From the NCBI GenBank assembly GCA_965285935.1, contig OZ260661.1:144026001-144090000 (forward strand): a DNA stretch of 64,000 bases, in the 5' to 3' direction. Below the pieces are notes generated by a model. The model did no database searches. It was not told the origin of the DNA and worked only from the letters and a program-made list of their open reading frames with translations. A program made the translations under genes and the position numbers. Positions 1 through 64,000 of the stretch are shown one piece after another. This DNA is from Ophelia neglecta (taxonomy: Eukaryota). How positions within the stretch are numbered: position 1 is the stretch's first letter; each line of letters begins with the position of its first letter.

Positions 1-520
1 GTTCAGAATGTGATAAGTATTTAGCGTGTGAGATATATCTAACTGCCTTCTTTTGCAACTTATTGATACGGAATGTTTTAGTTCCCCAGGCTAAGATGCA
101 ATAATTAATATGAGGTAAAACTAGTGTATTATAAATTGTCCTTAGTATTAGGCTGGGAACTGTAAATTTTAGGCGATTTATGACCCCAAGTACTCTTAAT
201 ATTTTAGTGGCAACCTTGTTTATATGGTTAGTCCAGTCAAGATTTTCACTAATCACCAGACCAAGAAAGTCAAAACTATCCACTGACTCAATTAAAGTAT
301 TATCTATTCTAATTTCTAATTTTGGCACTTTCTTCTGCCGCATTTGCATGGTCATATATTTAGTCTTACTTACATTTAATGAAAGTTTGTTTAATTTGAG
401 CCAGTTATTTATTTTAATAAGTTCTGAATTAATTAGTTTACTCATACCCTCACCTACATCTTTGGTGGTAAAAGTTTGAAGAGTGCTTGATAGAGTGGTG
501 TCATCCGCATAGATGATATA
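1..520 (-). mobile_element. 5'-truncated CR1/L2-group LINE, RT C-terminal part, running off the window start
   Basis: Minus-strand translation gives IIYADDTTLSSTL (about 485-517), DSFDFLGLVISENLDWTNHINKVATKI and IYNTLVLPHINYCILAWG; same clade motifs as the LINE at 57531-58271. Confidence 0.85.
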
Positions 521-2476
521 TGGAAGATCTTACTGGCTCTGTATAGTGATCGTGTGTTTTGTCACAATTACATAATCTGCATTCTTTATGAGTACCGCTT
601 ATCTTGTACATGTATTATATACAACACACCAGTATACAGCTGCACGTTTTTCCATGTACAAATGTATAAGCCGAAAAAAAAATAAAAAAAATATTGAGAT
701 TGCTAAGTAGTCTGGGGAAAGTAGACCAAGTTCAGTTTGGATTCATTGTAATACTAATATCATTGATATTATTAATATCATTGATATTAATTTCCACTGA
801 TTTAGAAGGAGGATTACACATGAATTTCAAATTTCAGTATAAAATGTATTAGATATTTCTGCGTGTAGTATATGCTGTGAAGGTTTTCTTGTAATGTTGT
901 AATGTCAATAGACAATATTAAGTTTAAGGTGTACTTAATACAGCGAGGAAATGCATTATTTCCTCCCCATATTATTAGTTGTAATTAATCATTCACAATG
1001 TCCCTATGAATGAAAATTTACTGTCATTTTTCCTTATCAAAACTATTTACTATGATAATATGTTATTCAAGCTTTTATTCTGTTATTGTGTAACTTGGTG
1101 ATATATATATATGTTGCTGTCTACGATAAGAGTTGAGAAATGTCTTAATTTCGCGTGGGTCTGTCACCCAGTTGTCGGTGTAGTAAAACACTCTTTTATG
1201 TATAAACAAAGTATAAAAGCAAAGCAGTGATTTTGAAATGTAACTTTGTCTGTGGTGGTGGCGGCAGAGAGACTGTAATTGCATAGTAAAAGTATTGACA
1301 GCAGCAACCAATGTAATAATGACATCGCTCGTTTTGCAATACTAGGCTGATCGCACATGTAAACAGCTGTGTACGAAATTGGACAAATGTTCTCTGTTTG
1401 CGAAAATAATTGATTATTACATAAGGGAATTAAGTAACATTACAAAGCAGTTCAGTGTGTTAGTTCAATATAATATCATTTTCCTGTTCTGCATAAATTA
1501 AGGAGGTATTATTCAAAATCAGACATGAGCAAAGCAAGGTTAGCTTTCGGTCAGCTTCAACGCTTACTAATACATAAATATATATATACATGTGTATCCT
1601 CATATAACTTTATATATCTTTTAGAAAGTTTAATTTACACTGATATGTGATGAAATGGAACAATTTTCCTTCAATAACTTAACTTATGTTAAAATTTAAA
1701 GATTATTGATTTCATCAGTTTTTAGGATCACTTTTACGAAGGAAATTTGAGATTTTCAACTGGTATTATATTTTCTCAGATTAATTCTGCAATTGGCCTT
1801 CAAATAGTTTGCTGTAGAATTAGGAGTTTATAACATTGCTATTACAAAATCAAATATATTACAGCTTCAAGCTTATGTAAAGTATAATTGATTTATTGTT
1901 TAAATTTTGTTGTTAATTAACTTAATCTCCAGATGGGAGGAATACAATATTATATTGTGAACGTGATTAGTGCTAGCAACAACATACATTTGTATACTCT
2001 TATGACTTATTTTGTTTATTTTGTTTATTTTGTTTTATAATTATTAGTTTTATAAGTTACAATCATGTAGATATTAATACTTAGGTCTTGGTTCCTTATT
2101 GTAAAACCAGTGCCGAACAGGTCCAATTCAATTGCCACAGTGGAGGGTTTAAATTCTTACTAAACATTCTACAATGTATGATCGTTTATAATAATGTTAC
2201 AGCCATTATTCACATATAATCGAACATTTACAATAAGAATCATGAACCTTTGGGCATCATTTCCCGATTATGTTTTTTTTTGTTTTGATATTTTGCTTTA
2301 TGCTTTCTATTGAATATTTCTAAAATAAAAATCGAATGAACCAATTGAAACATGACTTTGTCTCTTAAATAATACATGGGTAGCATAAGGAAATATGAGT
2401 CGTTGATAACAGCATTGATCATTAAACAAGGATGCATTATGTTTTTGGAACGCTTGAACAACTAATGATTTCTTAA

Positions 2477-4267
2477 GGGTATACCGAACCCCTACTGGAT
2501 GTTAAATGTTATAATTGATTTCTGTCGATCAATACAACAAAACTTTCATAATATATAGTGCCCACTAGCTACCAAGAAGCCAATGAGTGGAATTTTCTGA
2601 AAAAAATTGAAAATTATGACTTTGTAACACCTTTTGTCAGAAAATATAGGTATTTTTTTTTCAAAAGTTGCCATGTAGCACTGAAATTAATTATGAGTGT
2701 GACAGTTGTGCCAATGTGTTCCTAAGAGTGTAATCTAGTAAAAGGTCATTCAGAATTTCCTAATTCCTCTCCTAACCAGTGATTTTAATAGGTTTTGTAA
2801 CTAGTCATCTAATATAGTACCCCTTATTGGCTATCTTAACTTTGGCGATTGATTACTAATTAACGGAAAATCTTATAAAAAATCTGAGGGACCCTTCACT
2901 AGATCTAACTCTTGTTGACAAGTTCCCGTTTGCGGATTTTAATTCGGTTAGTTTGACGAGGCCAGCGTTGTTTGAAAATGATGAATAGCTTGCAATTTAA
3001 ACCAACTCATCTTCGCGGCTAATCAACAAAGAAGGCGCCGGAACACTGTTTTTCTCACTTGGACGCCTGGATTTGGCTTGATGAATTCTCTCTTTTTCAC
3101 TAGCCACTAGACTAGGGCAGTATATTCTGCTACAATCCCACAAACTGCCATCAAAAGCGTAATTTTGGGAGTTTAGTCGTTGAGTTTTAGTCGGTTGAAA
3201 TGTCACTCGTTCAGTTCCACGTGGTTAGCCACGCGGACAGATTTAATTTGGCTGTGATGCTGTCGCGTCAGCCCTTTTGGGCGGAGCCACGTAGGGGAGA
3301 TTAGTGGTATCAGACAGATCCTCTGTTTATATAAATAAGTTTAGCTAACTTGATCAAAATATAAATCATGCATCATCAGTTGGAAATTAATTAGCGAAAG
3401 AATAACCTGTGACTTCAGACATCGATTGATTATTGCAAATACCGTGTAATTCATATACAAAATAACTGTGGATGGTGGGATATTCCTAAAGGAAGGGACG
3501 GAAAAAGAGACCCTTTTCAAACATTTGTGATTAGATTGCGGCCAATTGTGGGATAAACTTTGCAATCGTCTGGTCTACGCCTGTAGAAATGGATTAGCCT
3601 AAGTTGAATTTGATACAATGAAATTCTCGGCGATAAATATACATCTAGTAATTTAGGAACTTTCGTTTCACGTTTGATCGCTCACATACACGCTTTCTCA
3701 CACACGCTATATAAACAGCATGTAAGACTACATGAACATGAAGCGCAATTATCTGTATTTGTCGTCATTTTCATCGGGCTCTATGTCAAAGCTTGCTATA
3801 CATTCTGTAGACTTATTATATACTATTATTGACAAGTTTATTGTCATATGAAAAATCGGAGACCGCCTCTTTCTTGTAGCCATTTTACATGTGTTCTATT
3901 AGTGATTTCTTGGGCACACTAACGTATTATGTACAGGTATCCCACCTGTCATAATATTCAGTTTATCACAACTATCAGTGATCCAGTGAGAGTGGGGAGG
4001 AGCCTAATTGCTATTGCCTAATGCTTCGTCATGCATGGCTGATCATTATGGTCATGTGACTAACAATACCATAACATGTCTTGTTTGTAAACAAACAATT
4101 AGCTGATGGGCATGAATAAAAATCCTTTATTTGAGTAAAATAGAAAATGCTAAGAATGAAAATAAACACACCAATGGATAGAGCAGATTAAGCTCTATCT
4201 AAAACAGTACATTTTTTAAAATCCCCCACTTATGCCATTTATCATCAACTAGGGGTTCGGTATATCT
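2477..4267. mobile_element. Non-autonomous TIR DNA transposon with TTAA target duplication (Kolobok-like; piggyBac less likely)
   Basis: TTAA at 2473-2476 and 4268-4271. Left end GGGTATACCGAACCCCTACTGGATGTTAAATG matches the reverse complement of the right end AGATATACCGAACCCCTAGTTGATGATAAATG. Purine-purine termini; no transposase ORF. Confidence 0.75.
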
Positions 4268-4359
4268 TTAAGCAAATGACAAACATTGTGTGAGTACCTA
4301 TGAGATATTAGTCGAGTTTGAGTTTGAAGCACTGAATACAATAATGAAACCAAGTCCAA

Positions 4360-4460
4360 AGCGTGGCCGAGTGGCAAGGGCATCCGCCTCAAGTGGCAGA
4401 TCGGGGTTCAAATCTCGATCGCGTCAAACCCAAGACATAAAAATGGGTACTAACTGGTGT
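4360..4460 (+). mobile_element. tRNA-derived SINE 5' fragment (possibly Meta-domain type)
   Basis: Pol III A-box TGGCCGAGTGG (about 4364) and B-box GGTTCAAATCT (about 4405), followed by CAAACCCAAGACATAAAAATGGGTAC, which resembles the MetaSINE central domain as I recall it; no full cloverleaf. Confidence 0.6.
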
Positions 4461-4704
4461 CAGTAAGGAACCGCCACCTTCCAGAGGGCCGTCCATACCT
4501 CCTTAGGCACCGCTTCTTATCACATGCCTGCCCCCATCTTTCCCCAGGCACCGCCCATGTCTTCCCAATGCACTTGCCCCTTCAAAAGGACTCGCCTCCA
4601 TCTTTCCTTAGGCACCGCCCCCTTTCACAGGCCGTCCATACTTTCCCCAGGCAGCGCCCCCTTCCCTAGGCCATGACAACATTCCCCAGGCATCGCCTTT
4701 CCCT

Positions 4705-5432
4705 CTTGACCACTCACAACACACACCGTAGTGCCCCCTTTGACCACTCCCATCACACACCATGGTGCCCCCCTTGACCACTCCCATCACACACGGTAGT
4801 CTCCCCTTAACCACTCCCATCACACACCGTAGTCTCCCCTTAACCACTCCCATCACACACGGTAGTCCCCCCTTGACCACTCACAACACACACCGTAGTG
4901 CCCCCCTTGACCACTCCCATCACACAAGGTAGTTCCCCCCTTGACCACTCCCATCACACACCGTAGTGCCCCCTTGACCACTCCCATCACACACGGTAGT
5001 CCCACCTTGACCACTCCCAGCACACAGGGTAGTCCCCTCTTGACCACTCCCATCACACACCGTGGTCCCCCCTTGACCACTCCCATCACACACCGTAGTG
5101 CCCCCTTGACCACTCCCATCACACACCGTAGTCCCCCCTTGACCACTCCATCACACACGGTAGTCCCCCCTTGACCACTCCCATCACAAACCGTGGTGCC
5201 CCCCCTGACCACTCCCATCACACACCGTAGTGCCCCCTTGACCACTCCCATCACACACCGTAGTGCCCCCTTGACCACTCCCATCACACACCGTAGTCCC
5301 CCCTTGACCACTCCCATCACACACGGAAGACCCCCCTTGACCACTCCTATAACACATCGTGGTGCCCCCCTTGACCACTCCCATCACAAACCGTAGTCCC
5401 CCCCCCCCCTTGACCACTCCCATCACACACCG
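4705..5432. repeat. 33-bp C-rich minisatellite, about 22 units
   Basis: Unit CCCCCCTTGACCACTCCCATCACACACCGTAGT repeated with point variants; degenerate GGCACCGCCC-containing repeats precede it (about 4470-4700). Confidence 0.95.
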
Positions 5433-7039
5433 ACATACGCGGGCTCCGCCTGTTAAAGGATTTCGGAAGTTGGCACTGAGGTTCATCAAAAATATTGACA
5501 AGCATGATAAAGAACGAATGATTTAACCTTTTTTGTCTGTAAAATTTCCATCTATATGACTGCTTCCTACACCCATTAACATGTAGCATGTCTTATCTTT
5601 AATTTGAGTTCATTTCAACGCCAAATGTCAGATTGAAAATTAAACTGTTTTGGAATATATTAAATACAAATCATAGGGCCCTTCATGCATCAAAACAGTC
5701 ACGTACCTCTAATATGTACTTGAGGCCTTCCAAGCCCACTGGCAAGAACACAGTATCGTCATCGTTGGCATTGTGATCAAATGATATTGCACGGTTGTAT
5801 AATACACAATGCGGCTTGTCCTGTAGATGATGTATATATAACTCATCCCTTAGTAGCTGAACTAATACTTTTCATACTGCTTTACTCCGTATCCACAGTG
5901 ATCACAGTATACGTGCTGCGGCCTGGCGAATGACAACCACACTTCAAGCATTCACTACTCACACACTGACACTCAACACAAAATAAGAAATTCATAAGAA
6001 AGAATCACATGGAATGAATTTCCTTATATAGGTCCTCAGCTGCCACTGTTCATTGTTCACGAATCGCAGTTCTCCCATGTTTTATTTTGAACTCTGAACT
6101 GGGGATCGCCAGATACTACATGTTAGGCCTGAACAGGCTCCTGGGCAACATCGTTTACCGACCTCTTGGCAATGGCAGTGCTAATAATCAGATCTAAAAG
6201 TTACACAATGGAAAGTGACGTCATCAAAGAGGTGACACATTTGTTATACATACATTAAACAAGTCCAGTCTGGGTACATTGTTGGACCGAAGCATTAAAA
6301 TTTGTCGCTGCATCTTTAATATGTACCCGAAACATACAAATTTCATGCAGGTGGTCTTGAACATGTAAATGCGTCTGATTATATTGTTTAGATACATAGG
6401 CCACCCCTTTCTTTCTTTTTTAAATGATGAAAATGTGATTTTCCAAGCCCGAATTGTCATGTGGTTGTACCCATAAGGCATGTATTAAAATGTGTTTCAA
6501 TTTGTGTTACAACTGACTTACACACCCTATTTGAATTTGACAGCTGTTCCTCTGATGCACCTATATGTATATTTTGCCAGTGATGTTTTCCCAGTTCTCA
6601 GTTAACACCATTATGAACACCATTACATGTATTTACTTTTTAACATCCTGTAGTTTATACATGACTCGGAGCTATAATTTTTCGAATGTTATTTTTGTTT
6701 AAACTGATCCTTTTACCTTTATTTAATTGCTTTTAAAACCATTTCACATCAGTTTGTCAACTCAACCAAATGTTACTGTACCCTAGCTCACTCAACCATT
6801 TCCCTACTGAAGCAATTCACTCAATATCAATAAAGCCCATGATTCTTTAAATTTGAACTCTTCAAATTTCTCAATCTATTAATGAATTCATGTCTGCAAT
6901 CTATATTACTTATTAAGTTCTTGTTTACATTCAAACATTTATTGTTTATCGATCATATTGATGCAGTTTTTATCCCCTCTGAACCCATTTATAACTTGAT
7001 TAACTACTTCACGTGTTTGTCTGCGGATATATGATCACT

Positions 7040-7213
7040 GGAAAGTGTGTGTGATGGTAGGACTGGCTGTCCTGATCAAGAAAACGAACATATTTGTGTG
7101 GAAGGCGTGGTCTAAGAATCCTTACTTCGGGTTTACATTGATATGTAACTACATGTAGCTGCACAGTATCCTTTGGCTTTTTCGTCCATTAAGGGTAATC
7201 CGGTGTGTAACGA
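7040..7213 (+). pseudogene. Old relic of the LDLa region of a GRL101-like receptor paralog
   Basis: GTGTGTGATGGTAGGACTGGCTGTCCTGATCAAGAAAACGAACATATTTGTGTG...CGGGTTTACATTGATATG...CAGTATCCT...GGTAATCCGGTGTGTAAC aligns with 14270-14435 (VCDTRSDCPDQEDERIC...RVYIDM...EYP...GEPVCN); contains in-frame stops. Confidence 0.8.
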
Positions 7214-7459
7214 CATTGAAACAATTCCTTATCAAAAAAATCCCCGGCTTATGTGGTTCATAGTTGAGTGCTAGGAATGGTGTGAATAAAAAGCGTTTAC
7301 GGGTTGTAAAGGAGAATGTTAATGTGGACCAGTATGCGAGTGGTAATTTCGCATTGATGGGAAGTACAGGCAGTATTAAATGTATTAAAGAAATGTTTAG
7401 CGCTAATGATAATGGGATTTAGTTATTTGGAAAAGTCCACGGTGCCTGGAAAAAAAGTA

Positions 7460-7960
7460 TCTCAGATGAACTGAATAACATGCTTTATGATTTTATCTAG
7501 AATGGCGACAGGCCAAAAGTGGGCAAATAAAATATGCATTGTGTCAAAATGGTGAACAAAGTAGTGTAAGTCCATCCAGTGACATTCTAAACTCTGAAGG
7601 TTAGCAGCGATAACAAAGAATATATAGTATGTTGGATGAGCGCCAATCGTTGTTTAAATGTCTGGTAAAAGAAGCCAATGCTTGTGACTTTTTGAACCCA
7701 GGTACTGGATCTTAAAAGCGGGTGACAAATACTACTATGTTTTGGTCGAAAGGGACTCATTTAGCTCGGAGGAAGGCTTACTATTTTTTGGGATGTAGAA
7801 TATGATATAAGCTTTTGACCAATTTGAAATACATATTTTCTAAAAAATGAAAGGCTTACATTACTCGTAAAGCGCTTTTATGATCAAGTCTGTTTCACAT
7901 TAATACATTTACTTGATCCAGTAACTGGTAAAATCCCATATCACTAGCAAATAAATACAA
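7460..7960 (+). mobile_element. Highly degraded L1/Tx1-like ORF2 fragment
   Basis: Only scattered motifs such as MLYDFI*NGDRPKV and FFWDV, resembling the post-RT region. Confidence 0.3.
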
Positions 7961-8078
7961 GTACAATGTAGCATATAGATAAATATGCATGCCTTTAGAC
8001 TGTCTAAGTGTATGTTACAGAGCTTCTACGGGCAATGAGAACATTTACCGACTGTGCGTTTTCTACGGCCGCTGAGTA

Positions 8079-8205
8079 TGACGTCAAGATACATGTATTC
8101 TAGGTAAAGCTACTTGCTACGGGCGCGCTTGCCGAGACCGTACGCCTGGTCCATCTTGGTATAGGTGAAAGTAAAAAGTCGACCAGCACACACCGCGGCT
8201 ATAAA
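8079..8205 (+). promoter_or_regulatory. Putative promoter of receptor copy 1: CRE palindrome plus TATA-like box
   Basis: TGACGTCA at 8079-8086 and TATAAA at 8200-8205, upstream of the ATG at 8279; both conserved in the paralog. Confidence 0.45.
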
Positions 8206-10085
8206 CCGACGAACTCCCTGAAACTCAAGCGAAAGGCACGGAAAGGTGCCTACTTGCTGGAAATTACCGAAATCTAACATGGCGAAGGAGAATTTGTTCA
8301 GGCTATTTGTTATATTCATCATTAAAATAATCGGTGTCCATTGTTTGGAAGACGCTGCACAGAGTTACATAACTCGTCTGGCATTTATTTCTATGAAATC
8401 CCATGGAAATATACAGGACACGCTTGCTGCTACAGCATCAAAGCTTATTCAGTCCACTGCTCACTGCCACCCACGTCCTATGAAGGGTCCTTCCAGAATA
8501 TACCCCTACTCTCCCTGTGGCATTGTTCATTCCGGAAGCGAGGACTTTGGTATGTCCGCATACTGGAAATTAAGCGTTCACAAAACGTTAAACATTAATC
8601 TTACAATTGTTCACTTGTTACTAGAGGATTCCATGTATAAATGCCAGTTTGAGAGGCTAATTTTGACGGTTACGCTGCCTTCTGGTGTTGATATACAACG
8701 CGCATATTGCGGACATATCGTCCCTCGGAGCATCTACATAGAATCAACCGAACTAAGTTTACAATACCTTAATGACAACTCACCTACAGGAGAAAATGAC
8801 GGATTGGCGAAAGGCATTATTATTCTGTATCAAATTGTTAGTGCATATTGTTAGAACAATTACCAAAGACTTGGAAACAGTATAATTTATCATAATATGC
8901 CCCGCTTCCACACTCATAAAGAAAGTTTCAGGATAACCATACTAGCGGATTATAGTGAGCAGATCCGTAGCAGTCTCGTTGGGAACGTAACCTGTTATGA
9001 TGTTCATGGTTTTGACGGACCCTTGAGTGTTTTGGCCAAACTTACCATGCGGGTGAAGTCATCTGATAAAATCTACTTTGAAAAATCAACCGCATTCATA
9101 ATATCAATGCAAATTAAAATCTCAGATTCACCACATTGCCTGGGCTCAAGGAATACTCTTGATTTGAAAATAGCATTTCAGGTCACGGTAATAGTCTTTT
9201 CCCCATCAACTTGTTTCGAGGGTTTTGGAAGCCAAACTTCTTATAGAAGCGATCACAGGTGCCCTGGGACATGCTGTATTAGCTCTCATATAGTAAGCAC
9301 AGAACCGGGTAGTTTTATAGACTTGCAGATAACCAAATACAATATAGCCGGACCTAATACAGATGACTGTCGTTATCGTGGAGTAGCCATATTTGAAGCT
9401 TCCAGGACACTCATGCTGCATCATTCTATAGCGCAACGCGGGACAAATAGATTCTTCAATGCTTATGCTCCAGTCAGTGTGTTTTGTAAATCTGTTTGGA
9501 CATGGGAGACCAGCACAAAACAGCCTCTGATCACACGATACCGCAGCAGTACTCATGCCGTGGCTGTTTTTATTTATTTATTTCCAATGCCTGGTAGTTT
9601 TCTGAACATTACACTAAATCCAACTCGCAGCGAATGTCAAGGTAGATTTGCCTATTGCAAGCCTATAAAAAATTATGAAGCTATACCAATATCAAGTGTG
9701 GCATACTTAAGATATAAAATACCGCTTGAGTACATTCAATATAATCCCTTTTGCCGCAAAAATGAACTTACTACAGACTTGTGGAGAATACAGCATTCTC
9801 ATGGCTACCTCTGTATATTTATGTTCCAATTAATTCCTTCAAATCTAGGCAGGAATCATAGAGCTGTTCGTTGTCAGGTATTACAGTACATTCCAACTTT
9901 CACTGAATGGCAGGCTACAAAAAGGTGTAGACTAGGTTTCAGTCCGGTGGACTTCGTATTAGAGGTCCTCGATATCACTACGGAACAACTGACAGAGAGA
10001 GTAGCGGCATGCAAGGCAATGTTGATGCCTTTCCATCAAACGATAAGTCGAAACACCCTTTACTCTGTTCATCCCGGTTGCCAAG

Positions 10086-11377
10086 GGCTTTGTGTTAAAA
10101 GCGAACGCGAAAATACGCGCGAAAGGCAAAAGCGAAACACTTTATACTACTCCAGTACTACTTTCTATGAGCTAAGATTATCGTGTTGTTACGCCTGGAC
10201 ACAAGGCCAAAGCAAATTTGTTAAGTACTCACTGATTGGCAGGGTCATCTCCATAGGGGTATGTACACAGTAAGCAGTGGCTCCACACAGCTAGGGGGGG
10301 GGGGGGGGGGGCTTTGATTTGGCTAGGTGTGAAGGATTTTTTTAAGGCTCTAAAGAGTTTAACTATAAATTAATTTCAGTACACATTTGTGGAAGGGAGG
10401 ACAATGGTGGAATAAACTTGTGGTGACAACCTACCTAAGGTGGTGAGGATACTTTTATCCAACTATATTTTAATGTATAGGCCTATTTTCAGAGGCCAAC
10501 TGTTGGAATTTTGGAAAAGTCTCATTTTTCAATTAAGTGGAACACATCGCCCTAATATAAATGTAGCAATGCAATTGTTGGTAGAAAAAAATGGGTTTAA
10601 AAATTATAGGAACAATCTCTCCCCAATCCTAGACAAGTAAAGATAACATTTATTATATTTATATCACTATTAAGATACATAGCCATAGTGCACATGCATG
10701 TACACGTACTAAAACAAATGGATTGAAAAAATTTAATAAACAAACACCACCACAATCCCAAAGAAGTATATATCTTAAATCTCTTTTATTGCTTTGATAT
10801 AAAATAACACAGTTTCTTCTAATTTGTACCATGTTTCTATAGGGTTAGAATAATATTTATTATATCTGTGTTGCCGCCTTCACTTGTAAACACATTAGTT
10901 GCTAGTAGATTATTTAACATCTGGCAAATATGTCCACCCTCATTGAATAGATATTTTTTTAAATATTTAAAAGGGTCATTTAAAAGCGGAACATTTTTCT
11001 ACTAGTGGTTTTGTGGTACAATTAGGAGGGGGACTTTTTTTTATATAGTTAGCTTTAATTGCTTTCCGTGATTGGCATGAAGAAGTCTAAGACACGAAGA
11101 AAGGCAATGCCCTGCCAGTACATAGGCCTATTATCCGCCATGTAATTTATATCCTACTCCGGCGTTCAGTCGGCGCCGCCCTATACATGGCGCATATAGC
11201 TCCGCGGTGGAGGTGCTTACGTATATGGAAATACACACACACACACAGACTAACAAAACAACCACACGAAGAGGAGCAAAATCGACCAGCCCGGCCCACT
11301 TCGATGGTAACCGCCGGCGTCCTAAGGGAATTCGGTCTCTCCTTAGAGGTGTAGAAGTCCAGCTTCTGCCGGCGTTC

Positions 11378-11410
<33 letters not shown>

Positions 11411-11777
11411 CGAGGCGCAGATACCGCCCGCACTGTTACCTCCGCTGTTTAGTGCCCACCGGTCCCTTGCAAAGTGCTTCTCGTGAATGACCAAACAAGA
11501 TTTTCCTCGAGTGTGTGCTTTGCCGGCTTTTTCATATTGCAATAACTGATTTTCTACATGGAAAAACGTTACATATTTAGATAGTACATTTGCCTTCGAT
11601 CACCAGTTTTCATCAAGTAGAACAATGTTGCTGAATTTTCTAAACCCGCCCTAACAAGCCTCTTCCAGGCACAACTACACGATAATGACAGGCCCGAGAA
11701 AGTAGTATTGAAGTAGTATAATATGTTTCGCTTTTGCCTTTCGCGCGTGGTTTCGCTTTTGCTTTTAACACAAAGCC
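10086..11777. mobile_element. Non-autonomous TIR DNA transposon with 9-bp TSD (MULE- or Merlin-like) inserted in exon 1
   Basis: TSD GTTGCCAAG at 10077-10085 and 11778-11786; imperfect TIRs of about 115 bp starting GGCTTTGTGTTAAAAGC; empty site in the paralog near 40150; internal (AC)n and (AATC)n. Confidence 0.92.
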
Positions 11778-12613
11778 GTTGCCAAGCATTTGCTCTATTT
11801 GCTAAAAGAAAATGGACCGGGGATATAACTGTCCAGTTAGCACATATAGATGAAGTATTGCCACTCATTGGCCCTGGAACACCCGTTGAAAAGTTTATTC
11901 AGGTATCGTCAGAATTCCACTATGAGAGACTTGAATATCATATTGATCTGAGTAACTTCACTTTTGCCAAACTGGTGGCCCACTACCAGTTCAGGTATAA
12001 ACTAGAAAAATATTATGAAGGTAACATCTAGGATTATGCAATCATGTACAGAAATGTGACAGTTATAGAGTTTAAACATTCAGGGGATTGTAGCAAAGTG
12101 TGTGTAGTATTTGCTGCGGCTCACAGACAACCGCACAAACTAAACGTGCTGGCAGAGACAGGCTGGTATTGGAGTAAGACTTACAACACAATAGTGTTAA
12201 ACAAGAGAAGCGCGTACAATTTTATGCATATATTCTATAATCTATACAATGTTAGGGTATTGTGGGCGGGCCCATTCATCTCCAGAGATAAATCTGCCCA
12301 GTGCGCGTTTAACCCAGCTTGCAGTGTGACGATGTCTGTTGATCCTTTTGTTCCTCTACGAGACCTAATCTCTCATCATCACATCATTGTGGACAAACAG
12401 TGCTGTGAAGAGAGTACAGCTTTTCATCTTAGTCTCTGGACGCCAATGGAACTTTCCTGGGTGGAAGCAGAAGAACGCTGTGTATCTGTTGGTGGTCATT
12501 TGCCGATTGCATCGACACCAAAGGAAATTACCATATTGGAAAATATCATTTTGGGGGCCAGATTTGATACCAACCGATTGCCATTCCCTAATCCATCACG
12601 ATTAAATCCACGA

Positions 12614-13010
12614 ATAGGCACATTTATTGGTCTTAATGCATCGGCGGTAAGTGCTTTATGGTAAACTCCGTGGATATAGTGACTTAATCATTTCTGTAAT
12701 TATCGCTGTGTGCAACACCTTCTAAACTCTAAGCTCCCACATATTGAATGATTAAATTGTAGTTTTAAAATTAGTCTAGGAGTTATCTGTCGTTCTTGCA
12801 AAGCCCAAGTTATAGGCACATTTATTGGTCTTAATGCATCGGCGGTAAGTGCTTTATGGTAAACTCCGTGAATATAGTGACTTAATCATTTCTGTAATTA
12901 TCGCTGTGTGCAACACCTTCTAAACTCTTAATCTCCCACATATTGAATGATTAAATTGTAGTTTTAAAATTAGTCTAGGAGTTATCTGTCGTTCTTGCAA
13001 GGCCCAAGTT
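12614..13010 (+). repeat. About 198-bp tandem duplication spanning the exon 1 end and the splice donor
   Basis: ATAGGCACATTTATTGG...GCCCAAGTT at 12614-12811 and again at 12812-13010; single copy in the paralog. Confidence 0.95.
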
Positions 13011-16000
13011 ATGTATCATCAGACCGTTTTTTTTTTAAGTCAAGGGAGGTAGAGGCTCGAATATAGGTTTTCAACCAGGCAGGATATTATGATTTCGTAG
13101 TCCTTGTAGCCTTCAAGACAGTGTTTTCATATTTATTAGTAATACATTTTGAATTAACTAAAGTAGGAAATTGGTTTGCATTTCAGATGCGTTGGGTAAC
13201 TGGACAAAATGCCATTATTGGCAACCTTGTTTCTTTCTCCGGAGAGGACCAGTCAACTCTTTTAAACAAGCAAGAGCATCACGACGAAGATGATATGTGT
13301 GTTTTTGCCGAAAGTGAGTATCGTGAGACTATTTATAACAGGAACAATTTTCGGTGGCACAGGGTTCCATGCAAGCAACCTAAATTGACTCGACAGTTAA
13401 TTTGTCAGAAATGGCCTGATAGTGAACATAGATATAGTCTGGACAGCCACCTACTAATTTATATCGACGCCATGTTTATGGCATTGCCATTACTGGACCC
13501 TAGTTGTGATGACGGGGTAGAGATTGCAGGATGGACTAATAGAGGATCCTACGACTGTAGTACTAAGACTTTGAATTCAACTACATATTTAAATGAGATA
13601 ACTTTAGTTCGGCTAGCTAAAGCCGTTGATAGTCTGCTACGCCCTGTTTGTTATGTTATCACAGGCGTAGTCCCGGTTTGTTTAAATTATATAACAAATA
13701 TACAAAAAGATAAGAGGGAAAGTGATTTGCTTTCTGTCAAGGTTGTGAACCAAAGCTTGGTACTAGGTCCATTTGTTTGTAGACCAGAGAGAATGGCACA
13801 TAACAACAAGTGTCTAAAGCCTACCGTCGAAAATGTCCTCCATTCAGGCTTAAAACCTGATAAACAATTTGCTAATGAAAAATATATTTTAGACATTTAT
13901 GATTCCATAAAGTAACTACAGTATTTGGGATTTTGCGACTGGACGGTATTTTTCAGCGGAAAATCATTGAAAAGCACTGTAACAAATCCTCAGAGATGCG
14001 CAAACGTTCTTAATATAACACTAATAATTGAACAGGCAACTGCATCAGAACACGTCGGGTGTGCGAAATATCAAACTTCTTGCAAGGAGGGAACATGCAT
14101 ATCTGATTGGGCAATAATGGACGGAGAAAAAGATTGTAATGATGGGTCAGACGAGAACTCGGGCATGTTTCTTATTAATGTTTCTTGTGATATTGATGTT
14201 TTACAGTCACGATGTCTCTGTGCTGCACAATATTTCAAGTGTTTGTCTGGGGGATGTGTCCCCTGGTACAGGGTCTGTGACACTAGGAGTGACTGTCCTG
14301 ATCAGGAGGACGAAAGGATCTGTGTGAAACCCTTGCTCTCAGAAGCTCTACCGCGGGTTTACATTGATATGTTAAAACAGGCGGTAGAGTATCCTATAGC
14401 TGCCTCTTCCTTTGAGGGTGAACCGGTTTGTAATGAGGGCAAACCGGTTTGTAATGAGGGGAAATCGGTTTGTAGTGGTTTATTTTTATGCCGGACAAGT
14501 GACACATGTATACCGATGGAATGGGTGGATGATCAGTTTCCTGACTGTCAACGGAGGGACATATTCACTGCTGAAGATGAGAGATTCATTTGGCACGTTG
14601 ATAACCCTATGGCTTTACTCAATTGTAGTGATCCTACCCACATTCCTTGTTCAAACCCTCCGTCGAAGTGTTTTCCATTAAATAAGCTATGCATTTATGA
14701 ATTGACTGCATACGGTAAAGTCAAGTTCTGTAGAAATGGTGATCACTTAAAAGTTTGCAGCAAGTTCCAATGCCCAGGGCGGTTTAAGTGTCCTGACTCA
14801 TACTGCCTGCCCTTGCACCTAGTTTGTGATGGTGAAAATCAGTGCTTTGGTGGGGAAGATGAACTCGGTTGTCCTCCTAGTGGACAATATCTGAACTGCC
14901 CTGGCTTCTTTCGGTGTAAAGGGGGCTTTTGTCTGCCACAGAGTAGTGTATGTGATGATAACGTCAATTGCCCATTGTATGGCGACGATGAGTTTTTCTG
15001 TAGTTTGACCCTGTGTCATGAAGGGTGTGTTTGTAGATGGATGACTGTAACATGCATTAACTCGACCATTCACGAGATCATAGCTATAAAGATTAAATCA
15101 ATTAGTATTCATGGAAACGGAGTTGTATTTCCCAAGATTTTAGCTGGTGGTTATGTTGTTTCTGTCAATCTATCCCGGAACTCCTTTGTTGTTATTTTGG
15201 AAGATGCATTTTCTTTCCTTTCCAATGTGGCTATCATTGATATTTCGAACAATAGAATTGAGTTGCTCAAGACCAGGTCATTTGACAGCCTTTTAAATCT
15301 GAGGAACATTTACTTGGAAGGAAATCCGGTCAAAGAAATAGAGCCCTTTGCCTTTTTCAATTTGGGCAGGTTAACTAGTCTCATATTCCGCGGTATGAAC
15401 TTGCAACATATTAAGCCTGATTCATTTTACAATATTTCATCGGTCAGGGTGATTGATTTCTCTTCTAATAAAATTATATCATATGACTTCTCTATATTCA
15501 AGAACTTTCCCAACTTAGAGAGAGTCATTCTGACTGATAACCCTTTGGCAATAGTGTATCATCTAGAAGTCTTAAATGTCACAATTGACACGGATGTTGG
15601 TTATTTTTGTTGCCTTTTTGAAAGCAGCCGTTGTGCTGAGTTGCCGCTCATAAGTTGTCTTTGTCCAGGCAGTCTTTCTCATATTAAACTTTTATGTGCA
15701 AATATATATGCATTTTGTCTGATTGTCTTAAATGGCGTTGTTTTCAAACTGAGAAGTGATAAGGTTTCACCAGTAAGTAAGCAATGGATTTTTATAAACT
15801 TAACCGGTATTGCTTACGGTGTATATATTCAAATCATGACTCTGCGAGAATTATTATTCGATTTTAAAGCAATTCATTATCAATACGGTTCCCGGAATAT
15901 GTGGTGCATTGTCGCGGCTTACATCCAATATTTTCACGTGCGGCTCTTGTGCGCTAAAGGTTATTTCTTTATTTTCTCTTTATCAGAGAACCAAACACCT

Positions 16001-18232
16001 CAAAACAGCCATTCATATGTTGGATACTTACACGAAGAAAGGTGTTGGTATCTTATGGATTGTAACTTTGTTCATGGTTGTCGGGGTTTATATCTGGGGT
16101 GTTTATTCAGGGTCGGATCCAAATCTGTCGGAGCTATGCTCCTTCTTCTTCCCTGCTACCGACCCAGGGCTACCAGGTATAGCGCTGCAAACCTATTTTC
16201 TGACACTATTCATTGTATCGGTGTCTGTTTCCTTTTGTTTGCTTTGGCAAATATATAAACGTATGAATGAGTCTTCGTTGCTGTTGAAGGCGACAGGTGG
16301 GAAGGTATCAAAACAGACATCCAATCCTTTGCGTGGGATTCTATTAAAGACTACGGTTGACTTCATTTTATTAATGCCAGTGACAATTATATGTATGCTA
16401 TATCTAGTTAACATTAATATTCCTATTAATTACGGTCACGTGCTCAGTACTTATACAGTTCCGGCGTATTGGCTGGTGAATCTGGTTTTGTATTTGATCA
16501 GATATTTCAAATCATAAATCATATAATTTGGCTTCGAAAGTGAAAGCATAAATTGTATGACGATTTCATAATACTTAATATTATAATAATTTGTATATAC
16601 CAAAAAATGATCAAAAATGCCCTACAAACCACGGAAACAGTAGTAAAAATGGTTGTTTACCAACCACAAAACGGCGTCTATACAGATACCTTGATATCAG
16701 CATGATTATGTGATTTGTTAATGTACAAAACCCCTTGTTAGCCAAATGGCAAAATTCTTGCAAATTATATAAGCCGTAACAGCTTGTCCTAAAGCTCACC
16801 TCCGGCATGTCAAATCATATAGCCAGTGTTTGCTTTCCCTAGAACCCTTCCCTAGTGCATGGCAAATCATACAGGCATTATTAGCTTGTCCTAGAACCCA
16901 CTTCCCGCTATGAGGCGGTATTAGCGTGTCTTAGAACTCACCTCTCGCGGTATGGCCAATCACATAAAAAGGTCTCGAGGAAGAATTCTGTCCTGGTTCA
17001 CAAAAAAATTTAATCTGGTCCCAGTTTGGATGCTATTCATTCCAGGCAGTTTCTTTGGTTGATTTCGTGTCTTTATAATAATAGGATTTATATGATTTAG
17101 AATTTGAGCTCTTTGCTAAGGCCGTGTTATCGATTAAGGGGATCAGTCAGCAATATACAGAGAATAATTTAACTATTGATATATGCTTGAAAAGTTCGAA
17201 GAATTTACTTTTAACATGTGTTGATGAATATTTTGGACTAGATTACTTCATTGCAAAAGGCAAATTTACTTATATATGACCTGGCGAGTAAATCTTCAGA
17301 TCGTGAACGAAGATAACCCACATTCAAAATGGTGTATGGGGTATGGAAGAATCCCAAATCGTCTTGGATCGTGATTTCCAACCTGCAAAGAAAGCCACAC
17401 CGAAAATGAGTGATTTTCTTGTTCTTAAGAAACAAGAAGTCGACCTGAGCAATAGAGGTAGGAGTAAAAGCTACAGGAGAATCTAGGTGAAACGAAGACA
17501 TCATTACTGGAGGACCTTCAGACTACATTTTCTCAAAAGCTGGAGCTTGAACATACTACTATAGCGAGAGTTCATTGAACTCAAACTAAGCCACCACTTG
17601 TTTATGCCAGGGTGAAGAAATAGTTCGACAGAGAAACTTTCTTTTAAAGTCTTAAAAGACAGAGGCCTGTACACTACTGGTGATATTAAGCGAACTACAA
17701 GGAATGAAGAAGTATTGCTAAATAAAATAAAACATTTAGACAGCAGGGTAAGCTGGCCTTTGTGCCGTTCTCAGTAACTTGTATTCTATTGTACAAGGAT
17801 AGCCGACTCCTGGTTCACTAAAGACTTTAAAATATTCAGAAAATGAGAGAAAGTATTGTATACTAGGCAACGCCTGCATTTTGTAGATAAAGCCCCCCGC
17901 AATATAGGGTTTGTAACTGTAGTCACCCAGGTATTGAAATCAGCGTTCACAGGTATGATCCCTAGGTAATCAACAATTAGTAAGTGACACCAGAGCTGTG
18001 AAAGCGTGTAATTGAACTTGAACTAACTGTCAATTTGACACTTGAATTAGTTGACGTGTCACTTGATGTATAAGAACGGCCATAGTCTAAGATTTAGCCT
18101 TCCCACTATGTTATTATAGAGCTGATCGCTTGTCTGTCACTTATATCTCTATTCATATCATTTTTTGCGTCTTGCGTGTGTGTTTGTGTATAACTTGTTT
18201 TTGACGTGTGAATTAATATTACTTTATCAAAT

Positions 18233-18369
18233 NNNNNNNNNNNNNNNNNNNNNNNNNNNNNNNNNNNNNNNNNNNNNNNNNNNNNNNNNNNNNNNNNNNN
18301 NNNNNNNNNNNNNNNNNNNNNNNNNNNNNNNNNNNNNNNNNNNNNNNNNNNNNNNNNNNNNNNNNNNNN
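18233..18369. other. Assembly gap (137 N)
   Basis: Run of N. Confidence 1.
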
Positions 18370-19230
18370 ACATTCGAAACCATGTAAACAAGAACATACT
18401 TCTGGTAAAAACTGATGAATTACTGAGTTACACTTAGAAATACTGGGACATGTGGAAGGGTTTAAAAACAATGGATTATCCTATTGTTGAGTTGGACTCA
18501 TTTTATGACCAATTTAAGAAACTTCAACCAAATGACCCAAAACTGTATTAAATAAGTGTTGATATAGAAACTTTTATATCTGAACATGTTCAAAGTGACC
18601 CGGTGTTTCTGGACGAGGATACAGAAATACAGCTCGGAGAACTTGATAAATGTATTCAAAAGCTAAAGTCAGAAAAATCTCCTGGTACTGATGGTGTCAT
18701 AAATGAACAGTCAAGTATTCTAAGGAAATTCGTTCACCCTTGTTGAAATTGTTTGTATACCGGTGTATAGCCCGAGTCATAGTCACCAGTCGCAAATATT
18801 AAAAAGAGGTAGTGCTACAAACCCTAGTAATTACTGGGGGATCTCATTGCTAAGTTGTATTTCAAAATTGTTCACGAAAATTCTGAACGAGAGATTGAGT
18901 GTATGGGCGGAAGAATCCAGCTTTATATAACCAGGTTCCTCTAAAGAAATCGTCACCTCTCTATGAAACAGGGACGTGATCAAGGCCCAAAATATCCCCG
19001 AAGCAAATATAATGTGTTGCGCGTGTAGAGGAATTAAAGATGAAATTAATTTCCATTTAGTGTGCCCACTAAACAGTAGTCTATGGGAACATTATTTATC
19101 TTGCTGTGAATTTCAAGGTAGCCAAGAGATTTTTTTAAAGTATTTAATGAAAGCAACAGTAGAATAATGAACAATGTAGCTGTGTTCATCGGAAAGGCCT
19201 TCAAGCTGCACACTGGGCTGTTGTAAATTC
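18370..19230 (+). mobile_element. Degenerate RTE-X/CR1-like LINE fragment (duplicate of the 47300-50050 relic)
   Basis: KLKSEKSPGTDGVINE, NPSNYWGISLLSCISKLFTKILNERL and a C-terminal Cys/His motif (DEINFHLVCP). Confidence 0.7.
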
Positions 19231-22200
19231 AGGTACCTCCCGTATTTATATATTATATATATTACATGATTAATGCAATTTTCTTTTTCTCTGTTTAAAT
19301 GGGTATGCTTAATATCCAGTACTAGAGTTAACATCTCTTGAGGTTGGAATCCTCTTTTGTTTGTGTTAGGTTAAAGTATGCATAGCACAGTTTATGTGAC
19401 AATAATATGATTTTGTGATTTCGATTTTCCCCGTTGAAGACCTTGCGCCTTACTATAGACTCGATTATTTTTCTCTTTCTTGTTTTGTACATAACTGGTG
19501 AAGTTTAATCATTCCATTTAATATATAGCCTATTCCTTGATTGTTTCGCATACATTAAATATCAACTTGTATTAATGAAGCTCCTCTGTGTGAGGGAAAC
19601 AAGGAGAATAGTGATATAAAGTCTGTACGTATAGTGTTGTATTTCATACATGATTTGCAAAATAAACAATTAATCTTTCACTCAGCGACGAAATTTCCAG
19701 TCGATAAAATATAGTGAAATATGATGTACGAAATTTTTACAAAAAATCTTGGTCAAATTAAATATGTACCCCGTGCGATATGACAATTGTAAAGTGATAG
19801 TCAAAACCCGCATTTCCTCTAATTCATTTCTAACTAAACTCCTCTTTCGTTAATTGAAATATGTAAGTTGACACTATAAAATCTTTTGTTTGATACTATA
19901 CCCACAGAAAATGACATTGCCCAATTCTCGTATTTCATTCACTCGGTGTCTAAATTTTCATGTGATTAATTTTATCTTGTCAATAAGTTCTGAGCTCGGT
20001 TTTGGCTTTCATATCTTGCCAACAATGCTTCCCTTATATAGGTAATATCCAAGTTAGCACAAATTCATACGCAAGGAGCTCTAGCTGCTGCTTGTCGTGG
20101 GCGCTGATGATACCGGGCACGACTATTTTGGACCAGTGGTGCCGGTCTGTTTTTATCATTCGCATGTACACAAGCGATTCCTTCTCTATTTATGTCTGCT
20201 GCATTCAACTTGCGCGATGGTTTTAGTTAAACCCAACCAAATATTAAAACAAGTCACCCTATTAATGTGAGGAGAAACACTGAATCCCAGCCCTAGGAGG
20301 TTCCGATGAAGTTAAAATATTCGTCAATCATCGTCAATATTCTGCCTTAGCCTGCGCAAACAAACACGGTTAATTATTTTATGTTGTACTATACTGCGTG
20401 CACAAATAAAGCAGATGAACTGCACCAAGGTGGAATGTACCATGATAATATAATAAGGACATTTCCAAAACAGATATATGAGACATGTCATGTGAAATCG
20501 CGTGATTTGATTAATGTGGCTAATAGTGAGTTATTTACCACTAAGAAGTGTGTATAATTCTAGAGCCGCTGAGCGAAGACAAGACAAAACATGAAACCAA
20601 TTTGAGTTTGTTAGACTCGCAGAAATCTCATCGTGCTTATTAAAAGAAGTCCTTTGATAATTGCATATTGCTGGACGCTTACCAGTCGAAAGCGTGCACG
20701 CACTAGCAAGTAATGGACATATCAATTTATAAGCAGCACGCTAAGTTACCTTCCTATGCCTCGAAAAGTGACAAATTTATTCTAACTCGTATACAGGCGA
20801 GAATTTTGCAGAATTTACATTTGCTTTGGGAAGAGTTAGATTTAGGTTGGTTAAGCCGAATGTTCGGTTAGTTAATGTGGCATAATAATGTTATTTATGA
20901 TGTATACCTGTGTACTTTGTGCCTACCAAGCTGGTCGCAAGGTTCTAACTTCACAAATCGTGCCATGGCTTTCTCTCCTAGCTCTAGCAGTGGGTATTTC
21001 CTCTTCATATTATAGCTTGGATATACACAATCTAACGGCAGTTTGTTTAATCAATATGTGCAATGATATCAAGTATAAGCATTTGACACAATTGAATGGA
21101 GTTGTTTTGGGAGGATTCTAAATCTTTATTTTTTGGGTCTGTCTTGCATTAAGTGGTTTAAGATTATATATAAAACTGTCTCCTTAGTTGTGTTATTAAT
21201 ATTTGAGACTTCGGACTTTATGGTGTTCGGTGATTTTAACATTTCTTTTGATGATGCTTCAGACACCTTCTTTTAAGGGGTTCCTGTCTTCGTTTAGGCT
21301 TAAGCAACATGGTGAAACGCATCTTGTTGTGAAAAGGTGCCTCTATGTTAGAAAATGTTTGGAAGAAAAAATTATCTTTTGTACACCTTGTATCTTTAAT
21401 CATAAATCTTCATAGGAAGGGAAAGAAACTGCCGAGAAAGACTGAAAACCTATTGGACGTTATCGAGGATAGGTTTGAACTTCAGTTTCAACTAAATATA
21501 TATTGTGAGTATTGTATGTGGTGAAAAATCTTTTCATTGGTGACGTGTCTAACAAATCGCCCTTTCAAACCATAGAAAGTCCACAAAATATGTTATCTTC
21601 AAGGCAGGATATGTACTTATAACTTAGTAAATTATCACCGTCATTTTATTAAAACGTCTATCTTGTCAAATCTTGTCATTTCAATTTGCTATTGATAATT
21701 TATATTCTGTTTATCTGCACCTTATGCTTTCCATTATTGCATCATGGTGATTATTTTTTGAGTTATAATAGGTGACACATAAACCATAGGCTGTTCTATG
21801 TATGCCTCAATGATTAATATGCTGTTTATCAATATATGTGAATTCGTTTTTACCAATTAATAATTTTCAGTTTGAAGACATTGTGAAATTTACTTGGCAA
21901 AATAAATTAATTTGAATTTCAGTTTTTGTATTTATGCTGCACTGCTGAAGGAGACGATGAACGGTGCAGTACTAGCCATAAATGCCACAGTTAAATTTCT
22001 TTAAAATCGGTGGTATCCGTATACATAAGACGGCTAAGATAAATAGAATTTATTATTACAATCGAATGGGTTAGTTCATTTCTTTCATTTTTTTTATAAA
22101 ACCGTTTAATTAACAACATCTTATCAAAAATGTCAAAACTGCAATGACGCTTCTCGTAAAGGTTCATCCTTTTGTTTTATCCTTACTAGCATATTAATTA

Positions 22201-25200
22201 CTATTAAGAAAAGGCTTAATTCCACCTAAACTTTCTATTAAAAGAATAACTTACATCAGCAGCATTACTTAAAGCAAATAGTATTTCTGAAATGAGTGTA
22301 ACATCGTCTGAACACCAGGAAAACCGAGGTAGTTTGGTTTCGTGGCTGATATATTGACTTTAAGTAAGTATGCGGGCTCTTTTAATTGTCCTCTTTCCTC
22401 TTTGTGGGTTCCAAGATCAACGCACACCATATTAACCCATATTTGACATCATTTTGTGGATCAATAAACAATACCAGTTATCTTAACCAAGGTCACTTAT
22501 TCTAGTTCTCCATAGAACAGTGTCAAATAAAACATGTGTTTAAAGAAACTAAACACTTTGTATCAAGAGGAGGGTTTGGTATTCAAAATTGGTGGAAATG
22601 TGGCTTCCTGGATATATTTTACGGGGTTAATGTATTAATATAATATGTTTTACTGTCCGATCAGAAATTAAAAGCCAGAGGTGATTCTTCCGCTATTAGT
22701 GTGCAATCTTTAACACCATTCACGCTCCCTGTGAAAACAAAACTTCAATCTTTTATTAATTTGCCTTCTTCTCTCTGTTATGTTTAATTCGCTTTTCAAC
22801 GTGCGGCCTTTCTATCTCGTTTTGAACAAATTTCTCAGTGGGCCTATATGATTTTTGTTTGTAATACTGGCAGCAGTTCTTTCCGTTTCCCGGCCTGTAT
22901 ATACATGTGCTCCTATATAAACACATTTTAAATGCAAATATGCCATTTAGAAAAGCGAATCTTTCTTTGACACATATGATATAATTAAGTATTTATCACA
23001 TTATCAATTTTTTACTTACTTAAGCATAAACCTTAAGGAAGCGCACCTAAGTTGTCAATTAAAGACGGCGTGTCGGAGCACGGATGTTTTATAATTACAA
23101 AGTAGCACATTGGTAAGGGAGACACTTGAGGGTCTTCCATTGTGACCACTAAGTGAAATTCAAGTATGCTAAAAAAACACTGGCCCGTACTACTACCTCA
23201 ACATTCAAGTAATAGACCTACGTCAGTATGCTGCTACCATAATATCTACGCAAAGTAGTATCATACAAAACATCAGCATAAGTTTTAGTATGCTACTTCA
23301 TTGCAAAAAATCGCGAAACGAAAAGCCACATTGAGAATCATTTACCTGTCCATTGTAGATCGATATGGGGCCCGTTATCCTTCTGCACACGGTATTACTT
23401 CTGCTAGCCGTATGTCATAATCATAAGCATAATATATCATCAATGTTTTGGGACAATAAATTCTACACTCAATTTCAAACAAATGGTGAACGGCGCAAAT
23501 GCTATAAATTGCATTAATCTGCAGTTCGTAGAAGCTGCAATAAAATACTTGCAAATTAAACATACATACGCTCGTTTTATCTTTAACCTCAGTTATCAGA
23601 TTGATATCATTTGTAAATAGTACAGCCTGTGCAAACGCATAATTTACCGCTAACAAAATACATGTTCAAATGACATAGATATATGAAGTCCAGAGCACAA
23701 TATAACATCAAACATGCTTCCCATGTTTTTAGCAATACATTTAAAGCCAATGCTTTATTGTTGGTCGCTTTATTACAGTACAGATACACAGCATCATACG
23801 GTGACTAGACTCTTTGCACACGAGGAGGAAAGATAAAATACGCACGGATAAAACGATATGAATGAACTTCATTTAAAACGTTTAGTTCATAATTAATTAT
23901 TTATTAAACAATATTGGTAATGGAAACACAACGTAATTAAGTTTCAAAAAGTTATGTGCCCAAATAGACATATTAATATGATAATTTAATTAAAGTCACA
24001 TATAACAAATGACAAAAAAACTGCATAACGCCTACTACAGTAGTCGTTTACGAAACACCGCTAACACACTAAACATCAAAAACAATTTTAGTAGTTTCCC
24101 ATTACGTTTTCCATTATGAACTCAGGAAGTACAAAGTCACCCCTTTGCATTTCATGTGCAACGCACTAGCTGATAATAACCTTACGATTTGCCGATTGAG
24201 AAAGAAAATACTAACATAATCCCGAAATATAATCATGATGACAAGCAGTAAAACAAATACCAATATAATAAGTAGTGGGGTCAAGACATTCAAAGAAACA
24301 GACGTAACCCTCCTTCATTTATACTACTCGCCTTATCAAATTTTATTCACGCAACAGTGGTAATTGATATCCTTTTTAGACATTAGCGCCTGGGTATGTT
24401 TTCTTAACAATCAAAACTCATGACTAAAAGACAACATAATGTAGACACACACGCGTTTCACCTAAAGGATTATTAGGTAGGGCAATTACAATTTAGCCTA
24501 CACCTAAATACTGTGAACGAATGAATATTAATACAATCTTAATACTGGAGGAAAGAAGCAGCTTCTAGCAAACCTGATTGTACCAAGTCAAACTTTGTTC
24601 TACCTTATTCGGGAATGTTCAGGGTATTTTACCAAGATGTAACAGTATTAAATCTTTCTTCCGAATTTGGTTGTGCTTACCAGGAATACTTCGCTGTACA
24701 ACTTCCATGCAGTCATATAGTCAAGACTGCACTTACCAGACCGGAATGCTTTAAACTCAAGTCTATCTTTGTGCGATGATAGATTTGATTGATTGATTCT
24801 TTTTATTTGGCAATTATACAGAGTAAAAAATACAATAAGATATAAGGTACACAATTTGCCAGGACGCCGAAGCCGAAGCTGTAGTTACTGGTCCCCCTAA
24901 CTGCAGAGTTACTTGTGCAAATTAAGAAGAAAAAAACAAGAGAAAAACTTACAGAAGAGAAACAAACGCCAACATGTCAAATAATATATATATTAGAAGA
25001 ATTGTATAATATAACTTGGCATGAATGACATTATGATTCACCCAGCAGATAACATTAGTTAAAGTAGACATCACTTAGCGACTTCCATGCGTAGGTCAGT
25101 TTCGAATAAACCAGTGAGCAACATTTTATTTTGAAACCCTTTTATAGGTTTATGTGTATAATAAAAATAATGAAAATAATGATTTCCTAAGTAAACGGAA

Positions 25201-26632
25201 GGCATGTCTGGATTCCAATCTAGGAACCTTTGGTTACTACGTCACAGGATCGGAAAACATGGGTTTATCACGTACCCAATGTCTTGCTATCCAATAGTTT
25301 TATGTTAGAGGGGGGGGGGGGGGCATTTTGAGTCAAGAGACTTGCTTACCTTAGACACAGGGACCTACGTGGCTGATAGACGGAGCTGGGAGATTGATGA
25401 TTGAGCGCCTGGATATTGGTGTATGTATTCTCCATGACCCATATGTGAATATCAAGAGAGTCGTTTTGTTTTTTACCGGACAAAGGCGGCAGACAACAAA
25501 TTTAGCTCTTAAATAAGGCGAGTAGTATGGTGCCCTCTATCGAAGTGGAACACAAACAGAGGTGCGCAGTAATTTCCTCACGCAATTCTGGCAATTAGTG
25601 TCCGTGAAATATAACCCAAAACAGAGTAACACAACTTTACTCTAGATTATACGAATCAAACGTTTGTTGATAACCAGGTAACGTGATGTGATTTCTGACG
25701 ACCACGGTGGTCATCAGGATACGAGCGGAGTGTTAGTTTGTGTAGGTAACTATTCGTCGTTTATTATGACCAATTAAATACATTGTGGATTACAATAATA
25801 AACCACATATTATAAATATCAATATGACGCCAAATTCAATTAACGCATTAAGACCCTTAACAGAAAAGCTCATAGACTGGACTTTGATGTATCCGATGAT
25901 TACTAGTCAATTCATCGAGGTCTATATTAATATTATTATTGTGCTTCAATTGCGTAGACCTTTATCAGCATAATTTTTCAGACGTCATCAATTTCAAAGT
26001 CGTTGGAATCATATCGACATAGTTTGGATTGAACCTTTAACAATGCAAATTAACACTGATAAAGCTATATACTATTCGTTACTTTACCATTTTCTATTCT
26101 ATTGTAAGGAGGTGTTGGGTAAAACTTCTGATAATTACCTTATGCCGTTAGACATTCTACAAAAAAAGATGCATTTGCAACATTGCTGGGTAGTTTGTGT
26201 CACACCACTAGTCTATTCACAAAATTTAAAATCCCCCCAACCCCTCTAGGCAATTATATACTTAAACAAAATTTAAAAAGCACTTATATATATCTATAAA
26301 GTTTATTTGTTAATGTTCATGTCACAGTATTATCTGTATTTTGTTGAAACCTTCCGTAATTCGTATCTTGTAGCAGACGTATGCTCATGCCCAATACACA
26401 CTTCCTCATTCATGTACTTCTGCCCAGCCAAAAAACAGTCCTTATAGAAAATTAAAACTCTTTGGTCATCGATATAACAATGGATTCTGATAATCACGCT
26501 TATCCCACTAGAAATGCTGGCATGTTTTATATTCCAATATTCAACTTACCTTTTTATTTAATTCAGTTAGATCCCCCAAGCGTCCTTATTTTTAATAACA
26601 TACATGATAATTGTGTTTGAATATTCCACTAC

Positions 26633-26733
26633 GGCTGTCAACTCTAATAACAAGTCTTTATACAAACCCCACAGCCTGGCAACTCTCAATACAAGTCTTT
26701 ATACAGACCTAAACGCCTGGCAACTCTCAATAC
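26633..26733. repeat. About 39-40-bp satellite, first block
   Basis: Unit CAACTCTCAATACAAGTCTATATACAGACCTCAACGCCTGG; continues at 31219-31540, 36660-36774 and 37681-37750. Confidence 0.9.
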
Positions 26734-26982
26734 TTAAAAATTATTTTCGTTTGAAGTATGAATTAGAAAATAATTGGTTTATTAGCACCTAGACACATCG
26801 TCTGTATGCCCAGGTGGCAAAACCGGTCCTGTGTACCGGATTAGCGGAATGCCTGGCCGCCAGGCGACTGTTCGCTTGACCGAACACCGGTCCTGCAGGC
26901 TGCCAGGCCTGGCAGCCTGGCCAAGTCATTCTCGGTTTGACCACCAAGACGACAGCACGCTGCCCAAACTAAACAGTCCGCC

Positions 26983-27660
26983 ATGACAGAGGAAACTTCG
27001 AGCCACAGCGAACTTACAGCCTTCAAAGAGGAAATTGTAAAAGATATAGTCGCAGCGGTATCTAAGAAGATAAGGCTGACCAAACCGGACACACCAAGTC
27101 TGCAGTGGAAACGACCAGGCCATAAAAAGCAGTTTGATTTCAACACTTCCATCAAGTCGTCACTCGTGGAAGCAAAAGAAGCCATTTTGGCCCAAGACCC
27201 GGACACCGCCAATGAGCTCATAACCGAAGGTATCACAAATATTGTTCAACGAAATAAACTCCTTCGCATAGCTGACCAGACCCCAAACGGCTGGGACGTC
27301 GTAGAGGAATATTCCAACCGTCCTATCGCCGAGGATTCCGACGACGACCGAAAACTACGAAAAGCAGAAAGCGTAGTTAGAAAAAGGAAAGAATACGAAA
27401 GGAAGAAAAGTAGCTACGCACGCAACTACTCGGCAAGACCCTATTACCAGCGCTTCCAACCACCTTTTAGACCTCCTTACTTTGGCTCTCCGAGCACACG
27501 GCCGTACCCGACCTTCCCAAGGGCGTTTCCTCCGACCACCAGATTCCCGCAGGCAACTGACGTGTGCCATTTCTGCGGGGCCCTCGGGCATTGGCAATCA
27601 CGCTGCCCAAAACGACTCGCTTCCCTCTCCGAAGCCGCCGAAAAAAGGGGCCAAAATTAG
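26983..27660 (+). CDS. Gag-like ORF of the YR retrotransposon (225 aa)
   Basis: RNKLLRIADQTPNGWDVVEEY...AEDSDDDRKLRKAE motif and the CCHC knuckle CHFCGALGHWQSRC. Confidence 0.88.
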   Translation: MTEETSSHSELTAFKEEIVKDIVAAVSKKIRLTKPDTPSLQWKRPGHKKQFDFNTSIKSSLVEAKEAILAQDPDTANELITEGITNIVQRNKLLRIADQTPNGWDVVEEYSNRPIAEDSDDDRKLRKAESVVRKRKEYERKKSSYARNYSARPYYQRFQPPFRPPYFGSPSTRPYPTFPRAFPPTTRFPQATDVCHFCGALGHWQSRCPKRLASLSEAAEKRGQN

Positions 27661-27722
27661 CGCAAAAAGTTAAGTAGAAAACTTTTTATCATATTAAATT
27701 AACAAGCGCTATATAATTTAAC

Positions 27723-28467
27723 ATGACCGAACCACCACAAACCGGTAGCTCGGCATTGTGCACAAGTGATTTTTCCAACTATGAAAAAACAAATCGCCCC
27801 ATATCTGTCAAAGGTAGATTAAAACAAAATATAGAATTTTGGAAGTCGATCAAGGCTTCTAAAGAAATTCTCAAAGTTTTAGAGTCCGGTTACATAGTTC
27901 CTTTTGTTAGTACTCCCCCTCCTAATAACTTAAAAAACAACAGATCGAGCCAAATAGAACCGACCTTCGTGCGGCAAACAATACGCGATTTGCTTGAAAC
28001 CGGCGCCATTATTAACATGCAGCACCCGCCCAAAGTGCTCAATCCTCTCACGGTCGCAACTAACAACAGCGGCAAGAAAAGACTCGTGCTTGACCTCCGA
28101 CACATCAACAAATTCGTATATAAGAGAACCTTCAAATACGAAGACATGTACACGGCCCTTACATACGTCAAGAAGGGTTCCTACATGTATACTTTCGACT
28201 TAAAATCCGGATACCACCATATAGATCTAGCAAAAACCCAATGGGAATATTTCGGCTTTAGCTACCCAAACAGCGACGGTAAGACAAAATTTTACGTGTT
28301 CACCGTCCTTCCCTTTGGCCTATGTTCAGCCGGCTTAATTTTTTCCAAAGTAGTGCGAGAACTGGTTAAACACTGGCGATCCACCGGTTTGCAAATAGTA
28401 ACAAATCCCTCTTCGGTTCAAAAAACAACACCGGGCATTCCATGGCATTACTACTAGATTTCAGATA
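27723..28467 (+). pseudogene. Truncated DIRS-type reverse transcriptase (pol internal deletion)
   Basis: KKRLVLDLRHIN, FDLKSGYHH and FTVLPFGLCSA are present. Homology stops at WRSTGLQIV (about 28400), just before the expected YxDD. A pol-like tail KSLFGSKNNTGHSMALLLDFR* follows in another frame. Confidence 0.85.
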
Positions 28468-28645
28468 GGCCTATAAGCCGGTAAGTAAAAAACAGCTCGG
28501 ACACTTGTCAGGTTTATCCAAACGAGCACTAGACCAAAAGCCAAAGGGAGATATGTTATAACACCATTAACTATAAGAACAGCCAAAAGGCCGCCAAACC
28601 TTACCAAGGCTCAAAATAATTAAAAAACGTGGTCTTCTGAAATAT

Positions 28646-28854
28646 ACGGACACGACTCAGGATCGTGGTCCTTTATAACAGACGGACACGACTCAGGATC
28701 GTGGTCCTGTATATCAGACGGACACGACTCAGGATCGTGGTCCTTTTTTATTAGACGGACACGACTCAGGATCGTGATCCTTTATAACAGACGGACACGA
28801 CTCAGGATCGTGGTCCTTTTTTAGTAGACGGACACGACTCAGGATCGTGGTCCT
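28646..28854 (+). repeat. Six-copy 36-37-bp hairpin repeat array inside the YR element
   Basis: ACGGACACGACTCAGGATCGTGGTCCT at 28646, 28682, 28718, 28755, 28791 and 28828, with 9-10-bp AT-rich linkers. Confidence 0.95.
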
Positions 28855-28974
28855 TTGTAACATCTAAATACAATTCAAGCTAATAGTTATCTTAAAACGC
28901 CCACCTGCCTTCACTTCACTATACCGATCGCTTATATTATATACTATGATATTAAATTATTTTTTTCTCCACAG

Positions 28975-29993
28975 AAATACTAAGGCGGCCTAAGGACGAA
29001 TTCAAAAATTTAAAGGATACTAAACTAAAAGACATCGCATCCACTTTGCCCGACGTACTTCTAGCCGGCAAGGCGCCAAACACCATAAAATCCTACGGAG
29101 GAGGGTTTCACCGGTTCAAAAACTGGACAAAGAATTTCACGGAGCTCAGTTACCTCCCTGCAAACAGCACCTCTATAACTCTTTACCTGCTCGCCCTGGT
29201 ACAAGAAGGAAAATCCCCAGGAGTGCTACAAAACGCCTTTGCATCAATAGCTTGGGCACACAAGTTAGCATGTCTACCAGACCCTACTCAAAATACAACC
29301 ACTAAGCTCGTACTAGAAGCCGGCAGGCGTATCAACGGGAAGCCGGTCGAAAAGAAAGACATCGTCACCCCAGAAATTTTGCAAAAAATCGTAGCACTAA
29401 GCGGAAAAAATATGAATAATACGCTCGCCCTAAGAACAGCCGCTATGTGTCTCGTAGCCTTCGCAGGTTTCCTCCGTTTCAACGAGCTAGCCAATCTTAG
29501 AAGATGCGACATCGCCTTTTTCGACACGTACATGTCACTATTCATCGAACACTCCAAAACTGACATTTATAGGGATGGAAAAACCCTAGTCATATCCAGG
29601 ACCAACACAGATTTATGTCCAGTCAATTTACTGTATCTTTATTTCACCAGAGTAGGCCTTAACATATCAGTTGAATCCGATGAGTTCATTTTCAGAGCAA
29701 TGAGTTTTTGCAAACGGAGCGGTCAGTACAGGCTCAGAAGCGGGTCCCGGCCACTCTCATACTCGACCGTCAGGGACCTTTTTAAACAATCTCTTTCTTT
29801 AGCAGGTTTCGAAGCAAAGAATTTCGGCCTACATTCCCTAAGAGCAGGCGGCGCTTCGGCCGCCGCTAACAACGGCATCACCGAGCGCATGTTCAAACGG
29901 CACGGCAGATGGCGGTCGGAATCCGCCAAGGACGGCTACGTGAAGGACAAACTAGAATCCAGATTAAACGTAACTCTATCGCTGGGCCTTTAG
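28975..29993 (+). CDS. Tyrosine recombinase exon, intact
   Basis: Catalytic residues in FLRFNE, SKTD, HSLRAGGA, HGRW and DGY. The frame is open back to the acceptor TTTTTTTCTCCACAG at 28974; no ATG at the start. Confidence 0.92.
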
Positions 29994-31218
29994 GAAAAAG
30001 CACATGGCCTGGCAAATACCCCGCCCTATCTCTCATTTGTAGTAAACGAAGATTAAATTTAAATTTCCGCCGAATTGAATTCCTCCCCATGTATTAGTCA
30101 AGGCTTTCGTGGTATTAAAAAATAAAGCATTCTTTAACAAATACTATTCATTTCCTTCTTACAGATCTCCAGCAGAAGCCAGAATGGGAAACGAAATAAA
30201 AATTTGCCCACTATCATTCAGGTCTCAACCACGGGCAGTTTGTCTCGGTCTTTATGATCTCGGCAGCCACACTCTGGTCAAGCCATACCAACAGTTGGTC
30301 TCACTAAATTACTTTTAACACGATGAGTCTGGCGACAATAATTAAAAATTATTTTCGTTTGAAGTATGAATTAGAAAATAATTGGTTTATTAGCACCTAG
30401 ACACATCGTCTGTATGCCCAGGTGGCAAAACCGGTCCTGTGTACCGGATTAGCGGAATGCCTGGCCGCCAGGCGACTGTTCGCTTGACCGAACACCGGTC
30501 CTGCAGGCTGCCAGGCCTGGCAGCCTGGCCAAGTCATTCTCGGTTTGACCACCAAGACGACAGCACGCTGCCCAAACTAAAAAATTAGGTTTATATCAAT
30601 CAGTTGATTAATCGTATCGAACGCGGGCAGAAAAGCAAATCATAAAGATAACCATAATAACGTACTCTTCTCATTACAGACTACTTATAAGCATCATACT
30701 AGGCCTATGACACGCAAGCGCGTATTACAGCGGCGGCTTCAATAACATCACAACTATAGGCCGCAGGCCCAGTCATTTCTCTTTTAAAGTGTTTAATTTC
30801 GATTTCATGGGCTTTTAAAAATCCAGAACCTCAGAGCATGCGCTTGATAACTGTAAAAAGGGCGTGTGGGGCTCGCTTCCCTGAATTTAGTTGGTGCCAA
30901 ACACCCCAATAGTTGGTTCATGGATCGAGATCTACACGTTCTTCAGTTATTGTAAAATTGGGTCTGGACACCTCCCCAAATTTTCCTGCTTTAGGTCAGG
31001 TTTAAGGGGTTGGGTGGCCGTGCGAATGCTAAACTTCTAAGCCCTATATTTGTTGTACGAACATTTTCGCTATCAACAGGCGTTGATTAAACGAGTACCA
31101 TTGGTTTTGAACAATCTGTACATAACGTTGCAATAAACGGCAGCCACACTCTGGTCAAGCCATACCAACAGTTGGTCTCACTAAATTACTTTTAACACGA
31201 TGAGTCTGGCGACAATAA

Positions 31219-31540
31219 AAGTCTATATACAGACCTAAACGGCTGTCAACTCCCAATACAAGTCTATATTCATACCCCAACGCCTGTCAACTAATGAAAG
31301 TCTACATACACAACTCAACGCCTGGCAACTCTCAATACAAGTCTATATACAGACTCCAACGGCTGCCAACTCCCAATACAAGTCTATGTACAGACCACAA
31401 CGCCTGCCAACTCTCAATACCAGTCTATATTCAGACCCCAACGCCTGTCAACTCTCAATGAAAGTCTACAAACACAACTTAGCGCCTGGCAACTCTCAAT
31501 ACAAGTCTATATAGGCTCCAACGCAATTCAACTCCCAACA
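31219..31540. repeat. About 39-40-bp satellite, second block (about 8 units)
   Basis: Same unit as 26633-26733; resumes exactly where the YR element interrupts it. Confidence 0.9.
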
Positions 31541-31851
31541 CCAGTTTGGAGACCGAGCGTTGTGGTGTAAACGACGTTCCCAACTAACGTGTCCTGGATT
31601 GATTATATCAATTTGGTTAAACTAAAATAAACACTTAAAGAAATACTTGGGAATTAATGTTTAAAATTCTAATAAGAGTGGGGATATTCGTTTTGAATGG
31701 TTTTGGTATGAATGCTGGACAATTCGTTGCCTCAGAAGACACGTGATATTTGGATGTTTATACGAATTCAGGTAGATTTCACTGTATTTTTTCTGTGAAA
31801 GTTAGTTAAATGGGTACTCTAGGAAGAAACAGTGTTTGCTTCTCATAAGTT

Positions 31852-31977
31852 ATGCAATCACCCAAGATAATTAGCAGAATTAATACGCTGTTCTAGGGTT
31901 TCAAAACTAATCATTACACAGCTCTGAAACCCTAGAACAGCGTATTAATTGTCCTAATTATCTTGGGCGATTGCATG
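31852..31977. repeat. Long palindrome/hairpin within a dispersed repeat
   Basis: TGCAATCACCCAAGATAATTAGCAGAATTAATACGCTGTTCTAGGGTTTCA ... TGAAACCCTAGAACAGCGTATTAATTGTCCTAATTATCTTGGGCGATTGCA (arms of about 50 bp); an inverted partial copy lies at 37321-37450. Confidence 0.9.
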
Positions 31978-32098
31978 GACGTGATTAGTTGTCCATCATA
32001 TTAGTTGTCCTTCAGATCTTCTTTTTCAATTGATTAACATGTTGCCTTTTTTTTTTTTTATTATATATATTTTATTAGAAATAAAAACAACCATGCTT

Positions 32099-35000
32099 TT
32101 AACAGTCGTAGCCCTTACATACCCACATGGTCAGGGGGTTTGAGGCTATAGTGATATTTCTAATTTTTTTCTCATTTTCATAACAGATAGACAGGTTTCC
32201 TGAATTCCCATACTTAAATTTAGTAATGCAAAGCTTCCCAATGAAAAGGAGTGCATTAACAAGTTTATATGAATTACGTGTACATTTTTCTTCGGGTATT
32301 CCGAACAGAATTTCGACCTCACTTAATTTAATGCGTTGTACATTTGTTAACATAATGTCGGTTTCTACAGTTTTCCATAATACAGTTACAGACTTGCAAA
32401 AGTAAAAAAAGTGATCAATAGTCTCCGTTTGGTTACAATATTTACATGTATCATGATCCTGTATTTTTATCTGTTTTAGATATGTACCTACAGGATAAAT
32501 TTCTAAAATGATTTTCCACTGCAACGTAACTATTTTAGGTTCTCCATTAGATGACAGTATGGCTCTTTCTAAAGTTTCTGGACAATTACTAACAGCGCCA
32601 TATTTTTCATAGTAACGTTTTGACAATATAACCCCTTCACATGGATAAATCAGATGCAGAATAGCCGTCTTCATCATCGATGAAGTATATTGTTCTATGT
32701 TAACACCACATAGCTGTATATCTTTAATGTTTATTGCATCTTCCACCTTACATAAATTTGTCTCAGTTAGAGCATTGCGGACTATATTCAGTTCCCACTG
32801 AGTACTACTATTGTCACCAAATACACTATATATTTTTTCATAATTGAGCACATTATTCTGTATTATATCATGGACGTATAAAAATCCATTTTGGATCCAC
32901 CGCCTTACAAAAATAGGGGAACCTCGGTACGTGATACATTTGTTGTTAAAAAGATAACATGTAGTTTTGTCTGTATCAACATGGTTTGTATCAATCCAGT
33001 CGAACAGAAGAATTTTCCAAAATGAGGGAATATAATCCACAGAATTCATCCCCCTGAATCCGGATGAAACAGTATTACAGTTAAACACGCTCAAGTTGTT
33101 ACCAAAATGTGCATAAAAAGAATTGGGTATAATTTTCCATAGTTCATCACCTTCACGTAAAAGCTTAGTAATCCATTTAAACTGAAATTGGGTTTGAATA
33201 ATTTTCAGATCAGGCATGCCAGGTCCACCTTTGTTAACCGCCTGGATTACTATTCTTCGTTTAACCCTCTCTGTAACCTTCTTGCCACTAAGACTGTTCT
33301 CGGACCTAAGAAATTTAAAGAAAAATGAATTGATTTTGTTTAGAACTTCGTTTGGATATCTAATGCACTGCATAATATATGTAAATTGGGAAGCTAGTAG
33401 GGATTTAATTATGACAACTTTCCCATACATTGTCAAATGTCGTTTGGACCAGTTTTTAATTATATTTTCACACACTCCCAATCGTTTAGTCCAGTTATCG
33501 TCACATCTACCTGCCACAGTAGAGCTACTTAACGTTACACCAAGGATTTTGACAAGATTATTAGGATATATTTTCCATTTTATGTTTTCGATTTCTTTTC
33601 GACGGTACTTCCAACAGCCGAGCCACATGGCTTCTGTTTTGGATTTATTCAGCTGCAAACCGGATATAATATGAAAACTGTGTATATATTTTAGAAAAAA
33701 TTGTAGAGATTCTTCGTCCGCCAGAAGGCCTGTGCTGTCATCAGCAAATTGGAGCAGTTTCGCTTCTCTTTCAAACATTGGCAGTTTAATGCCTTTATTT
33801 TATCACATTTCCGTATTTTAATTGAACAAATTTCTAAGGCCAAAATAAATAATACTGGTGACAAGGGACATCCCTGCCTGATACCTCTTTCGAGGGGTAT
33901 AATCTTTGTGAACCATCCGTTATTTATGACTTTAGCTACATTGTAACTGGTTAATGTCTTCACCCATCCTATGAACATTTGCGCAAAATTGAACTTATGA
34001 AGACACGTCAGCATAAAAGATTTTGAAATAGTGTCGAATGCTTTCTTATAGTCGATAGCTACTAATATACCAGGGAGCTGCTTGATGTCTAGATATTCTA
34101 TAATGTCATCGAGACCTCTAATAACATTTCCCGATGATCTTCCTTTGATATAGCCCGCTTGATCTGTTGATATCAATTTATTAATGACTTGGGAAAGGCG
34201 CGTTGCTAGTATTTTGGCAGAGATTTTATAGTCAATGGTTGAAAGTGCTAGAGGCCTCCAATTACTCAATTGTTCTCGTGGCTGATTTTTTCCTTTATAG
34301 AGCAATCTGACTATGCTTAACCTTTGACTAGGTGATAAAAAGCCCTTTTGGTAACCAATATTGAGTGAATCTCTCACAATCGGCCCTAATACTCCCCAAA
34401 TCACCTTATACCATGCCGCAGTTAAGCCATCTGCCCCTGGGCTTGAATCGTTCTTCATAGCGCGAAGCGCTTCTGAACATTCCCTAAGTGTAAAAAGACC
34501 CTCACATGATTCTTTTTCTATATCATTTAGTATAGGTATTGGAAGGTTTTCAATAAACTTATTTAAAGTTTCGTTCGGGAAATTATTCGGTTCTGTATAC
34601 AGGTCTTTATAAAACAATTCAATATGATTCAAAATTTCAGTGCGGTTTGTAACTTTATGGTCATCACTTTTAGCCAGAATTTCTATGTTGTTACTATTTC
34701 CCCGAGCTTTCTCTAGGCCTAGAAAATATTTAGTATTCTTCTCCCCTTCCATAACCCATTTTTCTTTTGACCGTAACTGGGCACCCTTTGCTCTCATAAT
34801 TTCTGTTATCTCTATTTGAGACTTAATGTCATTTAAATGTTGTATTATTACTTCATCATTTGGTTTTTCTAAGAGTTTTTTATTATATACAACCATATCT
34901 ACCTGCAACTTCTTTTCGACTTGTTTTTGTGTAGCCGCTCTTGATAGGCCGTATTTTTGAGACTCATCATTTACTTTACGTTTTATTATTTCCAGAAGAA

Positions 35001-35850
35001 GGTCTGGCGGGGTTCCGTCATTTTCTGAAATGACGTTTGCTAACAGCTCGTTTATTATATCTATAAATTGATTTTCCCTAAGGAAGGAGTTATTTAATTT
35101 CCAATAGGATGGTCCTCTTTTTTGTTTGTTACATGCATATCTCATGAAAACGCCCCTATGATCAGTCATGGGTAAATCCATGATTCCTATGTCATTAATT
35201 TCACCCAATGTTATTTCATTAGCAAATTTATAGTCTATTCTGCGAATTATGTAACATGATTTGTGCCGCCAAGTGTACTCTTTAGTATCAGGATGAAAGC
35301 TTCTAAAAACATCCTCTAGCCGTTCGACCATACCTCTAAATGCTGTAACCTCACTTGTAGGGTGGTTGTTTCCCCCGATTATATCCAGTTTTGGCTGCAA
35401 CGTGCAATTAAAGTCCCCAACTACAATTATTCTACAATCAGGGTAAGTGTCTAAGACTCTCGCAAAATGATCTTTTACCACATTGAAAAAAATTAGTTTC
35501 TGGGCAGTTGGACACGGTGCATAAACATTAATAAGTACATGACATACATTTTCATAATCAAACTTAATAGCCAGTAGCCTGCTTTCTGATATAATTTCAA
35601 CACAATTCTGGCAAGACTCGTAGAATTGGGCACTAAGTAATATCATCTCACCTTTACTATGAGTTGAACCAGCCACATAAAACACTTTACCTTTCTATCT
35701 AGATTCAATGTCGGGTATGTCCTGTTCAATTATGTGAGTTTCCTGAAGGAATACCACATCAAAATGTTGTTGCACAAGCGCTCTCAATATAACAGCACGC
35801 TTAATTTTCCTTTTCAGTCCGTTCACATTGATTGTAATAATATTAACCAT
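32099..35850 (-). pseudogene. LINE ORF2 (APE endonuclease, RT, C-terminal Cys/His domain) with two lesions
   Basis: MVNIITINVNGL...FLQETH from the ATG at 35850; TAG at 35697-35695; VYAP, GDFN, RIDY, TDH; NWRPLAL, IDYKKAFD, RQGCPLSP; frameshift near 33780; QFADDST; CKYCNQTETIDHFFYFC. Confidence 0.92.
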
Positions 35851-35957
35851 TCATTCAGAGTTTATTCAAGCTCAAATGATCAAGTGGCAATTATACATAA
35901 AACCATTATGATAAGATTTTTCATCGAATCGGATGGTCAGGGTTGAAAGTTGCAGCA

Positions 35958-36518
35958 TCATCCTTTAGCTACCTTTTCTTTTTTATTATTATCACGCATG
36001 GGTGGTGTTACATCTTTCCTCTTGCTTTGTGTTTTTCCAGGCTTAGGAGTGGATATATATCCAGTTATTTCTGGCTGTGTGTTGTCTTTTTTCTGGGTCT
36101 TGAGGTTTTTTTTCTCAGCTTTGGTAAGTTTCTTTTTCTCTAATTTACCGGCGCCTATAACATCAGATTTAGCAGGGACTTTGTCATGTGGTCCGTTCTC
36201 GGCAGAACTGATAAGACCATTCTCATCCTTGTCGGAGAGCTCAGCAGCGTGGTTGTTATCTATATCAATCGATTCATTCTCATCGCTACTGCTATCCTCC
36301 TTCGTTGAAGTTATGGAGGCTCTATCATCTTGAGTTTTGCTGCTTTCCACACGATCTAGGGAATCATGGACAGACTCGTTAGGCTCCTGTAGTATATTTG
36401 TGTTTTCTTGGTTGCTATTGGGAACAGGGGCAGTTTGAGGAAGGTTGTTTGCTTGATCAGGGATAGCAGAGACATTCATGGTTGTTTGCCGGGATGGACA
36501 CTCTAGAAGGGAATGACC
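35958..36518 (-). pseudogene. C-terminal, low-complexity part of LINE ORF1
   Basis: Open acidic/Lys-rich frame ending KRKDVTPP...KG* just upstream of ORF2; the track's start at 36572 lies outside the TSD. Confidence 0.7.
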
Positions 36519-36774
36519 ATTAACATGTTGCTCACGCATCAAGTTTCCATCGAGGCTATTTGGAGGAGCCAAGTTTCAAAATTGTTCACGGGAATCCTAT
36601 TTAGCCAGGTAGAAAGTTGGGACGTACAACGACTATTTATATAATGATTATTCTCAAAGCATTGCAACTCTAAGAACAAGTCTATATACAGACCTCAACG
36701 GCTATCAACTCTTAATACAAGTCTTTATACAAACCCCATCGCCTGTCAACTCTCAATACAAGCCTATAAACATA

Positions 36775-37680
36775 CAGTCCAGGAACCCGTAGGGGTCAGG
36801 GTAGCTGGAAAGGTAATTATATTGTTTCCAAGGGTCAATAGCACTACATGGGCAAGCTACCCTATACTACCAGACTCATAATAATGTGCACTGGTATCCC
36901 TTTCCAACTACTATACTCTGTACATTGTTATACTGGAAATAAATTGTAATCTTTAGTGATATTATTGTTAAATAAAGCTCTGAATATGAGAGGTTGGGAT
37001 GTCTGGCAGGCAGTGACAATTCATGGCACCTAAGACCATGCCAATCATTTCCGACTAGGTTTCATCAGGTTACCTCATGAACTGATCTACCTCAATTGGA
37101 GGGGGGTCATTCCAGGGTGTCTGGTGGGCAAAATCCACCACTCAAAATGTCTGGCAGTGTTCATTCATGACACCTAGGACTATGCTGAATATTTTCCACT
37201 TGGTTTCATCTGGTTACCTTCCGAGCCGGTGTAGCTCAATTTTGGGGGGCAGGATCATTCCAGGGTGTATGGCGGGCACAGCCCACCACTTATAATGTCT
37301 GGCAGTATTCATTCATGACACATGTAAACTTGATACGTGAAGAAGCATGTTAATCAATTGAAAAAGGACAACTAATATGTTGGACTACTAATCACGTCCT
37401 TGCAATCGCCCAAGATAATTAGAAGGGTTTCAGAGCTATGTAATGATTACATACAATGACACCTGGGACTATGCTGAACATTATCCACTTGGTTTCATTT
37501 GGTTACCTCACATGCCGGTCTAGCACAATTTTTGGGACCCCTTGTCAGGTCCCTCGCGACCACACCCACCATAATCAGCCCGTCCATTTCCTTAAATGGT
37601 TATCCACATAGAGCTTTGTTATATACCTGAAAATTGGTTACTGTTCCAGCTACCCTGACCCCTACGGGCTCCTGATCTAA
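36775..37680. mobile_element. MITE with TA target duplication (Tc1/mariner-like), inserted in the satellite
   Basis: Inverted repeats CAGGAACCCGTAGGGGTCAGGGTAGCTGGAA (36780) and TTCCAGCTACCCTGACCCCTACGGGCTCCTG (ends 37674); TA at 36773-36774 and 37681-37682; removal restores a satellite unit; internal repeats of about 120-150 bp. Confidence 0.8.
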
Positions 37681-38105
37681 TACCTCAACGGCTGGCAACT
37701 CTCGACACAAGTCTATATGCACACCTCAACGCCTGGCAACTCTCAATACTCTAGTTTCCAACGAGGCTATTTCGACGAGCCGAGGTTCAAATTTGGGACC
37801 TTTTGGGGTCCCGCGTTATGGTGTCACGTGGTCATATCCGATCCATTCGTTAGGGAAGCAAGCCTTGAGATATGATTGGGAATAAAATTAATCACATGAT
37901 TCTTATTTAGCCAGGTAGATAGTTGGGACGTATAATGAGTATTCTCAAATTAATCAGGATGGCTAATTTATTTGACAGACTTCATGAACATACGCATTAG
38001 TTATTCCTTAAATGCGAGCCTCTAGACTGTCTAAGTGTATGTTACAAAGCTTCTACGGGCAATGAGAACATTTACCGACTGTGCGTTTTCTACGGCCGCT
38101 GAGTA

Positions 38106-38233
38106 TGACGTCAAAATACATGTATTCTAGGTAAAGCTACTTGCTACGGGCGCGCTAGCCGAGACCGTACGCCTGGTCCATCTTGGTATATATAAAAGTA
38201 AAAACTCGACCGAGCGCACACCGCGGCTATAAA
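38106..38233 (+). promoter_or_regulatory. Putative promoter of receptor copy 2: CRE plus TATA-like boxes
   Basis: TGACGTCA at 38106-38113; TATATAAAA near 38189; TATAAA at 38228-38233. Confidence 0.45.
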
Positions 38234-38306
38234 CCGAGGAACTCCCTGAAACTCAAGCGAAAGGCACGGAAAGGTGCCTACTTGCTGGAAATTGCCGAAA
38301 TCTAAC

Positions 38307-41018
38307 ATGGCGAAGGAGAATTTGTTCAGGCTATTTGTTATATTCAACATTAACATAATCGGTGTCCATTGTTTGGAAGACGCCGCACAGAGTTACATAT
38401 CGAGTCTGGCATTTATTTCTTTGAAATCGCATGGAAATATCAAGGACACCGTTGCTGCTACAGCATCAAAGTTTATTCAGTCCACGGCTCACTGCCACCC
38501 ACGTCCAGCTATGAAGGGTCCGTCCAGAGTTTACCCCTACTCTCCCTGTGGCATAATCCATTCCGGAAGCGAGGACTTAGGTAAGTCCGCATACTGGAAA
38601 TTAAGCGTTCACAAAACGTTGAACATTAACATTACAATCGTTCACTTGTTACTAGAGGATTCCATGTATAAATGCCAGTTTGACAGGCTAATTCTGACTT
38701 TTACGCAGCCCTCTGGTGTTGATATACAAATCGCATATTGTGGACATTTCGTCCCTCGGAGCATCTACATAGAATCAACTGAACTTAGTTTACAATATCT
38801 TAATGACAACTCACCTACAGGAGAAAATAACAGATTGGCGAAAGGCTTTACTATTCTGTATCAAATTGTTGGTGCAGATTATCCCGTGAGCAAAGACATA
38901 TTTCATAATACACCTCACTTTAATAACAATTACAAAAGACTTGGAAATAGTATAGAAGAGATGGTTTATCATGTTATGTCCCGCTTCCGCACATATGAAG
39001 AAAAATTTAGGATTACCATACTAGCGGATTACAGTGAGCAGATCCATAGCAGTCTCGCTGGGAACGTAACCTGTTATGATGTTCATGGTTTTGACGGACC
39101 CTTGAGTGTTATGGCAGAGCTTACGATGCGGATGAAGACATCTGATAAAATCTACTTTGTAAAATCAACCGCGTTCATAGTATCAATGCAAATAAAAATC
39201 TCAGATTCAGCGCATTGCCTGGGCTCAAGGAATACTCTTGATTTGAAAATAGGATTTCGATTCACGGTTATGCCCTTTCCACCATCAACTTGTTTCGAGG
39301 CTTTTGGAAGCCAAGTTTCTTATAGAAGCAACCACATGTGCCCTGGGAAATGCTGCACCAGCGCTCATATAGTAAGAACAGAACCGGGGAGTTTTATAGA
39401 CTTGGAGATAACTAAATACAATATAGCCGGACCTAATACAGATGACTGTCGTTATCGTGGAGTAGCCATTTTTGAAATTTCCAGGGTATTCATGCTGCAT
39501 CATTCTATAGCGCAACACGGGACCAATAAATTCTTCAACGCTTATGCTCCAGTCAGTGTGTTTTGTAAATCTGTTTGGACATGGGAGACCAGCACAAAAA
39601 AGCCTATGATCACACGATACCACAGCAGTACACATGCCTTGGCTGTTTTTGTTTATTTCTTTCCAATGCCTGGTAGTTTACTGAACATTACACTAAATCC
39701 AACACGCACCGAATGTCAAGGTAGATTTGCCTATTGCAAGCCTATACAAAATTATGAAGCTATACCAATATCAAGTGTGGCATACTTAAGATATAAAATA
39801 CCGCTTGAGTACATTCAATATAATCCCTTTTGCCGCAAAAATGAACTTACTACAGACTTGTGGAGAATACAACATTCTCATGGTTACCTCTGTATATTTA
39901 TGTTCCATTTAATTCCTTCAAATCTAGGCAGGAATCATAGAGCTGTTCTTTGTCAGGTATTACAGTACATTCCAACTTTCACTGAATGGCAGGCTACAAC
40001 AAGGTGTAGACTAGGTTTCAGTCCGGTGGACTTAGAGGTCCTCGATATCACTACGGAACAACTGACAGAGAGAGTACCGGCATGCAAGGCAATGTTGATG
40101 CCTATTCATCAAACGATAAGTCGAAACACCTTTTACTCTGTTCATCCCAGCTGCCAAGCATTTGCTCTACTTGCTAAAAGAAAGCGGACCGGGGATATAC
40201 CTGTCAAGATAGCGAATATAGATGAAGTATTGCCGCTCATTGGCCCTGGAACACCTGTTGAAAGGGTTATTCAGGTAACTTCAGCATTCCATTATGAGAG
40301 CCTTGAATATCATATTGATCTGAGTAACTTCACTTTTGCCAAACTGATGGCCCACTACCAGTTCAGGAATAAACTAGAAAAAAAGCATGGAGGGAACATC
40401 ACGGCGTTTACAATCATGTACAGAAATGTGACAGTTATAGAGTTTAAACATTCAGGGGATTGTAGCAAAGTGTGTGTACTGTTTGCTGCGGCCCACAGAC
40501 AACCGCACAAACTAAACGTGCTGGCAGGGACAGGCTGGTATTGGAGTAAGACTTACAACACAATAGTGTTAAACAAGAGAAGCGCGTACAATTTTATACA
40601 TATATTCTATAATCTGTACAATGTTAGGGTATTGTGGGCGGGCCCATTCATCTCCAGAGATAAATCCGCCCAGTGCGCGTTTAACCCAGCTTGCAATGTG
40701 ACTATGACTGTTGATCCTTTTGTTCCTTTACGAGACCTAATCTCTCATCATCACATCATTGTGGACAAATATTGCTGTGAAGAGAGTACAGCTTTTCATT
40801 TAAGTCTCTGGACGCCAATGGAACTTTCCTGGGTGGAAGCAGAAGAACGCTGTGTATCTGTTGGTGGTCATTTGCCGATTGCATCGACACCAAAGGAAAT
40901 GACCATATTGGAAAATATCATTTTGGGGGCCAGATTTGATACCAACCGATTGCCATTCCCTAATCCATCACGATTAAATCCACGAATAGGCACATTTATT
41001 GGTCTTAACGCATCGGCG
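38307..41018 (+). CDS. Exon 1 of the intact GRL101-like GPCR: signal peptide, two CUB-like modules, N-terminal half of a C-type lectin domain (904 aa)
   Basis: ATG in AACATGG context; hydrophobic leader; CUB-like PCGII...WKLSV...INITI...C...YCG...GFTILYQ and FIDLEI...DDCRYRGVAIFE; CTL-like LSWVEAEERCVSVGGHL...FIGLN; phase-0 donor GCG|GTAAGT. Confidence 0.88.
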
Positions 41019-41351
41019 GTAAGTGCTTTATGGTAAACTCCGTGGATATAGTGACTTAATCATTTCTGTAATTATCGCTGTGCGCAACACCTTCTAAACT
41101 CTTAAGCTCCCATATATTGAATGATTAAATTGTAGTTTTAAAATTAGCCTAGGAGTTATCTGTCGTTCTTGCAAGGCCCAAGTTATGTATCATCAGACCG
41201 TTTTTCTTGAAGTCAAGGGAGGTAGAGGCTCTAATATAGGTTCTCAACCAGGCAGGATATTATGATTTCGTAGTCCTTCAAGACAGTGTTTTCATATTTA
41301 TTAGTAATACATTTTGAATAAACTAAAGTAGGAAATTGGTTTGCATTTCAG

Positions 41352-44300
41352 ATGCGTTGGGTAACTGGACAAAATGCCATTATTGGCAACGTCGTTTCTT
41401 TCTCCGGAGAGGACCAGTCAACTCTTTTAAACAAGCAAGAGCATCACGACGAGGATGATATGTGTGTTTTTGCTGAAAGTGAGTATCGTGTGACTATTTA
41501 TAACAGGAACAATTTTCGGTGGCACAGGGTTCCATGCAAGCAACCTAAATTGACTCGACAGTTAATTTGTCAGAAATGGCCTGATAGTGAACATAGATAT
41601 AGTCTGGACAGCCACCTACTGATTTATATCGACGCCATGTTTATGGCATTGCCATTACTGGACCCTAGTTGTGATGACGGGGTAGAGATTGCAGGATGGA
41701 CTAATAGAGGATACTTCGACTGTGGTACTAAGACTTTGAATGTACCTACATATTTAAATGAGATAACTTTGGTTCGTTTAGCTAAAGCCGTTGATAGTCT
41801 GCTACGCCCTGTTTGTTATGTTATCACAGGCGTAGTCCCGGTTTGTTTAAATTATATAACAAACATACAAAAAGATGGTGAAAGTGATTTGCTTTCTGTC
41901 ATTTTTGTGAACCAAAGCTTGGTACAAGGTCCTTTTGTTTGTAGACCAGAGAGATTAGCACATAACAACAAGTGTCTAAAGCCTACCTTCGAAAACGTCC
42001 TCCATTCACGCTTAAAACCTGATAAACAATTTCATCATGAAAAATATATTTTAGACATTTATGAGTCCATAAAGAAACTACAGTATTTGGGATTTTGCGA
42101 CTGGACGGTATTTTTCAGCGGAAAATCATTGGCAAGCACTGTAACAAATCCTCAGAGATGCTCAAACGTTCTTAATATAACACTGATCGTTGAACAGGCA
42201 ACTGCACCAGAACACGTCGGGTGTGCGGAATATCAAACTACTTGCAAGGAGGGAACATGCATATCTGATTGGGCATTAATTGACGGAGAAAAAGATTGTA
42301 ATGATGGGTCAGACGAGTACTTGAGCATGTTCCTTATTAATGTTTCTTGTGATATTGATATTTTACAGTCACAATGTCTCTGTGCCGCACAATATTTCAA
42401 GTGTTTGTCTGGAGGATGTGTCCCCTGGTACAGGGTCTGTGACACTAGGAGTGACTGTCTTAATCAGGAGGACGAAAGGATCTGTGTGGAACCCTTGCTC
42501 TCAAAACCTCTACCGCGGCTTTACATTGATATGTTAAAACAGGCGGTAGAGTTTCCCATAGCTGCCTCTTCCTTTCAGGGTGAACCGTTTTGTAATAAGG
42601 GGAAAACGGTCTGTAATGAGGGAAAATCGGTTTGTAGTGATTTATTTTTATGCCGGGCAAGCAACACATGTATACCGATGGAATGGGTGGATGATCAGTT
42701 TCCTGACTGTCAGCGGGGGGAAATATTCATTGTTGAAGATGAGCGATTCATTTGGCACGTTGATAATCCTATGGCTTTACTTAATTGTAGTGATCCTACC
42801 CACATTCCTTGTTCAAACCCTCCGTCGAAGTGTTTTCCATTAAATAAGCTATGCATTTATGAATTGACTCCATACGGTAAAGTCAAGTTCTGTAGAAATG
42901 GTGATCACTTGAAAGTTTGCAGCAAGTTCCAGTGCCCAGGGCGCTTTAAATGTCCTGACTCATACTGCCTGCCCTTGCACCTAGTTTGTGATGGTGAAAA
43001 CCAGTGCTATGGAGGGGAAGATGAAAAAGGTTGTCCTCCTGGCGGACAATATCTAAACTGCCCTGGCTTCTTTCGGTGTAAAGGAGGCTCTTGTCTGCCA
43101 CAGAGTAGTGTATGTGATGGTAACGTCAATTGCCCCTTGTATGGCGATGATGAGTTTTTCTGTAGTTTGACCCTGTGTCATGAAGGGTGTGTTTGTAGAT
43201 GGATGACTGTAACATGCCTTAACTCGACCATTCACGAGATCATAGCTAAAAACATAAAATCAGTTAGTATTCATGGAAACGGAGTTGTATTTCCCAAGAT
43301 TTTAGCTGGTGGTTATGTTGTTTCTGTCAATCTATCCCGCAACTCCTTTGTTGTTATTTTGGAATATGCATTTTCGTTCCTTACCAATGTGGCTATCATT
43401 GACATTTCGAACAATAGAATTGAGCTGATCAAGACCGGATCATTTGACAGCCTTATAAATCTGAGGAAGATTTACTTAGAAGGAAATCAGGTCAAAGAAA
43501 TAGAGCCCTTTGCCTTTTTCAATTTGGGCAGGTTAACAAGTCTCATATTCCGCGGTATGAACTTGCAACATATAAAGCCTGATTCATTTTACAATATTTC
43601 ATCGGTCAGGGTGATTGATTTCTCTTCTAATAAAATTATATCATATGACTTCTCTATATTCAAGAACTTTCCCAACTTAGAGAGAGTCATTCTGACTGAT
43701 AACCCCTTGGCAATAGTGTATCATCTAGAAGTCTTAAATGTCACAATTGACACGGATGTTGGTTATTTTTGTTGCCTTTTTGAAAGCAGCCGTTGTGCTA
43801 AGTTGCCACTCATAAGTTGTCTTTGTTCAAGCAGTCTTTCTAATATTAATCTTTTATGTGCAAATATATATGCATTTTGTCTGATTGTCTTAAATGGTGT
43901 TGTTTTCAAACTGAGAATTGATAAGGTTTCACCAGTAGGTAAGCAATGTGTTTTTATAAACATAACCGGTATTGCTTACGGTATATACATTCAAATCACG
44001 ACTCTCCGAGAATTATTATTCGATTTTGAGGCAATTCATTATCAATACGGTTCCCGGCATATGTGGTGCATTGTCGCGGCTTACATCCAATATTTAGTCA
44101 CTTGCGGCTCTTGTGCGCTAAAGGCTATTCCTTTATTTTCTCTTTATCAGAGAACCAAACACCTCAAATCAGCCATTCATATGTTGGATACTTACACGAA
44201 GAAGGGTGTTGGTATCTTATGGATTGTTACTTTGTTCATGGTTGTCGGGGTTTATATCTGGGGTGTATATTCTGGGTCGGATCCAAATCCGTCGGAGCTA

Positions 44301-44681
44301 TGCTCCTTCTTTTTCCCTGCTACCGTCCCAAGGCACCCAGGTATAGCGTTGCTATCCTATTTTCTGACATTATTCATAATATCGGTATCTGTTTCCTTTT
44401 GTTTGCTTTGGCAAATATATAAACGTATGAATGAGTCTTCATTGCTGTTAAAGGCGACAGGTGGGAAAGTATCAAAGCAGACATCCAATCCTTTTCGTGG
44501 AATCCTAATAAAGACAACGGTTGACTTCATCTTATTAATGCCATTGGCAATCGTATGTATTCTATCTCTAGTTAACATTTATATTCCTATTAATTACGGT
44601 CAGGTTCTCAGTACTTATACTGCTCCGACGTTTTGGCTGGTGAATTTGATTTTGTATTTGATCAAATATTTCAAAGCATAA
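41352..44681 (+). CDS. Exon 2 of the intact GRL101-like GPCR: C-terminal half of the CTL, about 6 LDLa, LRRNT plus LRRs, hinge and 7TM (1109 aa)
   Basis: Acceptor TTTGCATTTCAG|, phase 0; RW...CV...WHRVPC...LICQK; LDLa modules including DGEKDCNDGSDE and the GRL101-type LCIYE...CRNGDHLKVC...CPGRFKCPDSYCLP; CHEGCVC; LxxLxLxxN repeats; YFCC hinge; seven hydrophobic segments ending VNLILY. Confidence 0.92.
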   Translation: MRWVTGQNAIIGNVVSFSGEDQSTLLNKQEHHDEDDMCVFAESEYRVTIYNRNNFRWHRVPCKQPKLTRQLICQKWPDSEHRYSLDSHLLIYIDAMFMALPLLDPSCDDGVEIAGWTNRGYFDCGTKTLNVPTYLNEITLVRLAKAVDSLLRPVCYVITGVVPVCLNYITNIQKDGESDLLSVIFVNQSLVQGPFVCRPERLAHNNKCLKPTFENVLHSRLKPDKQFHHEKYILDIYESIKKLQYLGFCDWTVFFSGKSLASTVTNPQRCSNVLNITLIVEQATAPEHVGCAEYQTTCKEGTCISDWALIDGEKDCNDGSDEYLSMFLINVSCDIDILQSQCLCAAQYFKCLSGGCVPWYRVCDTRSDCLNQEDERICVEPLLSKPLPRLYIDMLKQAVEFPIAASSFQGEPFCNKGKTVCNEGKSVCSDLFLCRASNTCIPMEWVDDQFPDCQRGEIFIVEDERFIWHVDNPMALLNCSDPTHIPCSNPPSKCFPLNKLCIYELTPYGKVKFCRNGDHLKVCSKFQCPGRFKCPDSYCLPLHLVCDGENQCYGGEDEKGCPPGGQYLNCPGFFRCKGGSCLPQSSVCDGNVNCPLYGDDEFFCSLTLCHEGCVCRWMTVTCLNSTIHEIIAKNIKSVSIHGNGVVFPKILAGGYVVSVNLSRNSFVVILEYAFSFLTNVAIIDISNNRIELIKTGSFDSLINLRKIYLEGNQVKEIEPFAFFNLGRLTSLIFRGMNLQHIKPDSFYNISSVRVIDFSSNKIISYDFSIFKNFPNLERVILTDNPLAIVYHLEVLNVTIDTDVGYFCCLFESSRCAKLPLISCLCSSSLSNINLLCANIYAFCLIVLNGVVFKLRIDKVSPVGKQCVFINITGIAYGIYIQITTLRELLFDFEAIHYQYGSRHMWCIVAAYIQYLVTCGSCALKAIPLFSLYQRTKHLKSAIHMLDTYTKKGVGILWIVTLFMVVGVYIWGVYSGSDPNPSELCSFFFPATVPRHPGIALLSYFLTLFIISVSVSFCLLWQIYKRMNESSLLLKATGGKVSKQTSNPFRGILIKTTVDFILLMPLAIVCILSLVNIYIPINYGQVLSTYTAPTFWLVNLILYLIKYFKA

Positions 44682-46033
44682 ATCATACAATTTGGCTTGG
44701 AAAGTGAAAACATGAATTATATGACGATTTCATAATACTTTATAATATTATAATTTGTATGCTAAAAAAATGATCAAAAATGGCATACACATTACGGAAA
44801 CAGTTGTTAGTATGGTGGTTTACCAACCACAAAACGGCGCCTATACAGATACCTTGGTATCAGCATGATTATGTGATTTGTAATGTACAAAGCCCCTTAT
44901 TAGCCAAATCCTACAATTCTGGCAAATCATTCAGGCAGTAACAGCTTGTCCTAAAGCTCACCTCCGGCATAGCAAATCATACAGCTAGTGTTAGGTTTCG
45001 CTAGTAACCTTCCCCGCTGCATGGAAATCATACAGGCATTATTTCTTGTCTTAGAACTCATTTCCCGCTATGAGACAATATTAGCGTGTCTTAGGACTCA
45101 CCACGAATTTCGCGAAAATACAATTATCTCAAAATGTCTATTATGATAAGTCCCTACATATCCCCTACTTTCCACGATGGTACGTCCCTACATATCCCCT
45201 ACTCTTCATTATGCCATGTCCCAAATTATTCCTTACTTTACAATACGCTTTGTCCCCACATATCTCATATTTTATATTATGCTATGTCCCTTCATAAGCT
45301 TCAACTTTCCATAGCAAACCACTCCCTATACCTACTCATGGATGGAGATGAGGTTACGTGAGAACAAGCAGGATTGTTAGTCAGAGAGAATTTATATGAT
45401 TTACAATTTGAGCTTTTTGGTAAGGCCGCGTGGTCAAATGAAAGTTTGAAAAAGTTACTTGGAACATATGCTGATGAATATTTTGATGAAGGTCACCTCA
45501 TTGCAAAATAAACTAATTCACTCATGTATGACCTGGCGAGTAAATCTTCAGATCGTGTAACAAAGATATTCCATAATGAACAGGGTGTATGGTGCATAGA
45601 AGAATCGCAAATGTTATTGGATCGTGATTTCCAACCGGCAAAGAAAGCCACACCTAAGATGAGTGATTTTCCTGATCTTAAGAAACAAGTAGTCGACCTC
45701 AGCATTCAGCAATGTAAGTAGGAGTAATAGCTACAGTAGAAGCAAGGTAAAACTAACATATCGTTACTTGAGGACCTACATGCCATATTTTCTCCAAAGC
45801 TGGAGCTTGAACACATTTCTATAGAGAGAGTTCATAGAACTCTAAATAAGGAAGATTCCCCGGAACAAAGCACATAGTAAGCACATTTGTTCATGCCAAG
45901 GCGGATAAATGCATCGACAGAGAAACTATCGTAAAAATGCATCAAAAGCCTGCAAAGACAATGGCCTGTAAATTACTGGTGACATTGAGCCAACTTCAAG
46001 GAAGGGAGAAGCATTGGTAAAAGTGTAAACATT

Positions 46034-46531
46034 TGGTTTAAACATATTTATTTACAACGTGATTTTTATAATAGTAAATGCTAACAAAGCGTAAGTATCA
46101 CGTAAAAAACAACATTAATGATTAAATTACAGCTATAACGTGCGCCAACAGAATAAGAACAAATGTTGCATGCATCGACAGGTGCGATAAAGAATGGATG
46201 AAGGTATGTATCTTAATTGAAGCATCTATTTTGTTAACACCAATGCTGTGAAAATAATATGACAAACGAAGCAAAGATGATTTAGACTATATGTAAAAGT
46301 GTGAATCGATGACGTGTAGAACGCGAGGTGTGAGGCAAGGCTAGAAAGAGGTTTTGGAGATACTGAGGTGAGTGGCCATGGTATATACTATAAAATTAAC
46401 AGAGTAAGACCGACGGGAGGCAAGAGCATTCCAACCTAATACATCCAGAAGAATATTATGAGAAGTTTCCTTCCTGGCTCCGGAAACAATAGAAGCTGCT
46501 TCAGTATTACGTTTTTCAAGCACGTTCGACA
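46034..46531 (-). mobile_element. Short 5'-truncated CR1-type LINE insertion specific to unit B
   Basis: TSD TGTAAACATT at 46024-46033 and 46532-46541; EAASIVSGARKETSHNILLDVLGWNALASRR; minus-strand 3' end AATAAATATGTTTAAAC; empty site near 17730 in unit A. Confidence 0.8.
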
Positions 46532-47299
46532 TGTAAACATTCAGACAGCAGGGTAAGCTGGCCTATGTGCCGTTCTCAGTACCTTGTATTCTTCTGTACA
46601 AGGATAGCTAGCTCCTGGTCAACTAAAGACTTTAAAATGTTCAGAGGATGAGAGAAAGTATTGTTTTCTAGGCAATACCTGCATTTAGTGGATTAAGCCC
46701 CCCCCCCCCTCCCACGCAGTATAGGGTTTGTAACTGTAGTCACCCAGGTATGGAAATCAGCGTGCACATGTCTGATCGCTAGGTAAATACCAATTAGTAA
46801 GTGATACCAGAGCTGTGACAGCGTGTAACTGTACTTGAACTAACTGTCAATTTGACACCTGGCCTAGTTTACGTGCCACTTGATGTATAGGAACAGGCAT
46901 AGCCCAACATTTGCCTTTTCACTATTTAATTATACAGCTGCGCTCTTGCTGACACTTATATCTCTATTCATATCGTTTTTTGCAGATTGGGTGTGTGTGT
47001 AACTTGTTTTTGATGTGTGAATTTCTATTACTATATCAAATGAATTTCTATTGCATACTATATATATCGTGTTTTAATGGTCTTTTGAGCAGGTATTCCA
47101 CATATATCCATTGTGGATGCCCTTAAAGTGTATCATATGTGGGTGCACAGTTCTACCTCTCTCTTAACAACTTGTTTTGTGTTGCCTACACATGTCAAAT
47201 GCTGTGGTGTATAACACCGACCAATTGTACACAAAGAAACCAATAACTAGCTATGTTTAACTTGCTCGCCTTAAATATTCCAGTATAACTACTCTTCTA

Positions 47300-50050
47300 G
47301 AATAAGTCAAGACAAGGTGATTAACCAGAGAGGTAGAGTTCTAATTGACTTCTGCATTGGCAGTCCATTGCGTATTGTATATGGACGAACTGGCGTTGAC
47401 GCTGGAGTAGGTGGTTGTACATTGATGAACTCAATGGGTAACCTAGTGAACGATTATATAGAAGAAGATGAAATATTACTGGGTGTTATTACTCAAATTC
47501 AAACCTGACAGCTTGGTGTCAGATCATCGCCAGTTGTGTATAAAGTTTATGTTGCTAACTTCAAATGTCACTAAAGAACAAAGTGATGGCAACGATAAGT
47601 TAGCTCGAAAGAGTATATTGGAATGAATCCGAAGTAGATTTTTATATGGCAGGGGTTAACAACGGTTATAGGAGTTAGAAGAATGTGTTAAATGCTAATG
47701 TTGATGTACAAGTTAAGGCGCAGATGTATGGTGATATACTTTATTCAGTGGGTAAAAAACACTCGACTGGAAGCAATGAAACCCAAAACAGTAAGAATAT
47801 CACCCTGCCAGATCTGATGTGTAATGACTGTAATTTAATTGTATTGTATAAAATACCAGGGATGCGTAAAGCATTGTTAAACGACAGGAATAGTTATCAC
47901 AAACATTCGAAATTATGTAAACAAGAGCATACTTCTGCTAAAACTGATGAATAACTGAAAATAAGCCCCAGGGAAACTAGAAAATACTGGGACATGTTGA
48001 AGGGTGTGAAAACAATGGATTATCCTAAAGTTGAGTTGAACTCATTCTATGACTATTTTAATAAACTTCACCAACCAAATGACCCAAAACTGTATGAAAT
48101 AAGTGTCAATGGAGAAACCTTTCTGTCTGAACACGTCCAAAGTGACCCGGTGTTTCTGGACCAGGATAGAGAAATATCGCTCGAAGACATTGATAAATGT
48201 ACTCAAAAGCTAAAGACAGAAAAATGTCCTGGTCCTAATGGTGTCATGAATGAACAGATCAAGTATTGTAATGAAACTCGTTAACCCCTATTGAAATTTT
48301 CAACGACATTTTTGAAACCGGTGTATATCTAGAGTCATGGAACACTAGTCACCAATCGCCTATATTCAAAGTAGTGCTACAGACCCTAACAATTACAGGG
48401 GCATCTCATTGCCAAGTTGTATATCAAAATGTTGGCTGTTCTGAATCGGCAGACGCGCGAACGGCGAACGCGGACCTCCAAAATTTGTAGCATTATGGTA
48501 AGGCCTATGGTAACTGCTACAGCGATACGCTCACATCCTGCACAGCTGGATTAGTCTGGAAGTTGAGATAATCACACCTTGAATGTCAACTAATTGTAGG
48601 CCTCGTAATATATGTTAAAAGCTTGGCAGCATTATTTCCGTAATCGATAACCACCGGCACAACCAAAGCGGGATTACCCAAATCGGCCACGGACAAAATC
48701 GGCCATGCCGACACTATATATATGTTTCTATTTGCGGCAGCTAGGCCTGAGTCGGAAGTGTCTAAGGGATTAAAATATCTATCCAAAGGCGACCCACAAA
48801 AGTTAAATGATTAATGGTTTATAATAATTATGGGTGACAAATCATCGGAGGTGAGGGGGTCCATCCAATACTTGGTGGCACCACCTGTTCTGATTGGGGG
48901 TTACGAAATTATTAACATTAATTAACTATATTTGGGGAAGGAGAAATGTAGCACCATCAGGTATATATGAAATATGCAATCCCATAGTTGTCCAATTATT
49001 TTAGTGGGAATCGCATGCCTAATAATGCAGCTTCATCCATCATCATTTAGGGGGTTAATTAGTGATTTGATACAAGAAGGATTTTAGGGGGAAAGTCTTC
49101 TTGACCCCCCCCCCCCCTCCATCAAATCACTAGTCCATCCCTGCTGGTTTTAGCGACTAGCCCCCCCCCCTCACCATCATTAATGTGATTAATTGCCAGT
49201 CAGTGATTGCTTTATAATTTCGTGGCAGTCCCCACTGTCATTACATGATAGGCCTCCTATATTATTTGTCAATGCCAGAGATTACAAGTCCCCCATCTTC
49301 GTAGTCGCCCTACATATTTTATTTGTATTATCTGAGTTTAGAAAGCACTGTGACATGGGAATGAGAAATAATATATATATATATATCTTTTAAAATTCTC
49401 GCGATCTATCTGGCGGTAAAATAACCACAACGTGTCCCGCCATGATTGGTGTTGCATACTTAGTGTGACACTCCACGGCAATGTAGTAAAAAATCACAAC
49501 ACAATAACTGTGAAAATAACCTCGAGCGACTTGGCACCCAAGCGAGTTGTGGCCCGCGCGAGTTAGCACCCGCGCGAGTTGACTGGACACCAGTCGGGTC
49601 AGTCTCCTGACAGCGCCAGAGTTCATACCGTAATGCTACAAATTTTGGAGGTCCGCGTTCGCCGTTCGCGCGTCTGCAGATTCAGAACAGCCCAAAATGT
49701 TCACGAAAATTCTGAACGATAGATTGAGTGTATGGGCGGAAGAAAACCAGTTATATATAAGCAGGTTCCTCCTTAGAATGTATCATCTCTCTATGAAACA
49801 GAGACGTGGTCAAGGCCCAAAATACGCCCGGAACACAGATGTTGTGTTGCGTGTAGAGAATTGAAGCTGAAATTAATTTCCTTTTAGTGTGCCCATGCCA
49901 ACTATGCAGTAGTCTATGGGAACATAATTTATCTTGCTGTGAATTTGAAGGTAGCCCAGAAATGTTTTTTGTTAAGATATTTAATGAAGGCAACAGTTGA
50001 CTATTGAAAAATATACCTGTGTATATCGGAAAGCCATTTATGCTCCACAC
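47300..50050 (+). mobile_element. Degenerate RTE-X/CR1-like LINE, interrupted by a TIR element
   Basis: INQRGRVLIDFC...LRIVYGR...NDY (endonuclease tail), LKTEKCPGPNGVMNEQIKY, DPNNYRGISL, and a C-terminal FLLVCP. Confidence 0.75.
48434..49692. mobile_element. Non-autonomous TIR DNA transposon with 9-bp TSD (MULE- or Merlin-like)
   Basis: TSD CAAAATGTT at 48425-48433 and 49693-49701; TIRs of about 65 bp starting GGCTGTTCTGAATC; empty site near 18865 in unit A. Confidence 0.93.
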
Positions 50051-50389
50051 AATACTGTTGTAAATTCAGGTTAACTCCCTTATTTTATATTATATATATT
50101 ACAGGATTAACATTATATATATTATATGATAAAAATTTGTCTTTGTTTTTATCGTATTATTGCAAATATGAACGCTAAAAATTGTATTATTTGTAATAAA
50201 CTATGTCTAATAAGTGTTAACTATCAAACTTCAACTAATCTTGTTTCTCTCTGTTTCATACAAATATCAAAAGCTTCCCTAGCAATCGTACACAATTTGA
50301 AACATATTTTAATAATCTGAATTTTTAATTGTTACATGGTTCAATTTAACTCAGTTGATCTTTATATTTTCCGAATTACTCGGCCATTG

Positions 50390-51150
50390 ATAGTCACATA
50401 AAAGATAGGGCAAATGATATTTGTTGAGAAATAGCCTATCAAGCATCAGGAGGCATATTCTGTTTTCAATAAAACATGTTTATCTTATTATGAAGCACAT
50501 TTCCCTTACGTTACTTAAGAATCAATGTAAAGAAATCGAAAACCCTGGCTAATTGAAGTTTTAAAAAAGTCAATAAAACTACAAATAAGCTTTATTATTG
50601 ACTATGAACAGTTCACATTTAGAACCGTCTTATAAAATATATAAAGATATTTTGCTGTCTTTACTTTGTAACTGTGTAACATAATAAAAACCTGGAAAAA
50701 GCTCCTGTATATTTGTAACTTGTCTTTAAATCGACAATATTTTCTGATTAGATTCATACCCATATTCAAGAGCGGTGATCCGATGAAGTTTATGAATTAT
50801 CGTCCTGTTTCTCTCCTTCTGGTGTTTTCTAAACAAAATAAATTATGTCTCCCTGACTTTCTCAACAATACTAATGTGCCTATTGATCACCAAGTGGGTT
50901 TGCGCGAGAAATCTTCTACTAATATGGCCCTTATTTTACTTCAAATTGGCGACTATGTCTTGGTACTGTATCTCGACAAATCAAAGGCCTTCGATACATA
51001 CGACCATACATATTGTGTTGATTCTTGGGGTAATACATTTGACTCGTACTTACATCAACTGAATATTCAACTAATATTTTACCTCTGGTACAAATATACA
51101 AGTTAAGATTAGGTGTATTCATGTATATTCACGGATTAATTCCTTTTTCC
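50390..51150 (+). mobile_element. Multiply deleted CR1/L2-group LINE relic
   Basis: IPIFKSGDPMKFMNYRPVSLL, HQVGLREKSSTNMAL, YLDKSKAFDT and YCVDSWGN. Confidence 0.75.
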
Positions 51151-53664
51151 ATTAAACTGTGTGTTTTGGGTGTCTGTGTTTGATATCCATTATTAACTTT
51201 TTCTTTATTTCTATTTTTTTAGGTTTTACCATTCAGTACCAATACATATGCTAGAACCAATACAGATGCTAATACACTAAGGCCAGTATTATTATCAAAT
51301 TATGTTTAATATATGTGGGGACCAATAAGCAATGTATGCTTCATCCTCCACTTTTGTCAAATTCTTATTATTTTTTTACCTCTATTTATATAAAGTCTGC
51401 GTATAGAAGATTTGCATTTCATGAATGTTATGGCGATTAAACAATTAACCATTCACTCTGCCACGAAATGTCCAGTCAAAAATATATAAAATGTGATTTA
51501 CCAAATCTTCTCGAAAACACATTACATTAGGTCAAAATAAATGTGTATCCCGTGCGATATGACAATTGTAAAAGGATAGCCAAAAACCTCGCTTTTGCTC
51601 AAATTTATTTTTTATTATATTACATCACATCACAGCTTTTCATACCACATCACAATTGACATATACATACACATATACATTCACATACGTACACTTTGCT
51701 ACAGTAACATTTCAATATGGTAAACGTACAGGAAACAAAAACATTTCAGGCACACGACAAAAAACGAATAAAAAAAACGAATAAAAAAGACAACCAGAGA
51801 CCATTAAACATGAGTTCTACATATTATGTCGCACCCAACATCAGCAGGTCAGGCGACCACACCCACACAACAAGATATTTATTATACACGACACAAACTG
51901 CGAGAATTATAGATAGTGCTAATCAATTACCAATCCCCCCCCCCCTATAGGTCCTCATAACTGTCAACCTGACCTTTCGAAAGCGCAATAAGTCTTTCGC
52001 ATTTCAATTTAAAATTTAAGATATTGACACTATATTCTTTTGTTTGATACTTCACAAAAAATGACATTGCCCAATTCTCGTATTTCATTCACTCCGTGTC
52101 TAAATTTCCATGTGATTAATTTTTGTCTTGTCCATAAGTTCTGAGCTGAGTTTTGGCGTACATATCCTGCCAATAATGTTTCCCTTATAGGCCTTTAGAT
52201 TTAATATTTGCGTTTAGTAATTTTCAGTGTCCAAGTTAGCACAAATTCTTACGCTAAGGGCTCTACCTGATGCTTTTCGGGGGCGCTGATGATACCCGGC
52301 ACGACTATCTTGGACCAGTGGTGCCATTCTGTTTTTAGTATTTGCATGTACAAAAGCGATTCCTTCTTTATTTATGTCCGCTGCATGAAACTTGCGCGAT
52401 GGTTTTAGTAAAACCCAACCAACTCTTAAAACAAGTCAGCTTATTAATGTGATGAGAAGCACTGAAGCTCGGCCCTAGGAGGTTCAGATGGAGTTAAAAT
52501 ATTCGTCAATCATCGTCAATATTCTGCCCTATCCTGCGCAACAAATTAGCTCGCAAACAAGATGTTTTGTATAGTCTTATCTATCGGAGTGAAACACAAA
52601 CCGGGGTGTGCAGTAATGTACTCGCGGAATCCTGGCAATAAGTCAGTGAAATATAACCCAAAACAGAGTAACATTAGCTTACTCTAGATTATTCGAATCA
52701 TCATCCTTTGATTATACCGCCGTCATATGAACTGTTGTTCTTTGTGATTGGCATTTACATAACTGACTTCTTATTTGAACAGATCCCCACAGACTTACTC
52801 ACAAATGGTAAATATTCATCGTTTATTACGACCTAATAAAACATGGTGGCTTACAATAATAAGCCACATATTATTGATATCAATATGACTCTTTACAGAA
52901 AAGCCCATAGACGGGACTTTAATGTATCCGATGATTACTAGTCAATTTATCGAGGTCCATATCAATATTAGTATTGTGATTGAATTGCGTAGACCTTTAT
53001 CAGCATATTTATTTAGACGTCATCAATTTCTTATAAATCGTTGCAATCATATCTACAGAGTGTGGATTGAAACTTAAACAATGCAAATTAACACTGATAA
53101 AACAATTTACTACAATTTTATTTTAAGGATATGTGGGGTAAAACTTCTGATAATTACCTGAAGCCATTGGACACTCTACAAAAAAGATCTATTTGCATCA
53201 TTGCTGGGTTAAAAAGATTGTGTCACACCACTAGTCGTCTATTCACAAAATTTAAAATCCCCACCCCACATTTATATATATAATTAAAGGTACTTATATA
53301 CTTAAAAACTTTAAATTTAATTCTTATAAAGTTTTCTTTTTTTTTATGTTTTAATATTACCATGGACTACTTCCCTGTGCTTTCAAGTCTTTTTTTTCTA
53401 TGCATTCTGATAGCCACGCTTATCCCACTAGAAATGCTAGCATGTTTTGTATTCAAAAATTCAACTTACCTTTTTATTTAATGCAGAAGGGGTCCCTAGT
53501 TTTTATCATATACATGTTGAAATAGTCCACTACACAGTTTAAATCTTTTGTATCACATACATGTTTAAATAGTCCACTACACAGTTTAAATCTTTTGTAA
53601 AGACAAACCTTCTTGTTGTGACACACGCCTAAGTTCTTTTGATCTTGTCCTTTTGCAATCTAGG

Positions 53665-54445
53665 TAGGTTGACGAGTCCCATATTCCGTGGTATGAACTT
53701 GCAGCACATAACGAGTCGCTGCTCATACTTTGCAGTCTTTCTATATTCAACTTATATGTGCAAATGTATATGCGTTTTGTCTGACTAGAACTAGAAAACA
53801 ACTAGAAATGCTAGCATGTTCTGTATTCCAAAATTCAACTTACCTTTTTATTTAATGCAGTAGGGGGTCCCTAGTTTTTATCACATACATGTTAATTTTT
53901 TTTTAAATAGGTTGACGAGTCCCATATTCCGTGGTATGAACTTGCAGCACATAACGAGTCGCTGCTCATACTTTGTCTTTGTGCAGGCAGACTTTCTATA
54001 TTCAACTTATATGTGCAAATACATATGCATTGTGTCTGATTGTCTTAAATGGCGTTGTCTCAAACTAAGGAGCGACACCGTTTCACCAGCAGGTAAGTAA
54101 TGGGTTTTATAAACATAACCGGTATAGCTTTGGCTGTATTTATTCAAATTATGACTTTGCGTGATTTATCATTCGATTTTGAAACAAATCATTTTCAAAA
54201 CGGTTCCTGGCATATGTGGTGCATTGTCGCGGGTTGCTTTCAATCTTTAGTCACGTGCACGCCTTCAGCGCTAACGGTTATTCTCATAAACTCCCTTTAT
54301 AAGAGAACCAAAATCCTCAAATCCGCCATCAAATTCACGATGCCACCGTCATGGCAAAGCATACAGGAAGAATTATCTTGTTCTAGAACACACCTGCCGC
54401 GGATTGGCAAATACCAAAGGTAGTATGAGCTTGTCCTATAACTCC
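53665..54445 (+). pseudogene. Deleted relic of a third GRL101-like paralog (LRR fragment, hinge, TM1-TM3, 3' flank repeat)
   Basis: LTSPIFRGMNLQHI, KLRSDTVSPAGK and FINITGIALAVFIQIMTLRDL...HMWCIVAG...SLYKRTKILKSAI match 43530-44180; followed by the GGCAAATCATACAGG-type repeat also found after both other copies; local duplication 53428-53790 vs 53801-54040. Confidence 0.88.
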
Positions 54446-56732
54446 TAGATACTACTACACCAGGAAAGTATCGCTATATGGTAATTTTTGTGAATCTCTT
54501 GGGACGTAGCAAATTATTATAAATAATATAAAATTAATATTAATATAATATAAAAATACTATAAGGTTTCAGATCATGATAAGTATCCCTTCTTTCCACA
54601 AGAAATCACTCAAACATTACTCGGCGACGCCATTTTATGTGGAAAATATATTATGAACTATTGAACGCGAAATTTTCTTGATCACAAAAATGTCCTTGGC
54701 CTTTGGAAAGTAATAAGAAATTAAGGCACATTCGCCAAGAGCATTTTTTATTCAACAAACAATATCATTGTCCGTATGTTGACCTAAGCCCTCGAAGGTC
54801 AAATTGATGTTTATGAAAAATACTACTATGCATCCGTAAGCTTCTTTTTCCTTAATCAAATGTAATTTGAAAATATTTAGGTTATCACTGTTGAATGTTT
54901 TACTTGATGCTTCGCTTAACAAAGAAAATAAAACAATATCCTTTTATATATTTTGGATTGCTTCCTTGATATTAAGACATACAATAAATGCCATTTTAAT
55001 TTTACTTTTTCACAACATTTTTTTTTTTTGCTGTTCGCGGTTATGACATTTGAAGCATTTGTTGGTATTTCACCATTCCGCGCTGCTTTACTGATTCATT
55101 GCGCAGGAAGTGAGATTATATCGACAGAAGACCCGTAAAAAGGTGTGTCCCTTAAGAAACTTTATTTTTTAAACCAACGTACAGCTCTTCAAAGTGCCAT
55201 GGTATGCATGTCCTCAAACCAACCAACTCGCCGCTCCGTTGAGATACCTAAATGTTTTTACGTGTCGATAAACATGATAAATAGTGATTGCTGGACTTAA
55301 TTAAATGCACGCTGAAACTCATTTGACAATTTTTTATTGATGCAGCGTTAAATGAGAAAGTGTCGGCAATCTGTTTATTTTACATATATTTTCAGAATGC
55401 CCGCTCTGGCTCGAGATATTATGTTGATCCCATTTTTTTATGAAAATTCAAGTAGGTAAACAAATAGTGGCGGACAAAGATATAAATATGAATGTGCCTT
55501 TATCGAAAAAAAGTTTCAACAAAACTGTTAAGAAACATTAAGAGTATTATACAAAATGTTATTGTATGTAGTCGTCTTGGTGGGGAAAATCTTCTAAATC
55601 GGGATATTTCTTACACAGTGTCATTTTACGTCTTAGGAAGTAAACTGGAATGGTCTAGTTGCAGTAAGTTATGATTGTTAATATATTGTATACAACCATC
55701 GCGTCAATACTAGTTATTTGTATTTTTATTTATATAATGTGTGTACATATTCTACATTTCTGTACCTAGTACATTGCATTGTCCCTTGGTAGTTTTTTTT
55801 TAACCCGTCGTTTAATTTATTAAAGAATTTTCTAGTCATATTCAAAGACTAATGAGCCATAGACTTTCCTATTATGCTTTGTTATATTAAAAAGCATACA
55901 GCCATTCAGTAAATCAACAGTCAGTGTAGTAAGGTAACTTCACTCATAAAGCACTTTTAACCCTTTGGGTGTCGAACAAATACGCAATTTTGATGTCGGT
56001 AAAGTGCCACTAGAATAAGCATATTCCCCAAAGAATCATGTCTACTTATAGCAATGAAGAGTTTATGAACAACTAAATATCTCAAACTATATATTCTCTT
56101 AAAGGACAGAACCACAACAAGGATATAAAACGAAACTGCAGAGGAAAAGGAGCTGATATGGTGCCAGGGTGGACTTTTTGTATACAGAATACTAGGTAAA
56201 ATATAGAGCTGATTTTAGAGGCCCTTTACTCTTTACAAGGCGACTATTCCTGTCGAAAATTAACAGTAAAGTATGCCATCCTTAAGCTCCTGTATCATTA
56301 ATTAAGAGTAACATGAAAACCTGTAAATTGACATTGTTTAAAGTTTTGCTTGAACTTTACTTACCATGAGAACAAAGCAATATACTTATGTCTGTCTTAG
56401 ATTGTTTGCCTTGATATGACGCCGAAGTTTTTATATTAATACTTTTTATACCATTTTGTTGCGGGTTGCAATAAGACATTTGCTAATGGGATTGCACAAG
56501 TGTGGTATATCTCCTCTTTTCATCGCAGACATTCAGGTTTCGAAATTTGTGCTCAGTTTCAGGACACGTGACCTCTTTTGACCGTTAAGTGTTTTGTAGC
56601 GCAGAATGACCCTCACTGTGGCTGCTGCGCTGCCGCTGTCTATGCAATGGAGTAGTTGCTGATTGCCATAAGAAATGTCATGCAAGTAGCACAAATAAGA
56701 AGTAGAACAGGGAACATTCATCTGACTACAAA

Positions 56733-58919
56733 GAATCAGAATCAGAATCAGAACATTTTATTTAGACCACAATGAAGACAATATGAAATCATAATATAAG
56801 TACATGAATTTGATAACGAGTAGCAGACATGTAACGTATAAGTAACGTATATACACACGTTTATATATATATAATTTGTAAGACATTATGATATATACAA
56901 TATGGAATTATAGTATAAATACACGAATAAGAGATCAAGTATGAGACATGTAATGTACATGTAACGCATATACACGTTTATATATAAAATTAGTGAGACA
57001 TTATGATGTAGACATTTGGCCAGGGAGAATCTCATTAAGTGTTGTTCACACGCTAGCATGGGAGCCACCCAGAAGAAGAAGGCAAAAAAGGACACTATGA
57101 TACATTTAAATATTGTCACATTACAATATATTGTAGTGTATTGTCAGGGATAAACAAAGTAGGTGAATGCAATGTTAAATGCTATATTTATATAGATAAG
57201 TCAACCTTTTAAAGGTTACTGCCTGGAATGCAAAGAGGCATAAATTATCTTAATCACAACTCCATAAGAGAATATACATTTGTTATTAAAAATACATAAG
57301 GCAATACAAACAAGAGGGCATGCAGGTGATTTCCCATATTCCGGAGCACTTTTATGTAAAAGACATAAACACACATAAAAACACATCCAAGGGATCGTGT
57401 CTGGATGCAAATGCAAATGAGGCAAACAGTACCAGCACATAATAACCGATGGGCCCGCACAGAGGCAGCCCGCCAGGAGAGGCACGGAAACTAGAGCCAA
57501 CCCCCGAAGGACCACCGCCGCGCAGACCCATCAGCCCATACATGTGACCCGACAAACATAACAGCCCTGAATATAACAGTCCTCGGAATAACTATTTATG
57601 TAATAACGTTTGATGTAGTTAGAAAACCCATGTAGGCTGTGAGAAAAAACTTTTTCCTTGATAAGATCAGGAGTTACATTCAATAAGGAGACAATGTGAT
57701 AACGGATGCACTTTTTGGCAAATTCATGTTTAACCAAACCCTGGTAATAGCTAGAACTTGTTCTTGTATTATACCTATGTACATCAGACACGTGTAATAA
57801 GTTGAATTGATAAAAATATTGCGGGACTGTGCCATTGATATACCCGTAATAAAATTTAAGAGTACATAGTTTATAGATATCTGCAAGCTTAAGCAAATAT
57901 AACTTTTTAAACAGAGGAGAGGAGTGTGAAACAAACCTACTATTTGTAATGATACGCACACATTTTTTCTGTAGCTTATTAAGTCTCGTAGTTTCAAGGC
58001 CCCAAGCAAGTATGCAGTAATTGAGGCGAGGCAACACCAAAGTATTATAAATACACTTAAGTATATATTGTGGAAGAATGTGCCTTAGTCTACAAAGAAC
58101 TCCCACCGATTTGGAGATAGCTGTTGAGACATTGTTTATGTGGGTGTTCCAATTCAGGGGTTTGTTTAAATTCAGACCAAGAAAGTTAAAATTATCTACA
58201 CATTCCAGGGGGATGTTATCTATCATAATATTGGGGATGTCAAATTTCTTTCCCGGCATATAAAAGATCACAAATTTGGTTTTGTTAGCATTTAATGATA
58301 ATTTATTGAGCTTGAGTAACTCACTGATTTTTGCCAGTTCTGTATTTATATTATCACTACAATGCTGTGATTGAGCTTGATGGTTGAAAACTTTTAAAAT
58401 ACTCGACAGTGCTGTGTCGTCCGCATAAACTATGGTTTGGAATAATTTACTAACTGTGCTAATATCATTTATATATATAATAAATAGAAGAGGGCCGAGA
58501 ATAGAGCCTTACGGGACTCCCATATTAATAGAATCCATTTTCGAACATGTATTTTCTATTTGTACATATTGTTTTCGATTTTGTAAATAACTGGTAAGGA
58601 GTGTCAATGAAGAGCCTGCCACGCCATAATAGCGCAACTTGTGTAATAAAATATCATGGTCTAAAGTATCAAATGCCTTCGACAAAAAAAATTATAAAAG
58701 TTAAGGGGCGTTTCATCCCTGTCCAGCTCATTTATTATTCGATCGACTAATTCAAGAGCCGCCAGCTCCGTCGAGTGCCGTTTTCTGAAACCATACTGGC
58801 TACAGTGAAACAGTGCATTGGATTCAAAGTAATCGTATAATTGATCCGCAATAATTCGTTCAAAAATCTTAGAAAAAGTAGAGAGGACAGATATAGGACG
58901 GTAATTATCCAGTGAAGTG
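56733..58919 (-). mobile_element. CR1/L2-group LINE with 3' UTR and (TGATTC)n tail, interrupted at its 5' side by the BEL element
   Basis: NYRPISVLSTFSKIFE, SQYGFRKRHSTELA, SKAFDTLDH, GVP*GSILGP (stop at 58511-58509), YADDT, LNYCILAWG; minus-strand AATAAA plus hexamer tail at 56733-56762. Confidence 0.88.
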
Positions 58920-59414
58920 TGTTGCATTACAAGCCCCCTGGTCATTACCTGGTCATTACCTGGTCAGTCAGGCATGACTTCAGTCAGGCATGACGGTGTG
59001 TCCGGAGGACTAGCGTGTTTGGGGTATGTGCCAATTGTACAGCGGACTGACAGTGTGTCAATGTATTGAATGTAATATTGGAATTGTACAGCGGACTGAC
59101 AGTGTGTCAATGTATTTACTGTAATATTGGAATTGAACTGCGGACTGACGGTGTGTCATTATTCCCTGTATTAGTACCTCATGTTGTGTCGCTTCATCGT
59201 GGTTTTGAGCCCGGTATGGTGGTATGTATTTACCTTATTCGCAGATACGTTAATAATGATTGTATGTTCATATATTGCCTGTAACTTCAAATGTTTTCCT
59301 TTTCATTGTAATTACAGTTTACCTGTATACGAGTGCATGGGATTAGACCTCGGAATAAACATTACTGCATGTTCTACTGGTTCATAACCTTCACTGTTAT
59401 TACTGAGTGCAACA
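58920..59414 (+). repeat. Putative 5' LTR of the BEL/Pao element
   Basis: Begins TGTTGCA and ends TGCAACA (7-bp inverted termini); AATAAA at 59354; internal short tandem repeats; the partner LTR is outside the window. Confidence 0.65.
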
Positions 59415-59509
59415 ATACCAACATCCAATACTAGATGCGACATAACATTAGTAAACACCACATGCCTTTGGTGGGTGATTTATGAACTGTTGTAGTGGTC
59501 ACAGTTACA

Positions 59510-62500
59510 ATGAATACAGATATTGAACTGTGCGGGGATGTCACTGAGGCATCTTCAAAGAGATCAACAGCTCAGGGTGTCGTCAGAAGGCACATAAACA
59601 CTATTCTTCGTCTTCTTGGGGAAGACGACATTGTGAATGTGGATGAATGTGATTCCACTGTTCAGAAATTGTCGGACGCTCGAGAGCGCTATTCGACCTG
59701 TCATAATAGGACTGTTGAAATATTGATTGCTGCAGATAAGGATACGGCAGTGATTGAATCTGCTGCCTTTGCCTTGATTGAGGAGATTGACAAAACCATT
59801 CGAGATGCCAAAGAATGGTGCAGGCGAGCTAGAGTGGGTCCTCGCGATACAACCACCGAGGTGACTCCCAGCGACGGTGCTGGTGGTGGGAGTGATCAGA
59901 GCGTGGATTCTAGAGATGAGGACAGTAGTGGGACTGAGAGGCAGCGGCCTGATGTTCGTCCTAAGACTCCCCCGGGTCATGCTGTGAACAGTGATAAGGA
60001 GGAGTCATTTCAAGCTCAAACTTTGAGTGTGCTCTCAGGTTTGACAGCTCAGATTCAGAGTTTGTCGTTCTCAGTGGACTCTCATACCAGGAGACATGAT
60101 GAGCAACTGGCAGCATATGGACAGTCCGTACAATCTCTCAGACAGGAAGTGGAGGTTCTTCGTCGTGAGCGTGCTGCTTCCACACCAAAAGGGCCTGCTG
60201 AAAAGCGTGTTTCATTTGAAAATGTCACATATGATACTATACCTGTTGATCTGGCACAACATAAAGATTTAATATCAAATGTAGAATTATGTATTGATGC
60301 TCATGATAAAACAAATGCTATGTCTCAAGATATTTCAAATGCTGTGCTAACTCCAAATGTAGATCAACATAATGTTTCAGATGTGATTGTTCAAAACACT
60401 TCCATTATGAGATCTCTTGTTGATGAAAATCGTACATACCACCAGTCGTTCTTAGCTACAGTTAGGGCCCCACATTCAAAACTAATGCATTTCAACGGTG
60501 ACCCATTAGAGTATACAGCTTTCATGGGAGCTTTTGATGACATGGTTGAGACTGCTATCGATAATCCACGAACAAAACTTACCATATTGTATGCTCATTG
60601 TGAGGGTAGGGCCAAACGTGTTATCGGTGGGTGTCTTCACAAACCCGCGAAAGAAGGCTACTGTAATGCTCGTAGTCTGCTAAAAGGGAAATTTGGTAAT
60701 CCAACAGTTATAAGTCAAGCTTGGCTCAATAAGTTGTTGGGGGGTCCTCAATTGAAAACAGCAGATGACTTAGAGACATTTGCGGCTGATTTGACAAGTT
60801 GTGCCGATAGTCTAGGGGCTCTGGGGTTTCTGGCTGAGCTGAACTGTGTGAACTCAATGAGAATCATTGTCTCAAAGTTACCATATTTTTTGCGTGAAAG
60901 GTGGCGTAAGCTCCATCGCCGATTGAATGCTCAAGGCAGGCCAACTTCTATCGAACAACTCATTGAGATGGTTAATCAGGTAGCTGAAGAGATGGGTGAC
61001 ACAGCCTTTAGTGAAAGTAGTATTTTGAAAGTAAAAAATACTTACGACAGCAAGGTCAGCAGTCGTCAGTGGTCACAGAGTAAGGTCAGAGCTAGTGTGA
61101 ACCTTGCCACTGATGCTGACGAAGGTTCTGTTGATGAGTTTGGTGATGATGGTTTGTTTACTGAATCCGGACTCTTTATGGTTGGTGGAAATAGGTTTGT
61201 GTGTGCAGCATGTTCTGGGCAGCACTACACTTCACGTTGTAGAGTGTACAGAGAAATGTCACCTACTGAGCGTATATCATTTGTTCGTGAAAAGAGATTG
61301 TGTGTGACATGTTTGGGTGAGAATCACATGATGGCTGAGTGTAATTTGGGATGGAAATGTCAGGAGAGGAATTGTTCTCAAAGGCATCACACTTCTCTTC
61401 ACAATGCGTTTACTCCTAAGCAGGCTCCCATGATTGATGATAAAAGGGTTGGTGAAGGAAGTGTAGAGGAGAATCAGAGTCAGAGATATATAGATATTGG
61501 TGTAGGTACTAGTGGTGCATATACTCTTGAAGCTCGTGTTTATGGTGGTCGGATTTCAGCTTCTTTACCTCTCACTCCAGTTGTTGTTTCGGGACCTCAG
61601 GGAAATTTTGTGACTTATGCACTCATCGATCCTGCCTCCTGCATGACCTTGTGCACCGAGAGACTTATGGATCATTTGAGGTTGACTCCGCATGGTGTTG
61701 CAACGACAAATTTGCACACAGTTACTGGTGAGCAGGCTTTAGAGGGCAAGCTTGTCAGCATGGATATTAGAGGTGTCAATTATCGGTCTTCTTTCCCTGT
61801 TTTTGATGCATTTGTGCTCCATGCACTGCCAATATCCGGTGAGCATCTGGTCACTGCCGATCAATTGGCAGCCTGGCCTCATCTATCTAATCTGAGGCTT
61901 CCAACTGCAGATTTTAGTGCAGTCGATATTCTGATTGGTCAGAATAATGCTCATCTGTTAGAGCCTATGGGCAAAGTCACAGGCAAACGATTCGAGCCCT
62001 ATGCCGTTGAGACTCCAATAGGTTGGACAGTTTATGGACATTTCAATGGGCAAACTCCGGCTGTGTCATGTTTCGTGAGTGCAGGGAGTCAGTTCGAAGA
62101 TTCGTCGTCCGACAGATTGGATCGTCTCGTTGAACGGTTCTGGAAGCTGGATGAACTTCCTTTAAGTCCTTCTTTGTCTTCTATCGATCAGTCTGTTGTT
62201 GATCTTTGGTCTGAGAATATGTACATCTCGGAAGGACATATTCACTTGCCAATTCCGTTCAAGACTAATCCACCGCAACTTCCAAATAATTATGACATGG
62301 CTGTTCGAAGGCTAAGACAGCTAGGTAGAAGGTTGAGTCGTGATGAAGATATGGCAATGAAGTATAGAGACGGCATAGGTGGGAACTTGAAAGAAGGGTT
62401 CTCAGAAAGGGTGGATGAATCTGTGGAAGTAAAGGTGGGAGCTGTTTTTTACATTCCACATCATCCTGTGACTCATCCCAGAAAACCTGACAAGGTCCGC

Positions 62501-64000
62501 ATAGTGTTTGATTGTAGTGCCGAAGTTGATGGTGTGAGTTTAAATAAGTCGGTGCATCAGGGACCGGATTTGGCTAGCCGGCTGGTCAATGTTCTCATGA
62601 GATTCCGAGAGTTCAAGACAACAATCATGGGAGATATAGAAGGGATGTATAATCAGGTACGAGTTCCCCCAGCACAGAGAAATTGCCTTCGGTTTCTTTG
62701 GTGGGATAATGACAGACCTGATGGTAAGATTGTGGTGTTGCGGATGACAACTCATTTGTTTGGTGGCATTTGGTCACCTTCAGCAGCCATCTTTGCTCTT
62801 CGCAGGACTGCGGAATTGTTTGGTGGGTCTTTCATGGAAGAGGCTGTTGCTGCAGTTTTTAAACATTTTTATGTTGATGATTGGCTGCAGAGTGTGATTT
62901 CAGTTCCTCGTGCGATCAAGATGACAGTTGATTTACGTTTGTTGTTGAGAAATGGGGGATTTAATTTGACAAAATTCAGCTCAAATAGCAGACAGGTTGT
63001 CGAGAGCATTGAGGTGGAGCATAGATCCAGGGCTCTTTCTGGTCTGAACTTACAATTTGATGACCTGCCCTGTGATACCACATTAGGAGTTCACTATGAT
63101 CCCAAGAATGACAAATTCGGTTACACGGCGTCATTGAATGAGAAGCCATGCACAAGAAGAGGCATGTTATCAACAATGTCCTCCTTGTATGACCCACTAG
63201 GTTTCGTTGGACCATTCATTGTCCCTGCTAGGCGAATAATGCAAGAACTGTGCAGGATTGGGTGTGAATGGGATCAGGAGCTGCCTGAGAATTTGCTGCT
63301 ACAATGGCAGAGATGGTTGAGGGATGTCCCTTTGTTGCAGAGCTTCAAAGTGCCACGTCACATTCGGTTTGATGGTGGTCATGGGTTGCAGCTTCATTGT
63401 TTCTCAGATGCTTCTGAGAAAGCATATGGCGCTGTTGCCTATTTGCGTGTGCTGGGTGAACATCAGTCAGGGTTGTCCAGTACACTTTTGATGGCCAAGT
63501 CTAGGCTTGCTCCATTGAAGTCTCTGACTATACCTAGGTTGGAGCTATCGGCAGCGGTGCTTGCTGTTAGGCTATGTAAGGTTTTGCAAGATTGTTTCAC
63601 AACTGAGCTAGAGTCAGTCCATTTTTGGACTGACAGTGTATTAGTCCTCAGATATATTCATGGAGTGCCATCTTCATTTCAGACGTTTGTGGCTAACAGG
63701 ACTGCTGAGATTCAGCGTCTGTCCGTTGCGGATCAGTGGCGATTTGCACCTGGATCAGACAACCCAGCTGATATGATATCGAGAGGTATTTCAGCAGAAC
63801 AATTGCTGAGCAGTTGCGTATGGCTAAGTGGCCCATCATACTTGCTTTTGCCGGAATCTGAGTGGCCGGATCAGCCAGATTTGCAGAGAGTTGAGATTTC
63901 TGAACTCAAGCGTTTAAAGGGCATTTACGTCACGGATGTGGTTGTCAGCCAGCGGTCAAGTGAGTTGCTGGAGGGTCTGGTTGCACAATATTCAGATTGG
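59510..64000 (+). mobile_element. BEL/Pao LTR retrotransposon gag-pol ORF, open to the window end
   Basis: ATG at 59510; FNGDPLEYTAF; three Cys/His knuckles (CAACSGQHYTSRC, CVTCLGENHMMAEC, CQERNCSQRHHTSLH); protease TYALIDPASCMTLC; RT YIPHHPV, KVRIVFDCSA, FYVDD; FSDASEKAYG, MAKSRLAP, TIPRLEL, FWTDS, NPADMISRG. Absent from the ORF track, consistent with no stop being reached. Confidence 0.95.

Follow-up and report, generated by a model that had tools for sequence, protein, structure and literature searches.

The tyrosine recombinase (YR) of a 4.5-kb YR retrotransposon in Ophelia neglecta is very probably expressed from a spliced subgenomic mRNA, in which a donor within gag (D1, after position 27229) would be joined to an acceptor at the start of the YR frame (28975) to encode a 421-aa fusion of Gag residues 1-82 to the recombinase. 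The element lies in a 64,000-nt stretch of O. neglecta DNA, hereafter the window, to which all coordinates refer; the element found there is called the window copy. It encodes Gag, a pol remnant and the YR, and is bounded by split direct repeats. A spliced gag-YR subgenomic mRNA had been predicted by the first-pass annotation, and the prediction is now supported at the sequence level by selection on the splice sites, by gene models in three phyla and by footprints in genomic copies.

Table. Features of the window copy; a slash within a motif marks the predicted cut.
Feature	Position	Strand	Details
Split direct repeat A1 (left end)	26728-26973	+	100% repeat of 30336-30581; element start near 26731-26736
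Predicted shared exon 1, coding part	26983-27229	+	247 nt = 82 codons + 1 base; ends GAAG/GTATCA
gag ORF	26983-27660	+	225 aa, CCHC knuckle; ATG at 26983; zf-CCHC E 4e-4
Donor D1, AAG/GTATCA	27227-27235	+	phase 1, in Gly83 codon; cut 27229/27230
Donor-like site D2, AAG/TTAAGTA (or AA/GTTAAGTA)	27667-27676	+	9 nt after gag stop
pol remnant (RT start)	27717-28468	+	ATG at 27723; intact-frame stop 28466-28468; 1,234 nt lost at 28402/28403
Strong donor D3, CCG/GTAAGT	28478-28486	+	after pol stop; cut 28480/28481
Tandem array, pol-YR spacer	28634-28860	+	about 6 units of 36-37 bp; within predicted intron
YR acceptor	28960-28974	+	polypyrimidine tract + CAG, phase 1; TTTTTTTCTCCACAG/AA at 28974/28975
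YR exon	28975-29993	+	338 aa past junction; Phage_integrase PF00589 E 1.4e-8; no initiator ATG
Internal repeats B1 (30261-30341) and A2 (30336-30581)	30261-30581	+	TAATT junction between them
Split direct repeat B2 (right end)	31138-31218	+	100% repeat of 30261-30341; sister-copy flanks diverge

The repeats follow the order A1..B1-A2-B2, in pairs of 246 bp and 81 bp that are each 100% identical, and at the left end the flanks of four sister copies diverge. The sequence at the element ends and at the internal TAATT junction is similar to that of the target flanks, a likeness expected if a circle integrates by recombination, as in the established model. The YR is encoded on the same strand and its catalytic motifs (GFLRF, HSLR, KRHGRW, DGYVK) are intact. 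The part of pol that was deleted is RT, RNase H and methyltransferase sequence, most of the methyltransferase being lost from the window copy; three of four sister copies retain the full pol region and the fourth, L009, has a deletion of its own. In the sister copy L008, with intact pol, RT, RNase H-like and Dam-like methyltransferase domains were found. The Dam match (PF05869; E 4e-4 in L008, 1.5e-4 in L074) is under the Pfam gathering score and within the E 0.01 cut-off used in the accessible text of PMC3783388, and a PHROG DNA methyltransferase matched with E 3.6e-5.

By its predicted domains the element is PAT-like and not Ngaro, because a Dam-like methyltransferase is present (definitions from the accessible parts of PMC4157794 and PMC3783388). 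The label Ngaro/PAT given at first therefore holds in its second half and fails in its first. A1..B1-A2-B2 repeats, a methyltransferase after RT/RNase H, a Gag zinc knuckle and a same-strand catalytic YR are all found; the RT tree took in the families of this genome alone, and the PAT placement rests on these features. Assignment to Ngaro fits the split repeats with internal repeats after the YR but is contradicted by the Dam-like domain. A DIRS1-like element was also rejected: the ends are direct repeats, and of the 38 inverted repeats the 25 longest include no terminal pair.

The element sits in a 41-bp tandem repeat array (26586-26749, 31194-31559) that recurs at 36653-36816 and 37682-37750. 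On the minus strand, 32099-35694 contains two long frames that by eye resemble a non-LTR retrotransposon's endonuclease-RT, and a further frame lies upstream at 35958-36575; these frames are flanked by 59-bp inverted repeats (31852-32012 and 37364-37449), one of them in a 57-bp hairpin. Within the element, the number of tandem units in the pol-YR spacer varies between sister copies.

Within the YR frame (28956-29993) no in-frame ATG occurs before 29412, at residue 146 of 338. When D1 is joined computationally to the acceptor, the product stays open for 421 aa, from the 82 Gag residues to the YR stop at 29991-29993. The first-pass annotation had described a YR without initiator ATG behind a phase-1 acceptor at 28974, a phase-1 gag donor GAAG/GTATCA at 27229/27230 and an open fusion of 82 gag residues to the YR, and the frames and coordinates agree with it on each point. 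It had also invoked the splice to explain why the YR survives the pol deletion. This argument was dropped: the YR frame is separate, lying some 570 nt downstream, and its survival needs no explanation, and the sister copies without that deletion make it irrelevant. The deletion is not itself a splice, since it removes 1,234 nt relative to L008, has ends that are not GT-AG and is private to the window copy; the L009 pol deletion was likewise rejected as a splice.

Taken alone, D1 is a weak donor. It ranks fifth of 91 GT sites in 26728-28960, with 0.7 bits compared to 6.5 bits for D3 at 28481, the best-scoring donor in the element (scores from a rough weight matrix of approximate frequencies), and both D2 and D3, which lie between D1 and the acceptor, are stronger. 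Conservation among the nearest copies was rejected as evidence, because the four to five compared are 95-99.7% identical to the window copy and hence uninformative. D1 rises above chance only through cross-family comparison.

For this comparison 46 YR-element loci were fetched from the same genome, the Gag proteins of the compared families being about 30-45% identical, and 40 of them allowed the D1 column to be mapped. Gly is found at this column in 29 of the 40 loci, with G/GTA in 29/29; the other 11 have neither Gly nor GT there, one being a decayed copy with GAT and 10, from a single clade, carrying other residues. With one representative per family, GGT followed by A occupies the D1 codon in 11/11 Gly-bearing families, a test that is conditional on Gly and made on related families, the control columns showing scrambled synonymous sites. 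Those controls, 40 other conserved Gly columns in Gag, Pol and YR, reached at most 7 GGT and 5 GGT+A, and the background over 610 Gly codons was 194 GGT (32%) and 53 GGT+A (8.7%). Since a constraint on Gly leaves the third base and the first base of the next codon free, D1 is probably selected as a donor. Further loci gave GGT in 10/10 Gly rows in one set and in 12/15 in a second, where the exceptions (L266, L287, L297) are GGC or GGA and two of them have stops nearby. Among 26 Gag cores mapped in 80 metagenome contigs, 12 carry Gly at D1, all as GGT and from about 5 families, and 14 do not. These metagenome D1 sites are mostly strong donors (AG/GTGAGA, AG/GTAAGA), and each of the 12 loci has a phase-1 acceptor at the YR start.

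A YAG with at least 7 pyrimidines in 12 opens the YR in 15/15 families, the chance of which is about 0.05 each. The acceptor is in phase 1 in 12 families and in phase 0 in 3; no conserved branch-point motif was found, YTRAY being present in 7/15 families. D1 and acceptor are both in phase 1 in every D1-bearing family with an intact YR start, and in the 8 families with both D1 and an intact YR copy, the frame produced by a computed join at D1 stays open over 336-339 aa. Conservation had been named at the outset as the check on both splice sites, and they are indeed kept in position and phase across diverged families. These comparisons show that D1 and the YR acceptor, as putative splice sites, are under selection across diverged families. 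The predicted Gag-YR route is not universal among families, because of the D1-less loci and the three families with a phase-0 acceptor.

Predicted gene models from other animals contain the same junction. Four amphioxus RefSeq proteins (XP_078665737.1 and kin) run from the Gag N-terminus to the D1 codon and then continue into the YR, and the sponge model Em0005g258a and the hemichordate model XP_077866782.1 have the same Gag-YR join at the D1 codon. A Gag profile built from this genome alone matches the amphioxus, sponge and hemichordate N-termini with E values of 7e-6, about 3e-4 and 2e-6, respectively. The profile search returned no longer proteins with the Gag N-terminal profile, which is weak evidence, and no relatives were found in viral contigs. 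In scallop and abalone models the YR is joined to a different upstream peptide, by eye the +1 frame of gag. Many gene-called YR homologues start with an F/L-rich stretch ending in FSD, FTD or similar, which is the translated acceptor; a predicted YR protein with such a false hydrophobic N-terminus, P0028, is labelled bacterial. Many database YR entries thus have false N-termini that are translated polypyrimidine tracts.

Spliced retrotransposon RNA would sometimes be copied back into the genome, and such intron-loss copies would be a record of splicing independent of RNA. Close copies within the genome were compared for precise losses, 126 loci being fetched. L285 contains a GT-AG intron of 115 nt for which the D1 codon provides the donor; this intron is precisely absent from L278 (99% identical) and L280, and its loss leaves Ala at the D1 column. 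L195 is without exactly the stretch from the D1 GT to an acceptor that is that of the downstream gag intron. Two sister families have a phase-0 GT-AG gag intron, which measures 236 nt in one (L113) and 183 nt in the other (L085, L086), and L083 and L299 are precisely without the 236-nt form. The gag intron lies about 140 nt after D1 and interrupts the frame (L113, L084, L085, L086, L089). To judge from these frames, the L113 and L085 families keep an intron whose predicted splicing is required for Gag production. The short gag intron that uses D1 in one family could explain part of the D1 conservation. The Ala at the D1 column and the AAG/CA junction of L278 and L280 are also seen in L099, L100, L104, L282, L284, L293 and L295, a family that may be descended from spliced RNA and have lost D1 in this way.

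The YR acceptor has left a footprint with D2. In L233, a copy from another family, the sequence just past the gag stop is followed immediately by the first codon of the YR, the register being that of the nearest family's acceptor (58-59/90 nt identical at shift 0), and L235 and L236, 93-94% identical to L233, continue AAAAG/ATAAGT at the same joint. For L233's own family no unspliced YR acceptor turned up, and template switching, given a 3-nt overlap, is an alternative origin for the joint. Clean deletions of at least 40 nt between close copies have GT..AG ends in 4/35 cases, D1 being the starting point in two of the four. The 126 loci, with 12 matches for the window exon 1 among them, include no processed copy of the D1-to-YR type, and the 80 metagenome contigs include no spliced form. 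Contigs from three sequencing runs of unknown kind, which look like DNA and count neither for nor against splicing, show nothing resembling a splice joint on the window element or in family L074. As read from the genomic copies, these losses show use, in related families, of the D1 donor with an acceptor other than that of the YR, and of the YR acceptor with a donor other than D1.

D2 is itself a conserved feature. A U1-complementary motif is present 15-85 nt after the knuckle in 15/15 families; the fitted pattern turns up a single time in some 31 kb of pol, and the unfitted core T[ACG]AGT is also found in 15/15 families versus 0.12 expected per search window. The core is present in 21/25 metagenome loci and the AG/HTRAGT form in 16/25. 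In five families of one clade, in which gag and pol form a single frame, D2 is a canonical T/GTMAGT, and the computed D2-to-acceptor join makes TAA or TAG at the junction in 5/5 of these. In families with their own gag stop the +1 base of D2 is A, C or T, and the non-GT forms are AG/ATAAGT, AG/ATGAGT, AG/CTAAGT and AG/TTAAGT. The alternative reading of the window D2, AA/GTTAAGTA, is presumably a known atypical splice-site type. Shifted U1 registers exist, according to the accessible text of PMC9311317. The chances seem to us about even that PAT-like elements across animals have two donors and one acceptor, the non-GT D2 being either spliced or a holding site for U1 that protects genomic RNA. 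In such a scheme the mid-gag donor would yield Gag-recombinase and the gag-end donor would yield Gag alone, writing the stop in single-frame families. If two donors are indeed used, a transposon would naturally and selectively employ non-canonical 5′ splice sites, and these elements would offer a natural system with a conserved non-GT donor that is apparently used.

The L233 joint also bears on the best-surviving alternative, that the acceptor serves D2 only for a Gag-only mRNA, D1 being a U1-binding or short-intron signal and the YR being translated by re-initiation, from a non-AUG codon or from the ATG at 29412. The sole YR-acceptor join seen in a genomic copy is that D2-to-YR joint, both D1 footprints use acceptors within gag, and near-cognate codons lie at 28977 (ATA) and 29034 (ATC). 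However, a start at 29412 would lose 145 of 338 residues, and the first Met ranges from about residue 27 to 148 between families. The phase 1 shared by D1 and acceptor in D1-bearing families with an intact YR start, and the models from three phyla that join at D1, also argue against it; we consider it improbable.

A second alternative joins the YR, by way of D2 or a frameshift, to a +1-frame peptide from the 3′ half of gag, a frame that extends pol upstream. The scallop and abalone models (RefSeq XP_033762818.1 and XP_071114719.1) have an N-terminal peptide of this kind, its frame assigned by eye; the L077, L078, L092, L094 and L098 families have a +1 frame of 140-166 codons into pol, and D2 cut one base earlier fits the phase-0 acceptors of L092, L094 and L098. 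In the window family, however, the +1 frame ends at a TAA inside D2, which closes the route there, and for the window copy this origin of the YR is very unlikely. The +1 route may operate in families without D1, which would need another way to express the YR, perhaps the long +1 frame ending at D2. The +1 frame over the gag 3′ half encodes a hydrophobic stretch in L076-L078, L092, L094 and L098 (13-residue hydropathy 2.0-3.4), and the window family is without it. This stretch may be due to chance, because L105 and L088 score equally high without an open frame.

Equally slim is the prospect of a short first exon without coding content, provided either by the strong donor after pol (28481) or by a promoter inside the spacer. 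The donor CCG/GTAAGT at 28480/28481, raised in the first-pass annotation as an alternative, does exist, is the top-scoring one and is kept in L074, L075 and L107; it can give no coding fusion, because of an in-frame TAA at 28474 and the lack of an ATG before the join. GTAAGT near the end of pol was found only in L008, L074, L075 and L107, the closest kin, among 18 loci tested, being absent from the other 14, and in 1/37 metagenome loci. Finally, that the splice sites are chance matches and the conserved Gly a protein constraint has next to no probability and is largely refuted already by these comparisons: the window donor alone is unremarkable and the nearest copies (95-99.7%) are uninformative, but a constraint on Gly fixes neither the third base nor the first base of the next codon, and precise GT-AG losses begin at D1.

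Under the favoured D1-to-acceptor splice, unspliced RNA would be both genome and template for pol, a demand that would favour a weak D1. Splicing from D2 to the acceptor would make Gag alone with the same acceptor as the YR, and in single-frame families the stop codon of Gag would arise where the two sites are joined; splicing from D1 would make Gag(1-82)-YR. A comparison of 24 loci revealed no common acceptor through which D1 could be joined to pol. The Gag leader would supply the AUG and might bring the YR into the Gag particle. In the predicted Gag a helical hairpin spans the donor codon, codon 83 being mid-helix (AlphaFold model, pLDDT 86); a fold search with the Gag core matched nothing more specific than generic helical hairpins (best Z 7.8). 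Because D1 falls mid-helix in this hairpin, the leader may tether the YR to the particle. If the YR is made by the D1 splice, a Gag leader would be part of the integrating enzyme, with consequences for its biochemistry or reconstitution. The L074 family, judged by its copies, is recently active: 11 copies on five contigs have near-identical YR scores, 10 of them with a 348-aa open frame.

On YRs without a start codon, the accessible literature mentions only frameshifted or overlapping frames and leaves the question unsettled. Spliced YR expression is not described in the accessible parts of PMC7192593, PMC2632668, PMC6681497, PMC4157794, PMC8547959 and PMC3266345, nor in those of PMC3783388, PMC9210276, PMC13465315, PMC5580714 and PMC9311317. 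A full-text literature search, within the text it covers, returned no paper on this YR splice; Repbase notes or supplements could mention it. The predicted spliced Gag-YR is well supported; within a known class of elements it would be a novel mode of expression, although its absence from print is not established.

With the Pat1-like (PAT) elements of the order DIRS the family shares the A1-ORFs-B1-A2-B2 layout, the gag zinc knuckle, RT/RNase H/methyltransferase and the same-strand YR (PMC4157794). It differs in its predicted spliced expression, the YR there being described, in the accessible parts of PMC3783388 and PMC3266345, as only possibly frameshifted or overlapping. Ngaro elements have in common the repeat layout, the internal repeats after the YR and non-overlapping pol and YR. 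They are without methyltransferase as far as the accessible text of PMC4157794, PMC3783388 and PMC13465315 goes, whereas the Ophelia family has a Dam-like domain. In Ty1/copia elements (Drosophila copia, Arabidopsis EVD, barley BARE1), a splice from a single gag-pol frame gives a Gag-only mRNA, and this splice makes the stop, U1 binding there also blocking early termination (accessible text of PMC5580714). The predicted D2-to-YR join would do the same. It differs from the copia type in that the acceptor would also serve an upstream donor for the integrating enzyme, in that the junction itself forms the stop, and in that many families have a D2 without GT. The env genes of retroviruses and gypsy and the pol of foamy viruses are likewise downstream genes expressed from a spliced RNA, with the unspliced RNA as genome. 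The predicted product here differs from these in being a YR led by 82 Gag residues, with the cut falling midway along a predicted helix of Gag.

Follow-up and report, generated by a model that had tools for sequence, protein, structure and literature searches.

Positions 38307 to 44681 of the window, the 64,000-nt stretch of Ophelia neglecta DNA that was analysed, are best explained as an intact two-exon LGR type C gene of 2,013 residues that carries a C-type-lectin-like domain (CTLD) and a front end of ~825 residues and belongs to a tandem family, a reading to which we assign a probability of about 0.78. The product would be a type-I-oriented seven-helix surface receptor with an LDLa, LRR and 7TM core, similar to GRL101 and the relaxin receptors. 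From the N- to the C-terminus, the predicted order is signal peptide, CUB, a weaker CUB-like domain, a well-supported CUB-like domain, ~350 residues, CTLD, ~210 residues, six LDLa-type modules, ~six LRRs, hinge and 7TM (Table 1).

Table 1. Features of the receptor gene and of its upstream relative, in window coordinates.
Feature	Position	Strand	Basis
Exon 1, 904 codons, start codon to splice donor	38307..41018	+	ORF, paralogue conservation
Signal peptide, aa 1-22	38307..38372	+	translation: hydrophobic core ending in Cys22
Canonical CUB, aa ~79-190	38541..38876	+	Pfam, PDB profile, VIA-align, hhalign
Possible degenerate CUB-like domain, aa ~228-314	38988..39248	+	hhalign vs generic CUB profile
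Second well-supported CUB-like domain, aa ~353-473	39363..39725	+	hhalign vs generic CUB profile
Beta-rich (predicted) region with conserved cysteines, aa ~474-825	39726..40781	+	paralogue conservation
CTLD, exon-1 half	40782..41018	+	family profile vs PDB, Pfam Lectin_C in relatives
Intron, 333 nt, GT-AG, phase 0	41019..41351	+	splice motifs, paralogue comparison
Exon 2, 1,109 codons + stop	41352..44681	+	ORF, conserved stop position
CTLD, exon-2 half	41352..41585	+	motif only
Region with 8 conserved cysteines, exon-2 aa 79-288	41586..42215	+	conserved in paralogues
~Six LDLa-type modules, exon-2 aa 289-608	42216..43175	+	Pfam, PDB, cysteine positions
LRR N-cap + ~six LRRs, exon-2 aa 609-800	43176..43751	+	Pfam, PDB, model
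Cysteine-rich hinge, exon-2 aa 801-830	43752..43841	+	invariant cysteines 807, 808, 815, 823, 825
Divergent rhodopsin-type 7TM + 6-residue tail, exon-2 aa 831-1109	43842..44678	+	predicted helices, profile comparison
Disrupted tandem paralogue (pseudogene), upstream	8279..16514	+	tblastn

The locus is predicted to be a single spliced gene made of two plus-strand ORFs that are longer than any other in the window. In the first (38274-41036), a hydrophobic signal peptide comes directly after the Met at 38307; the second spans 41352-44681; their coding parts of 904 aa (38307-41018) and 1,109 aa (41352-44678) add up to 2,013 aa. The intron between them starts with the donor GTAAGT at 41019, ends with a pyrimidine-rich ...tttcag at 41351, and contains an in-frame TAA at 41034-41036. 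In 14 paralogues with both exons within the fetched 9 kb (42-98% identity), coding similarity ends at the GT and restarts after the AG at the same residues, the homologous codons being 'GLNxSx' before the donor GT[AG]AG and 'xxWxxG' after the acceptor CAG, and the intron lengths (185-3,088 nt) are not multiples of three in 11 of the 14. Splice motifs and paralogues thus agree with the phase-0 intron proposed in the first-pass annotation. The intron position is the same in L034, a distant relative from another organism, and the two-exon layout recurs in relatives from at least one other organism. All 18 paralogues examined have the Met and hydrophobic stretch, with the donor position likewise conserved, and in the 11 paralogues compared the stop falls 6-14 residues past TM7. 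Chance ORFs are excluded by the rank of the two frames in the window, together with coding conservation in dozens of paralogues and dN/dS values of 0.2-0.55 across all domain blocks. No RNA run was found to cover the stretch; its three covering runs are DNA contigs, continuous through the intron and hence uninformative on splicing.

The intron appears to split a CTLD, as had been suggested, with the exon-1 half recognised by profile and the exon-2 half by motif only. For the exon-1 half, the family profile matched the CTLDs of the IgY receptor, DEC-205 and PLA2R (E 1e-11 to 1e-5), with multi-CTLD proteins matched repeatedly at this stretch; Pfam Lectin_C was detected in 7 of 33 family members, and helices were predicted at 842-851 and 862-873. 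The canonical CTLD motif line reads WxWxDG...C...WND..C...FIC, and in exon 2 W-x-(T/V)-x-G past the junction is followed by C...W..(V)PC...(L)IC, which aligns with it. The profile of the exon-2 half alone found nothing significant in the PDB or among multi-CTLD proteins. The EPN or QPD and WND motifs of Ca2+-dependent carbohydrate recognition are missing: neither EPN nor QPD occurs in the long-loop stretch, and the WND position is WHR or WRR in paralogues (WHR in the window copy). For this reason the sequence gives no indication of the glycan sensing that had been put forward.

Two CUB-like domains had been placed at the N-terminus, and both were recovered. The canonical CUB scored 25.8 bits with Pfam CUB (cut-off 21.4), its family profile matched cubilin (E 4e-16) and MASP-1/3 (~1e-11) in the PDB, its model aligned with a Z of ~10 and an rmsd of 2.7 A over ~100 residues (VIA-align), and hhalign against a generic CUB profile gave 99.2%. 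The same generic profile matched aa ~353-473 at 93.5% (E 2.2e-7, 93 columns; score 44, controls ≤13.8); it was needed here, as the family's own CUB profile gave only 28% against exon-1 330-480. Between the two, aa ~228-314 may hold a degenerate CUB-like domain (58.7%, E 9.5e-5, 80 columns; score 28.5, reversed and shuffled controls ≤11.6). In the exon-1 model, which is poor, residues 79-321 could be aligned with Neto2 and neuropilin, each of which has two CUB domains, and residues 79-468 with cubilin and enteropeptidase. ESM Atlas matches to exon-1 175-820 scored ≤0.80, with CUB-type families recurring, and are taken as a lead only.

The remainder of exon 1 up to the CTLD (aa ~474-825) shows conservation among paralogues as well as unnamed relatives from ENA, with no Pfam family, PDB sequence match or CUB similarity detected and a poor AF2 model. 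Its counterpart in exon 2 (aa 79-288; pLDDT 20-35) likewise had no Pfam family, no ESM Atlas match and no likeness to CUB or exon-1 segments, and no mutual similarity was detected among exon-1 470-830, exon-2 79-288 and CUB. The long Cys-rich stretches that could not be assigned before resolve in part: one or two further CUB-like domains were found within them, and ~560 residues keep no fold assignment. The AlphaFold models built from shallow paralogue alignments were poor, exon 1 reaching a pLDDT of 44 and exon 2 one of 51, and the usable parts of both were the CUB, the LRR and the helix bundle only. A word search with exon 1 gave zero matches, and one with exon 2 brought up LDL-receptor proteins and, beyond these, no more than three relatives, all unnamed.

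Up to the hinge, the rest of the exon-2 ectodomain consists of LDLa modules and LRRs, both of which score above their Pfam cut-offs. Pfam Ldl_recept_a matched five stretches at exon-2 aa 291-604 (E 2.1e-23), directly before the LRR N-cap; the cysteines form six groups of ~six, and the array matched megalin/LRP2 in the PDB at E 4e-72. The LRR region was detected by Pfam LRR_8 (E 1.6e-18) and matched the LGR5 and LGR4 ectodomains (E 1e-41 to 1e-38); in the model it has a pLDDT of ~80, and its strands recur at intervals of 24 residues between 658 and 780. Foldseek placed LGR4, TSHR, FSHR and LHCGR on top for the exon-2 model, over ~600 columns.

The C-terminal region, in which seven helices were predicted, is a divergent rhodopsin-class seven-helix domain. 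With Pfam 7tm_1 the window copy reached 22.1 bits (E 1.2e-4), short of the 30.5 required, and pairwise BLAST of its 7TM with that of a more typical paralogue found no match. The 7TM profile of its clade aligned with the 7TMs of four relatives at 96.2% (hhalign, E 2.2e-9, 272 columns); three of these, P0001, P0002 and L041, pass the 7tm_1 cut-off with 54-67 bits, and the fourth is L040. In a direct PDB search, the clade profile matched a muscarinic receptor only (E 0.003) and did not reach RXFP1.

These elements make up the features of an LGR, namely a 7TM with an LRR ectodomain and a cysteine-rich hinge, together with those of type C, in which LDLa lies N-terminal to the LRRs; several LDLa and few LRRs (~six each) are as in type C2. 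Types A, B, C1 and C2 are distinguished among LGRs (PMC11863921), and the affinity is supported, as far as sequence comparison goes, at the level of type C rather than of C1 versus C2. P0001 is 25% identical across LDLa-LRR-7TM (E 5e-61), its 7TM has RXFP1 as best solved match (E 4e-15), and a word search with it returned one named protein, a fly relaxin receptor 2; the best matches of the relatives' 7TMs were RXFP1 and a nematode LGR. Together with the LDLa, LRR and 7TM core and the LGRs on top of the structural matches, these results uphold the GRL101/RXFP-type affinity of the first-pass annotation.

The closest known system is the SudRes2 cluster of Biomphalaria sudanica, published in 2025, which encodes GRL101-like GPCRs of CTL-LDL-LRR-7TM architecture linked to parasite resistance (PMC12297450). 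Compared by published description, both have the order CTL, LDLa, LRR and rhodopsin-type 7TM, and both are densely clustered in tandem, haplotypes differing and truncated copies being present. The SudRes2 proteins (1,090-1,168 aa) correspond in length to about exon 2 plus the first lectin half, and their genes are listed as single ORFs of ~3.3-3.5 kb without CUB or the ~825-residue front end; in contrast, the present gene has an intron-split CTLD preceded by CUB, CUB-like and further regions. The orphan receptor GRL101 of Lymnaea stagnalis, in which 12 LDLa are combined with 6 LRRs (PMC8286064), shares the type C2 likeness of several LDLa, ~six LRRs and a 7TM (PMC8286064, PMC11863921), but has neither CUB nor lectin domain, and GRL101 is single in the ambulacrarians studied (PMC8286064). 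The present receptor differs in its ~six LDLa-type modules, ~1,190 extra N-terminal residues, at least ~60 copies, lack of E/DRY and near-zero C-tail. RXFP1 and RXFP2 (LGR type C1) share the LDLa-LRR-hinge-7TM order, but have one LDLa and 10 LRRs, with their activation motifs intact and their tail normal. Long ectodomains that end distally in CUB beta-sandwiches arranged in tandem also occur in neuropilins, Neto2, cubilin and ADGRG6/GPR126, the CUB-containing surface receptors that exon 1 matches best in structure. This resemblance is confined to the domain level; their membrane parts are unrelated, and they lack an LDLa-LRR-rhodopsin core.

The receptor is a variant of a known design with a long front end, and its architecture is only partly new: CTL-LDL-LRR-7TM had already been published for Biomphalaria (PMC12297450), and what goes beyond it is the ~825-residue CUB front end and the ~560 residues without assignment. 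This front end is unrecorded, its matches being unnamed ORFs only.

As a tentative proposal, the ligand captured by the long modular ectodomain could be an extracellular protein or glycoconjugate, originating from the environment, conspecifics or non-self, and its binding could shift the LDLa/LRR/hinge part next to the membrane relative to the helix bundle, as in RXFP1, of which LDLa is the essential activating module (PMC6309025, bioRxiv 2021.06.06.446989). The output would probably not be classical G-protein/arrestin signalling, given the loss of E/DRY in the family, NLILY at the NPxxY position in this clade and the near absence of a C-tail. The many fast-diverging copies would suggest a recognition repertoire rather than a single hormone receptor, and copy number and domain types could point to microbe or chemical sensing. 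A bolder extension, which we consider doubtful, is a hyper-expanded lineage-specific repertoire that sets CUB and lectin-like modules on a 7TM in which classical G-protein switching has been given up. Such a repertoire would stand in invertebrates where immune or chemosensory receptor arrays stand elsewhere, and would be kin to the snail CTL-GRL101 cluster that associates with schistosome resistance (PMC12297450), with the 350- and 210-residue stretches as new ligand-binding folds. The orphan status of GRL101-type receptors dates back to 1994, and a lectin-bearing cluster has newly been tied to snail parasite resistance; the at least ~60 intact-looking copies, with their longer ectodomain and degenerate switch, offer natural variation for questions of ligand and signalling.

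The same motifs could be read in another way, with the helix bundle as an anchor or partner-recruiting platform only, in a signalling-poor binding, scaffolding or endocytic receptor. Type B LGR4-6 act in this manner with R-spondin and ZNRF3, and LDL-receptor relatives function in uptake. The position of E/DRY at the end of TM3 is ALKAI in the window copy, with an ALKAI-type stretch throughout the clade; NPxxY is NLILY in the window copy and its nearest relatives, and the stop follows 6 residues later (6-14 residues past TM7 in the family). On sequence grounds, the window copy therefore seems to lack the E/DRY, NPxxY and helix 8 plus C-tail of a signalling-competent class A GPCR, and the LGR4 complexes among the top structural matches and the megalin-like LDLa array are consistent with such a role. 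However, purifying selection continues to act on the 7TM (dN/dS 0.26-0.42), most paralogues retain NPxxY (six of the others compared, with three showing HPxxY), and other subfamilies of the same genome retain DRR, DPxxY and a longer tail, so that we regard this alternative as possible though unlikely.

The capture-and-recognition proposal draws on the size of the family, which has at least ~60 loci in the genome, tandemly amplified and 42-98% identical; this lineage expansion is in line with the lineage-specific receptor family suggested earlier. First-look candidates in the genome searches numbered 166 and 153, and the matches 52 and 67; more than 25 matches lie on both strands within C1:143.17-144.13 Mb. 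The mitochondrial contig that was found measures 17.7 kb, and its COX1 contains 8 TGA codons. The family is under relaxed purifying selection (dN/dS 0.3-0.5): recent pairs gave 0.38-0.55 for exon 1, and values were 0.27-0.38 for exon 2. In no domain was dN/dS consistently >1, unlike a possible diversifying recognition surface.

Three copies are 98% identical and spaced ~90-140 kb apart, and the window copy and L011 differ too little for constraint to be measured, as might be seen if the window copy were a recent segmental duplicate, silent or becoming a pseudogene despite its open frames. Pseudogenes are many in the family, and the disrupted copy 22 kb upstream (83-91% identical to the intact copy) has its exon-1 match split by a ~1.65 kb insertion (10123 to 11780) and a frame change in exon 2 near aa 917-964; retroelements flank the gene. 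Against this, the window copy has 2,013 codons without stop or frameshift and intact splice sites, and constraint is evident relative to copies 86-87% identical (dN/dS 0.32-0.51), which makes silencing improbable.

A shade less probable is a classical endocrine receptor for one hormone, orthologous in kind to GRL101 or to a relaxin/insulin-like-peptide receptor. The LDLa+LRR+7TM core and the RXFP1 match of the P0001 7TM would fit, and a role as insulin-like growth factor receptor has been suggested for GRL101 (PMC8286064); the tandem copies and many pseudogenes, set against the single ambulacrarian GRL101, the large extra ectodomain and the degenerate set of activation motifs speak against it.

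It is highly improbable that the two ORFs are genes in their own right, the first for a secreted CUB protein and the second, downstream, for an LDLa-LRR-7TM receptor: prokaryote-style gene callers list the ORFs apart in public assemblies and exon 2 of the window copy begins with ATG, but ORF 1 ends and ORF 2 starts mid lectin-like domain, exon 2 has no signal peptide and its first codon is Val in L017 and Glu in L022 and L024, and coding conservation breaks exactly at GT and AG in 14/14 paralogues. This splitting of each gene into two unrelated-looking ORFs by automatic annotation leaves the family invisible in named protein databases. The window also contains a run of N at 18233-18369.

The two longest open reading frames of the window belong to the receptor gene; the remaining long ones come from retroelements or are parts of a disrupted paralogue. 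In the translation of exon 1 a hydrophobic signal peptide comes after the first methionine, and the frame leads to a GTAAGT donor from 41019, with a pyrimidine-rich tract and CAG immediately 5' of 41352. The phase-0 intron of 333 nt carries an in-frame TAA 15 nt inside, and the predicted product has 904 + 1,109 = 2,013 residues. The coordinates and arithmetic of the first-pass annotation for this two-exon protein were correct.

Features of the window and of the receptor protein (exon-1 and exon-2 residues are numbered separately)
Feature	Position	Strand	Details
Receptor gene	38307-44681	+	exon 1 38307-41018, intron 41019-41351, exon 2 41352-44681; open frames 38274-41036 and 41352-44681 (ORF scan)
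Disrupted tandem paralogue	8279-16514	+	83-91% identical to receptor gene; exon 1 with ~1.65-kb insertion between 10123 and 11780; exon 2 with frame change near residues 917-964
Family-member fragment	7002-7226	+	LDLa piece, 45% identity
Family-member fragment	53965-54330	+	hinge/TM1-3 piece, 50% identity
Retroelement	26983-29993	+	gag-like zinc knuckle, reverse transcriptase, tyrosine recombinase (Phage_integrase)
36/73-nt tandem array	28646-28862		inside the retroelement
Non-LTR retrotransposon	32099-35685	-	directly upstream of receptor gene; two adjoining ORFs, endonuclease-RT, RVT_1, zf-RVT
33-nt tandem repeat	4701-5432		C-rich, ~22 copies, 88% match
Run of 137 N	18233-18369		gap or masked
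Canonical CUB	exon 1, ~79-190		Pfam 25.8 bits, cut-off 21.4
Possible degenerate third CUB	exon 1, 228-314		generic CUB profile 58.7%, E 9.5e-5, 80 columns
CUB-like segment	exon 1, 353-473		generic CUB profile 93.5%, E 2.2e-7, 93 columns
Conserved region	exon 1, ~474-825		conserved cysteines; beta-rich by prediction
Cysteine region	exon 2, 79-288		eight conserved cysteines

That the two ORFs form one spliced gene, as had been proposed, was established by comparison with the splice junctions of paralogues and not by reads; the three read runs covering this stretch are all DNA, and their contigs are continuous through the intron (e.g. 40981-41380). Twenty loci of 9 kb each were fetched from the exon-1 matches in the same genome. 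A methionine and signal peptide are present in all 18 paralogues whose exon 1 is intact, as is a GT[AG]AG-type donor after the codons homologous to 'GLNxSx', and a CAG acceptor lies directly 5' of the codons homologous to 'xxWxxG' in 14/14 copies whose exon 2 falls inside the fetched 9 kb. In these 14 copies coding similarity ends and resumes exactly at the splice sites, and the introns range from 185 to 3,088 nt; since 11 of the 14 lengths are not multiples of three, reading through them is impossible. Nor can exon 2 be an independent gene, because it has no signal peptide and its first codon is Val in one paralogue (L017) and Glu in two others (L022 and L024). The junction is shared (...GFNNPK / gt...ag / LAWLDGKRP...) by L034, a relative of ~20% identity whose contig comes from another organism. 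In recent pairs, Nei-Gojobori dN/dS was 0.38-0.55 over exon 1 and 0.27-0.38 over exon 2, while old pairs gave ~0.2. The LDLa and LRR blocks had the lowest values. By these sequence comparisons the receptor gene is real and intact, and its splice is a predicted one.

Exon 1 has at least 52 matches in its own genome, with 42-98% identity and mostly uninterrupted frames of ~930 codons (50 of the 166 candidate loci at first look were scored). A distant-relative query added ~12 loci on contigs C1, C2 and C12, and exon-2-type arrays are present on C5 and C7. The family can safely be put at ~60 loci or more. More than 25 matches, on both strands, lie in C1:143.17-144.13 Mb, where three 98%-identical copies of the receptor gene are found ~90-140 kb apart on the same contig. 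Pseudogenes are common among the family loci, and one is the disrupted tandem paralogue of the window; the two family-member fragments are probably what is left of older copies.

The exon-1 profile was also searched against 1.84 billion representatives outside this genome and gave 236 matches with E <= 0.001, of which 25 had E below 1e-30. The best are proteins of 850-1,026 residues that span the entire profile. All 20 matches that were looked up are unnamed ENA ORFs, and on three of their contigs an ORF of ~800-940 codons is followed by an LDLa- and LRR-bearing one of ~880-1,140 codons. No full-length match to a ~2,000-residue protein was present in this library, and thus no annotated gene models of the receptor architecture were found there.

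Domain searches were run exon by exon. The first CUB of exon 1 is canonical; the family profile matched cubilin (E 4e-16) and MASP-1/3 (~1e-11) in the PDB, and VIA-align gave Z ~10 with an rmsd of 2.7 A over ~100 residues. For the remainder of the exon, a generic CUB profile was built from 120 CUB domains, taken from the multi-CUB proteins among the deep-search matches, and compared with segments of the family alignment. The CUB-like segment scored 44 and the segment before it, possibly a degenerate third CUB, scored 28.5, while reversed and 20 column-shuffled controls never scored above 17. The earlier claim of two CUB-like domains is supported by the canonical domain and by the controlled match of the CUB-like segment. 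Two- and four-CUB structures (Neto2, neuropilin a1a2, cubilin) aligned to residues 79-321 and 79-468 of the exon-1 AlphaFold model, which is poor (pLDDT 44). No CUB similarity was found with the generic profile in residues 470-830, and the conserved beta-rich region had no match among Pfam families or PDB sequences.

Exon 1 ends with ~80 residues that make up the N-terminal half of a C-type-lectin-like domain (CTLD). The wider-family profile matched the CTLDs of the IgY receptor, DEC-205 and PLA2R (E 1e-11 to 1e-5) and type II antifreeze protein (3e-5), Pfam Lectin_C was detected in 7/33 family members, and multi-CTLD proteins gave one match per repeat at this stretch. The second half, spanning ~78 residues at the start of exon 2, is assigned by motif only: W-x-(T/V)-x-G after the junction, then Cys, then W..(V)PC......(L)IC, which read side by side line up with the canonical WxWxDG ... 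C ... WND..C ... FIC. Used as a profile, this half gave nothing significant. Classical Ca2+-dependent sugar binding is not indicated, since EPN/QPD is absent and WHR stands in place of WND.

The cysteine region that follows had no match in Pfam or the ESM Atlas, nor to CUB or exon-1 segments. It precedes ~six LDLa-type modules (Pfam E 2.1e-23 over 5 stretches; megalin E 4e-72), an LRR N-cap with ~six 24-residue LRRs (pLDDT ~80; LGR5/LGR4 ectodomains, E 1e-41 to 1e-38), a cysteine-rich hinge and seven predicted helices. The top Foldseek matches of exon 2, over ~600 columns, were cryo-EM LGR4, TSHR, FSHR, LHCGR and a nematode LGR.

The seven-helix domain (7TM) is strongly divergent in the clade formed by the receptor gene and its close paralogues. 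The C-terminal 309 residues, scanned alone, scored 22.1 bits with Pfam 7tm_1, below the cut-off of 30.5; the clade profile matched only a muscarinic receptor in the PDB (E 0.003), and BLAST against the 7TM of a more typical paralogue gave no match. Despite this divergence, homology to the 7TMs of relatives is shown at the profile level, by an alignment of 272 columns from TM1 to TM7 (96.2%, E 2.2e-9) with four relatives (P0001, P0002, L040 and L041). Of these, P0001, P0002 and L041 were scanned with Pfam, and all three are above the cut-off. The best solved match of the P0001 7TM was RXFP1 (E 4e-15), then a nematode LGR and TSHR; for P0002 the nematode LGR was best and RXFP1 second. The sole named relative by word search was fly relaxin receptor 2. 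In the clade, the E/DRY position is occupied by ALKAI, and the TM7 motif of the receptor gene and its two nearest relatives is N-L-I/V-L-Y; its proline is present in 9/10 other paralogues compared (NPxxY in six, HPxxY in three). A stop lies 6-14 residues 3' of this motif in all 11 copies compared. L041 (G000:C5:92409158-92414170, ORF 1399-4749 on the minus strand), a member of another subfamily with the same receptor design, has a far more typical 7TM (53.9 bits, DRR and DPxxY present, tail of ~45 residues), and should have an upstream exon, because its ORF begins in the middle of the lectin domain.

LGRs are grouped in types A and B, the relaxin-type C1 and the GRL101-type C2 (PMC11863921). 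Lymnaea GRL101, in which six LRRs are combined with twelve LDLa, remains an orphan receptor (PMC8286064). Among published receptors, the nearest in design are the products of the twelve 'GRL101-like' genes of Biomphalaria sudanica SudRes2, which combine C-type lectin, LDL, LRR and 7TM in proteins of 1,090-1,168 residues listed as single ORFs; these genes are associated with schistosome resistance, and their authors regard the lectin domain as unique to them (PMC12297450). Compared by domain design, the core is common to both; the receptor gene has a further ~825 residues at its front end, and its lectin domain is split by an intron. It is a variant of an established receptor kind that is itself still orphan.

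A ligand-recognition repertoire with non-classical output is the most likely reading, to which we give about one chance in three. Its grounds are the number of copies and their turnover in tandem, the kinds of domain present, the missing activation motifs and the RXFP1 precedent for LDLa-dependent activation (PMC6309025; bioRxiv 2021.06.06.446989). The long modular ectodomain would capture extracellular proteins or glycoconjugates, the membrane-proximal LDLa, LRR and hinge would relay binding to the helix bundle, and the bundle would provide a non-classical output. The main rival is that these proteins act as signalling-poor scaffold or uptake receptors.

Elsewhere in the window, the 33-nt C-rich repeat accounts for the GC peak at 4-6 kb and for the strongly negative GC skew there. 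The genome assembly also includes a mitochondrial contig of 17.7 kb (G000:C223; loci L036 and L037), in which COX1 has 8 in-frame TGA codons, indicating that TGA is read as Trp.
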